A stretch of DNA of 64,000 nucleotides. Source: Orbicella franksi (lineage: Eukaryota). Under the pieces are notes generated by a model. It saw only the letters and a list, made by a program, of their open reading frames with translations, ran no database searches and was not told the DNA's origin. This document shows, in pieces, positions 1-64,000 of the stretch; the stretch's first letter is position 1; the number at the start of each line of letters is the position of its first letter. Both the position numbers and the translations under genes were made by a program. The stretch is taken from positions 32,984,001 through 33,048,000 of the forward strand of contig OZ116699.1 in assembly GCA_964199315.1 (NCBI GenBank), in the 5' to 3' direction.

Positions 1-847
1 GCGCGTGTTTTTCGCACATTCAGTTTCTGTTAGAGAACAAGTTATTTTGTATGCCTGCGTTGTTACCGGAAATAGAGACATTTCGCCTTATTGTCCTTCT
101 TTTTATGATGGCACAGACAGTGATTTTGTGGTGGAACAATTATCGCGCGGTTCAGTTCATGTAGCTAATGCAAAGCGCGAAACATGGCACACGAAAAAAT
201 AGGGGAGAGGCGTGGCACCAGTTCACACCATTCACTGAATTCACGCTTCTGGGTTATAGTTCGATGACGAAATGAGCGGTAAAAAATTATTCCACAATTA
301 TTTTTCTTAAACAGTTAAATCCTTGCTTCTTTGACTTGCCCCAGGGAATGTAATTTTCAACAATGTAACATCAGTTAAAATCAAAGACATTTCATTGAAT
401 TCTCTCATGAATGAGCTATTTTTGTGAACATAGTTCTTGATCTAGATCTTACATTGAGGGGCCCGATAGTATCACCAGTTTTGTATATTATTATGTGTCC
501 GTGGCTGTGTGGGTATTTGGATGCATGTGTGTGTGTGTGTGGACGGGGGGAGGACGCCGGTATAAGAGGGATTGTGCAGTATGTTACATTTTCTAAAACA
601 TATCATTTTTCAGGTGTAAAATTAACTGCGTGAACTATAAGAAGCACAGCTAAAGATGCTGCAAACGTTACCCGATGTCATGGACTTGTACCCAAGAAAA
701 GATGAGCAAATTTGTTGATGAAATCACGAGATTAAGTTTGTGAATCTTTTATGCTGATCGTCCAGTGTATATTTATGACATTACACTGATCTGATTGATA
801 CATTTTGTTAACGAGTTAACGAGTAATGATGCTGTTAATAGCAATAC

Positions 848-3605
848 TTTTACTGTGAACGGCCTTTAACATTCCAACAATGCCGGGGTCTTTGCTGCGA
901 AACTTTGCACTTAACTGTGTGAAACTTTTACGGTGAACGACCTATAACATCCCAACAATGCCGGGGTCTTTGCTGCGAATGTTTGCACTTAACTGTGTGA
1001 AACTTTTACGGTGAACGGCCTATAACATCCCAACAATGCCGGGGTCTTTGCTGCGAAACTTTGCACTTAACTGTGTGAAACTTTTACGGTGAACGGCCTG
1101 TAACATCCCAACAATGCCGGGGTCTTTGCTACGAAACTTTGCACTTAACTGTGTGAAACTTTTACGGTGAACGGCCTATAACATCCCAACAATGCCGGGG
1201 TCTTTGCTACGAAACTTTGCACTTAACTGTGTGAAACTTTTACGGTGAACGGCCTATAACATCCCAACAATGCCGGGGTCTTTGCTGCGAATGTTTGCAC
1301 TTAACTGTGTGAAACTTTTACGGTGAACGGCCTGTAACATCCCAACAATGCCGGGGTCTTTGCTGCGAATGTTTGCACTTAACTGTGTGAAACTTTTACG
1401 GTGAACGACCTATAACATCCCAACAATGCCGGGGTCTTTGCTGCGAAACTTTGCACTTAACTGTGTGAAACTTTTACGGTGAACGGCCTATAACATCCCA
1501 ACAATGCCGGGGTCTTTGCTGCGAAACTTTGCACTTAACTGTGTGAAACTTTTACGGTGAACGGCCTATAACATCCCAACAATGCCGGGGTCTTTGCTGC
1601 GAAACTTTGCACTTAACTGTGTGAAACTTTTACGGTGAACGGCCTGTAACATCCCAACAATGCCGGGGTCTTTGCTACGAAACTTTGCACTTAACTGTGT
1701 GAAACTTTTACGGTGAACGGCCTGTAACATCCCAACAATGCCGGGGTCTTTGCTACGAAACTTTGCACTTAACTGTGTGAAACTTTTACGGTGAACGGCC
1801 TATAACATCCCAACAATGCCGGGGTCTTTGCTGCGAATGTTTGCACTTAACTGTGTGAAACTTTTACGGTGAACGGCCTGTAACATCCCAACAATGCCGG
1901 GGTCTTTGCTGCGAATGTTTGCACTTAACTGTGTGAAACTTTTACGGTGAACGGCCTATAACATCCCAACAATGCCGGGGTCTTTGCTGCGAAACTTTGC
2001 ACTTAACTGTGTGAAACTTTTACGGTGAACGGCCTGTAACATCCCAACAATGCCGGGGTCTTTGCTGCGAAACTTTGCACTTAACTGTGTGAAACTTTTA
2101 CGGTGAACGGCCTGTAACATCCTAACAATGCCGGGGTCTTTGCTGCGAATGTTTGCACTTAACTGTGTGAAACTTTTACGGTGAACGGCCTGTAACATCC
2201 CAACAATGCCGGGGTCTTTGCTACGAAACTTTGCACTTAACTGTGTGAAACTTTTACGGTGAACGGCCTATAACATCCCAACAATGCCGGGGTCTTTGCT
2301 GCGAAACTTTGCACTTAACTGTGTGAAACTTTTACGGTGAACGGCCTGTAACATCCCAACAATGCCGGGGTCTTTGCTGCGAAACTTTGCACTTAACTGT
2401 GTGAAACTTTTACGGTGAACGGCCTGTAACATCCTAACAATGCCGGGGTCTTTGCTGCGAATGTTTGCACTTAACTGTGTGAAACTTTTACGGTGAACGG
2501 CCTGTAACATCCCAACAATGCCGGGGTCTTTGCTACGAAACTTTGCACTTAACTGTGTGAAACTTTTACGGTGAACGGCCTATAACATCCCAACAATGCC
2601 GGGGTCTTTGCTGCGAAACTTTGCACTTAACTGTGTGAAACTTTTACGGTGAACGGCCTGTAACATCCCAACAATGCCGGGGTCTTTGCTGCGAAACTTT
2701 GCACTTAACTGTGTGAAACTTTTACGGTGAACGGCCTGTAACATCCTAACAATGCCGGGGTCTTTGCTGCGAATGTTTGCACTTAACTGTGTGAAACTTT
2801 TACGGTGAACGGCCTGTAACATCCCAACAATGCCGGGGTCTTTGCTACGAAACTTTGCACTTAACTGTGTGAAACTTTTACGGTGAACGGCCTATAACAT
2901 CCCAACAATGCCGGGGTCTTTGCTGCGAATGTTTGCACTTAACTGTGTGAAACTTTTACGGTGAACGGCCTATAACATCCCAACAATGCCGGGGTCTTTG
3001 CTGCGAAACTTTGCACTTAACTGTGTGAAACTTTTACGGTGAACGGCCTATAACATCCCAACAATGCCGGGGTCTTTGCTGCGAAACTTTGCACTTAACT
3101 GTGTGAAACTTTTACGGTGAACGGCCTATAACATCCCAACAATGCCGGGGTCTTTGCTGCGAAACTTTGCACTTAACTGTGTGAAACTTTTACGGTGAAC
3201 GGCCTGTAACATCCCAACAATACCGGGGTCTTTGCTGCGAAACTTTGCACTTAACTGTGTGAAACTTTTACGGTGAACGGCCTGTAACATCCTAACAATG
3301 CCGGGGTCTTTGCTGCGAATGTTTGCACTTAACTGTGTGAAACTTTTACGGTGAACGGCCTGTAACATCCCAACAATGCCGGGGTCTTTGCTACGAAACT
3401 TTGCACTTAACTGTGTGAAACTTTTACGGTGAACGGCCTATAACATCCCAACAATGCCGGGGTCTTTGCTGCGAATGTTTGCACTTAACTGTGTGAAACT
3501 TTTACGGTGAACGGCCTATAACATCCGAACAATGCTGGGGTCTTTGCTGTGAAACTTTGCCCTTAACTGTGTGAAACTTTTACGGTGAACGGCTTTAAAC
3601 ATCCC
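848..3605. repeat. 78-bp tandem minisatellite, about 35 copies
   Basis: The unit ttttacggtgaacggcctataacatcccaacaatgccggggtctttgctgcgaaactttgcacttaactgtgtgaaac repeats head-to-tail. Only a few sites vary (tata/tgta, gctg/gcta, aaact/aatgt, ccca/ccta). The terminal copies are degenerate. Confidence 0.98.
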
Positions 3606-5655
3606 GTCAGTGGGTATTTATGAAATTTTTATGGTAAACTACCTCTAAGAATGTGTGTCTTTGGTTGTTTAGCTTTCAAGTTAAATTAATTTTGTGAAAG
3701 TTGTTTTGACAGTGCTTTGCAGTCTTGGGTAAGGCATGGATCAGTGACATGGACTGAGATGGATCACCAACATTCAAGGTATGAATTATCAAGATTTTTT
3801 TTACTCATTTTATGATAAAGATTCTAATGTGGTTTATACACTTTTATCTCGCAATTCCAGAGTGGGAAGCTCAGAGAAGACAGTTGTCCAAAGAAAATGA
3901 AAAACACGTTTTTCAATACTTTTGAGGTAAACATGGTGTTACTAATCAGCACTAAACCAGCTCCCTTTGGTTGTTTTAAGGAGCTGGCATAACCCTTTAT
4001 TTTTCAAAAAAATCATTAGAAGTAATTGTAAACTACTAAATCGGGGTAAACATATAAAGTGTGTTGCTGTTGTTGAAATTACAATCATTATTGGGCTAGC
4101 AATGTAGAAGTAAACCGATATGTAGTAGTAAAGGACTTCAATATTATTTTTTGTTCATTTCCCTTACAGCGTTATATAAAAGTAATTTTGCAACAGGCAT
4201 TTCTTTGGTGAAAGCAAGTTTGATCTGAATGTCTAAAAGGATTAGAGGGATCTTATTTTAAACATAAGTGTGAATCGTTTTAGATGTCAGAACGCAAAGT
4301 GCCAAACTGTCACACGTATGCTGAACCTGGAAGACATCTGAAGTATCGGAAAACAACGTGCTGGGAGACACCTTGTCCGATCCGCTTAAGACATAAATGG
4401 TAAGTTGTATTGTTTTTAAGTGATAACATATCAAAGTGTAGATTTTGCTTATAGCGGCAAAAATAACCACATCTTGCTAATTTATCTCTAATAATAGTCA
4501 ACAGACAATAGGCTGTTGAATAAAGGTCCTAAACAATGCGTTTGTTTTTAATCTAAGTCAAAACGCTGGCCAGAACATTTTTTCGCCTATAATTGCCTTG
4601 CTGGCATTTGCAATGTTACCCTTTACTGCTGGCTGGCTACTTGGCTAATTGCCATTTTTCTAGCTCGGTATTCAAAATTTTCATTATATCTGGCTGGGAG
4701 TTTTATGAAATAAAGTCGATCTTGCTAGCAGTGAAGAGCGGATATTTTTTTCCCAGGAAAGTTGCTTATTAATGGTAATTGACGTGGGAGCACAGAATCA
4801 GTGCTTGAGAAGTCACATATTAAATTTCCAGTTAAAGTGTCGTTGGGTACTCCTGACACGACTTGAGTATTCTTTGGTTTTCAAATCAATGTTGTGTAAC
4901 CCAACCGCCGCTCTGTGTTGCGTTAAAGAAACCATGACTTAAGCTACATTAACCAGTTCTGATCAAGACAAAACCTTCAGGTAGCTCACCTTTTCGTTAC
5001 ACTATTCTCCATTGCTTTCTGCTATTTCAACTGGTTTCACAGCGAACTTCTTCAATGCTCTTCTCCAATTCAAGTTCAATTTCACCGATATTTCAGCCCA
5101 CAGATAAGTTTAGTTCAGGCCTAAACAACGCTCACCAATACGTTAATGTCACCTGAAATGACTTAAGTTTAGTTCAGATATTTCAGTGCTCATACAATGC
5201 TCATACAGTGCTCTGACATTGCTCATTCAATTCAACTCAAGACAGGCAAAGGTGTGGCCTAAACAACGCTCACCAATACGTAAATTTAATGTGGACCCCT
5301 GACCCATCGCGTGTGCGACTTACTTGTCGATCTAAAGTTGTATAAATGGACGATATGTTCTTATTTTGAGTTTGTCGGTCTTTGTCCGTAGGCCAAATGT
5401 TTCGACCACTCGATAAAGCACAATCTACACTCAAAATCTTCGTTTAAAAGCTGAAAATAAAGGCACTCCGCCGATCCCACAAACTCCAAAGGTCGGCAGC
5501 AAAAATGTATCTTATTCACCAGCCCCCAGAGTGCATTTCGCTTCCACAGAGGGGCAAACCGTGCGCGAGCCCGAAAAAAGTGCGAAGTCACTTATCCAAA
5601 GGAATGCAGCTTGCCAGCTTTATGCGAGTGACTACGCCAGCGCTTAAAAACTGGA

Positions 5656-5780
5656 CCAATCTTGTTCCCAGAGCCCCCGTGTTTTCGGTCAGCGGTGACC
5701 AAAAGAATCGCAGTCCTCGAAAACGAGGTTAATGGCGAACTTTTTCCGCGAGTTTTCAAATCAACAGGTGTGTTTGAACT
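5656..5780 (+). mobile_element. Short dispersed repeat, copy 1 (second copy at 45245-45364)
   Basis: It shares ttcggtcagcggtgaccaaaagaatcgcagt...ttccgcgagt.ttcaaatcaacaggtgtgtttgaa with 45245-45364 in the same orientation. Confidence 0.8.
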
Positions 5781-6372
5781 ATTCACTGAAAGAATGGAAA
5801 GCGTGGAAAGAAATCATATGTCTATTTTTCTGACACCTCTGTTTATTCAAGACTCCTGTGACCTTCTGTTGTAAGGTACAGTGGACCCTGTTAATACGGG
5901 TCAGTAACTGTCACCAACGGGCCACGAAACAACCACTGCAGAGCGAGAGAAACGTGCAAAAATATATTTCATAACAATGCCCCAGGTATTGACGGTCCCA
6001 TTCATGACAATGTTTGGGATGGCGACCGTTTCCCGGTTTACCTCTCGAAAAGCCATTTTCATTTAACCTCTCAAATTTAACGGGTGGGAACATTTGTCAA
6101 TTAATTAAAGTTTAGTCTTTGCTTGCACTATTTAAGATGCCAAATGAAATAATTAGAAAATTGTTTAGAAGAGTAACTAACAACAACGACAACAATAGCA
6201 ATTTTAAAATAAGGACAACTCTGAAAATTTAGAGCAAAGCAGAAAAATGTGAGGCGGCGGATAGCTAGAAATTCAACTCTACTCCGGATCTACAGTCACA
6301 TCTTAAGTTAAATTTGTCCTGGTTGCTAACGGGAAACAAACCAGATCCTTTGCTTTTCAGCCTGACCTAGTG

Positions 6373-6439
6373 AACATGTCAACATGCCAACATGCCAACA
6401 TGCCAACATGCCAACATGCCAACATGCCAACATGCCAAC
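6373..6439. repeat. (CATGCCAA)n 8-bp microsatellite
   Basis: About 8 tandem copies are directly visible. Confidence 0.95.
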
Positions 6440-9296
6440 TTTCAGAACAAACCGTGTTAAGGCATTTACAAATGGTGTAATTTTGATTCTACTCTTAGAG
6501 TGGCTACGACAAAAACCGAGTTGAAACGTTGTATATATTTTATATATTTTAGCTTGGTCTTGGACTCTAGTTTTGGTCTACGAAAGTTTTTTACAAACTG
6601 TATAAGCATCTGATAGAACTAGACGTTCTAAGAGCGTTTATTCAGGCTTCGTTACGAGTACGCGTTTTCGACTCAATAAAAACAAATAAAAGAATCAGGA
6701 TATTTTAGCACAAGAGTTCCGCTTAGGTATCTAGTATTCATTAGCTGGTTCGTTCAGTATCCTTCTAATCCAATCGCAAGTTGTGAGTTTAAACCATTTT
6801 GGTTCAAGAATCAAGCACAGCTGTCTACGCATTTATGGAGAACTTGTTTGCAAAGAATTTTCCAGGTCTGTTTACAACTTATGGCGATTACATTGTACAT
6901 GCTAGCAGAAATTGTTCGAAGTTCGTTTACTTTTTGTCAGAAGTGTATCTACAGAGGTATCAATTGGTTATATTAATAGTTGCTTCAGTTGACTTGAAAA
7001 GTCTGAATTAAGAGTACTTTTACAATTAACACATTTTTCCTAAGTTAGATGCGATGAGTTGCCGTTCCATTTTAAACTTATACATTGATGATTGTATATT
7101 CGTAAATTGAACTTAACGTCTGCGGTGCCAAGAAACTACATGTATCTTATTGAGTCTGTTTTATTACAATAAATGATTACATGACTGTAACTTGTGGCTT
7201 GCGTTTAATTTTTTCACTGGAGAAGATACGAGTTGAAAGAGAAATGTTCCAGCTATGTAACTACTTACCGGCTTGTTATATTACTTTAACTGAAGTTACA
7301 CGAGTACTTCATTTCAAAAAAAGTGCTTGAGCTTAGTGGAGTGCTGAACAGAACAAAATGCGGACGATATTGGGCTTGCATTTACGTGGCTTAGATGTCC
7401 ATAAAGCTGTATGAAAGGATGCCTTTACCAGCGCTTTAGAAGGGCATTACGGACATAGTAAAGTACAGCTTTACGCGACGTGTCCATAAAGCCGTATGCC
7501 CTTTACAGGGTTTTAAAAAAACTTAACGGACATAGTAAAGTACAGCTTCACGCAACTTTACGATGCGATAAAGTTCCGTAAATGTATCCCCTTATGCGTC
7601 TTTACAGAAGCCCGTAAAGACGCTTAAAGTTCAACTTTCCGATTTTGTAAAGATCCGTAAAGTTCCGTAAATACGAGCTTTACGGCAGCTTTACGGAGAT
7701 GAACGTGTAACGCGCGATTCTTGCCAAAACGTTCTTCGCAAAACACCGCAATCTGTCACGAAGAGCGAGCAATGTCGCGTTTCTCGTCCCCAGTTTCCAT
7801 GGTCTACGCATGGAACGCCTGGGACCATGACCCCCTTTTTGGCGACCAAAACGCTTGCATTTCACGACTCAGGCTTTCCTACGGAAGCCCGAGTAATAAC
7901 AGGTGTAAGGGCCTAGGGGTCTTATAGTAGACTTATAGTAACTTTACCATATATGCCTAGGAGTGCAACATGAAGTAAATACTCAATATTAATGTCTTCT
8001 TGCTTAGTAGATAAATAAATAAATAAAACTTGCAATACTGATTTACATTTTGATCATTAATTTTCATCGTAAATAAAGTAGTTCTGAAATTAACAGCGCT
8101 TACCATTCGTTAAAAGTTCTGGTATGAATTTCCGGAAATTTCCAGTGAAGAGTGGAAAAGCATCTTCCGGAATTTCCGGAAAAGAGGACAAGCTTGCAAG
8201 GTATACCGAAATTTTTGGAAATTTCTCCTCGGGAATTTCCGTTCCATGTGACTTTCCTGCCGAAATCTTTGAAGTTTTTGGTTGGATGGTTTGCTTTTCG
8301 GAAAATGTAATTTGTGATAATCGGTATTGACATAAATTAATATTTTGCCGACACGGAACGGAGAACTGGGTGGGAGAGTAGTACGCAAAGGCTCATGGGT
8401 AGTACGTTTGTAAAAAGAGACCGTTGAGAAACTTATGACATTCTACGGTCAGCCTTGCCACTAGCACTTTCCCATAAGGTTTATTTTTATTGTGTAATTA
8501 GCGTCATGATTTGTTTTTTCATTCTGTTGTTTATAGATCAACCTTAAAATCCCAAAGGTGGCGCCACTGCATTTGGTTGGGGGTACACGGCCCCTATTTT
8601 TCCTAACAAGAGGTTTTTGGGGTTTACGTGTCCGGCTTTGGCGCATGTAGGACGTTACTTGATGTATCTCTTATCCGCTTTGTTGTAAGCTTATTGTCGC
8701 AAATAAAACATATCTTGGGCCTGGCTGACCAACGCGCCCATGCCTCAACCTTAGACTGTGCTCGGTTGTGTAGTGAAGGCAAAATTTCAACAATTATAAG
8801 CTGTGAGCCTATATTTTTACAAGGCTTTCTGTGGGCGTCCTTTTGCTGAGAAACATTTGGCTTGAAAAAGGTTTGGGTTTATATTTGGAAGTATTGAAGC
8901 GATAAAACGAGAAACAAGTTTTAACGAACACCACAAGTCCTTGTGCATACTGTAACCACGTAAGATCATGATAGCAAACAAGCTCTCCAATAGGCGGCTT
9001 GTAATCGGTAGAAGTTGCTTATTTCCTTATGATCTAACTCTAAATATAAGCTCATAGACTTATATTTGAGGAGCAAAAAGGGCGGAGGAGCTTGTTATCG
9101 GAAGGGACTTAAGGATTTTGAGACTGATTTGTCTGGAATGGGGATTGAGGGATTATTGTCCGAAATTGACGTATAAAGAACTGGAGGAAACACATCAAAT
9201 TGCCGCAATTCAAAATTAGAAAGAGTTTTTTTATATCCTCAAATCTATCCTCGCGGTAGACTAAGTTATGGGGGGAGTCCGCTCTTATCCATGACA

Positions 9297-9560
9297 TTAT
9301 AATAATAATAATACTTTATTTTTATACATGTAGCGCTATTTCTATCACTATCCAGTAGCGCTTTGCCATGATTTTGAAAACATCTCACCAATAAAAGTGA
9401 ATAAAAACGTAGAAATATCTGAAACGTGAATCAGATAAACTAAATAATAAAATATAACTAAGCTGTAAAAATCAGAAGAAAAACTAAGAATAATAAAACT
9501 TACTAACTAACTAGCTAGCTAACTAACTAACTAACTAACTAACTACATGGGGGGATACCT
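9297..9560 (-). mobile_element. 3' end remnant of an L2/CR1-type LINE
   Basis: The minus strand has the stem-loop agcgctactggatagtgatagaaatagcgct followed by an (ATT)n tail. A (CTAA)n tract lies at about 9503-9545. Confidence 0.5.
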
Positions 9561-9839
9561 AAATAACTAATGAACTGATTAATTACCAACGCTACAGCTA
9601 CACCACTGCCCCTGAAAAGTACCCCGAAATCATACAAAAATCAATAAAAACATAAAAAACATGTCTTTAATCCAACCTCTTCCCCCATCTCTCAGAAATC
9701 CGTCAATTCCTCAACGCACAACAATATAAATGGACAACCCTAGCCGAAAACGAGAGTTTGATGGGAGAGCTAATGAAGACGATATCAAAACTGAAATTAA
9801 AGTAATTTAAATATTACAATTGGTCTGGAGGTTTTCAGG

Positions 9840-10580
9840 GGGTCCTGACCAAGTTGATAACGCCAGGAACGAGGTCTTCCAAGATTGCGAGAAACACAGC
9901 CGTGTCAGACAACCGGGAGTAATGTTCAGTCATTTCACCACTCTGCCACCCTATGTATTGCGCGACATCCTGTTGCGAACAACCAAACAATCGCTAAGTA
10001 TATCACAAACCCACCAGGGAACTATGGGGGGTTTCACCATCGATAAGCTTAGCCTCGACGAGATACCCACGAAGCCGGTTATTAACCGCCGAGCCGGCAA
10101 AGGGCCCTGAACCAACATCCTTATTGCGGTCAGACGCTCTAAAGAAAAAATCTGGAGCTACGTTAAGTAAATCACACGCAGAAAGGTAATAGGTTATCCA
10201 ATTAACCGGGCTCACAACCGATTTGCAAGAGGGAGTCAGCGAAAGAACGGGGGGGGGGGGGGGACCCTTACGCAAAGTCTTAGTAAGGATAAAGTGTAAC
10301 AGGTAACCCTCAGGATCCTTTAATTTAAAAACCTGGCTAGCCAATGACCGACCTAAATCCGACGCCTTATCGGCCGTAAAGAAATCTACGACAAAAAACA
10401 CGGCATCTCGATCTAATACACACTTATTACTTCTAGAAAGCGATTGGCTATTGCTTATCTTTTTCCGTAAAAGAGCACGTAATTTCTGAAACTTTAGGAA
10501 GAACAATGGAACCGCTGGTGATGGACAAACGGCCAGACCTGCTTGCTCTTCCTGAACAAACTTAACTTCAAATATTCCTT
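9840..10580 (-). pseudogene. Tyrosine recombinase C-terminal catalytic half (DIRS YR)
   Basis: The translation is KEYLK/FVQEEQAGLAV...DRDAVFFVVDFFTADKASDLGR...TKTLR...FFFR...SAVNNRLRGYL...GETPHSSLVGL*YT*RLFGCSQQDVAQYIGWQSGEMTEHY. It carries degenerate H-x-x-R, (H/W) and catalytic Y motifs, with in-frame stops. Confidence 0.88.
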
Positions 10581-10584
10581 ATTT

Positions 10585-13418
10585 AACGTGTGGCCGGTCC
10601 CTCTAGGGTGGGAGGGACTGAAGAAAGTGAAAGGTGCCACCACCACCACCACCACCATCATCATCACCATGAAAAAAAGAACTTGATGAAGCCTCAAAAC
10701 TGCAGATGGAAATAGAAAATCAGGAAATAAAAGTAACCTATTCTCAAGCCAAAGATGCAACTGACAAGTTTATGGAAATGACCGGAGATGACCAGAGGTC
10801 CTTCAATCACAAGCTTTTAACTGGAATCCAGGGCCACTCCAAGGAAGGAAACGAATTAATTGAGGAACTAACCAACGGAGCAAGGTAAATTTATTTTACG
10901 ACTTTTAATGGATCACAAGATACATTAAAAGTACTAAGTTTCATTCTATGTTTCAGGGAAGAACCTGATGGAGTTTATGGTCCACCACCAATAAAAAAAG
11001 GGTATTTGTCGATCTCCAGAAAGAAAACGCCAGACCAGTAAAATCTGGCCCTCCCCATAAAAAAGGAGCGAAAACAAGAGCTCAAAAAATAAGGGCGTTC
11101 AGCTCCCCCTTAACAGCCCATTGGACAGCGAAGAAATTAATGAATACGAACATCGCCACTATCACAGACATCCTGATTATCACAAGGGTGATCTTGGTAG
11201 GAAGCCCCTAAATTTTATAAATTACCGCAAACAAAATTTCACATTCATCCAGAGGAGGATCTGACTTATGCAGTTTGGAACAATATTTCATTGGCTAATC
11301 GATAATTTATTTAGACGATTTTTATTGACTTTTTTACTGATAATTATCGATTATCGATCGGTGACAGCCTGACCGATTGGTAAGCGTGACAAGCTTATGT
11401 GAGCGATCGGTCAGTGTGACGGATGGCCTTTGGTGACCCAAACCGATCGGTAAAGTTGAGCCCGCGACTATATGAGCCTGCAACGAGAAAAAATATTTTT
11501 TTAAATTCAATTTCCCGTTTTTTTAAGTTTTGAGTTCTCGGTCTTGAGCCCGCGATCCTGAGCCTGCAATACTTGGGTACCTAAAAACGTCTAGGTGAAA
11601 AATCATATACCCTTGACTTTTGTTAGAAAGGGGTTTATATCGCTGGCTCAGCCAAAAACATGGCGGGCTCATGTTCGCGGGCTCAGTTTTTGAAAAAAGT
11701 GGGCAGATTCGAAAAAAACGATCATTTTTTGTTTAATGGCCGGCAGAGCAAGACTTTTGGAAGCCAACAGAGCAAGGTGAGGCCAAATTCACCTTAAAAT
11801 GGTCTCAGGGTGTAGTTCTTCTATCGAGGAAGTTAGGGATACACCTTTTCACGAACTTTCTGACATTATCGGAGAGGTAACGCTAGAACAAACTGAAATT
11901 CCTTTTAGCGAGTGGGATTCAATGTAAGATGTCTGGCCTGCGGATACACCTACGTCAGCGCATGACTGGTGGAATCAATATCAAAAGGATAATCCTTACG
12001 GGCCCGCTCCAAATCCATTTTCTTTTACTGTACCCGATGTTGCAGAAGAAGACGATGAGAGATCTGTTCTTAGCCTCACCAATGAAGAGTATGATAAGGC
12101 CCTCGCAGATATTGAGAAACTTCTTGAAAAAATGAGAGCGACATCTCCCTGGGAGAGTTACGTTTGGCGTAGAGTTCCCTGGGGTTGTGGTGGTAGCCGT
12201 GATGTGGCAGCCAAAAGGCTTGCGGGATTGTGGTTATATGTTGCAAATAGTGCTCACCCGGCAATTGTAGAAGAATCAATGAAATTTTTGTTTCTGCATG
12301 GTAGCCCAAAAATGATGACAAAAGCTCTTGTAGGAACTCTTACAAATTTAAGGAGTGGTTATGGTCAGGTTGTGGGACCTCCCTTTCTTAGATTTTAAAC
12401 AACGGAACCCCCGAAAATGAATTTTTATTAAGAAACCTATAGGGGCCAATATGCCAGGAGAAAAGGCTATGAGCAGGGGAGGAAGCTCTTATCAATACAC
12501 GGGAATTTTTGAACAAACAGCTTTAGCTCTTCAAACAGCTCTAGATAGTTCTAGAAGGGTACTAGGAAATTGCATTGATAATTCTGTTTACAACTGCCAG
12601 GAAAATGCAGACTACGGAGTCCGCTTCGGATACCCCAAAGCCTAGCTAAGAACGTGAGGTGGCCGGTCCCTCTGAGGTGGGAGGGACTGAAGAAAGTGAA
12701 AGGTGCCACCACCACCACCACCACCACCACCACCACCATCATCACCATGAAAAAAAGAACTTGAGGAAGCCTCAAAAGTGCAGATGGAAATAGAAAATCA
12801 GGAAATAAAAGTAGCCTATTTTCAAGCCAAAGTTGCAACTGACATATTATGGAAATGACCGGAGATGACCAGAGGTCCTTCAATCACAAGCTTTTAACTG
12901 GAATCCAGGGCCAGTCCAAGGAAGGAAACGAATTAATTGAGGAACTAACCAACGGAGCAAGGTAAATTTATTTTACGACTTTTAATTGATCACAAGATAC
13001 AATAAAAGTACTAAGTTTCATTCTATGTTTCAGGGAAGAACCTGATGGAGTTTATGGTCTACCACCAACAAGAAAAAGGGTATTTCTCAATCTCCAGAAA
13101 GAAAACCCCAGAGCAGTAAAATCTGGCCTTCCTCCTAGAAAAGGAGCGAAAACAAGAACTGAAAAAAAGGACGTTCAGCTCCACCTTGACAACCAATCGG
13201 ACAGCGAGGAAATTGATGAATAGGAACCTCGCCATCATCACAGACATCCTGATTATCACAAGGGTGATCTGGGTAGCAAGCCCCTAAGTTTTATAAATTA
13301 CCACAAAAAATAATTTCACATTCATCCAGGAAGAGGAACTGGCTTACGCAGTTTGGAACAATATTTCATTGGCTAATCAATAATCTATTTTAACGATTTT
13401 GATTGACTTTTTTTTTTT
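10585..13418 (+). mobile_element. Unidentified insert with two ~750-bp direct repeats (10585-~11335 and ~12651-13418) flanking a 1.3-kb internal region
   Basis: The two copies align over their whole length (aacgtg..ggccggtccctct...cagtttggaacaatatttcattggctaatc...attgactttttt) at roughly 90% identity by eye. The block sits between the N- and C-terminal halves of the YR. Confidence 0.85.
11736..12645 (+). pseudogene. Degenerate ORF of unknown family within the insert, probably spliced
   Basis: ATG at 11736 plus a putative 52-nt GT-AG intron (11777-11828) gives MAGRARLLEANRARKLGIHLFTNFSDIIGEVTLEQTEIPFSEWDSM*DVWPADTPTSAHDWWNQYQKDNPY...FLFLHGSPKMMTKALVGTLTNLRSGYGQV. There is one internal stop, and a frame break follows at about 12400. 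Confidence 0.45.
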
Positions 13419-13890
13419 GGCATGATCAAGGCGACCAAGACCGTTAAAGATGGGTCTGAGCTTGCCAAAAAGGGAGTCTGTAGTACCAGCGGCCAAACGT
13501 CGGATACACTTACAGGTCACCCTGGAGCACGTGGGGGCGTGAACCAGTGTTCGCCCTGATTTGTTCTTATGAAAAAGGAATTTTATCACGACATCTGCCG
13601 TACAAGACGATATAATCTTAGGCGGGAAAGCCGACGCGAGGAACGTGGAAAATTGCTGCTCCAGAGCTGACTTCTGACGCTGATAGAGCTTGCTGCTAAC
13701 AGAAGACTTAAAGTTTTGGAAGCGTTCCTGAATCGCCCTCTCATCCACAGCATCTTGTCTTTTCTGAACAGCTGGTTTAAGAGGAGCGGTGGCTACTCCA
13801 CACGCCTGGCAAAAGTTAGCGTCCTCATCGTTTGGACATAAGCATGAAGGGGAGCGACGGGCGGGTTTCCAAGGCCGCAGAACCCGGAAA
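13419..13890 (-). pseudogene. Tyrosine recombinase N-terminal half (Cys-rich ribbon plus core-binding region)
   Basis: ORF 13377-13976 reads WKPARRSPSCLCPNDEDANFCQACG...YQRQKSALEQQFSTFL...RRLAAGTTDSLFGKLRPIFNGLGRLDHA. It then runs into the poly-T end of the insert. Confidence 0.75.
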
Positions 13891-13899
13891 ACAGACCAT

Positions 13900-14660
13900 A
13901 ACGAATGGGAAAAAGACCTAGAAAACGCAGCGGTAAGACCATAAATCCCACTGCAGGTTTTGCGCCGACCATGCAAACAAGCGCAGAGCGAGAAGGGAGA
14001 AGCATTGCGGTTCCGTCGCCTTTCCTGCCGAGCAAGAGACGGTCAACTGCGACAGCCCGAAGAAGAACCCACCAAAAACATCTTGGATGCACGTCGGAAA
14101 CTACCAGAGTAGAATTCTGATCCACAAAATACTTTAAGAGTGGCCCGACTAAAACAAAGGGCGGATAAACTTAAATGTTATGCCCCAACGGAATGGGTTG
14201 CGCGAAGGCGTTAACCCCTTGAGAAGCCGGAGTGATCTCTTCGACAGTTACTGTCTAACGACATGAGATCAAATGAGTGTGGACCAGAACGACTCTCCAC
14301 CAAATCCCAGCCTTCCTCGGACAGCATGCAGTCTAGGTCAGAACACGCCCGCTATGGCTCGTCTGCTGGATTGCCCTGAGAGGGGACGAAATGAACATCA
14401 ATGGCAAAGTTCAATTGACGGCTACACAGTAAAATCGCCTTGACGGATTCGTTACTAGAGGAACTCTTGCAGCCAAAATTCTCCAAGACAGCCCTGAGGG
14501 TTCGATTATCGGTATGAACATCAACCCTACAGTCACGGATGTGATCTATAAAAGCGAGTAGAGAATGCAGCAAAGCCTTAGCATCGAGAGAGTTGATGTC
14601 ATCCGAATCATCTAGCCAATAATCCTTTTCTATCTTCGAGGGGAACTCCGCCCCACGAGC
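13900..14660 (-). pseudogene. DIRS RNase H and methyltransferase-like (MT) domains
   Basis: RNase H: RVDVHTDN...DVHFVPSQGNPADEPSR. This is followed by GPHSFDLMSLDSN...NAFAQPIP...VYPPFVLVGPLLKYF, which matches the PPF-type MT domain of DIRS elements. Confidence 0.75.
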
Positions 14661-14719
14661 GTTTAGAGGTATCGCAATGCAGTGTTGCTCCGACCTCCAA
14701 GGAAGGCAATCTGACCAAT

Positions 14720-15719
14720 CATCTAGGAAACGCTAATACTGTATATCCGAGCGGAGTTTTCCCTGGACTTTAGTAGCCACCTTAAAAGAACGCCTAAGCT
14801 GGCTATGGCGCTAAATACTTCGCGGACATAAAGCTTGCAACCAGGAATGGCTAAACTAAGGGAAACGAATTTTCCCGCGAAAAGCTGCAAAGGCTTGAGA
14901 TTGGCCAGAGAACATAATAAAATGCTTTCCCTCAAAATCCCAGACTTTGTCTTCTTATCCGGGGGAACTAAAGACTGTTCCGCATGACGGTAGTCGATAT
15001 ATTGCGGTAGGGGAACTCCAAATGAGCGAGCAGCGTGGGAAACGATTGTGGTAGATAAAGGCGCTCGCCTTCCAACCTAAAGGCAGGTCACGAAACACGA
15101 AGAAAACATTTTCCCATTCGAGCCCAAAGTAAGTGTATGACGATGGATGGAGATGGACATGCCGATACCCACTTTTATTGTGAAAAGTGGTCTCGAAATG
15201 CCCCCGCAAAACATACCAAGGTAAATCTGAAAGGTGATCCAATTGAAACGGAAGATCCCTGACCCACAAATTTAAAAATCTTTCATCACGGCAGAGACGA
15301 GGCTTTGACGGTTCGACCGTGATAGGAAGAACCAAATGGGGCAGCGATACGACCACGACCTCGCCCCAAACTGCTAACACCCCAGAGGCCTCCCACTGAG
15401 CAATGGTATGGCTTATGAAATCAGTAAACTGTTTGCAAACAGCTGAATTATTAATTTGAGGGGCGGGAGACGTCTGCGCATGATAAAATTGCCCTTTAAA
15501 GTCCTCCTTAAACGTGGTGAAAAATCGCTCCATCGGAACGTCATCTTGTACTATCTCGAGAAGATCCACAGTAGAACAGCTAAAATCTGCCAGAAGATGC
15601 TCCCACACTGGTGAACTGTCATGAATCATTCCAGCTCTAAAATGGTCTGAGTCACGGAAACGAAGCTGATTTAAAACACCTCGATCTGGGCGCGAGAAAA
15701 CCATCTCAGTGAAAGCCAA
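14720..15719 (-). pseudogene. DIRS reverse transcriptase
   Basis: ORF 14955-15719 contains PHLVLPITVEPSKPRLCRDERFLNLWVRDLPF...KSGYRHV...YFGLEW...LPLGWKASAFIYH. It is frameshifted before the YxDD region. Confidence 0.9.
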
Positions 15720-16419
15720 GGGGCCAAAGAAGGGTTGGGTTCCTGTAACAGAGAGCAGATGGGAACAGGTGTACTTGACCGCATGTGCGAGTCCCGAGCC
15801 TCCATGATCTGAGAGGCGAACAGAATTTTTTGCCTAAAACGGGGCAAAGAAAAACGAGAACGAAAACTAAACGATGGACCAATATTTACAGGGAAACCAA
15901 CCCCTCGTTGACCCTAGAATTCGAACCAGGTCCAGAATAGAGACGCATACAAGGTCCCCCAGGGTCAACGATGGGAAAGGTAAAAATGGAAAAAAAAAAA
16001 AACTAAAGAGACAAAGCACAGAGAAATATTTGCAAAAAATACACGGTAAACAAAAGGCTTGCAACTGAGTCCACAAACAACTAAATCAGCGAGAGTTGCC
16101 ACGCCAACCTCCATTCGGAGCACCACGTCCTCTACCATATGGGAACGGCGTCTGGGAGAATCTATAGGCGCGGGCGTAATGCCCTCGAAGACCACATCGG
16201 TAGCACCGATGTGGTCAACCCCAACATCAAGCACTGTAGTTCAGAAGAATTCAGCGAGTCCCACCTTGCCCGCACTTTATCCAACGCCGCGGCATACTCT
16301 TCAGCTTTTTGGTGAGCCTGTTTGCGTGCGAGGCGCACTAAGGCCTGTGGAAGGTCCAGTACCTCAAAACGATCGAACGCATTGTTGGGACGGTTAAGAT
16401 ACCTTCTAAGACTCCTCAA
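15720..16419 (-). pseudogene. gag-like ORF1 remnant of the DIRS element
   Basis: A helical ORF fragment (LRRYLNRPNNAFDRFEVLDL...EEYAAALDKVRAR) lies directly upstream of RT on the same strand and is frameshifted. The call rests mainly on position. Confidence 0.5.
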
Positions 16420-17523
16420 AGTACCCTCAGTGGTCTGTAAGGCCTTGTCCTGCTCAAGCGCTCTCTAACGGAACCAAACGATCGCCGGTCTGACAAAACG
16501 GACAAATAATAAAAAAAGCACAACTTAAGCGAACGAAACACAAACACAGCAGCAAAGTGCATAGACCAGTGTAACGAACAACATAAAAATAAAAATTCAC
16601 GGACGAAATAACACAAATCTAACGAAAATAAAAGACGGCAACGAAAATTTTGCGTAAATGTAAAATAGAATAAACCGCAGCACTGCTCAAAAATGACTTC
16701 CAGTGTCAACAAAACGAAAAAACACTAATAAAGCATTAAAGAAACGATAAACGTCTATTCCTCGCTATAAAGCGGTAATTACTCGCTGACAAAACGAAAA
16801 CTTCCAGCACTCAAGTTTGCAAAACAGCACAAGAAATAAGCGGTGACTCCTTGCCTACAAAGCGGAAACCTCGAACAATCATGAATATAACAAAAAATAT
16901 AAACATGATAATAGATGCGAATGCAAAAACAAATATTCACTAACTCATGGACCTTTTAGCAGAAATCGGCGCTGAACTAGAAAATAAATTTGTGCAGCTT
17001 CTATATTCGAATGTCTTGACTAAAGTGTGACGCGTATTGTCTGAGATGATGTGAAAAAATGAGCTCCACCACATTTTATTTTCTTTATATGCGAAAATAT
17101 TGCAATGATGCGCTGCTGATGCAAATCGCGAGAAATCTGAATTTGGGTTAAAAAAAGAAAAGAAAGGGAAAAAAAAGACATTAAAAAGGAAATTAAAGAA
17201 AGAAAAAAGTTATGAAAAAGAAACCCCGACCCCGACCCTGACCCTGAGTCCTCGTTTTACTGACACCCAAAGAGAAAATACCTCAGCCTCAACCATTGGA
17301 GGCGGTTCCACTTCTACGCCGACGGGGACAGCGCCAGTCGCCGGTTCTTCTGGAGTCTCAAAAGGTCCAACACCAAACAACGACAAACGCTTCCTAGCCC
17401 GGAACGCCGGCAAAATGACATTGATTGAGTCAAAACACGGGAATTTAAACGAAGAGACCACAGAGCATCATGCCCGCCCTGTGGCATAAAAGCGTGGTGA
17501 AATTTGAGGTATTAAACAGACTA

Positions 17524-17682
17524 GCCCTTTTCACGGTTAACTTTCCTCATTTGCATTACGATAAAATCTAGCATGTATGTGAGGCAATCTTGGGCTAGTT
17601 TGTAACTTTAGCCCGAAATTGCCTCGCATCCACGTTGGATTACATTTTAATGCAATTGAGAAAAATTAACCGTGAAAAGGGC
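17524..17682. mobile_element. Palindromic MITE
   Basis: It has a perfect 17-bp TIR (gcccttttcacggttaa / ttaaccgtgaaaagggc) plus internal inverted segments (gaggcaat/attgcctc, gggcta/tagccc). Confidence 0.8.
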
Positions 17683-18604
17683 AATTCCACGATGCGCTAA
17701 CTATGTATGCAGAGAGAATACTACAAGGACGTGTCTTCGCCTGTACCCAACCTGTTTACTATAGGCAGGGTCGACAGTAATTCACACTATTGAACAACTC
17801 ACGCAAACTTTGAACTTTAATAGCGGAAAACCACTTTGATAATACTGGTATTTCATCTAACGTTACACATGTATTTCATACTTTTTGAATAATGCTCTAC
17901 ATAATAAATAAATAAAAGATTCCTTTTCGTATCACCCTCGCTCTTGCTCTCTGTCGATTTGTTACAAATAAAATAAATGAAAGCGGACAAAAACCGGACA
18001 TATTGAGTAACGTATACGTATCAATAACCACTATCATTCTAAAAGGTGGTAGCAGGTTATGAATTGAAAACAGTTTTTTCATTTTTCCGTTTTTAAAAAG
18101 AAATAGATAGATAGAACTTAAACAAAAACAACAACAACAACAAAATAAAACCGTGAGAACAACAGCATAAAAAAAACTAGGCCTGGGCGGTGGAAAACGA
18201 AACACTTTATGGGGATGGCCTAACACGTATCGAGAACACCTTGATTTAATTTGTCAAGCTCTTTTAGTTAGATGCACATGTATCTTGACGTTCCTGTGAT
18301 AATCTCTTAATGGACTGCGCTGCTTAAAATTTTTTCAGAAATTGTGGGCTTTGGCTAACGTCCTCCAGAATCCTTACGGTTTAATTTAAGCAACTTCACA
18401 GTGTGTTACTTTCGAGTTTTGGAATTTATGCGGTTTATTACGAATATTAAAGTACCTATGACACATTAATAAACGCCTTGTACTAAATCTCGCATGAAGC
18501 ACCTTTAATATCGAGTTCATTTGCTCTTCAGTATACCTGCATCCGAATTTTAGGCTCGCATATATAATTTGGCCTAGCCTCGATGACTAAACACCTGATT
18601 GTGT

Positions 18605-21600
18605 TCATTGAGCTTTAAGGAGATCTTTCAGTGAGTTTTTAAAAATGAATAATTTTTTTGCCACCCTTTCTCTTTTTTTCTTTTGGTGTTGCATGCGCTC
18701 ATTTGCTTTGGTCTCGGCTGCTTCCAAAGACTCAAAGACCGAAGTGAATTTCCTGTCTGCTGTTTGCGTCAGCTCTTCCAGGTTCTCGTGTGCCCTTTTT
18801 AAAAGTGAACTTTGCGATTGTTGGTCTTCCAAACCTGGTCCATCTTTTTCGTTCAGATGGCTTATTTCTTTCTCTCTGATGGGCTCTAGCACCGGTTTAT
18901 CACATCGATCCGGCACACCTTGTTCTGGGGAGCTGAGGGAGTTGCCCGCATATCCAGCGTCCACGAAATCTACCGCCTCATCGCGCGCCAGTTGATCAGG
19001 GTCATTAATTAAACTTTCAAAGTGTCCCAGCTCTTCCAAAACTAAATGATTAAGTTTTTCGAACTCTATGTCTGCATTGTCAAGCTCTCCTTTTACTCGC
19101 TCAACAATTTCGTCAACCCTTTTCCAGTTTGAAGTCATCTTTCCTGTCATGCTGTCTGTTGTTGCTTTAATCGTCCTGATCAGATGGGCATCATCGTTCG
19201 GAGATGGACACAACTATAAACATATACAAACAGAACGTGTCAATTGATAGCCATACAAAAAAGGCAATGGTATAGTACTGATCTATATGGCTTGAAGCCT
19301 TACCTCTATAACTCCTTAAAAAGGCAGAACCAGCAAGAGTTGTTGACATAATGATGTTGCGAGTAAATATAGAATTTACAATGTGATAATCGATTTTCTT
19401 TGCCTTTCCTCGCGGTATTGTCCAAAAGAAACAGAAAACAGAAACACTCGTGAACGTTTGGAAGAACTCTAAAAAGTCTTGGGACTTGTATCCTTACAGC
19501 ATTTCTCGTTCTCCCAAACTTCCACTCGTATTTCTATTTAAAAATTAGATTATGCCCTTTCGATTCCTCTATAAGAAACAGAGAACCTTTCCGTGTTCCT
19601 ATCAATTTCGTTGGCATACCAATGGAAAATAATGTTGTCAAAAATATGGTTGGCTGAGCTATCGTACACTATCAGAAGCACACAAGGTGATATGCTTCTG
19701 ACACTATACAAAAATTAGACTACGAGCCCGAGTTTTCCATGGACGAATAGTCATCAGACCTTTTGATCGGTCAGATCAGTCCTTTAAGCCGTCATGTACT
19801 AACCTTGGCTAGCACTCTTATTCCTGTGTGTCCCATGCCTATGAATGGGTACAGCGATTTTGCGGCCGGATTATACTCGATTAAAATCTTATCCTGAGTG
19901 ATCTGTTTGCCGTTTAAAGTGAACTTAATAGGCACTTTGTCATCTTCCAACTCGTTAAACATGACTGTGCAGCCGATCAGATCTCCTCTGTAAGCCATGG
20001 CGCCTGTGCAAAAGAAAAAGATCGACAGTCAGTGTCGCGTAGTGCGATCACCACACTGACCAACAACTACAAAAATGAGAACTGTGTTTCCGCCAAAAAC
20101 TTTTACATCAACATGGCGACTAAAAAAACCCAACACACACAAAAACACGAGGTCTCGATTCACGTCACTATCTCTGCATCTGACCACAATTCCAGATACG
20201 TGAAGTGCACAAAGCTGAACTAAAGGTTATTAAACTAGATCAATGTCTTTATAGTCGCGACAGTCAATGTCCGTCACAATAGTTATGGGAGATATAGAGC
20301 GTTTTCACTCACGAGACCATGCAGCAGCCATGTGAATTTATTGGAACAAAAGAAAGCAGCTCCAACAGGATATGTTTGAGACACCAACATGGCCGCCGTT
20401 TCATTGTTTTGGAACACCAATATGGCTGCCACGATGTCATGTAAGAACACACTATTGTGTCTTCAAGTGTATGGCAGCGTGTTTGAGAAACTCAACGAGA
20501 ATTTGTTACATTTTATGGTGTTGGACACGTGTATGTGCTCTGGAGTGTGCAATGCGTGTACCGGTATGAAACACAAGTGTAGCAGCTCTCATAAGCTTAT
20601 AATTCTTTTGCATGTTAGCAGCTGTTATTGTTTTGGGGCTGGAGACATTGTTTCTGTTGTTCGTTCAATCGTTCTATCAAGAGTATCAAGCCATTCATGT
20701 GAGACCTTTAGAGAGCTGCTCCCTTACCGATATGAAAAAGTTCCGCACGCTTAGCCAACGGGGAGCTGGGCACATGTAAGTTTCGTGGAGGTCGACAAAT
20801 TTTTACCACGTGAAAATGTCCGTGTAGGTTTAATAGCACGTTTTCACTCACGTGGCCAGCATTCATACAAATTTATTGGAGCAAAATAAAGCGTAAAGAG
20901 TTCAACTCCCACATGATTGGTTTGGTACACCAATATGGCCGCTGTTTCATTGTTTTTGAACACCAATATGGCTGCCGTGACGTCATGTAAAACGCTCTAT
21001 ATGTGAGGAAGCGCTGCCTGGACAAGACTGACTAATTCATGTTGGAATATTTAAACGCTTGTAATGGGACAACTTTGTTATGTCAAAGTTCTACTTTTTT
21101 CCGAGGCCTGGAGGAATAAAGCAAAAGAATCACATTTAGGTCGAGGAATGAAAAAATATTTTTGTATTCCATTAAGTCTCGGTGCCAAGTTAGAATTTAG
21201 CACATCGATACTGGCAAATTTTGAATTCCTGCTGAATTCTTAACCTCCGATAAGTATGTTTAACAAAAAAGCAAAACACGATAACGGAGTGAGGACATTC
21301 CTATTTTCGTTTTGCAAGTTCTTTTAAAATGTTAGAATAGTAATATTTTATGGACTTTCAACCCTTAGTTTAGTTGAACGAAAAATATATTTTTGATTTG
21401 TTTATTTTAGCAGTGTCTATATTATTTTAACAGTGTGTATAGTTTGCCATAGTCAGCTCTTATTCCCACTGTTTACCTTCATCTTCCTTCCCGGCAAGGT
21501 TAACAGGCTTAAATGGTCCCAATATTTTGCCTTCATCGACAAGACACCCCACCGTTCTTTTTAACTGTCCCGGCATGGCGTGGTTTCCGTAATCCTTCCA

Positions 21601-24600
21601 AACCACTCCCACTCCAAGACACCTTTGCTTTCCTATTTCCTGAATAAGAACCTTTAAGAGTGGACGAAAGAATAAAATTTATGTCACGCTATCAAAAGAC
21701 AAAGTAGATATAAAGATGATCATGTATACTAAACGTCCTTGATGCCATAGGTGTTGTTGTTGTTGTTGTTTTCCTATGTTGTTTGTGCTGATGATGTTGT
21801 TGATGGAAATGATTATCATGACTTGTGTTTATTTCACTGTCTCCTCCACAGGCGTTTCTTTATTGTTTTCTTAGCGCAAGGGGGGATTGGGATATTTTTG
21901 ATAATCGCGCGGGGGACTGAGGACGAGGTAGTTTATTTTACCGACCCCGACTTTAATACAATTTCCTTGCATGACACATTGGACAGGTGAAATCATTGAC
22001 CAGTGAAAATGGCTACAGTATTTCAAATCATGCTGGAACGTCATGTGAAAGGTCTGCTTTCGAAAATGAAGTCTTAACTGTATCAGTCTGGCCTTGAGAC
22101 TGGTTTCATCTTACAAATACAGTGGAACCCAGCCTTACGGCCACCAGTTCATATGGCCACCTTGTCATTATGGCAACTTTATTCTGGTTCAAACAAAAGC
22201 TCAGTCAGTCCCGTGATTTTCTTGTATAAAGAACCCTTTTAACACAGCCATTCCATTATTGTGGTCCGTTGGTGACCGGATTCACTGTACTAGTAAGCAA
22301 GATGTGATTGACTAGCCACCTGGGTTATAATGCACTGTTAAAGAGATTTCACTCATACGCACCTCAAGATGGGGAAATTCTGGAGAAAAGGGCACGAGAT
22401 ATCTTGCGCCATGGCATTCGTCTGATTCACCATGGCAGGTGTCGCAGAAGTTTCCTCCTTCACAAACCAGGAGAGAGCCTTCTATTCTAATGCCTTGACT
22501 CTGCCATGCCTAAAGAAAAGAAAGAGTTGAACCACTTGTCTATATCCATAGAAGGTTTAATGTGGCCCTCTGGGGGCTTTTAAGACACTCCCCCAGTAAC
22601 TCATTGAGTATTAAGGCTACGAAAATGAACCTTAGACAACCTGTACCACGTCCACGAACATTTTCGTTGATACTATTAACACGGAGTTGTGAGGACTTAT
22701 GACGTAGTAATGATGCCATCCTAAAAGACGCCACAATGGATCGTTGAGTTTAGGAAAACCAATAAACAGGCTCAAAAATAGTAAAAAATAATAAAGATTT
22801 TCTTGGAGGTAAAAGTGCATTTTCGGCTGACCTTTGGACCAGTAGGTAGCATTCCTTGATCAGGCACATGCGTTGTGAAGGTCCTGTGAACAATCTGATT
22901 GAGCAGTTCCCGGTTCCCCTCGGTTTCTCGAATTAATTGGTCCATCTTTCTGTCATCTGACGTCAAAAATGAAGAAAAAAAGCATTACTGCCGTAGCTGA
23001 AGCCAAAACTCTTAGAGATGACTAAAAGTGTCTCAGTAAGGAAATGAGCCGGAGTAAAAGAAAGCTTTAAGTTTGCGAAGTAAATTTTTGTGCTGATGAC
23101 AGTAAAAGCAAAGGCTGTTTAATTAGTTTCGCATGAAAGGCGAGACAAAAGGACATAAAGTAATCTTAGGAAAGAAACAAAATTGCATAAAGCCTGCCAG
23201 TTTCCCTGTGCGATCAAACCGCTATGGATTTGAGTCGCGAAAACAGTTTCTTTATAAATTTTAAAAGCGAGTTATGCAGGTTTTATGATCTTCCAATAAA
23301 TAGTCTTACCAGTAAGAGGAAAAGAATTTCCATAAGTTGCAAAATATGTTTGCAGAAGATTTTGAACAACCGCATTCAGAAATTTGTTCTGTTGAGTAAA
23401 AAGAACCAAGATCACAAACAAAAAGCCATTGTGTGGGTCTCTAAATATTAAGTAATAGGAATTGTCGCGCTGTCGGATAAATCGTCTGTTGCAAGCACGA
23501 GAAACGTAAGGGGCAATCGAGACTTTACGTGCTTTCAAGACTTTTCAATTGTAAGAAGCTTTCCCTGCTGTTTGCACTAGGTTATGTGGAGAGGAAGCGT
23601 CTGCTTTCATTTCATGTATAAAATACAAACACGTCAACAAACCTATTGAAGACGACTATAGACAGCCACGGTTCAGGGTGCGCTTTACATGAATGAATTT
23701 TACAAACATGTAGTCACTGGAAAAGTTGAAAATTTCCATGGACATGTCAATTTTAATTTACAGTATGTAAATCTTGATTTACATTCTTTGTAAATTACAA
23801 TTTACATGTTAGGGTTTTGTAAAATAAAATTACAGGAAATTTACAGCTTTTAGTACAGCATGTAAATGTTCTGTAAATAGTGATTTACATTGTCTTTGTC
23901 GAGAATGATCATTTGAAGAACATGTAAAAACCTGTAAAATATTTTACGCACTTTTACAGTATCTGCCTTTGTAAAAAACATGTAAATTGCTTTGCTAAAC
24001 CACGTGAGAAACGTGTAAATAATTCAACCGAATGCTGTAAAAAGTCTGGAAATGTTATGTTTGTAGCCCTGTAAAAACCATGTAAATGGAAAAAGGAGGC
24101 CTTTAAGAAACATGTAAAAACCATAAATGAAAAAAGGGGGCCTGTAAGAAACATGTAAAAACAATGTAAATGAAAGAAAGGGAGCCGGTAAGAAACATGT
24201 AAAAATCATGTAAATGGAAAACCTAGAAGTTGCACGGGTGCAGTGAGGGGTTGTAAATAATGAATACACTGCGAACATACACGGGCCTTGGCATCATTGT
24301 CATATTCTTGTCCTCTACAGCAAGCCATGCACTTGACTCCCACGCAAAGATTTGAGATGAGATTAAGAGGAACTGGGATGGGATGATAGCTGCTGTATGT
24401 CTGTATCGTGATAGCTTTCCTGAACGACCATTCCTTGTAAGCGTTGTCCTAAGCCAAAATTATTGAGCGAAAAAAACACCCTTATATTAGTAGAATAGAA
24501 TTGCCCACAATAAGAGTTAATCGCCCTAAGTTATATTTACCTATTTTCGTCCTGGCACATTGATATTATTAAATATAAATACAAGTCTTATATTTCGCCC

Positions 24601-27600
24601 TTCATGTACCTGCATGGAGCACGAATGCGACTACGCGAAACAACATTTATATCGTATCTTTGTTTATTTTTAAGAGTGTGTCGACGAGAAAACCAGGCAG
24701 AACCAGGCAGGAGGCGATACAGCTCAAATCACCAATTGCGCTCAAACTTGGCACAAATTTTGGGTTTGGTGAGTAAATGACTGTGGAAAAACAGTAGGTC
24801 AAAATATTTGATTCCCATCAAGTTAGAGGGACCCCCTGCAAAAATGGCCATTTGACGCTTATTTATGCATATTTAATTAGCCATCTTTAGTTTAGTATTT
24901 CTACAAACTTGATGGGAATCAAATATTTTGACCTACTGTTTTGCCACAATCCTTCTTACCAAACCCAACCTTTGTGCCAAGTTTGAGCGAAATGATTTGA
25001 GCTGTATCACCTCCTGCCTGGTTTTCTCATGGACACACTTTAAATGTGGTAAACTGGAATAGAAATGTTTGTGAGTAAGTGATGCTGAAGAAATACAGTA
25101 AAAACCTGCATATAAGAACCTACTAGGTTTCTTCAAGTTAGCCTCCATAGGTTCTTATATAAATTTTGCTTAATGCGAAATTAGGTTCTTATATCAGGTT
25201 CTTAATTTTTGTTTAAAAAAACGACAACTTGTACTCATGGGTGTGGCCGTCATATTGAATCATTCGCAGGACAGTACTGTGGTCTTATAACTCTGCCAGT
25301 ATTCTAGCTTGCTTTTTTTTTACCTTTTATTGCATCGCCTGTGATGTACCGTATTATATTTGAAAAAACTTTATATTTTGAAAATGTGTATTGATATTTT
25401 AGCCTAGAATGGTTTTTATGTGAAGAGTGCTTAACTGGGGAATTTGTAGCCCAACAGGGTCTTAAATGTTAGGTTCTTATACGTGGGTTTTTACTGTATA
25501 ATCCTGTGGATAATGGAACGGGCTGATTTCAATTTTTATTACATGTGCAGAAGAAAGAGCCATTCTTTCCAGGTTAGGGGCTTTGCACACTTATTGACTT
25601 AGAAGCTGTTTGATCAGTCATGTATTGGAGATCACATTTGCATTGGACCAACCATACACTGGTTTTCACGAAGAAAAAAAAGACAGCCAAAACTTGTTAC
25701 CTTCACTCGCTGGTATGTGTTCGACAGGAGAGCTATCATCACGTTGACAAGGAGAACTACACCCCTGATAAGAAAGGCCCCATACAATAATTGAGCCAGC
25801 GTCACTGAGGCACTGTCGCCAGAGTCCAGAGGATCCAATTCCTCTATACCCAGCAGAGACCAGCAAAGATGTTTAAACAACGCCCACCAACTTAAAGAGA
25901 GAAATTGACGTTTTGAAAACATTAGAATTATAAAATTTAATCGAAAGTTCCAAAAAGCTGGACGTACAGCAGGAGGGTAGCTTTGCACATCCTGTGAGAA
26001 GGACCCATCCCTTGATCAGCAAGCTCAACAATTTAGGCTGTCTTTTCAATACTTAATCTTTCTTTTATTATATGTATACATACTCATTATCATTCTCTCC
26101 CGTAACATTTGTAATGAAGAAGAAATTGAAGATGTCTCTGACGAAACATGTCTGTTAAAATGAAAACCGTCGTTTTATTTCTAAACCAAATTGATAGTTA
26201 TGCGTTGCCGAGCCTAGCTTAAGTAATAAGCAGGAGGATCTAACTTACCAGGCTATCCCAGAGGTATTGCAGACCCTGAAATATAAACCAGGTATCCCAG
26301 TAAGTAATTTAGACTAGTTTGCCCATCTTTTTGTGGCCACACAGTAGCCTGGGTGGTTCTTATAGGAAAAGGTCAGGGATGCTCGTCAGAAAATTGGAGT
26401 TTACCAAGGAGATGAATCTGGGTGTGGTTTGAGCTTTATTCGGATCCCTAAAAGAGACCACATAAATCCGAAATGACAGCGTTTTTCTAAGTATTTCTTT
26501 CGATACACCCTAAAAGAGATATGACGGCTAAAAATAGTGGCGTTTTGTCCTTACACCCTAAGCCTTGAAATACTCCTGTAAGCGAGAGGACGAACATCCC
26601 CGACCTTTTCATATGGAGTCCCTTCGTGCATAGAAGTGGTCGTTTTCGACTTACGGTCAGGTCAACTATGTGGAGGAGATTATATTTCTTTTGCATGAAC
26701 ATGTCCATAATTAGGTAAACCACAGGACACGCCAAAAAGTTCCAAAAGTCACCACATCCCTACATGCACTTGCTACCGTCCGAAAATCGCAATGAAAATT
26801 TTTAATGTTGTTTCAAAAATAACTGGCCTCCCAGCCCCTCGAGTCTTTCTACCTCCCTAATTTAGGCAAAGGAAAAGGTTGTCATTACTTTCGAAACTAA
26901 AAGGTGTTTGCTTGACACAAAATTCAACGCCGATATCAATATAAATCAAGGTCACTCAAATACGACTGATCAAGCGACTAAAGCATGTTAAAATAAGTCA
27001 CTATTTTCAAACCGTTGTGTCATACTCACAGGTTATCTTTATAGCTTTCCTGGGCAATGTACGACTTTTCTGCCATATACACCTTTGTTATGGCGATTGA
27101 GAAAGCCAAAATGGTCGCCACGAACTGCCAAAATATCGTAGCAATGTCACCAATGAACTGGAACAAAGTTATTTGAATGGTACCAATCTCTTGAATGGTC
27201 TCCATGACATGACCAAACGCCCTAAGTGTCAAGAACATGGTGTTGAGGCCGTACAGAAAACTGGCTATGACAAGAGGTCGGTTGTTGGTCACTGACGCAG
27301 ACGTGGCCCATGTCAACATTCTCAGCAGAATGGTGATCAAGTAGATCACTAGAGTAATGGAATTCAGAATGTTCCATCTATCGCTGAAAGGAAGCAGCAA
27401 AAGAGAAAATTAATGAATATAATTTGACAGCATACCATTCCGAATTGAGATAGGAAATGGCCTCAGAAACAGGCTTTCCATTCCAAAACAGGGTCACGCC
27501 TACGGTTTCTGTTCCCGCAGTACTAATGCTTAGCTCGAGATTTCTGGCTTTGATTTCTGGCTTTGATTTGACGAGGAACAGCATATTTTGTTGTAAATGA

Positions 27601-30600
27601 CACAATTATGTATTTCCTGCCTGCCGACAGCGATCGAAGAGCGAGTTGTCGAAGGCCGTGGGTGACCCAGTTTTGGCGCCAAATTAAACGTTTGAAGACA
27701 AAATGTTCAAATTTTCCCCTTTGTAAATCTGATATGTTTTGTTATTATAAATCCCTTTTCTTAAATAATGAATGTTTTGTCTAGTGAGAAACGGTGCCCG
27801 ACTTCAATGCCTTTCTGACATCAGGCCGACTGGCACACAAGTTTGCCGCGGTTATTGTTTCAAGGTGCATGACCTGATCACGTGAGAGTCGAAAGTTAAA
27901 GTTAAGTGAGTTTTGTTTGCCCTAGGGAGTTAATTAGTGAGTTTTGACCCATGATACGTGACACGTTCTCCTCCAATCAGAAACCGTACTTAAGTTGAAA
28001 GGTATAATTAAGTGATTTGATCGTTCACGTTTCTGACTGAGTAAGCTTGATCAATCAGTTCGATTTTTATGTTCTACGATTTTCATGACCAATCTCATTA
28101 AATACGAATTACACAAGTGCGTGCTGTGGAAGTTTATTTCGCCCAACAAAAGAAAGTTGGACTTCATCATGAGATCACTGCAGCATCTTGTGAAAACTCC
28201 ACACAGAGCTACAAAGGAGAGCTGGGATGAACTTTCAAAATAAACCTTGACGAGAATGATAAAAATACTGGTTTAATGAGACTACTCACTAGTGGAGAAC
28301 TGTTTATCAAGGAGGGGGAGAGGGGTGTTTTATCCATCATTGGCAGAACACGTGTTGCTGCTGATTCTTTTTCGTTTTTTTAAGAAAAAGCTACTTCCAC
28401 AATACCTTAGGTATTTTCCACATATCTTTGCAAACATAGTTGATCTTGATACTCGACAGCTTTCTTCATCTTCTTTACCTTCTCCATTCTCACCACCCCT
28501 GATTTCATTCTGTGCGCCTTGCTCTTCATTTTTATTGCACCTTGTATATTTGTTCCCCATCTGCTTCTTAATCACGATGCCTCTTCCCTCATCTACTTTG
28601 ACGTTCTGAAACTGTTTGCTCTCCATCAGTATTCGACCCATAAAGAAAATCAGAATGACCCACTCTAGACCGCTGAACGGAATGACCGAGGGCGAGAGAC
28701 ACAAGGCAAAGTGCAGGCCAAGAAGGATGAGATAACTCAGTGCCTCACGGACGAATATGAAGTAAGGTGTCGTGAAATACTCGTGGTAGCTCTCTGCGAT
28801 AAAGTTAAATAAACCAGTTAAATGATTGTTCAACAAGCTTGGAATTTCCTTTTGAATGACTCCTTTTTATTTCGTCGAAATAAAGGAAGATGCAATAAAC
28901 AACTAACCGTACATATCTTTTCCTTGCAGGTCTGTTGAAAACAAACAAACAAAAAAACAGTAAAAACGAAATCAAAAGGTCTGTGGTAAGGCAATTTTTG
29001 GAGGGAGGAAGGGGCGTACGACTTGCTCAGAGTCGCTCTTCGGAGCACGTGACAAATGAGGTCACAACCAACAAGCCTTCATAGAATGTTTCTTCATTAG
29101 AATATCTTCCAACGTGTAATTTCATGATACTCAATGTTTCAATTTGAAGTAAAAACTAATGGTAAATTAAAGCGCCCGACGTTTCGACCGAGCTTCAGTC
29201 ATTGTCAAGTTAAAAAGTGAAGATAAAAATTTTGCATGAGTATAAATATAAAACAAACAAGTAAAAGTATGTAAGATATGAAAATGTAAAAGAGGGTGTT
29301 AAGAACAATAAAATTCATGCAAGAATAACGTAATCAAAAATGAATTTTTAACGACGAAACGATGTGCTCCTCGACCTAGTTCCCACTTGTTTTTGCTCAT
29401 GTGTATAACCTCCTTAATTTCAGACGCCAGGGCTATGATGGCCATTTCCAAATACCCGTTAACAAAATACTTGCGATTATGTTAAATTGCTTTTCATTTT
29501 ATCATTACCCGTTCCCGCGGTCGATCAGCTAAAAAGCACTCTTCATAGCCACGTAATTGTTGACGTCATCGCACACCGTATGCAAAAAAGTTTTTGCAAT
29601 CAGTGTTTCAACCCGGTGTATGCCGGGTCTTTATATCAACAAAGTTATTGGGCATTTGAACTTTTTCAGGTGCAAGTAATGCTTTGAAAGTTCTTATAAT
29701 AATTAAGGATTGTTTTAATTATCGATGGGTTTCCACTAAAATTTTACCGCTGGGAAGACAATTTTGGGAAAAGAAACTAGGCTGAGAAATTCTGTTCAGA
29801 TTGTTAATGCCTCTTCAAGGCCCTTATCGACCTACATCAAGAACAAACAACCTCCCCAGCGATAAATATCACAGGGTTACGTTATTGCTGTACCGTGCCA
29901 AATCCGTGTGGAGACTGTCTCTGGTTTTTCGTATTCTCCAAAGTGGATGATGTCTAGCTTATTATCGGTGATAGTCTCTAATTCTCGGATATTGACGTGA
30001 GGTCCAACGGCAACCGGGAGTAGCTTGATGTCCTTCATGGCTTTTACTTGATTCTCTACCAGGCCCCTCTCATGTTTCGTACTTGTCTTGTGATCCGTGA
30101 AGAATATTGCTACCTGCCAAAAACTAATTTGTAAGTTTTATCGGAGCTCCAACGGCCCGAAGGACCGCCAAGCGAAGCCCATACCCATATAGCAAAGAAA
30201 AGCAAACCCATGAATTGATTTTCTCATGATTATCATGGCTAGCGGTATTGCTCGTGGGCGCGCACGCACGACGACGGCGACGAAGTCACCCAAGATGGCG
30301 GCCATACTCCAGCTAATGGGTTGACAGAGACATGAACCCTCGATTTAACGCGTTCCTCTTTGATATTGAAAATCCATGTTATGGTCAATTGATGCCTGTC
30401 AAAACAAGATATCCGCTGACCAGTATCATGTTACCATATCCCGGGCTCAAGTTTAGAGCTCATCGAGGTCAAGTGTGTTTTTTTTAATTTACCGCAGACC
30501 AAGAGCTGTTTTTTTATTGGATCGCGGGTTCATGTCAGGTTAACTTGTTGTAAACAGGTCCGGGTAGTTCGGAAGCCGGTTAACGCTAACCCACGATTGT

Positions 30601-33600
30601 TAAAGTTAACAGAAGTATAATTTTTTCTTGTATATAAATGCTTTTCACTGCTTTTGTTTTGTGTATTTTGAGGACCTTGAGATTATTCAAACTCAAAACA
30701 GGCCAAACAACATAAACGGAACACCTCCCCGTAAAGTTCCAAAACTCAAATCAAAATTCTCGCTTATCCTGGGTTAGCTTAATCGGGCTTTGAACAATCC
30801 GGCTCAGGAGCTCCGCTTTTAGGCTTGGTTAAATCTATATATTAGTGATACTTAAGACCTTATGGTACAGTTGAAAAGGAAACCATTGGTTCTTCTTCAA
30901 TTTGAAAAAAAATGCTTACAGCATACTAACTTCTTTTTAACTAATCACTGGTAGTTTCGCTTTTATGCCCTAGTCGCTATGGCAGTAACAATTTCTTTAA
31001 AATTTGAATTCTAAATTGACAACTTTAAAGAAATGCTATTCAGACGTACTCTCTTGGCGCAAACTTGCTATATTGTCTTCGAATGGTAATAAACAAATTT
31101 TTCCTGACCAACTTTAAGGAAACATGATAGGAGGAGCGATGTAATGTAGATCTGTAGGTGCTCTTAATAACAGTTTATCGAGGTTTACTCTAGTGTATTG
31201 TGTACTTGTGATTGTGAAAGGAAAAAAAGATAAATACAAAGCGAAGCTAAAAGCTGTCAAATTTTGCGACTTCATAAGGAATTTTTCTGGGAACAATTTC
31301 ATATGACATGCCGTTGCATATCCTGCGTCCGTGAACTATTCAAAGGCCAATATACAATATATATTTCATTTCCCTTAAGAAAACTGGGGCCTTAGGTGCC
31401 CTCTCCACCGAGGCAACTTTACTGAAGCCGAGGAGAAAACTGAGCGGTCCAGTCTGCCGTAATCGTATTGAGGCAAAATTCCGATTTAGCCGACGATTTT
31501 CTTGAGCCCGGTCTAATCTCAGATCGAATGATTGGCCCATTATGCTTTAAGAAAAGGAAATTGCCAATATTGCATAGGTTATTAAATTAAATGCAATATC
31601 TGCATTTGATTCATGGCCTTTTTGAAAATCTATGTGATGACTGGATCGCACCGGCTGACCCACCGACCGATGTTTCAACTGATTGTAATTATTTTACGTA
31701 GTAAATAAAAACACAATGAAGGGGGCAATCCAAATTTATAATTAACTAGCAATCACAATTTGTTACCTTCTCTGACTTCTTTTTGGAGCTGCGAATTAGG
31801 AAATCAGCGTTCGTAAGGTCTTCATGAAGGGCAGGAATCTTTGTAGTTTCTCTCTTGAGTTCTAATTTGCCAATGTCACTCTTGGAGCACATTTTTCTTG
31901 GAGAGGAATCATCTCCGTGAATAACAACTTGATATCTGGTTTTGTCATCTCCATGTTTGTCGACGAATTCCTTTATGGATCTTTTCATCAGGTTGAAGGC
32001 TTTGTTCGCATTCTTCGAAGTTGCATTTATCAAAAAAGCAATCTCTATTCCTAAGTTGAAAGATGACGCACAGTGTTGTTTGAAGCAGTGGGAGGGCAAA
32101 GTTTACAACTCATGGTAGGAAATTTCACTTCATCATTTGCATGTACTATTTTCTTAACCAAAAGGGCGTCTCGGTAGTGAGCGTATGAAAACGAGCACTG
32201 AGCGCGAGGTCGACCTCGTTTATTTGCGCTTGACCCACCCCACCTCACTGCATTTGTTCAATTGCTTGCGTCTTCGTGAAACAGATCTAGACTAGGATAG
32301 ATCCCAGTACACGCTCAGTCAGGAGTAGGAACACTGGGGAAAGTTTTTTCTGGAAGCCTAAGTAACAGTTTTTCCGTTTTCAAAGTTAAAACGGTCGGTG
32401 AAAGAAATGAAAAATATGTTATTCCTTAATTGGACAACAGATGACCCAAGAAGACAGAAACATGGCACAAACATGTTTTCCGACAAACCCCGGTTTGAAA
32501 AGTATGCTTGATTCAGAATATGAATCTTTCATTATACCTTTGTCTTTCAGCTTGTTTTTGTTCCTGCGGTGCTTGACGTAAAACACAGCGAAAAGAAACG
32601 GAAACATCACTAAATCAAACAAGCACCAGATGTGCAGCAAAATCCACAGCCAGCCTTGCAGTGATAGCCATGAACATCTCTTCATTCTGCCAAACTTTCC
32701 CAGCCATTTATCACTCATCAAGTTGAAAATTACCGGATGTGCAAAAAACTGAGAAATCAATGAGAAAATTATGACTGTAGGAGCGGAAGGTTCATAAAGA
32801 ATGCATAGCACTTCTGCCATTTGCTTTTAGTCACCTAATTAATCTCGCAGCTCGTGTTTAACTTAAGTCTGTTGTTTTCTATGTAGTAAATGTTGCATTT
32901 TATGCGTGGTATGGATCACTGGTGCAAATATTGTTAGGGGAATATGAAGACGAAGTATAAAAGTAGAAATTTTAAAGAACAATAAGGAATGTAAGCCAAG
33001 TATACTTAGGAATGTATTGGGAGACGTGGTGAAGGTAGCACTATCGTGAAAGAATTAAAAAAACTTCAAGGTAAAGAACAGTTTATAACCGACTTAAATT
33101 GGCAAATGGGATTTATTTTCAATGATTTGAGCGAAGTTTGGAAGAAATGTCTTGTCAGGATGAAAAAAATTGGAAACAAATCGCTGTTTATGTCCGAATA
33201 AGGTCAGCTGTCTATTATGCACTGATAACAGACACATGCAAGAAGAGAAGCTTACGAACGAATAGGAACATTTAAAATCGATAATAGATAGTTTGAATTT
33301 AAGTAAGTTTTTCAAAGCTTCTATCTACGATTGATCTGTTCTACATGACCTACAAAGCCGCTTACTGTCTTTTGTTTCCTGTCAATCCCAGCACCCATTA
33401 GGTCATCTAAAGAATCCCCAAATACATGATGTGCTTCTGTGTTGGATTTCAGAGGATCGAGTAAACAAGAAGTAAACTCGTCCACTGAGCTAGCCATCTT
33501 CGCAAACTCTTCTGCCACGGGACCTTTCTCCTTTGCCAAACTGCGAAGCTTTGAATTCGCCTAAAAAACACATTGAATCTGTACAGGCCCGCAGACGATC

Positions 33601-36600
33601 CCCGTACCGGAAATGATCCCCAGATTATACCGTAAATGATCCTGGACCGGAAATGGTGCTTCGCCATAAATTTTGGAAATGTGAGGACTCAGGAATTTGG
33701 ACAGTGGATTTAAAATTTCTGCGAGCGCTTTTTTTATTACTGTGAAACTCAGAAAACCGTGAAAATTTGGAATTGATACCAAAAGGTTAATTTGGTACTG
33801 AACCAATCACAATAAAGTTCAGGAAATGCTAGGAAACGTCAAAACCACAACCAATAGGCTGCGTTCGATATATCAATATTCTAACATCGATCCGAGGCTT
33901 TCAGGTCAAAATTACAAATTTTTTAAGTTTCCTTTGTCTTCAAATTCTAAAAAAAGACTTGGATACTAAGGAAACATCCCCAAACATAGAAGTTTGTTCT
34001 GAAAGCCTCGGAGCCCTGTTAGAATATTGATATATCGAAAGTAGTCTATTACCGCTGGTGTTTGCGGTTTAGTTTTCTCACGCTTGATTGGCTTTTTCCT
34101 TGCTACACAATAATGATCCTTAAATATTTCTGGTATTCACGGTTTTCTGAGTTTCACAGTAATAATACAATATTTTGATAGAACAGTTACTATATGAAAC
34201 GCAAGAAAATGTGCAGTATGAACGATTTAAATGCAAATTTCACAATTTTAACAATGATATCCAACATCACGAAATCCTGTGTTTGAGACTTGTAGTTTAG
34301 CTAGATCCTTCCCTGAATGACTTTATTGGGTCCGGGCCTGAGATGTATGATAATTAGATGGCAGAGGCATCTTCGAAGATTCCTGTTTTTTTGTTTGTTT
34401 TTGTTTTTGTTTTTTGCAGTGCGTTTCCTAAACGAAAACTTTATGAAGTCGACACATGTCAGTTTAGTATTTTGGTACGTTTTTTATTGCTGCTTTTATG
34501 CCTCAGGTACGTGTCTTTTCTTCACCTAGAATAATTGAGAAATATGTATCCATCCATAGACTTTTCATGGAGTCCACCTCATTCCTAACTTTTTGCGGTG
34601 GAATAAGTTTCAGTCCTGGGATCATTTGCCGTACAATTTGGGGGTCATTTGCGGGCCGGGATCATTTGAGGGCCTGTATACGAGTATTAGCGAATTCAAA
34701 ATTGATCGTCAAAAAAGTTCGGTTACTCAAAGTTGTACAATTTAGCATGCTTATTCACATCCTTGGATTCAGCTGTTTTTGGAAGCACCATCGTCTTTCC
34801 TCATAATTAAGCATTCAAAGTGTTTTACACTGTATTATTTGTACAGTGGGGGAGCGTTGACTACCGGATCGAGCGGTTCCGTGGGTTCGTGCCCCGATCG
34901 GGATAATCGTCCCGTTTAACACACTTCACTCCAAATCACACGGTACGTCTCTCTTCACCCACGGCCGAATTGTTCGAAAGCTGGTTAACACTAACTCAGG
35001 TAGTAGTAATTTGTCTTGAATAAAACTGTGTTTCATTTTTTACGGTTTGTCTAGCTTAAGATTACTCAAGCTCAAAAATGAAGAACAAACAAAATAGACA
35101 TGGAGAAAACCTCAACGAAAAGTCAAAGAACTGAAATCAAATTTCTCTCTAATCCTAAGTAAGCTTAACCGGGCTTTCAACAGTCCGGCCCAGGTAAATG
35201 CATGGGTTAAAAACGGTTCGGTTGAAAATGGTTATTCTACACAAAGATCGCTGTATGTAAAACTGAAAGTAAGTTTGCTGTTCATATCCATACATTGTGA
35301 TAAATTCCCTCAACATACCTCCATTGCAACAAGTAGCGCGTTTCTGCCACACTTTGCCATAGCTTTTGGTGTCAGTTCCTGTTTGATCTCATCAACATTT
35401 CCTCTTTCTATGATTTTTATTAGACTTTCTGCAAGCAAGAGAACAAATAAGAGAGATGGATTGTGCACTCTTTTGTCACTACATCCGCCGCTGGAGAAGT
35501 CTGGGTTTGACCCCTGGCCCAGTGTGTTCTTAACGTTAGTTGTGCTTTTGAGCAAAACTATGCAGCATTCATGTTGCCTTTCCCCAACCTAGAATGTGAC
35601 TGGATACTGGAACATTGGACATGGACTAACATGTCATCAGTGGAAGTCAGAGTGATGCTACATTGTCAAGCCGCTTAACGCTGACGAAACCTCGGTTAAA
35701 CGCCCTCACCGTTAAATACCTTGGACCCAGTTCAGTGCCTACTCATTATAGAAGAGGCTTTGCTTTTATATCAGGTAGAATATATGGGTAAAAGTTAGAT
35801 TAGAATACGCTTTTAGTGTCTGCCAGTTTTGTCATATTTTCTGACTTTTACCCAACTAGTTTAGCTTCATAGTTATTTTGGGTGACCAGCAACTGAAAGT
35901 TGAACTGAATTAATATTGTATAATTAATTACTTTAGTTTTTACGGTACAAATAAACCTTGTTGTTGTTGTTGTTGTACTGTGAAGCGCATGTCAACATTA
36001 TAGTACGGTACAGAGACTGTCATTACCTTGTTATTTGAATTTGGCATATTTGTTTCTAATGTTTAAATGCTCGACCTAGCAGCCACATAAGAACTTATAG
36101 GATATTTCTCATTGATTACAATTACCCTTTGCATTGCCATGAGCATTGGCATGACCATTCCTGTTGCCATCATCGTTACCATCACCGTCGACGTCGCCTT
36201 TGCCATTGTTATCATCATTGCCCTTGCCATAGCCGACGCTGTCGTCGTCGCTGTCGCTGACCCCGTCGCCATTATCGTTTCCTACTTTAAAAACATTCAT
36301 GAGACTTGTTGATATTTTTTCAGCTGAATATTTGCAAATTAAATAATTTTCTGTTATTTTCAGTTTTTATTTGTGTCACTTAATGGTGAATGAAATTATC
36401 ATGAATTTTTGAAGGGCGTGTCTTTCTTTATTCGTCCATTTGTCTCTTTAATTAATTAATTATCTTGACTTTTTTAATTGGAAGCCTAACCTCAGATGGC
36501 AATGATTTCTTACCCGTGAATTCCGTGATAAAGAAATAAAAACACGTCACTGTTGGCTTAAGGCCACTACTACTTGGAAATATGCAGACTATCCACCAAC

Positions 36601-36691
36601 CTTTCCTATTGGGCTGTACAAATCTAAGTTTTGGATGATCCTCTTCCTTGGTTACATGGTCCATCTCAATGTTTACTTGCGTCTTTGCCAT
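18605..36691 (-). CDS. TRPC-like transient receptor potential channel with inserted vWA domain and C-terminal SPRY plus coiled coil (1189 aa, 17 coding exons)
   Basis: Exons (5'->3'): 36601-36691, 35319-35428, 33366-33560, 32538-32748, 31767-32050, 29894-30113, 28406-28793, 27030-27383, 25968-25991, 25701-25890, 24281-24448, 23310-23388, 22832-22956, 22363-22509, 21477-21651, 19804-20003, 18605-19213. All junctions are GT-AG and phase-consistent, totalling 3570 nt with no internal stop. Motifs: FFAHP, FTTPYFIF, SDRWN, LCWSLLG pore helix, LVNVMIALLSNTYQRV (S6), EWSFRKA TRP box, HPIPVPLN. The 5' end is less certain. Confidence 0.88.
20293..21000 (+). repeat. Two direct copies (~20293-20460 and ~20832-21000) of a ~165-bp interspersed repeat
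   Basis: Both copies share gttttcactcacg...caccaatatggccgc.gtttcattgtttt.gaacaccaatatggctgcc...gtcatgtaa. Confidence 0.8.
24675..25039. mobile_element. Fold-back MITE with ~150-bp inverted arms, TTAA-flanked (Kolobok/piggyBac-like)
   Basis: The left arm gagaaaaccaggcag..gaggcgatacagctcaaatca...cagtaggtcaaaatatttgattcccatcaagtt is mirrored at 24905-25039. TTAA occurs at 24670-24673 and 25040-25043, with one extra base on the left. Confidence 0.85.
25094..25498. mobile_element. Tc1/mariner-type MITE (TA-CAGT termini)
   Basis: The TIRs are tacagtaaaaacctgcatataagaaccta and taggttcttatacgtgggtttttactgta. Confidence 0.75.
30545..30805 (+). mobile_element. Dispersed repeat, with a related copy at ~34960-35192
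   Basis: Both copies share ...ggttaac.ctaac...aa.ctcaaaa...aaatcaaa.tt.tc.ct.atcct...t.agcttaa.cgggcttt.aaca.tccggc.cagg. Both sit in introns of the TRP gene. Confidence 0.65.
33582..34678. mobile_element. Three nested inverted-repeat elements in a TRP intron
   Basis: Outer TIR: tacaggccc..gatc / gatcatttgagggcctgta (33582-34678). Middle: a perfect 30-bp TIR (33734-33763 / 34136-34165). Inner: a ~50-bp TIR (33853-34050). Confidence 0.8.
34845..34955 (+). mobile_element. tRNA-derived SINE remnant (related remnants at ~35460-35590 and ~57555-57660)
   Basis: A B-box-like gggttcg..ccc is followed by a tgtgtt.tt..gcaagacactt..ctctca / ctct.cccacc-type body. All copies are degenerate. Confidence 0.55.
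36063..36290. repeat. Degenerate low-complexity (gtcgcc/gttgcc-like) tandem repeat
   Basis: It has 3/6-bp periodicity, which produces the spurious overlapping ORFs 36063-36312. Confidence 0.7.
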
Positions 36692-36967
36692 TGATCCGCG
36701 AAGGCTCTGCGATATAATAAGACAGAAAAACAAGAAAAAATTTAACCAATGATTCTACATCTTTGTCGACACAAACTTGACTAGGCGATGCATAACTACC
36801 GTCAAACTCCACCGGTTTCAAGTTCAACGGGCGGGCTTTCAACTGTGCTATCCGCGTTGCTGTGCCACTGAAGCATAATTAAGTCAAGTTTGATATTCAC
36901 ATGACCCAAAAAGTCAACGTCCTCCTGAGAGAAGGATGGACTCCCCCCCCCCTCCTCTTCGTCCGTC

Positions 36968-37012
36968 TCCTCCTCCTCCTCCTCCTCCTCCTCCTCCTCC
37001 TCCTCCTCCTCC
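36968..37012. repeat. (CCT)n microsatellite
   Basis: About 15 pure CCT units are visible. Confidence 0.95.
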
Positions 37013-38501
37013 TCCCCCTCCTCTTGCAAGAATGACGAGATTGCCAACCTCACCCAATCCTCTTTCTCCTGATTCGTCTTCTCCGCTACCACCACCACCT
37101 CCTCTACCTCCCCAATCTCCTTGTCCTATACAATTATGGCGCAAGACAGTCTTAGGTTGAAACTAGCTCTAAATTTCGTTCTTAGTGTCGATATAGGGCG
37201 TTCTTGGCTGCTGTTATTTGTTGATATTTTGCCTTACTAGCATACGACTTTCTGTAGGGAAGACATCATTTTAGATATAAATTGGATCCAAACAGTTAAA
37301 GAGCTAATAAACTTAGTACATGATGAAATCTTAAGCTCTTTGGGTGTAATATTAAAAATCGGCTTTCAAGTACTGCAAAATTTCCGGATGACGAGAGAGC
37401 TAACGAGTCCATACATTCTTTTTATAGCTTTGAGTTTTTTAACCCGCGTCGCACAAAAAAGTATCAAATTACTACATTGCCTCAAATTCCTTGGCACAGT
37501 AACGTTTTTTCTCGTGCTATGCCCTTGCAATATTCAGGAATGATATTTTCATAGCTTGATCAGAAACTGGCTGGTTTACATTACTGAGGCAAAAACTGCA
37601 GTCAAAGAATCCCCCCAAACGTTACTAGGTTAAGAGTGAGCGTACCTCCGCTGGAATAAGTGGCGTATTGCTGCCCATGATCCTAGCCACTCCCGTGTCA
37701 AGAAGTTCTTAAAAAAATGAGCATGTGCATAAAAACTGAATGAAAAGTCCGTAAAAGAAACAATTAAACATCTCTCAATCAACAATAATAAGATAATTTC
37801 GGTCAATACTTGGAATAAGTAGGAAATTTTGTTGTTATCGGACAGGAGGGTCTATTAGCGGCGAGCGGCCTTAAACATCGTTACGGAGATTTCATTGCTG
37901 GCAAACTGTCTACAGCCTGAGAATAATGAAGACGTTCGCGCCAAAAATGTTCCCACGCACAGATTTTTTCAAAACTTGCCATGTAGTGAGGTAAAGATCA
38001 ACTTTTGCCAAAAAGTAAAAAACGTGGCGGGTCACCGCACTCGTTTTCGAAATAAGGCGCATTGAAGTCCATGCGTGGTTTTAGTAGCTGTTTGCATTTA
38101 AGAAGATCTTAGCGCACGACCATCAGGAGTAAAAGAAGCTACATTAGTGAAATTGCATCAGGCTAACGTACTCAGTTCAAGACAACTAAGTATACTAGGT
38201 AAAAGCTTGTAGCTGATGTCGTTCCTTGAGGTGGAATAGGCCTTGAAAAAGGATACATATTAACCTCGCCCCTCCATTTTCGAGGAACACTTCAACCACA
38301 CGAGAGCACAAAAAGTGGAAATTTGTAACTTCTTACGATCAGATTTTTTCTGTTTTGTTTTTGTTTTTGCTTTTTTTGCTTTTTTGTTTTGTTAAAATGG
38401 ACAAAATCAGGTCTATGAAAAGAAAAGAGGGGGTCAAACCCAAAAAGGAACAAGAATGGCCGGTTAAGGATGAAGAAGATTAACAAAATTGCTGATGGTC
38501 G

Positions 38502-38960
38502 ATGATAGCAAATCATTCATTGCTAAAAACAACGCTGGATCGTGCCTTTAAAGTGTCATCTACCTGGCAACTGTTCCACCTGGAATGTGATCGTCTCACA
38601 CAGGCGTTCTCTCGACTTCAATACCCAGCCCAACTGCTGCAACCGACCATCAGTAATTTTGTCACCAAGAAAGTTTCTGGCGATCCAATTTCCACTCGAG
38701 CATGTAACAGAAATGAAGCGCCTGTCAGAATAGTTTTACCATTTAAAGATCAGAGATCGGCCAATTCCGCGCCAAGGCAACTTGGGGAACTACGCCGCAA
38801 AATTGGAATTGAAATTCGCCCCGCGTATACAAGCCGTAAGATCGGACACGAAATCAAACTAAAAGAAAAGAAGCCGCCTATCATTAACCAGCAACGCGTT
38901 GTTTACCACTACAAGTGTGGTTTGTGCGATGCAAACTATGTCGGGTATACGTGCCACTAA
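38502..38960 (+). mobile_element. Penelope-like element fragment (RT thumb/linker plus N-terminal part of GIY-YIG endonuclease)
   Basis: The translation SLLKTTLDRAFKVSSTWQLFHLECDRL...LQYP...IVLPFKDQRSAN...KPPIINQQRVVYHYKCGLCDANYVGYT shows the VVY..C..C...YVG GIY-YIG motif. It is truncated at both ends. Confidence 0.85.
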
Positions 38961-39528
38961 GGTGACATAAGTTTAAAATGTCTTTTGATTCTGTAGTGTT
39001 ATAATGCCAACCAAAAAGATAAAAATAAAATACAAAAAAAATACGATTAATGATTAGGGTCCACGCTTATTCGAATAAATATGTTAATCTTCGAGGACAA
39101 ATAATTAATCACTAGCTTAATCCGTCAAACCTTAATGACAGAAGCATAAAACGTCTTCCGCACGTTCAGTCGGTCAAAGGTGACCTTCGATTGTATCTTT
39201 CCGTTTCTTTGACTAAAAGACAATGTAGACAAGGCAAAAGCAATGATTGGTCAGGTGGAGGCAGCTGAGTTTTAAGCTAAGGTTGCTTACGATTGAATCA
39301 GTACATGTATCTAGTAATTACGGCCACTATTTCTTGGTCTCAATTCAACCTCTGTTATTTTCGTGTTCCAAATCGTTATTTGGACTCGTCATTATTGCTC
39401 CTCTTTTTTTTATTTCTTTCGCTAAATAATTACCCTATCACTGTGCACCAGTCGAAATTAGAAAACTGGCAAAAGAAATCAGAAAAAAAAGAAAATCATG
39501 TATAGTTATAACACAAGGAATCAGTTGT

Positions 39529-40016
39529 GAGGGGGGTGAATGGGAGCATGTAAATCCTTCGATCCGTGCGTTTTTTCGCCAAATCCGTCGATCCGCGAAT
39601 ATTGTTATTCAAATCCGAAACCACAACCACATCCGAAACAGAAGTGTAAAAGGTCAAGGGTAAATTGGTAAACGTGATTGCCATTGTTAATTTTGTACAA
39701 ATAGTAAAGAAGGCAACACGATCAATGACTATAACACTCACCTGAGTTTAAATGAGCTTCGTTCGAAAAAAAGAAATAATTTGGATGAATTCATTAACAT
39801 ACCGACCAAGACTAATGAAAGATCTATGATCCACATTTCGATTAGGAGATCCGAACATCAAGACAGGCAGAATCCGGAATCCGCACCAATATTCACAGCA
39901 GATCCACGATCCACTGTGTTTTCAAAATCCGCGAATCCCCTCGATTTACTGCAAAAATCTACAATCCGTGCGCTTTTAAGGCCGAATCCGTCGATCCGAA
40001 AACCTATTCACCCCTC
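39529..40016. mobile_element. 488-bp non-autonomous DNA transposon with 8-bp TSD (hAT- or P-like)
   Basis: The TIRs are gaggggggtgaatggg and cctattcacccctc. The 8-bp TSD tcagttgt is perfect (39521-39528 and 40017-40024). The aatccg/gatccg subterminal motif occurs many times. Confidence 0.9.
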
Positions 40017-40449
40017 TCAGTTGTGTTCACTGCACCGCAAATGGGAAGATAAAATTTTAACTTTGTAACGCACGTGATGGCGAACATAATGAATGCCATG
40101 TATGTGTCATGAATAATTGTAACCAAACGTGTGCTGACTCATGATGCGAATCGAACCTACCTCCGGTCCAGAATTACCCCAAGCCTCGAAAGCCTCAATT
40201 CAGTTTTGCTCGAGCTTCGCTTTCGAAAAACTCTTCGCTTTTCGGAAAGATTATGTTCGCGGACAAATATCCGAGCATGTTTTCTCGCCAAATGGAGGGT
40301 TTCTTTATATGTCAATAAGCAAATTATATCTGTTGCAATCGGTGTACCTTGGACGTGCAGGGGCTCAGTATATTCTCAGAAAGAAAGCCTTCTCCCAGAT
40401 AGAGTGGCAGAGATTATGAAATCGTTCCCTTTGTTCTAGATCTGTGCTC

Positions 40450-40530
40450 AGGTAAAGGTAAAGGTAAACTTCATTCAGCCAGGGTGGCCCATTTAGCGAC
40501 GAGGCTGATATCCAGAGGGGCCCTGGACTA
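40450..40530 (-). mobile_element. L2-type LINE/SINE 3' end
   Basis: The minus strand has the stem-loop ccagggcccc...gggccaccctgg followed by a (TTTACC)n tail. Confidence 0.45.
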
Positions 40531-41685
40531 ATTAGATTGCTTACTTAGATTTCCTTTGACAATCATGTAAATGTCGTACAGATATTTACGATAGTCTCTG
40601 TTATCATGTAGTCTGGCTTCCCCCGACTGTACATCCCGTCATTATTTAAGTCAGCCTTAAATTTCATTTTTGCCACGGTAAATGTAGAGAATATTCTCTT
40701 CTTAAAGAAGGAATATTAAATAAATATCATTCACAACTATACACATGTAGAATAAAAATGATGCTAGAGACAACACAATAACTCCCTCAAAGTATAATAC
40801 ACACAATGGATTTTTTTAAAAAAATTAAACGATCATAGGGTATTTCACTGAACGACACGTCTTTAACACCAAGTCCGCTAAATTTTGTTACCCAGCAAAT
40901 AAATCAGAATTATTCCAAAACAACAATTGCAAGCACACAAGTGCAAACCGATGTAGGACGATGTAAGTATCTAACTCAAATATCATATCCAGTATCTGAT
41001 AGTAAGTACTTACTTACTCTTACTATCGCTATACCGTATAACTCTATAATCTTATGAGAGCTACTCACTGTCTTAACCCTGTCCACATCTGTGTGGGCAA
41101 TGCTACGGTATCATTCAATGCTCAACTGTTTGCGTAAAATTGCCAAGTTCCTTAGAAAATAAACTCTACTGTATTTATGCTTTTCTAAACAGCCAGGCAC
41201 CCTATAAGTGAACCGGATTAAATTGGTTGGAATATTTCCATCTTGAGTTGTATACTTTACCGCAATTACGCAAACCTACATTTGCATGAGGAAAATGTAT
41301 GATCGTTAACTTACTGAATTGTTTATGTAAGACTAAAGGAAATAAATCGATTACGCATCTTGCACGCCTTTATGGCGGGCCATCACGTTCAAAAGTAGAT
41401 ATCATGATTGTGGTATCTGCTTGATATTATGATATTATAAAATCATGACATCACGATATCTTGATATCTTTGATATCTTGACACCTTCTAACACGACCTG
41501 TTTCAACAGCTGTTGTTTGAACAATTTTGAAATATCACAAGCTGGTACTCTTCCAAATATTAGGTACAGTTCGTGCAATAACATGACGTCATGATGTCTC
41601 TTTGGTGATATCACGACGTAATGATACAACACATGTACAAAGATTTTCCTCTCAACATTATATGAGCAGTCTTCATGTATAAAAT

Positions 41686-43931
41686 GGCCGTCGATAAAAT
41701 CAGGAACATGGAACATTCTGGAACATCCCGGAACATCCCGAAAAATCCCGGAACATCGAATAATTATCATAATTACGCGAAAAATATGTAAAATAAAATT
41801 TTAAAGAATTAAATCAAACAAAAATAAACTGGTATCAGCTCGGAAAATAGAAACAAAACAAAAACATAAAAAAAAAAAGGAAAAAAGAAAGAAAATAAAA
41901 GTGACTGCAATGAGTGAAGGCTAGCAACTAAGAAGACTAATCCATTCCTTCCAGCCGTTCACCGTCAGTTTTATCACGTGACTGCCCTTTATTTCCAGAT
42001 TTCGTTCTTCACATAAAACTAAGGTGGTGGCGTTCGAACTCATTAATCAGACCTTAAAGTATGGGTACACGAGTGTGATTCCTTTATTCAATTCATTACG
42101 TCAATACAAAGATATGCGTATACACGATTTCTTATGAAGAAATAGTTTCTCCATGAGATAGAAATAGAAGCTCTTCGGCATCGAGTTTCTTGTCTAAACT
42201 AGTTCGGACTACTCGAGCTCTGATGACAGTGTAAACAAATTCAAACACAAAATTTGAAAACATTTGGCAACGCGCCCGCTGTCTTGCGGGGTCGCTGGTC
42301 AAAACTTTATTGTCTCTAGAAACATTTGTTACAAGTGTTGGCGATCTGAAATTGAGTTCTTAGTGTCGCCAACAGTTCAGATGCATCTCCTGGAAAATGT
42401 TTGTCCAGTACAAGTTAATACTTAATTAATTAAAACTAGTAATTGTTCTCACTAAAGCTGCGTCCGCTTTTTTATATAATGGAGTGGAGAAAATCTCCTG
42501 AGATGACTGTGTATTGGGAATAACTGTTTATTTTTCAAACTTTTTTGTTATTTGACAGGTTTGGTTATTGAATAAATCTGGAATATTTCATATAAAAATA
42601 GAAACTTAAAAAGATATATATTTTGCCTAATATAATAAAAAGTGAAAAATATTCATTTCATCTGGAGTAAGCTTGCCAAAAGTTCTTTCCTGAAAGATCT
42701 GACTGAAGCAAGCATTGCAATCTCTTGCCAAAAAAGACGGGCATTGTTGTCTTAAATAACCCCAAAGAGGTTCCTTGATTTCTTCCAACAATTTACTGTT
42801 TTCTGGTGACTCAATATATCTTGAGCATGTGTTAAAAGAAGCTCTGTGAATTCATTTCTCACAGTTAAATTTGACAAATGTGGCAAAAACAAACACGATG
42901 CTATTTCTAGAAAACTATCCAAGGCACAAGAAAAAGTTCGAGGAATGCTTAAAGCTGAATTCATGAAATGGCTTTTTCGTTTCAGCATTATTAAGCTTAG
43001 GTTTCAACTGAGGTATTAGCGTATGAACAATTCAAAACGTGACATAAACTTCTTTTCACGCTGACGCGTGACACGCTACACAAAACAGAACTTTTCGAAG
43101 CGACCTTTACACCTCTAGAACTCTGAAAATATGCCAATTTCACTAAACCAGTTTTTTGTCCCTTTCTCAATCACTGAATAAATTTTTGGATTGTGGTGCG
43201 AGTCTTTCGCGCCCAGTTAGGTTTGATTTGTGTTCGACAAATCCAAGTGTGACCGTGTCTTTCGATCAAATGCAAAGACATCGATGAGCAATGCGAGTTT
43301 CCACAGTTTTAACTCTAGATCGGATGGACTTCGATGCGATTTTTCAACAAATAAACTTAAGATATCAATGAGCAATACGAGTTTCCGCAATTTTAACTCT
43401 AGATTGGATGGAGTCCGCATTTAGTGGCTTATAGTGCCAGGCGTTCCTAGTGGAGCGTCGCGAAAACTGGGGATGATAAATAGCAACATGAAGATGGAAT
43501 AGGGACAAAACTATGAATACTGACTTAACAAGCAACTGTATGATGCTTAGACAAACACCTCAGATGGTGAAGAAATCAGGGATCAAAAAAGGAGACGCAA
43601 TGAATTACCTGGCATTCGTCGTCAGAATCGTCCATGTTTGTGTTGAAAAACAGAAAGCGACGTGACGCAATTGGCGAGAAAGAGGAGAGGAGCCTGCACT
43701 CATTGTGGTCAATTGAATGAATACCCAACGCTGCCTACCTCTCTGCTACCGACTCCCCTATCCCCAATAATATCTTTTCATATTTCAAGCTAATACCAGT
43801 TTATTTTTGTTTATGTTAGTTTTAAAATTTTAATTTTACATATTTTTCGCATAATTATGTTAATTATTCGATGTTCCGGGATGTTCCGGAATGTTCCGGA
43901 ATGTTCCATGTTCCTGGCTTTATCGACAGCC
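41686..43931. mobile_element. 2.2-kb element with ~150-bp TIRs (Mutator-like, non-autonomous)
   Basis: ggccgtcgataaaatcaggaacatggaacattctggaacatcccgg...aaataaactggtat.agct (41686-~41845) is inverted at ~43785-43931. The flanks tgtataaaat / tgtataaat form a near-perfect 9-10-bp TSD. Confidence 0.75.
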
Positions 43932-44119
43932 TGTATAAATGCGCGGGAAGTTTTGTTGAAAGGCGTATTAATTAGTGTTTGTAAAAACAACACCATTTAA
44001 TTCCGCAAACCACTTAACTTGTTTGCATAAAGCTACTTGTTGTGCTAAAATGCAATTAATTAGGTAAGACATTTCATTGTTTTGAATCAGCAGTGTGGAC
44101 GTATTTAATATTTGTGTAA

Positions 44120-44882
44120 TGCTGTGTTTACATTTGAGCTTTTACCAAGGTAAACAGTTACTAAGGTCAAGTTACTTAACCTTGGTACATTCGTCCAGTG
44201 TTTATACCGGCTCAAATAACTCAAGTTGATCTTTCAACATTCGCGCGCGCTGCATTATCAACGTCATGAAATCGAACTTGGACGAGGATCCCACCGCAGT
44301 GGAACAGGAGTAAATTGAGGTGCCATCATTTTCATAGGCAAGGACCTCATTCCATAGTATTGCGGCGAAAATTCAGCTGCTTGATCATTCCCAGAGTATG
44401 CATGGATACGTTGTATATGCAGCATCCTCCCTGGTGGCAAAATATGTCGACAATAATTACACAACATAGGATCGAAGTTTGTCTAAAGAAAGTTGTAAAT
44501 AATACTGAGAATGAAAAATACAACGCTCTCTTTTACGTGACGGATTGTTCGCTGTAAGAGGATCGATCCAATCTTTCCACGTTATCTGCCATGATCGCCT
44601 AGTCAAAACTGGAAAAGAAACGTTTTGTCGACAATCGGGCAATCTGCTCACCGCGGGAAGTGAAATATTACGCCGCCACAAGCGGATATAACTTTCATCT
44701 TGACCTTGGTTACCAACTGTAACCATGCCTGATCACAGGGTAATTACAACTTTTACCTCGGTTAAATTTCTTTTGTCTTTTGCAGCATTTACCAAAGTAT
44801 CAGTTGGCGTTTACACACGGAAAATGTTTACCTAGTTAAGTTAACTCTGGTACCTCGGTAAACTGTTCGTCTAAACACAGCA
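44120..44882. mobile_element. PIF/Harbinger-type deletion derivative or MITE
   Basis: The TIRs are tgctgtgttta... and ...taaacacagca with longer imperfect subterminal symmetry. The TAA TSD lies at 44117-44119 and 44883-44885. Confidence 0.8.
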
Positions 44883-45244
44883 TAAGTAATTGCTTTTTTT
44901 CAGAATCGCGTTAGGAAACTTAATAGAGACAATCAGGCGTGTGTTTCTTTGGTAAAGCTACCTTAGAAAAAAAAATTATTCGCGACTTGAATGTACTGTT
45001 CCGTTGCGACTCTTGAGCCAAATCAACCAGGGAAAGAATTGATTTCGTTTAGACTTTGATTTTCAATGTAGCACCGTATCTGAGAAAGATGGTTCATTCG
45101 CGCACGCGATGGTTTTAGCTAAGTATGACAAATTCATGTCTGCAACACAAGCCTGACTCCTGATTCTAGGACGGTCCAAGGTCACTCACTCTCATTCTCT
45201 CCTTTCCCCATCATGATATATGAACAATGCTCGAAAAACCTAGC

Positions 45245-45364
45245 CCAATTTCGTCCCAGAGCCCGAGTGGTTTCGGTCAGCGGTGACCAAAAGAATCGCA
45301 GTTCTGGGAACGAGGTTGCTGGCGAACATTTTCCGCGAGTATTCAAATCAACAGGTGTGTTTGA
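45245..45364 (+). mobile_element. Short dispersed repeat, copy 2 (see 5656-5780)
   Basis: It aligns directly to 5656-5780. Confidence 0.8.
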
Positions 45365-46100
45365 AATCAAATGACTATCCGACACCTCTGTTTCCATTTG
45401 CCGTATACAGTAGAACACCTATTAAACGGCCACCCCTGTCGGGCGGCCGGTAATCAAAGTCCCGATGAGGGCTTTTCTGTTACTTCTACCTCTTTCAAAC
45501 GGCCAGCCCCCTTGAAACGGCCACTGTCCATTACCCCGAGGGTGACCCATGTAGCAAGATTCCCGTGAACTTTTGCTGCAAGATATTTCACGAACTCTGA
45601 TAACTTTGTAAAATTCAAACCTTCTCATCCCCCCTGGTATTTGATTTGTTATTATTTTGTTGTTGTTTTGGAAAAAAAGCAAAGTTGTAAATGCCCCATG
45701 GTGGACCTGCTCATTTCATCAAATCCTCACGGTGAAGCTTCGGGAAAACTGAAATTGACCAACCCGTGGGTTGCGGTCAAAATTTTATTTTAATAACTGG
45801 TGGAAGAGATAATTATTCCCAAGTATGTTAATCTTAATTAATACTCTTAATTAACCATTGCTATGGTTTTTGGAAGCAATGCACGTCCCACGTGGAACAA
45901 CACTGTCAGGCTATTCTAGAACCTTATTTACAACAAAGAATTTGGTGGAATCAAAGGATACTGACATATCAAACATGTACATGTCTTTCCTTGTCCTGAA
46001 ATTTGTATGTTTATTTGACGTGCTTCTAAATATAGGCAAACGTCTCTTTTCTCTAATAGGCCATTATTTTTACAGTTGTCTGCTCAGCGACCTGGCCTTT

Positions 46101-46234
46101 GACTGGAGTTGACCTTGTTTTGATACAGACCTCACTGCTTTTGTTGTGTTAATCAAGTTGTTCTTATGCTAACGAGCTGACATTTAAATGAAAAAAGCAG
46201 AGAAGTCTGTATCAAAGTAAGGTCAACTCCAGTC
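46101..46234. mobile_element. Palindromic MITE
   Basis: The inverted arms are gactggagttgacctt...gatacagac and gtctgtatcaaagtaaggtcaactccagtc. Confidence 0.8.
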
Positions 46235-46777
46235 TCGCTTGCATTCATAGGCCAGGTAACTAAGCAAAAACTGTAAAGTGGCCTGTTGTGGATTGCTCAA
46301 TACTGTACAAACCATGTAAGTACACACTTACTCACTTCCAGCGCGGTCGAATACCACACCTAGTCCGGTGGTACATCCTCGTACAGGCCATGGAAGGTAG
46401 GACCCCCCCCCCCCCCCAACGTCCTTTCTCTAGCCTGGTGGGGGACATTTTCCTCCAGAAAGTTAAAATTATCACACACATTCAAAGTTAACCACGAAAG
46501 TAAAAAGGACAGCGGACCCCACGACTAAGTTTTGCTGTTTTTGTTTAATCGTTGGCGTTTGCTGTCCTAAAATTTACAGAATTACCTCCAGAAGTACATT
46601 ACAAGTCTTCGCTATACGTTTTTATAGCTCTTCATTACAGGAAATAGCACCTTTTCCGTCAAAAAAAAAAAAACTTTGTTCCTTCTGAAAATTCAGAACA
46701 TGGCGATTTGTGACAAGTGAACATAACGATACGTTTTTATAAATTAGAAACAGGAACTTCAAGGACGTTTAGAGGTG

Positions 46778-48910
46778 TCAAGCTTTCTCTTCAGGAACAC
46801 TACTGGCCTGGTTGTCTGTTGGCTCAGGGCTAGTACCATTCATAGCACTATGAGGCTGCGTATCAGTTTTCTCGTCTTTCTCAGTCTCTGAATTTTCAGT
46901 GTTCAAATTTTCACCAGCATTTCCATTGACCACGGTCTTGTTTACACCTTTGTTCTTCATCTCTTGGTCCAATTTTTCTTCCGCCAGCTTTGCGGCAAGC
47001 ATCTCTTCGTATTCCTTTGCTAACTGCTTGCAAAATTTCTTGTGTGTTTGCCAATGCAGCTTTTGACATCTGACGCTACAGTAGCCAACCTATTGAGGAA
47101 TTGCATTCACCAGCCAGTTTTTATTGACAAGGACCGAGCAGGGATAAAATTGAGGGCCGGAAAAGACAGAATGCCTTGATGAGCTGATAAATATTTCTGA
47201 CAAATTCCACTTGCTCTAGAGATTGTAGGGCTCATGAGACGAGAATTGTCTGTGATCTTGGACAAGAGACTTTACTTCAATGAAAACTTATATGATGAAG
47301 ACTCCAACAGCGAAGACTTGCTGAAAAATGCTGGAAACCGTTATGAGCCACCTAACTCAATGAAGGGACGGGGGAGGGGAGAACCTTGCGATGGACCAAC
47401 ATCCCATCTAGAGTAGACAAACTCCTAATGAAGCCGGAGATAAGCCCCTGCCTTATGGGACACTAGGCTCAAGCTGACCATAATACATGTACCCAGAAGT
47501 ATAAAATTGCCTCGGGAGGATTCATCAATGGGGCAAAACGATAATTCCTAAGATGTTTTTTTTATTTAAGCGGTCCAAGTAAACCTCAGTCGGAGTAAAC
47601 CGATAACTGGGCGTTTTATTGCCGCTCTTGGAAGCTAAACAAAAGAAGATCACCAGCTGATTATATCTCTCATATTTGTTTTTTTACAATGTTTAAAAAT
47701 AGATTTTGTTTTGTTACGTGTATTAACGAAAGGCCAACAAAGACGACTCCGTGGACACTTTTTAGGGGGATCACTGTCGCGAAACGTCGAACCCGCCGGG
47801 AGAAATGAAAGGCGACTGGATTCGCAGGCAAGGAAATTCTCTAATGGATTATTAACGAAAACAAATCTATTCCCGGCGAAAAAGAGCCTAAATAGGCTAA
47901 CTATGGGTTGCAAACTAAGAGCACTTACCGTTTTACAAGCTGAGCACTTCTTCACATTTCGATTCTCGGTGCAAACCCCACAGCAATCACTAAAATCACC
48001 ACTGGAAAGAAAGTCAAACGACAAAAAAAAAAAGTCTGTTATAGTTATTATTAAATGTTCTTAACGTCGTTTACCTCAACTCCTCAGATATACGTGAATG
48101 AAAATTCCCCGAGGCGGCAGCTCGCCAGAGACTATAGCTACGGGCTTTTGAATGTGTTTCAGGATTGTAATTGGCACTGAAAATCATCCAAAATTGTTGT
48201 CAGTTTACAAATTATTACTATTAAGTACTGTTCAAGACGAGTAAAGTTCTCTGCATGACTGAGTCAAAGTCCGTGAGAAAAAGAATAACACCAAATATCT
48301 GGACACCCCATGATGCTCGAGATACAATGTATCTACTCAGCTCTAATGATTAGTACTTTTTATACAGGTATTTGGAGTTCAGTATCCGTCGACGTCATTT
48401 GATGACATGCCATACCAATCAAATTACTTTTCTTTATCGTTCTATCCTGACTTTAGAAACAACAAAACAAATTGACTAAGCTAAGGGAAAAGTCAAGACT
48501 GCTAACACGAATTAAGCTTAATGTTTTAAAATAGATTATATATAAGTGACCTACCAGCGGAGGCCGTTTATACTCTGAGTGAGTACAGTAAGAGCTGTTG
48601 GTTCACGCCCCTAAGAAAAAACAAATAATCAATCAAGGCTGTTCCAAAAGGAAAGGGCCAATCAAAGAATCAATCAAGGGCCCACGGTGTTCCATTGGGG
48701 GTTGTTTGGTAGATTTGAAAACGCTGAGGTTTTCTGGGGAGTGATGGAGAGTGATGAGGAAGGGAAGAGGTACATTAATGATTTCCTTTTTGGGGGGTTG
48801 GCGGGGGGAGGGATTTCAAAGCCCAGCCTTATACCACCTCCCCTTCTCTCCTTTTATTCAGATCCAGAACGGTGACAAGCAGATCATGTTTTTCCTTTAT
48901 CCATGTTGTA

Positions 48911-48941
<31 letters not shown>

Positions 48942-49233
48942 TATTGTTTTCTTGCTCTACCATCAATTAAAGGGGAAGCAAAGTCCGTTATTTGAAACTT
49001 ACTGTACGAATATTTTAAGATGCTTACTTTTTCAACAGGTGCTATTGTCTGAACCAGCTGTTTGAATATTGTGCATTCGGGATAGTTGAAGTCCCTGATG
49101 GCCTGACGAATAAGATCTTCCATATTTAAGAAAAAGCCATCTGAGGGACGACCTTTTGTTAAACTGCAGAGAAAAAATAAAACATTTTTGGGCTGCATTT
49201 GAGGGACCAAAATATCTGTGTTATATATATATA

Positions 49234-49285
<52 letters not shown>

Positions 49286-52200
49286 TTTAGTGAGGGAATC
49301 CAACTCGCCAAAGGCGGTTTTCAGTGGAGCCCTCCTAAATGAATATCACCTAAAAATGACATAAATGAGAGTTACCTAATAAATTACTACAAGCTAAAAT
49401 AAATAAGAGTAAAAGAGTTCGTATTAGTTAAAAAGTTAAAATTCTAAAGATTGAAATTAGCTAAAATCATTCAAAAAAGTTTTCAGTTTTGCTTTAAAAA
49501 TAGATAAAACACGTGTGTCTTTTAATTCACGCGGGAGTCTGTTCCAGTCCTTCGCTGCTTGATAAATGAACATTTGCTTGCCCCAGTTAGTGCGAGGGAG
49601 GGGCAAACGAAGATCGTTCAATTGTCTCGTATTGTGCGAGTGAACAGCTTGATTTCTAATGAAACTGAAGTCAAAATCTGTTGACCCAATTAAGCACTTA
49701 TGAATTGCGGTGCAACGATGAAAGAATCGCCTTAAAGCAAGTGGCTTGAAATCAAGGCTTTTCAAGGCTTGAGTTGACGAGCTTCGGATTGCAAGGCCCA
49801 ACAGTACTTTAGCAGCATTATTTTGAAGTACCTGCAGTTCTGACATTATGGTGAGATTGTTCTTGTCGCCCCAAACGAGGTCTCCATAATCAAAGAGTGG
49901 TAGGATTAAGGTGTTGTATAGGGTGACCCTGGCTTGAAATGGTAGTAGATTTCTAACTCTCTTGATTAGGCCTATCCTTTGATTAATCTTCTTACAAAGA
50001 CATTCGATGTGATCTGCCCAGGACATAGACTGATGAAGTGTTACGCCCAAATACTGGAATGATTCTGTTCTATCGATTATAGTACCCTTTATTTGAATAG
50101 ATATTTCCTGGATACGTTTCAGTTTGTGTGGACTGCCAAAGATGACAAAGTTGCATTTTGATAAATTAAGAGTCAGGAGATTTCTGGAGAACCATTCTGA
50201 CACTGTCTCTAAGTCAACATTGAGGTGACGTTGAAGATCAGTAAGATCTTTAGATGAGTAGTAAAGTACAGTATCATCAGCATAAAGAACAATATCACTT
50301 GCTAAAGGACAGTTCGGAAGATCATTCACATAAATCAAAAAAAGTAGCGGACCCAGAATACTGCCTTGGGGTACCCCAACGGGCATTTTAGCAGCTAAGA
50401 AGTGAGCATCTCCAACTGCTGTAATTTGTGACCTGTTCGTGAGATAGGATCTAAACCATTGGACAGTAGAGTCGGTAAGGCCAATGTTTATTAGCTTCTG
50501 CAGTAGTAGATGATGGTCTACCGTGTCGAAGGCCTTAGACAGGTCCAGAAATACAGCACCAGTAAACCTACCAGTGTCCATATTCTGGAGAATATTATCT
50601 GTGAAGTGAGCCAAGGCTGTTCCAGTTGATAACTTCGGTCTGAACCCAAACTGTTTGGATGTAATGATCTTATTGTTTGTGAGATAAGCGTATAGTTGGA
50701 TGTGTACAGCTTTTTCAAGTATTTTGCTCACCGTCGGCAGGACTGTTATGGGCCTATAATTGTTTGCATCGCAGCGATCACCTTTCTTGAACTACGCTGA
50801 CACTTTTCCAAATTTCCAGAGAGAAGGAAAGGTGCGAGATTCAAGAGATTGATTAAACAATCTAGTAAGGCTGCCACTAACTACTGAGGCTGAATCTTTC
50901 AAAAGGCGCGCGCTGACGTTGTCGAGTCCGATTTCTTTATTAGTTTTCAGCTGTTTAAGTTGACGGAGAACGAAGTCTTCTGCAATTGGCTCAAGAACAA
51001 ATTTCTGAAGTGAATGGAAGTTTTCCGGAGACTTTGAGAAAAACAAAGAGCTGTAAGACTTGTTTTGATCCATAAGAGCATGCTATAGACCTGAGTAAAT
51101 CCAAATCTACTATAGCAACAAAATCACAAATCGCAACTTCAAAACAACAAACTAAAGGTAACTCACTATTTTATGAAGCCATCAATTCCATCTTTCCCAT
51201 CCAGCCCTTCGTGCCAGCGTGCACACTTTTTTAACGTAAATGCAAGATAGTGTATCTTCATAGCTAGCACTTCATTCATCTCAGATGACTTGATATTTGA
51301 CTCTACTATAAGTTCCATAACTTTCACCAGACTTTTGTAGTTTGTAACAAGTTCTAAGTTGTCCTGTAGATACATTGCTATCTGGTGATCAAGGAAAAGA
51401 GACCTTAGTTAAGATTAATTTTCCTTAAAAAGAAGAAACATGCTGGAGCTTGCTAGGGTAGAGATGGGTGTTTCTCAAGCCAAGGAGCAGAGTATAATAA
51501 TAGGCAACTGACTGTTAACATGTTAATAATTATTATGCAAAGATCAATTTGTATTTTGTGACAAACTTACTGAAAAAATACCATAACTGATAACTGTACA
51601 TGTAGTCCTTCAAAGGACTACATGTGTACACATAATTTAAGGACAATGTGTTAAAGAGAGTGCACAGTGAAAATGGGTTTTTGAGCAGAGGTGAATTATT
51701 ACCTTCACGGGGCTTAATTTTTGACTGACAGCATATTTGTGTAGCATGGGAACCAAGGCTGTAGATAGCTTGGGTTCTTTTTCTAAACCTGTCAGGAAAG
51801 ACATCATTATAAACTTGTTTGAACACTTAAGATGATTTCGGCAGAACATTTGAGCAATAATGACAAAAATTAAGTTACCAAAAAAGCCTCACAGCGTGGT
51901 AATATTTTTACAGCTAAGAAGAACTTATGGAGACTTACACTCTCAAGCTGACCCTATGAGAGTAAATTGAACTTGAAGTTATCCATACTTCAATTAAAAC
52001 AGTAGTTTTGCGTTACTTAAAAACACAATAACACGCTTTAGGCATTCTTACAGGGTTGACATTAACTTTCTTGAGAATGCTTGCCAATTTTAATCACGGG
52101 GTCACTTAGAAAAATGAAGTAAAGTGAGTTGTTTTAAATAGTATTCCAAAAGTTACTGTGCTGTGAGTGGATTTTTAGTAAAAAATATTTGCACTTATTG

Positions 52201-54881
52201 CTCAAACTTTGAGTGGAATCCATCTCAATCACTTAATATTGACTGGTTATTAGATTGGTCCAGATTTCTTGATATGGCCCACTCTCCTGCAGTGTAGCAT
52301 TTTCATTTTGTGATAAATGGTTAGTCTAATGCTGCAGCAGTGTTTTATCACAGCCAAGGGACACATCAGGGACCCTTCTGCTTTTGCAAACTCACTGAGC
52401 ATTGTTTTATTTGAACGAAAGATAAAAAAAACCACTAATGATCGGGTCTGTTCATTCCAGAAGTGAAAATACCCATTCCAACAACCTGCAACAACCTTAA
52501 TATATGTGGATATCAACTCAGTTAATGACTTGCAAAAGGAACTACATTGCACAATAAAAATTCAAATGTAATTATGGTAAAAATCTGTTACAACCTTGAG
52601 GTTTTGTATAATACTCCAAATCCTCCACTGCCAAAAAGTTGTTGATGAGGCTAACACAGTCACTTTGCCCTGCAGGAGTAAAATAAACATAGTCCTGACT
52701 TGTTTTTCTACAAATCTTCTTTCAGTCTCTTGCACAGTATATAGTATAGTACAAATGCATTATATGGTGCTTCATACCATGCCACAGAAAATACAGCCAA
52801 TCAGAATACAGGAAAGTGGTTGTATATTCCACGGTATTACATCCAACCTTTCCATAATGTGCTGCGCATATGTTGCATTGATTGTGTTGGGCACTTTATT
52901 TTCTATGGCATGGTATAAAATAGTTATGCAACACTCTCCACATGGTAATTATCATGGGATATCTCACTTGTCACTTGTATTTTCTAAGTATACACAGTCA
53001 CCTAAAGGCTCGTTTGTATACTGAGAAAATACAAGTGACTCATAGGATATTCCATGGTGTATTACTCCATGGTATTTAAAGCCTTTTCATACCAACAAAA
53101 GCTCCAAGTTGAGCAGCTGTCCGTCCAAGATTGTTCTCTGCATTAACTTTGGCTCCTGCTTCGAGTAATACTCTTGTAGTGTCCACAGATCCTAAATGAA
53201 AAGATCCATAATTTGAACTACATAGCTATAGCCAACATTTTTCTTGAAAATTACATGTACATACATGTACGTTAAAATTATGCAAAAAAAGCATATAAGT
53301 CAAACAGAGAAACTGATTCCTATTCACTCTTTAATAGCAAATTCTATTTGTACACACCTGAGAGACAGGCAAACATAAGTGCTGTGTACTGATATGAAAA
53401 GATATAGAAAGATAGTGTTAAAATTGAAAGATAATAAGTGACAGCCAAGAATTATTAAGGGTACTCATTCACTGAAAATAATTATGCATATATTACAAAA
53501 TAACAGGACAGCTACACACTTACATTCTTTATCAGTATGTTGGTTCAAAATAAGTATAGATTTGTCTACATATAAACATATAATGAGTAGTTGTTCAGAT
53601 ACATATAACATCTTTTTTGGGAGTGGGAGGGACAGGGACAAGGGAGTTTTGAAGTTTTGGAGTCAGTTATGAAGTCAGTGAAGTACATACTAACTGAAAT
53701 ACAGTTGAACCTCCACCACTTGGTATATGCCAGAATTTTTTGTCATGGTAACATGGTGTTCATGCATCATCCCCAGAATGCAATTGTTTGAGCCAACAAG
53801 TAAGTTTCAGTTCAAATCTCAAAATAATTTTGAGTAGCAGTACATGTGTCACAGGGATTTTAAAAAGTTATAATTTTTAACAAATATTTTTGGCAGCATA
53901 GTAAAATTCAACATGATGAAAATTAAGTCAATTGAACGAACTGCCAACATAAGCAGAAACCTTAGTGTGGCACAGTTTGTTCAATACAATTTGTTAGCTT
54001 ACATGCACTTTATACTAAAATAGCTGGAATTGGAAATACTTTTTACCTACCTGGTGTTCATGGTTATTAGAGTTAATATCTGCACCCTGAGCCAGCAGTA
54101 ACTCACACATTTCTGTTTTGCCTTTGTATGCTGCACACATCAAAGGTGTCATTCCATGCTGAACAGTAAGACATTATAAGGATAAAAGTCAGATAAAATT
54201 AGTTAAAGAGATCGAATGATTTCGGCAGAAAGAAAGCTAATAAGATCAATTTAAAAAAATGGCTTTCAGCGAGTTTCCACAATTATTAATACATTATATC
54301 TAATTGACAAAAAAAAAAAAAAAAACTAGAAAAATCTTGCTTTTTCTGATTGAAAAAAGCAAACATTGCCTTAAATAAAATAATAAAAGAAGATAATCAG
54401 GTCACTGGAGCGTAAAGGTTTTTCAAGAACACAATCAAACAATCAATCAATCAACTTTATTTAGAGAGGGTGACACATGACAGTATAAACTGATAAACTA
54501 GTGGCCCTCTGTGCTAAAAATCTACGAGTAATGTCTATGATTGTTTCTAATTACGATTGCTTCAGATCCTGATTCAATCAGTTTCCCGTAGATGTAGCTG
54601 AACAAATAGATTTGCATGAAATGCATTATAGCCGAAAAAAGTATAAACAACAACAAGGAACTAAAGAATAACCTACCTCGTCCAAGCAGTCAACCCTGAC
54701 ATTGCCAGAACTTAAAAGCTTCGTCACTTCCTGATCATTACCTTAAAATACCAAAAAATAAGAAAAAAGGACACGAAATTAATCGAGAAATATTCAGTAA
54801 CCATCAAATAATTTCTTTACCTTTGTTTAAACGAGAAAACAACGATTTCTCGTCTTCTGACAGATCGCCCAGTTTGGCCAT
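46778..54881 (-). CDS. ANKMY2: Ankyrin repeat and MYND domain-containing protein 2 (438 aa, 12 exons)
   Basis: Exons: 54821-54881, 54677-54741, 54051-54158, 53358-53388, 53093-53191, 52595-52669, 51703-51788, 51167-51381, 49028-49163, 48555-48610, 47929-48001, 46778-47089 (1317 nt, GT-AG, in phase). Motifs: [70 protein letters not shown], and MYND C..C...KKCSACK.VGYCS..CQKLHW..HKKFC. Confidence 0.95.
49233..51080 (-). mobile_element. 5'-truncated L2/CR1-group LINE (RT domain plus 3' UTR plus (ATT)n tail) in ANKMY2 intron 8
   Basis: ORFs 50792-51073 and 49457-50731 are in the same frame, separated by one TAG. Motifs: [49 protein letters not shown]. The 3' stem-loop is gagggc...ccctc, and the (ATT)n tail lies at 49233-49286. 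Confidence 0.93.
54440..54530 (-). mobile_element. L2-type 3' end remnant with (TGAT)n tail
   Basis: The minus strand has the stem-loop gagggcc...ccctc, then aataaag and a (ttga)n tail. Confidence 0.45.
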
Positions 54882-54998
54882 TTTGTGTTGATTTTATTTT
54901 CTGACATTGAGAAACTACTTGCGTCATTTATGCATCAATCAAAAGTCGCGAGCTTTGAAGCACGCTGACCATTCATAAACGGCGGCTCAATTATCAAA
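54882..54998. promoter_or_regulatory. Probable bidirectional promoter / shared 5' region of ANKMY2 and PRMT3
   Basis: Only 117 bp separates the two divergent ATGs, and both are preceded by caaa. Confidence 0.75.
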
Positions 54999-63573
<8,575 letters not shown>

Positions 63574-64000
63574 GTAAGTAAGCTCAGGTTTTGCTTTTTA
63601 CATTTTAAAACAGCCCCTTGAAAAGATCTACTGCATTTATTGTGTTCTTCTACAAGTAAATCACCATAACGTTGTTAGAAGATGAAACATGTTCAATCGA
63701 CAGTGTACTTTATTCTTTGTTGATTAATTGAACGCTCAGCCTTAGTTGTTACCAATAGATAGCAGTTGTTTATTAACTTGATTTAGTGTTTTAATATATT
63801 AACGAAGATAAAGACAGTCGTTCAGGAGCTTCGCCGTTAAGTACTTGGTCTTATTCGGAACCTGTTGTCAATGTTGGCGGCCATTTTCCACCCGAATTGA
63901 ACAATCGCAGAAGCGCGCTCGAGATCAAATGTATTGACCAGCATTGTGGACTGCTTGGTAATTAACACGGAATATTTGCTCTATTCGGTCTGTTTCTCTC

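Follow-up and report, generated by a model that had tools for sequence, protein, structure and literature searches.

Endogenized small circular single-stranded DNA viruses, namely CRESS and anello-like viruses, have a unit of about 2 kb, laid out as one structured control region with overlapping, probably spliced frames. Small replicons without a recognizable replicase or capsid escape homology-based surveys of viruses and transposons. Helentrons and HINEs are described in PMC4067079 as ending in a variable number of T residues at a TT target and as carrying 12- to 15-bp subterminal inverted repeats, which lie a few nucleotides from the 5' end and about 38 to 60 nt from the 3' end. Tandem and truncated multimers of rolling-circle elements are on record in PMC5148889. 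For Penelope-like elements (PLEs), PMC8557442 gives as hallmarks a 5'-truncated copy together with a full copy, retained introns, and the trans-mobilization of intron-containing genes; partial-tandem geometry and intron retention are also found in bioRxiv 10.64898/2026.07.22.740005 and PMC4209133.

Here, we analyzed a 64,000-nt stretch of the Orbicella franksi genome (contig OZ116699.1, positions 32,984,001 to 33,048,000 of the forward strand; hereafter, the window), which carries at 10590-13416 the fossil of an unclassified element. The insert comprises 1.36 head-to-tail copies of a 2,078-bp unit, that is, a 746-bp tail fragment and one whole unit, the unit length being given by the matching bases 11329 and 13407. 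The original prediction of direct repeats of about 750 bp was borne out by the alignment:

10590..11335, plus strand: copy A1, the 5'-truncated 3' third of the unit, 746 bp (repeat alignment).
12659..13413, plus strand: copy A2, the 3' third of the whole unit (repeat alignment).

The starts of the two repeats are 2069-2078 bp apart, and the copies are 92.8% identical, with differences in 53 of 740 aligned columns. The CAC/CCA tract reported earlier is present as a CAC/CAT tract. As far as its layout can be interpreted, the unit reads as one compact transcription unit, with a control region, a short first exon, two overlapping frames, an intron, and an end at a T-run. At this locus, the insert is probably a dead fossil.

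The insert breaks the minus-strand frame of a DIRS-type tyrosine recombinase (YR), as had been proposed. The N-terminal part of this frame contains an ALOG domain (Pfam, E 8e-16), which we take to be a mark of DIRS-type recombinases.

10003..10589, minus strand: 3' part of the split DIRS-type tyrosine recombinase frame, decayed (sequence comparison).
10590..10593, unstranded: left junction, 4 nt readable as either recombinase or insert, a putative microhomology (comparison with L005, L012, and L016).
13419..14042, minus strand: 5' part of the split recombinase frame with the ALOG domain (Pfam and comparison).

The target was compared with the two closest intact relatives among 17 recombinase matches in the O. 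franksi genome. Relative to these uninterrupted copies, the target has lost about 13 nt, equal to four codons plus one base, and no sign of a TSD was seen, in agreement with the original prediction on both points. At the right end of the insert, TT comes from the target, as do probably 4 nt at the left end. Both alleles, namely the window and L005, a metagenome contig carrying an allele of the same insertion with identical junctions, have a local 5-nt duplication about 15 nt away from the left junction.

The 497-Mb assembly, queried at the DNA level with the repeat, the junction, and the unique part and also in a protein search, yielded no other copy of the insert; these searches give lower bounds on copy number. 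Neither of the results that would have spoken against the original prediction was obtained: no known TE or host gene matched, and the target carries a small deletion in place of a TSD. Among the coral runs listed, 20 of 24 contained the insert stretch, 14 of them with at least half of its words; the positive runs come from 10 studies and cover four organisms as well as coral metagenomes. The word share was 0.00 in four of the 24 runs, which is no proof of an empty site. Between the alleles, the insert and the DIRS element have diverged by about 5% and 4%, respectively, and the host flanks by 1.3-2.2%. Because insert and DIRS have diverged alike, the insertion predates the allele split.

Next, we consider the ends of the unit. 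The right end is a T11 run, as predicted, and the corresponding run in the first copy is T6.

13408..13418, plus strand: T11 right end, of which the last two T are possibly the TT of the target (sequence and target comparison).
11296..11353, unstranded: unit junction, with the 12-bp inverted repeat arms 11296-11307 and 11342-11353 placed asymmetrically around the T6 run at 11330-11335 (sequence).

The claim that the insert has no TIRs overlooked this repeat, which is perfect and longer than any other perfect inverted repeat of the insert; its 34-nt loop encloses the point to which the insert's right end maps, and a comparable repeat arose in 1 of 1500 resamples of the junction region. The repeat is perfect only in window copy A1, with mismatches at the real right end and in L005. 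A 15-nt word taken from it has 11 matches in the genome (control, 4), 10 of them at other sites in ATCGAT-rich repeats unrelated to the unit; none of these 10 sites is near a Helitron match when coordinates are compared by eye. Given the mismatches at the right end and in L005, and given how common ATCGAT-rich words are in an unrelated repeat, the inverted repeat may have arisen as a by-product. As a separate observation, L047, L049, and L051-L057 form a dispersed, diverged repeat family, about 300-450 bp long and 75-85% alike, that consists of ATCGAT palindromic words and possibly represents the subterminal regions of a DNA transposon.

These ends resemble those of Helentrons and HINEs (Helitron2; DINE-1, HINE-Mo, and FoHeli) in the variable T-run end, the TT target, and the lack of a TSD, and possibly also in a 12-bp, partly palindromic, asymmetric inverted repeat (in the insert, perfect in A1 only) at similar distances from the ends. 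The T count, the TT target, and the distances in A1 agree with the Helentron and HINE ends in PMC4067079 and PMC5148889. Internal repeats of variable copy number and tandem or truncated multimers are further shared features. The TT target and the variable terminal T-run are found at the right end of the insert only, the left end being truncated. In contrast to Helentrons, which do not modify the target site, the insert has about 13 nt of target deleted, a loss that may be due to its 5' truncation. No clear 3' palindrome was seen in the insert (by eye, 5- to 6-bp imperfect stems), and it differs further in occupying a single locus with no Rep-helicase remnant and no partner found and in carrying two orphan frames that lack a host parent. 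In this coral, Helitrons appear to have been active recently, as the genome contains at least 117 Helitron_like_N matches, many of them in open frames of 1,400-2,900 aa. Across 20 of these loci, searched with 10 kb on each side, no sequence or motif words were shared with the insert; when the surroundings of Helitron loci were scanned loosely for asymmetric repeats, the matches were non-specific.

The predicted control region of the unit is as follows.

11336..11735, plus strand: control region, predicted origin/promoter (CpG, palindromes, repeated words, and single-stranded DNA fold).

Its CpG observed/expected ratio is 1.31, and it contains ACCGAT(C/T)GGT palindromes (two in the window and five in L005), an A/T tract, GCGGGCTCA words in both orientations, and a TATA-like word at 11634. 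All window matches of two 9- to 10-nt words, the palindrome and GCGGGCTCA, lie inside this region (3/3 and 4/4). The single-stranded DNA fold of the region is far better than that of shuffled sequences (z -5.9). With 15 resamples each, the two alleles gave z -3.3 and -4.9 as compared to +0.3 to -1.6 in four other windows of the insert. The repeated palindromic words alone can be sufficient for this fold score.

The remainder of the unit is occupied by the following candidate exons, introns, and frames:

11736..11776, plus strand: short first exon candidate, from an ATG to a strong phase-2 donor at 11777 (sequence and splice-site score).
11777..11836, plus strand: 60-nt GT-AG intron candidate (same length in both alleles).
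11781..12642, plus strand: ORF1, an orphan with a predicted helical bundle in its middle (open frame and model).
12650..13220, plus strand: ORF2 pieces, with an acidic/Ser-rich start, a His tract, a predicted coiled coil, an intron, and a basic Pro-rich part; decayed.
10885..10956, plus strand: 72-nt AT-rich GT-AG intron candidate in copy A1 (sequence).
12962..13033, plus strand: 72-nt GT-AG intron candidate in copy A2 (sequence).

The donor at 11777 is the strongest of the insert and is kept in L005, while the acceptor of the 60-nt candidate is one of several possible; 12 of the 60 sites differ between the alleles. ORF1 had been described as decayed, and it is indeed interrupted in the window, by a stop at about 11925 and a shift of frame at about 12420 (L005 is broken at other places), but it is still mostly open, with 1 stop over 11781-12395, where the five alternative frames have 7-21. 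Taken by itself, the 156-codon frame is not remarkable, as 6.8% of nulls matched it. ORF2 overlaps the end of ORF1 and continues through the His tract, the predicted coiled coil, and the 72-nt intron candidate. The 72-nt segments have a GC content of 0.24-0.25 as compared to 0.40-0.42 in the flanking frames, and the frame ahead of each segment meets a stop within the donor and continues in phase past the acceptor. Thus, the part of the original prediction that concerned the segment and its phase holds in both repeats, and from sequence we infer that it would be spliced. No splice joint was found in four RNA runs. These yielded 16 low-depth contig pieces, which cross both candidate donors unspliced and also span both host junctions of the insert; DNA carry-over or read-through is enough to explain them. 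Because no comparison showed a synonymous excess (4/21, 4/13, and at most 6/16), support for protein coding is confined to the open frames. The locus decays neutrally.

We searched for relatives of these frames by sequence, profile, and fold. Among 1.84 billion protein representatives, six matches were obtained, two of which were real (85-90% identical, on short contigs); the other four were dropped as chance matches to bacterial repeat proteins. A search with ORF2 found three near-identical proteins, and the true protein matches, 85-100% identical in all, are consistent with further alleles. Searches among longer proteins gave no match. Pfam, PHROGs, and PDB sequence searches of the insert frames gave nothing above noise, and the single-sequence fold models were of low confidence (pLDDT 41 and 58), with no Foldseek match at E<=0.001 for either. 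IMG/VR yielded no protein relative, and its motif scans returned 15 and 14 motif loci that share nothing else with the insert. The only Atlas lead was PriCT-2 for ORF1 (score 0.87-0.88, 133-139 shared features), which is below the recognition bar and was not confirmed by Pfam; a second Atlas query was uninformative. Together, the sequence, profile, and fold searches recognized no replicase, transposase, RT, or capsid in the insert and no relative outside this locus, and no earlier description of such an element was found in the parts of the literature available to our search.

The unit shares with endogenized small circular single-stranded DNA viruses its size of about 2 kb, its single structured control region, and its overlapping, probably spliced frames, and it is likewise a single-locus fossil with variants 7-15% apart. 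In contrast to CRESS viruses, it has neither ordered Rep motifs nor an SF3 Walker A; the minus-strand HLHF and YCSK words are misordered and lie in stop-ridden frames. More generally, Walker A is absent from all six frames of both alleles, no ordered HUH motifs or RT motif were found in the insert, and the CRESS nonanucleotide is missing, with no TATTAC on either strand of either allele. Likewise, the insert showed no anellovirus ORF2 motif, and Foldseek with the low-confidence models gave no capsid match. The palindrome-rich control region is reminiscent of NS1-type parvovirus EVEs; as compared to these, the insert has no NS1/SF3 similarity, its junction is not a terminal-hairpin bridge, and its unit is half the usual parvovirus size. 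A parvovirus NS1/SF3 reading had been put forward with reservations. We rejected it, as its words are drawn from two frames, the alleles P0006 and P0013 continue in a different frame, and neither a Walker A nor a Pfam match was found.

We also considered whether the insert is a piece of a larger virus or element, such as a defective, internally deleted genome or an amplicon with the origin and a few genes, that multimerized before capture, so that the 2.08-kb unit was never a complete genome. The lack of a recognized replicase or capsid, the origin-like iterated palindromes, and the weak resemblance of ORF1 to PriCT-2, whose score of 0.88 is below the bar, are in keeping with such a piece. However, the unit is a coherent cassette from promoter to 3' end, and neither the IMG/VR protein and motif scans nor the longer proteins revealed a larger relative. 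We regard this origin as distinctly unlikely.

As compared to LTR retroelements (TRIM/LARD), the insert has no TG..CA ends, as originally noted, and also no PBS, PPT, or TSD. As compared to deltavirus-like RNA circles, the circular fold of the unit is not an unbranched rod but has 43 hairpin loops with 62% of bases paired, and neither a ribozyme (Rfam) nor a delta antigen (Pfam) was matched. The insert departs from each of the families tried in one or more defining features, and we therefore file it under none.

PLEs share with the insert a 5'-truncated copy before a whole copy (the pseudo-LTR) and retained introns. In a non-autonomous or trans-mobilized PLE partial tandem, a PLE RT would have copied the unspliced unit RNA more than once. 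This explains the geometry and the intron retention equally well; moreover, the 72-nt intron candidate sits within the repeat, the target is deleted rather than duplicated, and the only CUGANGA..GAAA word pair of the insert lies about 30 nt from the left break. In contrast to PLEs, the insert contains no RT or GIY-YIG remnant, its repeat matches nowhere else in the genome, and it has no 3' similarity to, or partner in, another element. The predicted promoter is in the unique part, outside the repeat. The hammerhead ribozyme of the PLE pseudo-LTR, which is absent in Naiad/Chlamys, was not found in the insert: its hammerhead-like words are separated by a 4-nt gap in place of the 7- to 8-bp helix II of PLE ribozymes, no hammerhead fold forms, and Rfam gave no ribozyme match, so that the hammerhead reading was rejected. 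On this evidence, we regard a PLE origin as unlikely.

Differences between the copies and between the alleles are concentrated in two tracts.

11051..11335, unstranded: tract containing 20 of the 23 positions at which, in both alleles, A1 differs from A2 (alignment).
11621..11880, unstranded: tract diverged by 15% between the window and L005, as compared to 5% in the rest of the insert (allele alignment).

In the first tract, whose boundary was chosen after looking at the data, fixed differences occupy 20 of 283 columns (7%) as compared to 3 of 442 elsewhere (Fisher 2e-6, KS 2e-5), while private changes are uniform along the repeats (KS 0.45). In the second, 38 of 257 sites differ between the alleles as compared to 126 of 2530 elsewhere, a contrast that none of 5000 permutations reached; both tracts were defined with one other full allele, L005. 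Despite the divergence, the ATG, the donor, the 60-nt spacing, and the repeated words are kept, and both sequence types are present in one RNA run. The pattern between A1 and A2 could have arisen by conversion between the two copies, whereas the difference between the alleles needs an outside template. This suggests that variants 7-15% apart once coexisted with the locus.

A further candidate is a host or symbiont orphan gene fragment that was inserted at a break and underwent a 750-bp local duplication. The spliceosomal-type intron, the TATA-like word, and the CpG-rich promoter are host-like, orphan genes are common, and the insert is at a single locus. Nevertheless, no parent gene was found in the genome, the frames overlap and are extremely compact, the A-U-A layout requires duplication of the whole unit followed by truncation, and the 7% and 15% tracts require outside templates. 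We thus consider a host or symbiont fragment improbable.

On balance, we lean slightly toward the insert being a multimer that arose by rolling-circle replication of a small circular DNA with no recognizable replicase and was end-joined into a chromosome break. A head-to-tail concatemer or circle captured at a break had been proposed earlier; the concatemer of a compact unit fits, as do the lack of a TSD and of any known TE or host match, and the source may have been either virus-like or a mobile element. In this multimer model, one control region would act as both origin and promoter and drive alternatively spliced messages for two overlapping orphan proteins, and the unit would end at the T-run between the arms of the inverted repeat. 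Since the unit has no recognizable replicase, copying would have fallen to a helper virus or a Helitron2/Helentron-type Rep-helicase acting in trans, or else to an enzyme too divergent to recognize. Joining of an over-length single-stranded product to the break would then have relied on TT on the right side and on about 4 nt on the left. The likely source of both hyper-diverged tracts would be recombination with variant copies now missing from the assembly. Retention of introns in both copies is as expected for a DNA intermediate. Our searches revealed neither a free circle nor a second locus nor a helper. A bolder version, which we advance only tentatively and as rather unlikely, is that corals have an undescribed class of circular DNA replicons of about 2 kb (satellite-, plasmid-, or virus-like) and that the unit represents one complete genome of this class, with an iteron-type origin, alternative splicing, and two proteins without kinship to known replicases or capsids; its diverse population would have lasted long enough for repeated recombination with its own germline fossil.

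As a concatemer, the fossil yields the unit length, the ends, and the gene layout directly, and it provides probes for living relatives in corals. If the insert is instead cargo mobilized by a Helentron or a PLE, it is an example of such elements moving a compact, orphan two-gene cassette.

Several further features were observed around the insert. The closest DIRS relative by DNA (L010, G000:C1:6911569-6911878; 74%) has likewise lost the part of the recombinase in which the insert sits. The L005 allele lacks 105 bp of DIRS (window 10434-10539) that the window and L010 have, as well as about 1.3 kb of the RT region (window 14977-16285). Three identical-scoring DIRS fragments with a deleted recombinase core (L007-L009, G000:C13:15.54-15.65 Mb) lie about 55 kb apart and probably stem from a large tandem duplication. 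A 79-bp inverted repeat (80% complementary, 11-nt loop) that is kept in L005 occupies window 17519-17687, toward the 5' side of the DIRS element. Window 846-3605 is a 35-copy tandem array of a 78-bp unit (96% matches), in which one minus-strand frame is nearly open as a 26-aa repeat. Last, a 202-aa open minus-strand frame at window 18605-19213, coiled-coil-like and with no Pfam match, is almost invariant in L005 and is probably a host exon.

Follow-up and report, generated by a model that had tools for sequence, protein, structure and literature searches.

Gene structure and transcripts

The window, by which we mean the whole stretch of 64,000 nucleotides from the coral Orbicella franksi analysed here, contains a gene that is transcribed and encodes a divergent cation channel of TRPC-like type with a von Willebrand A (vWA) domain (Table 1). 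The two vWA exons, a and b, are open in the frames of the original prediction, and their translation reproduces the peptides quoted there. Exon a lies between an acceptor AG at 32052–32051 and a donor GT at 31766–31765, and exon b between an AG at 30115–30114 and a GT at 29893–29892. The joints 32538 to 32050 and 31767 to 30113, both GT..AG on the minus strand, are present in contigs from the RNA libraries X7 and X2, as are the joints 28908 to 28793 (seen in both libraries) and 28406 to 27383. Since these contigs differ from the window by only 1–4 letters per exon of about 220–390 letters (99% identity), they are the product of the window gene and not of its tandem paralogue, diverged by about 5%. 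When concatenated, the six consecutive exons from 32748 to 27029 form an open frame of 1482 nt.

Table 1. Exons of the channel gene, in order of transcription (positions in the window)
Feature	Position	Strand	Remarks
Pre-S1 exon	32538..32748	(-)	3' joint to 32050 in RNA contigs; contig break at 32748
vWA exon a	31767..32050	(-)	phase 1 in, phase 0 out; both joints in RNA contigs
vWA exon b	29894..30113	(-)	phase 0 in, phase 1 out; joint 31767 to 30113 in RNA contigs
Micro-exon, 24 nt	28908..28931	(-)	phase 1 to 1; joint 28908 to 28793 in RNA contigs
S1-S2 exon	28406..28793	(-)	phase 1 in; RNA joints 28908 to 28793 and 28406 to 27383
S3-S4-S5 exon, channel core	27029..27383	(-)	spanned by RNA contig X2 no. 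1, zero differences
Pore helix and S6	25698..25892	(-)	part of a larger exon, borders approximate; profile match to TRPC3

The module had been proposed to consist of two exons. Both exons stand, being open, bordered by GT..AG and spliced in RNA, but a third exon, of 24 nt (28931–28908), had been overlooked. Exon b (29894) is not joined directly to 28793, as the RNA contigs place this micro-exon in between; contig no. 10 of X7 runs from exon b through it into the S1 exon. The micro-exon, with acceptor cag and donor gt, encodes LQGKDMY plus split codons, (D)LQGKDMY(E), and is homologous to the LEGK with which the last vWA helix closes in single-exon vWA units. It is kept as x-x-G-K-D-x-Y/F in the copies L033, L034, L038, L039, L049 and L050, is looser in L041 (VYEEDLY), and was not found in the clade A paralogues. 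The whole module comprises 528 nt over three exons, that is, 176 residues, with intron phases 1, 0, 1 and 1. The predicted phase-1 introns around the pair of vWA exons are indeed there, one ahead of 32050 and one following 29894, while the intron that separates the two exons is in phase 0.

Identity of the vWA domain

Pfam was run on single exons only. Exon a alone scores 13.9 bits against PF00092, under the cut-off of 23.8, and exon b alone yields no match. The spliced module, scored against an HMM of Pfam-verified vWA domains, reaches 34.1 bits, while the maximum over 1000 shuffles is 7.3. In hhalign, the module family matches the vWA set with 99.6% probability (E 6e-25) over 142 columns from both exons (query 2–152, template 1–157). 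With exon a as the query, phmmer matches the Pfam-verified multi-vWA proteins P0003, P0006 and P0030; the language-model neighbours of exon a all belong to the vWA clan, which we treat as a lead only.

The predicted elements of the fold are spread over both exons. Exon a encodes the first strand (with N-A-T-S-K), the first helix, the second and third strands and a helix with the conserved P-A-L-H-x-D-L. Exon b corresponds, in the profiles and the alignment, to the latter half of vWA domains in colinear order: its fourth strand carries T-D-H and its fifth reads LLPVAVG, after which come a helix, the sixth strand (DIIHF) and the beginning of the last helix. The model of exon a shows the strand-helix-strand-strand-helix order expected for vWA, at low confidence (mean pLDDT 60.5). 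Among the top 50 matches that Foldseek gives for this half-domain model in the PDB, about 40 are vWA domains, PTMP1 and collagen VI N5 being among the top ones, although the best E-value is only 0.08 (TM 0.43). The predicted vWA identity is thus borne out by the significant profile scores of the spliced module, even though its single exons stay below the Pfam cut-off, and judged by these profiles the module is a complete vWA domain.

The host channel

The pre-S1 exon contains a conserved F-x-x-H-P-V...K-W-x-G motif, a hydrophobic hairpin and a basic tail (KHRRNKNKLKDK), ends in phase 1 and aligns across 13 paralogues. The hairpin has 30 residues, about 26 of them hydrophobic, with a central Asp and Pro, and is flanked by charges of +4 and +5. 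The motif gives weak matches (E 4–8) to residues 732–758 of TRPM7 and 712–735 of a TRPM2 chanzyme; together with its position this suggests that the hairpin is elbow-like, that is, resembles the pre-S1 elbow of TRPC and TRPM channels.

The S1-S2 exon encodes the pre-S1 helix YFTTPYFIFVR followed by S1 and S2, and the S2-S3 loop that it contains is long and charged. The profile of this exon, built from 15 paralogues, matches residues 795–855 of the TRPM2 chanzyme (E 2e-4). The S3-S5 profile matches TRPC4 and TRPC5 (residues 432–540, E 1e-5), then TRPC6/3/1, TRPM2 and TRPM8. The pore/S6 profile of 14 copies matches TRPC3 (606–666, E 4e-7), then NOMPC, Nanchung, TRPC6, TRPM4 and TRPC4/5, with 171 TRP chains after the top match; the pore/S6 exon alone matches Pfam Ion_trans with E 0.003. 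The six membrane helices and the S5-S6 pore loop occur in the same order as in solved TRP channels.

A TRP box was not located after S6, nor was the exon that follows; the sole W-K-F-x-R match on the minus strand, at 19524, is a long way downstream and belongs to an open stretch that is unrelated. Two upstream open stretches yield no Pfam ankyrin or TRP_2 match, and the downstream exons that were tried have no Pfam match either. The assignment of the host to the TRPC family holds for S3-S5 and the pore, where TRPC channels are nearest, but not for S1-S2, where TRPM2 is. Because of the latter and of the two upstream stretches without a Pfam match, we describe the host as what it appears to be from its profiles, a divergent TRPC-like channel, and do not file it as TRPC proper.

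Origin of the module

The genome contains multi-vWA arrays at C3:33.0 Mb and C11:14.4 Mb. The spliced module aligns with the single-exon vWA units at C3:33.0 Mb over positions 1–172 of 175, the micro-exon included, with 31% identity. Each of these donor-type units is one uninterrupted open frame, bordered by a candidate acceptor and a candidate donor in phase 1 (predicted borders), and they lack DxSxS.

At the recipient side, paralogues without the module, which the original prediction had proposed to look for, were found; in all seven that were examined, the insertion site is occupied by one phase-1 intron. The locus therefore combines the marks of a shuffled phase 1-1 module: symmetric phases, a matching host intron and single-exon donor units (with predicted borders). 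Exon shuffling, already proposed from the phases, is strengthened by the host intron of the module-less paralogues and by the donor-like units, and we regard it as well supported as the route by which the vWA domain arrived. A phase 1-1 vWA exon of the type found in the giant multi-vWA matrix genes of this coral would have entered a phase-1 intron that the channel gene already had, and would have acquired its two internal introns after the insertion. The domain would then have been retained under purifying selection in one clade of the large paralogue family and in other coral assemblies, with secondary loss in a few copies.

Distribution and selection

The module is present in eight of the 17 paralogues. 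All eight are inside one 12-member clade of the tree (branch support 100/98), where two further members, L035 and L036, have apparently lost it. Five contigs of other assemblies show pre-S1, vWA a and vWA b in this order within the stretch that each covers. S1-S2 is present in L050, L051 and L053, S3-S5 in L050 and L051, and the pore in L051, while the L049 and L052 contigs stop short of S1-S2.

The module might be a tolerated passenger, a folded spacer in the variable elbow-S1 loop with neither a specific partner nor an effect on gating. The seven paralogues that do without it and the two apparent losses are what one would expect of such a spacer. The site can take extra residues, as about 60 residues (735 to 795) separate, in one chain of the TRPM2 chanzyme, the weakly matching motif (712–735) from S1-S2 (795–855), and dN/dS between the two tandem copies is 0.47–0.55. 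However, in comparison with L049 from another assembly dN/dS of exon b is 0.16, as low as that of the pre-S1 exon (0.18). Moreover, about 30 copies, drawn from several assemblies, retain the family-specific motifs N-x-T-S, P-A-L-H-x-D-L, T-D-H and G-K-D-x-Y, and the module-bearing copies share both internal introns as well as the micro-exon. We consider a passenger role unlikely; the dN/dS of 0.16 fits selective retention of the module.

The MIDAS site

The position of the DxSxS motif reads N-A-T-S-K in the window and in the nearest copies, and N-[ATV]-T-S-[KEDRH] in other copies of the same subclade. In the second subclade it reads S-L-S-K-A, T-M-S-R-D, N-A-I-G-K or H-T-G-G-N. None of the ten copies aligned in full has DxSxS, in agreement with the degenerate MIDAS proposed originally. 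All ten retain the last MIDAS Asp, which follows the fourth strand (T-D-H, V-D-D, V-N-D, T-N-D).

A metal ion with an acidic ligand could still be bound at a non-canonical, MIDAS-like site formed by the Asn and Thr of N-x-T-S and the Asp of T-D-H. The near-invariance of N-x-T-S within one subclade (at least 90% for N8, T10 and S11) and the Asp retained in every aligned copy would suit such a site. On the other hand, the fifth position varies between Lys, Glu, Asp and His, the second subclade has no N-x-T-S, and the MIDAS Thr, some 70 residues on, has no fixed position, as its placements by hhalign and BLAST are about two residues apart. The donor units, too, are without DxSxS, and we find metal binding of this kind improbable. 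The loss of DxSxS seems to be inherited, the donor family likely having been without the motif already. Since the motif is missing from all copies and from the donors, the domain most likely needs no MIDAS metal and serves for the docking of proteins.

Position relative to the membrane

The S1-S2, S3-S5 and pore/S6 segments are all encoded after the module and are colinear with solved TRP structures. The module itself contains no hydrophobic segment (the maximum over 19-residue windows is 0.61), and about 20 non-hydrophobic residues link it to S1. In solved TRP channels, S1 starts in the cytoplasm. As all of S1-S6 is downstream and no membrane segment lies between the module and S1, the vWA domain must be on the side where S1 starts, the cytoplasm, between the elbow-like hairpin and the pre-S1 helix and S1. 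The cytoplasmic location proposed earlier is supported by the same colinearity, by the lack of a hydrophobic segment inside the module and by the basic flanks of the hairpin. In the TRPC4 structure, the pre-S1 elbow is a part of the cytoplasmic domain, enters the membrane only partly and forms lipid pockets with S1 and S4 (PMC5951680).

Were the pre-S1 hydrophobic segment a true membrane-spanning helix, the vWA domain would be extracellular, like most animal vWA domains. With some 26 hydrophobic residues the segment is long enough to span, N-A-T is a glycosylation sequon, and the donors resemble extracellular-matrix proteins in type, P0003 combining seven vWA domains with EGF and discoidin domains. 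But such a placement demands an extra helix between the domain and S1, where there are only the 20 or so non-hydrophobic residues of the linker and S1 is expected to start in the cytoplasm, and both hairpin flanks are strongly basic. We hold it to be very improbable.

Expression and isoforms

The vWA exons have zero reads in the raw data of two poly-A RNA runs; expression of the channel gene may be low or specific to a cell type. The RNA contigs show which exons are joined, and isoform ratios cannot be derived from them. Skipping of the module in frame is arithmetically possible, as had been pointed out, but the isoform joining 32538 to 28793 was not observed, no module-skipping joint being reported among the four RNA runs. 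From the empty poly-A runs and the unavailable isoform ratios one might read that the main channel mRNA lacks the vWA exons, which would then be part of a different gene or of a rare alternative transcript. This reading has almost no probability, given the overlapping RNA contigs that chain pre-S1, vWA a, vWA b, the micro-exon, S1-S2 and S3-S5, the four runs without a skipping joint, and the exon order shared by paralogues and other assemblies.

Possible function

We estimate at roughly 70% the probability of the reading as a whole, namely, a vWA domain shuffled into a TRPC-like channel and kept by purifying selection, where it would serve in metal-free docking and possibly bias gating. A tetramer would hold four vWA copies below the membrane, next to both the voltage-sensor-like bundle and the lipid pocket of the elbow, S1 and S4. 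A partner bound to the vWA domain could tether the channel in place or shift its gating; any effect of the module on binding or gating is inferred. A more specific possibility, which we offer tentatively and consider rather unlikely, is that the matrix-derived domain has become, in this clade of coral channels, a built-in cytoplasmic receptor: a cellular partner, or the C-terminal domain of the channel itself, would bind at the elbow/S1 corner and gate the pore directly. If so, a receptor-type vWA would be a mode of TRP gating without a counterpart among the studied channels, and a rare instance of a matrix-type domain working inside the cell.

Comparison with known systems

The TRPC channels solved by cryo-EM (TRPC4/5, TRPC3/6) have, like the coral channel, a hydrophobic pre-S1 element followed by the pre-S1 helix and S1, and TRPC4/5 and TRPC3 are the best profile matches of the coral S3-S5 and pore/S6, respectively; the best match of the coral S1-S2, however, is a TRPM2. 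No solved or described TRPC is known to carry a folded domain in the segment that links the elbow to S1. At the pre-S1 site, TRPM7 contains about 80 inserted residues that are disordered; the TRPM inserts, in contrast to the coral vWA module, are not folded domains.

Multi-vWA matrix proteins include collagen VI, matrilins and mussel PTMP1 alongside the coral vWA arrays. The coral members share with the module end-to-end similarity and the missing DxSxS. They are tandem arrays of single-exon units with extracellular-type domains (EGF, discoidin), whereas the module is a lone unit, split by two introns, on the cytoplasmic side of a channel subunit. Copines, Rpn10, Ku70/80 and Sec23/24 have cytoplasmic or nuclear protein-binding vWA domains, several of them without a working MIDAS; by sequence, the coral module is nearest to the matrix-type units and not to these old intracellular families. 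The calcium-channel alpha2delta and CLCA1, both among the structure matches of exon a, have vWA domains functionally tied to an ion channel. They are separate extracellular proteins with a working MIDAS, unlike the coral vWA, which is predicted to be intracellular and is built into the pore-forming subunit.

Diversification of TRP channels usually proceeds via N- and C-terminal attachments, and a search of the full-text literature for TRP with von Willebrand or vWA and coral or cnidarian retrieved no paper that describes a vWA domain in a TRP channel. In the coral gene, by contrast with terminal attachments, the folded domain is inserted within the TRP core, adjoining the voltage-sensor-like bundle and the lipid pocket at the elbow. 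The case also offers a clean, datable example of exon shuffling, in which the donor family, the recipient intron with its phase, the later intron gains and the secondary losses are visible, and which would have carried a matrix-type domain into a cytoplasmic setting. Close paralogues with and without the domain stand side by side in the coral genome as natural controls, and these pairs make a role of the domain in gating, anchoring or trafficking directly testable.

Exon structure and transcription of the vWA module

The original prediction described two vWA exons in the channel gene, at 32050-31767 and 30113-29894 on the minus strand, flanked by phase-1 introns. Both exons are genuine, being open and reproducing the quoted peptides, and their borders are canonical AG/GT with intron phases 1, 0 and 1, but a third, very short exon had been overlooked (see the table). 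With it the module reaches 528 nt, that is, 176 codons, and a phase-1 intron bounds the three-exon module on either outer side. Joined in order, the six consecutive exons that span 32748 to 27029 yield a single open frame of 1482 nt.

Four public runs were aligned onto window positions 27000-32999 (6000 letters). The contigs of two RNA libraries, the coral single-cell cDNA run X7 and the metatranscriptome X2, contain the joints 32538 to 32050, 31767 to 30113, 28908 to 28793 and 28406 to 27383, all with GT..AG ends on the minus strand. These contigs differ from the window by 0-4 letters per exon, whereas the tandem paralogue differs from the window gene by about 5 %, and hence they derive from the window gene. 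No joint skipping the module (32538 to 28793 or 28931) is reported in the RNA contigs, which drop rare forms, so that absence of skipping is not implied. In the poly-A raw-read runs X23 and X24, zero reads fall over the exons, and reads lie solely on a repeat within the intron separating exons a and b. This repeat has very high contig depth and collects all aligned poly-A reads, while its loose ends lead into numerous unrelated stretches of sequence. The repeat is dispersed and transcribed, and does not belong to the gene.

Features of the channel gene and its surroundings, in window coordinates
Feature	Position	Strand	Description
Pre-S1 exon	32748-32538	minus	F-x-x-H-P-V...K-W-x-G motif, hydrophobic stretch, basic tail
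vWA exon a	32050-31767	minus	284 nt
Intronic repeat	30600-30850
vWA exon b	30113-29894	minus	220 nt
Micro-exon	28931-28908	minus	24 nt; acceptor cag, donor gt; revealed by RNA joint at 28908
S2-S3 loop insert	28406-28600	minus	charged, about 65 residues (Lys, Glu, Gly, Asn); window gene and tandem copy
Downstream channel exons	19795-22945	minus	22945-22736 and 21612-21376 conserved in L050, a contig of another assembly
Satellite	846-3605		78 bp, 35 copies, 96 % match; open 26-residue repeat on the minus strand; probably non-coding
MYND zinc-finger gene exons	46781-48060	minus	zf-MYND, E 6.5e-6
RVT_1 open frame	49460-50791	minus	444 residues, reverse transcriptase domain, E 5e-35; retroelement copy, lying upstream of the channel gene
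Methyltransferase-like gene	55436-62400	plus	class I methyltransferase motif at 60017-60451 (PrmA, Methyltransf matches); weak C2H2 zinc-finger-like piece at 55436-55627; looks like a protein arginine methyltransferase

Identity of the module and its MIDAS site

Pfam searches with single exons stay below threshold: exon a alone scores 13.9 bits to PF00092 (cut-off 23.8), and exon b alone has no match. Among 1.84 billion representatives, exon a matched 37 proteins, mostly exon-sized fragments off coral contigs; the database matches to the module are exon-sized open frames from genomic contigs with intron read-through and include no spliced product. Three long matches to exon a, the multi-vWA proteins P0003, P0006 and P0030, have PF00092 E-values of 2e-93 to 5e-272. 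From the verified PF00092 domains of these long matches a vWA HMM was built, and the module was spliced by script. The spliced module scores 34.1 bits (the maximum of 1000 shuffles being 7.3 bits), and the alignment is colinear across exons a and b. In hhalign, a ten-module profile matches the verified vWA set with 99.6 % probability (E 6e-25, 142 columns). The profiles therefore bear out the proposed vWA identity.

The structure predicted for exon a only (pLDDT 60.5) has the order strand, helix, strand, strand, helix expected for vWA, and vWA domains make up about 40 of the 50 best PDB matches (best E 0.08); the model is consistent with a vWA fold but is not proof of it. Every language-model neighbour of exon a is a member of the vWA clan, with scores below 0.9, which provides a lead only. 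When the two module halves were modelled as separate chains, the score was 0.23 against a mark of 0.34, which is no evidence either way.

The MIDAS site was expected to be degenerate, and it is: its first motif reads N-A-T-S-K in the window, and DxSxS occurs in no copy. About 25 related copies have N-[ATV]-T-S-[KEDRH] at this position, and a second paralogue subclade has S-L-S-K-A, T-M-S-R-D, N-A-I-G-K and H-T-G-G-N. The Asp following the fourth strand is conserved in all ten aligned module copies; the position of the MIDAS Thr differs by about 2 residues between two alignment methods. Since the single-exon vWA units of the multi-vWA genes in this genome (I-S-A-T-S, I-S-A-N-S and similar) also have no DxSxS, the degeneracy, judged by these motifs, is inherited and did not result from the move to a new location.

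The host channel gene

Single-sequence PDB searches with the pre-S1 and S3-S5 exons gave no match, and Pfam gave almost none on single channel exons. With profiles built from paralogues, the best PDB matches are TRPC4 and TRPC5 for S3-S5 (residues 432-540, E 1e-5), the TRPM2 chanzyme for S1-S2 (residues 795-855, E 2e-4) and TRPC3 for the pore helix and S6 (residues 606-666, E 4e-7); in the last case TRPC3 is followed by NOMPC, TRPC6, TRPM4 and many further TRP chains. By these profile matches the window gene is a TRP channel, with TRPC nearest. We label it TRPC-like only, because S1-S2 favours a TRPM, a search for a TRP box was without success, and the two upstream open stretches examined have no ankyrin or TRP_2 match in Pfam. 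The downstream open stretches 19795-20028 and 21463-21678, taken singly, also have no Pfam match. The charged insert of the S2-S3 loop is shorter or missing in most paralogues.

Position relative to the membrane

The cytoplasmic location proposed for the module agrees with the order of segments: S1-S6 all lie downstream of it, in the order pre-S1 helix, S1, S2, S3, S4, S5, pore, S6, and no membrane segment intervenes before S1. The module itself contains no hydrophobic window, its maximal 19-residue Kyte-Doolittle mean being 0.61. S1 of TRP channels begins on the cytoplasmic side, and as the link from the module to S1 consists of about 20 non-hydrophobic residues, the module must, on this predicted topology, be cytoplasmic, irrespective of how the preceding hydrophobic hairpin behaves.

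This hairpin is a stretch of 30 residues with Asp and Pro at the centre, and the net charge on its flanks is +4 and +5. The pre-S1 motif, which is conserved, aligns weakly with TRPM7 732-758 and TRPM2 chanzyme 712-735 (E 4-8); in the TRPM2 chanzyme chain this match precedes the one for S1-S2. In the TRPC4 structure, the pre-S1 elbow is assigned to the cytoplasmic domain and enters the membrane only partially, and together with S1 and S4 it makes a sterol pocket (PMC5951680).

Paralogues and conservation

The S3-S5 exon occurs at least 22 times in the genome, and exons were mapped in 16 paralogous loci beside the window gene. Eight genes carry all three exons of the module, namely the window gene, the tandem copy at a distance of 74 kb and six others, and seven complete-looking paralogues lack it; another two copies show truncation and a frameshift. 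In a tree built from the S1-S2 and S3-S5 exons, all eight module-bearing genes fall inside one 12-member clade, divided by a 100/98 branch from a five-member module-less clade, which fits one gain of the module followed by a few losses. One gene of the vWA clade that lacks the module, at C2:25.58 Mb, retains a micro-exon-like R-C-K-I-D-L-Y. Two loci, at C1:28.74 Mb and C1:28.56 Mb, hold near-identical, incomplete copies of the C1:28.91 Mb channel gene; with the pre-S1 and vWA exons missing and a frameshift in the pore exon, they are probably pseudogenes.

The order pre-S1, vWA a, vWA b is kept, within each contig's reach, in five contigs of other assemblies: one from NCBI (GCA_044670265.1), two from ENA and two from Tara Pacific coral metagenomes. 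Two of them, L050 and L051, extend to S1-S2 and S3-S5, the latter to the pore as well; L053 reaches S1-S2, and L049 and L052 stop short of it. The vWA identity to the window goes down to 37-46 %. The dN/dS values against the NCBI contig are 0.16 for exon b and 0.18 for the pre-S1 exon; between the two young tandem copies they are 0.14-0.56 across all exons.

Probable origin by exon shuffling

Insertion by exon shuffling had been proposed, and the module-less paralogues agree with it: in all seven examined, a single phase-1 intron lies exactly at the module site. Over residues 1-172 of 175, the spliced module shares 31 % identity with single-exon vWA units located at C3:33.0 Mb, and the LQGK of the micro-exon aligns with the end of the last helix (LEGK) of these units. 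Candidate acceptor and donor sites of phase 1 border the units. Single-exon vWA units, about 200 residues each and none with DxSxS, form dense arrays at C3:33.00-33.08 Mb and C11:14.42-14.45 Mb. The arrays likely represent the donor family of the channel module. In the simplest history, the channel gene would have received a phase 1-1 vWA exon from a matrix-type gene in one of its phase-1 introns, and two introns would then have been gained within that exon. The phase-0 intron following (E/K)-K is common to ten of ten aligned module copies.

Possible function

The module is a folded-domain-sized vWA sequence that is in frame, transcribed and conserved, placed on the cytoplasmic side where the elbow meets S1. 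The plain alternative to a functional role is that it is a tolerated spacer. If it is functional, the MIDAS-less domain would bind a protein partner with no need for metal, and because the module adjoins the voltage-sensor-like bundle, the TRP-helix region and the lipid pocket at the elbow, a bound partner could tether the channel or influence its gating. We give this functional step about one chance in three.

A full-text literature search combining TRP, vWA, SPRY and coral or cnidarian found no TRP channel with a vWA domain, and such a channel is mentioned neither in a survey from 2026 on domains gained and lost in TRPM nor in a coral comparative-genomics paper. The case is that of a TRP channel carrying a domain within its core, with a clear evolutionary origin.
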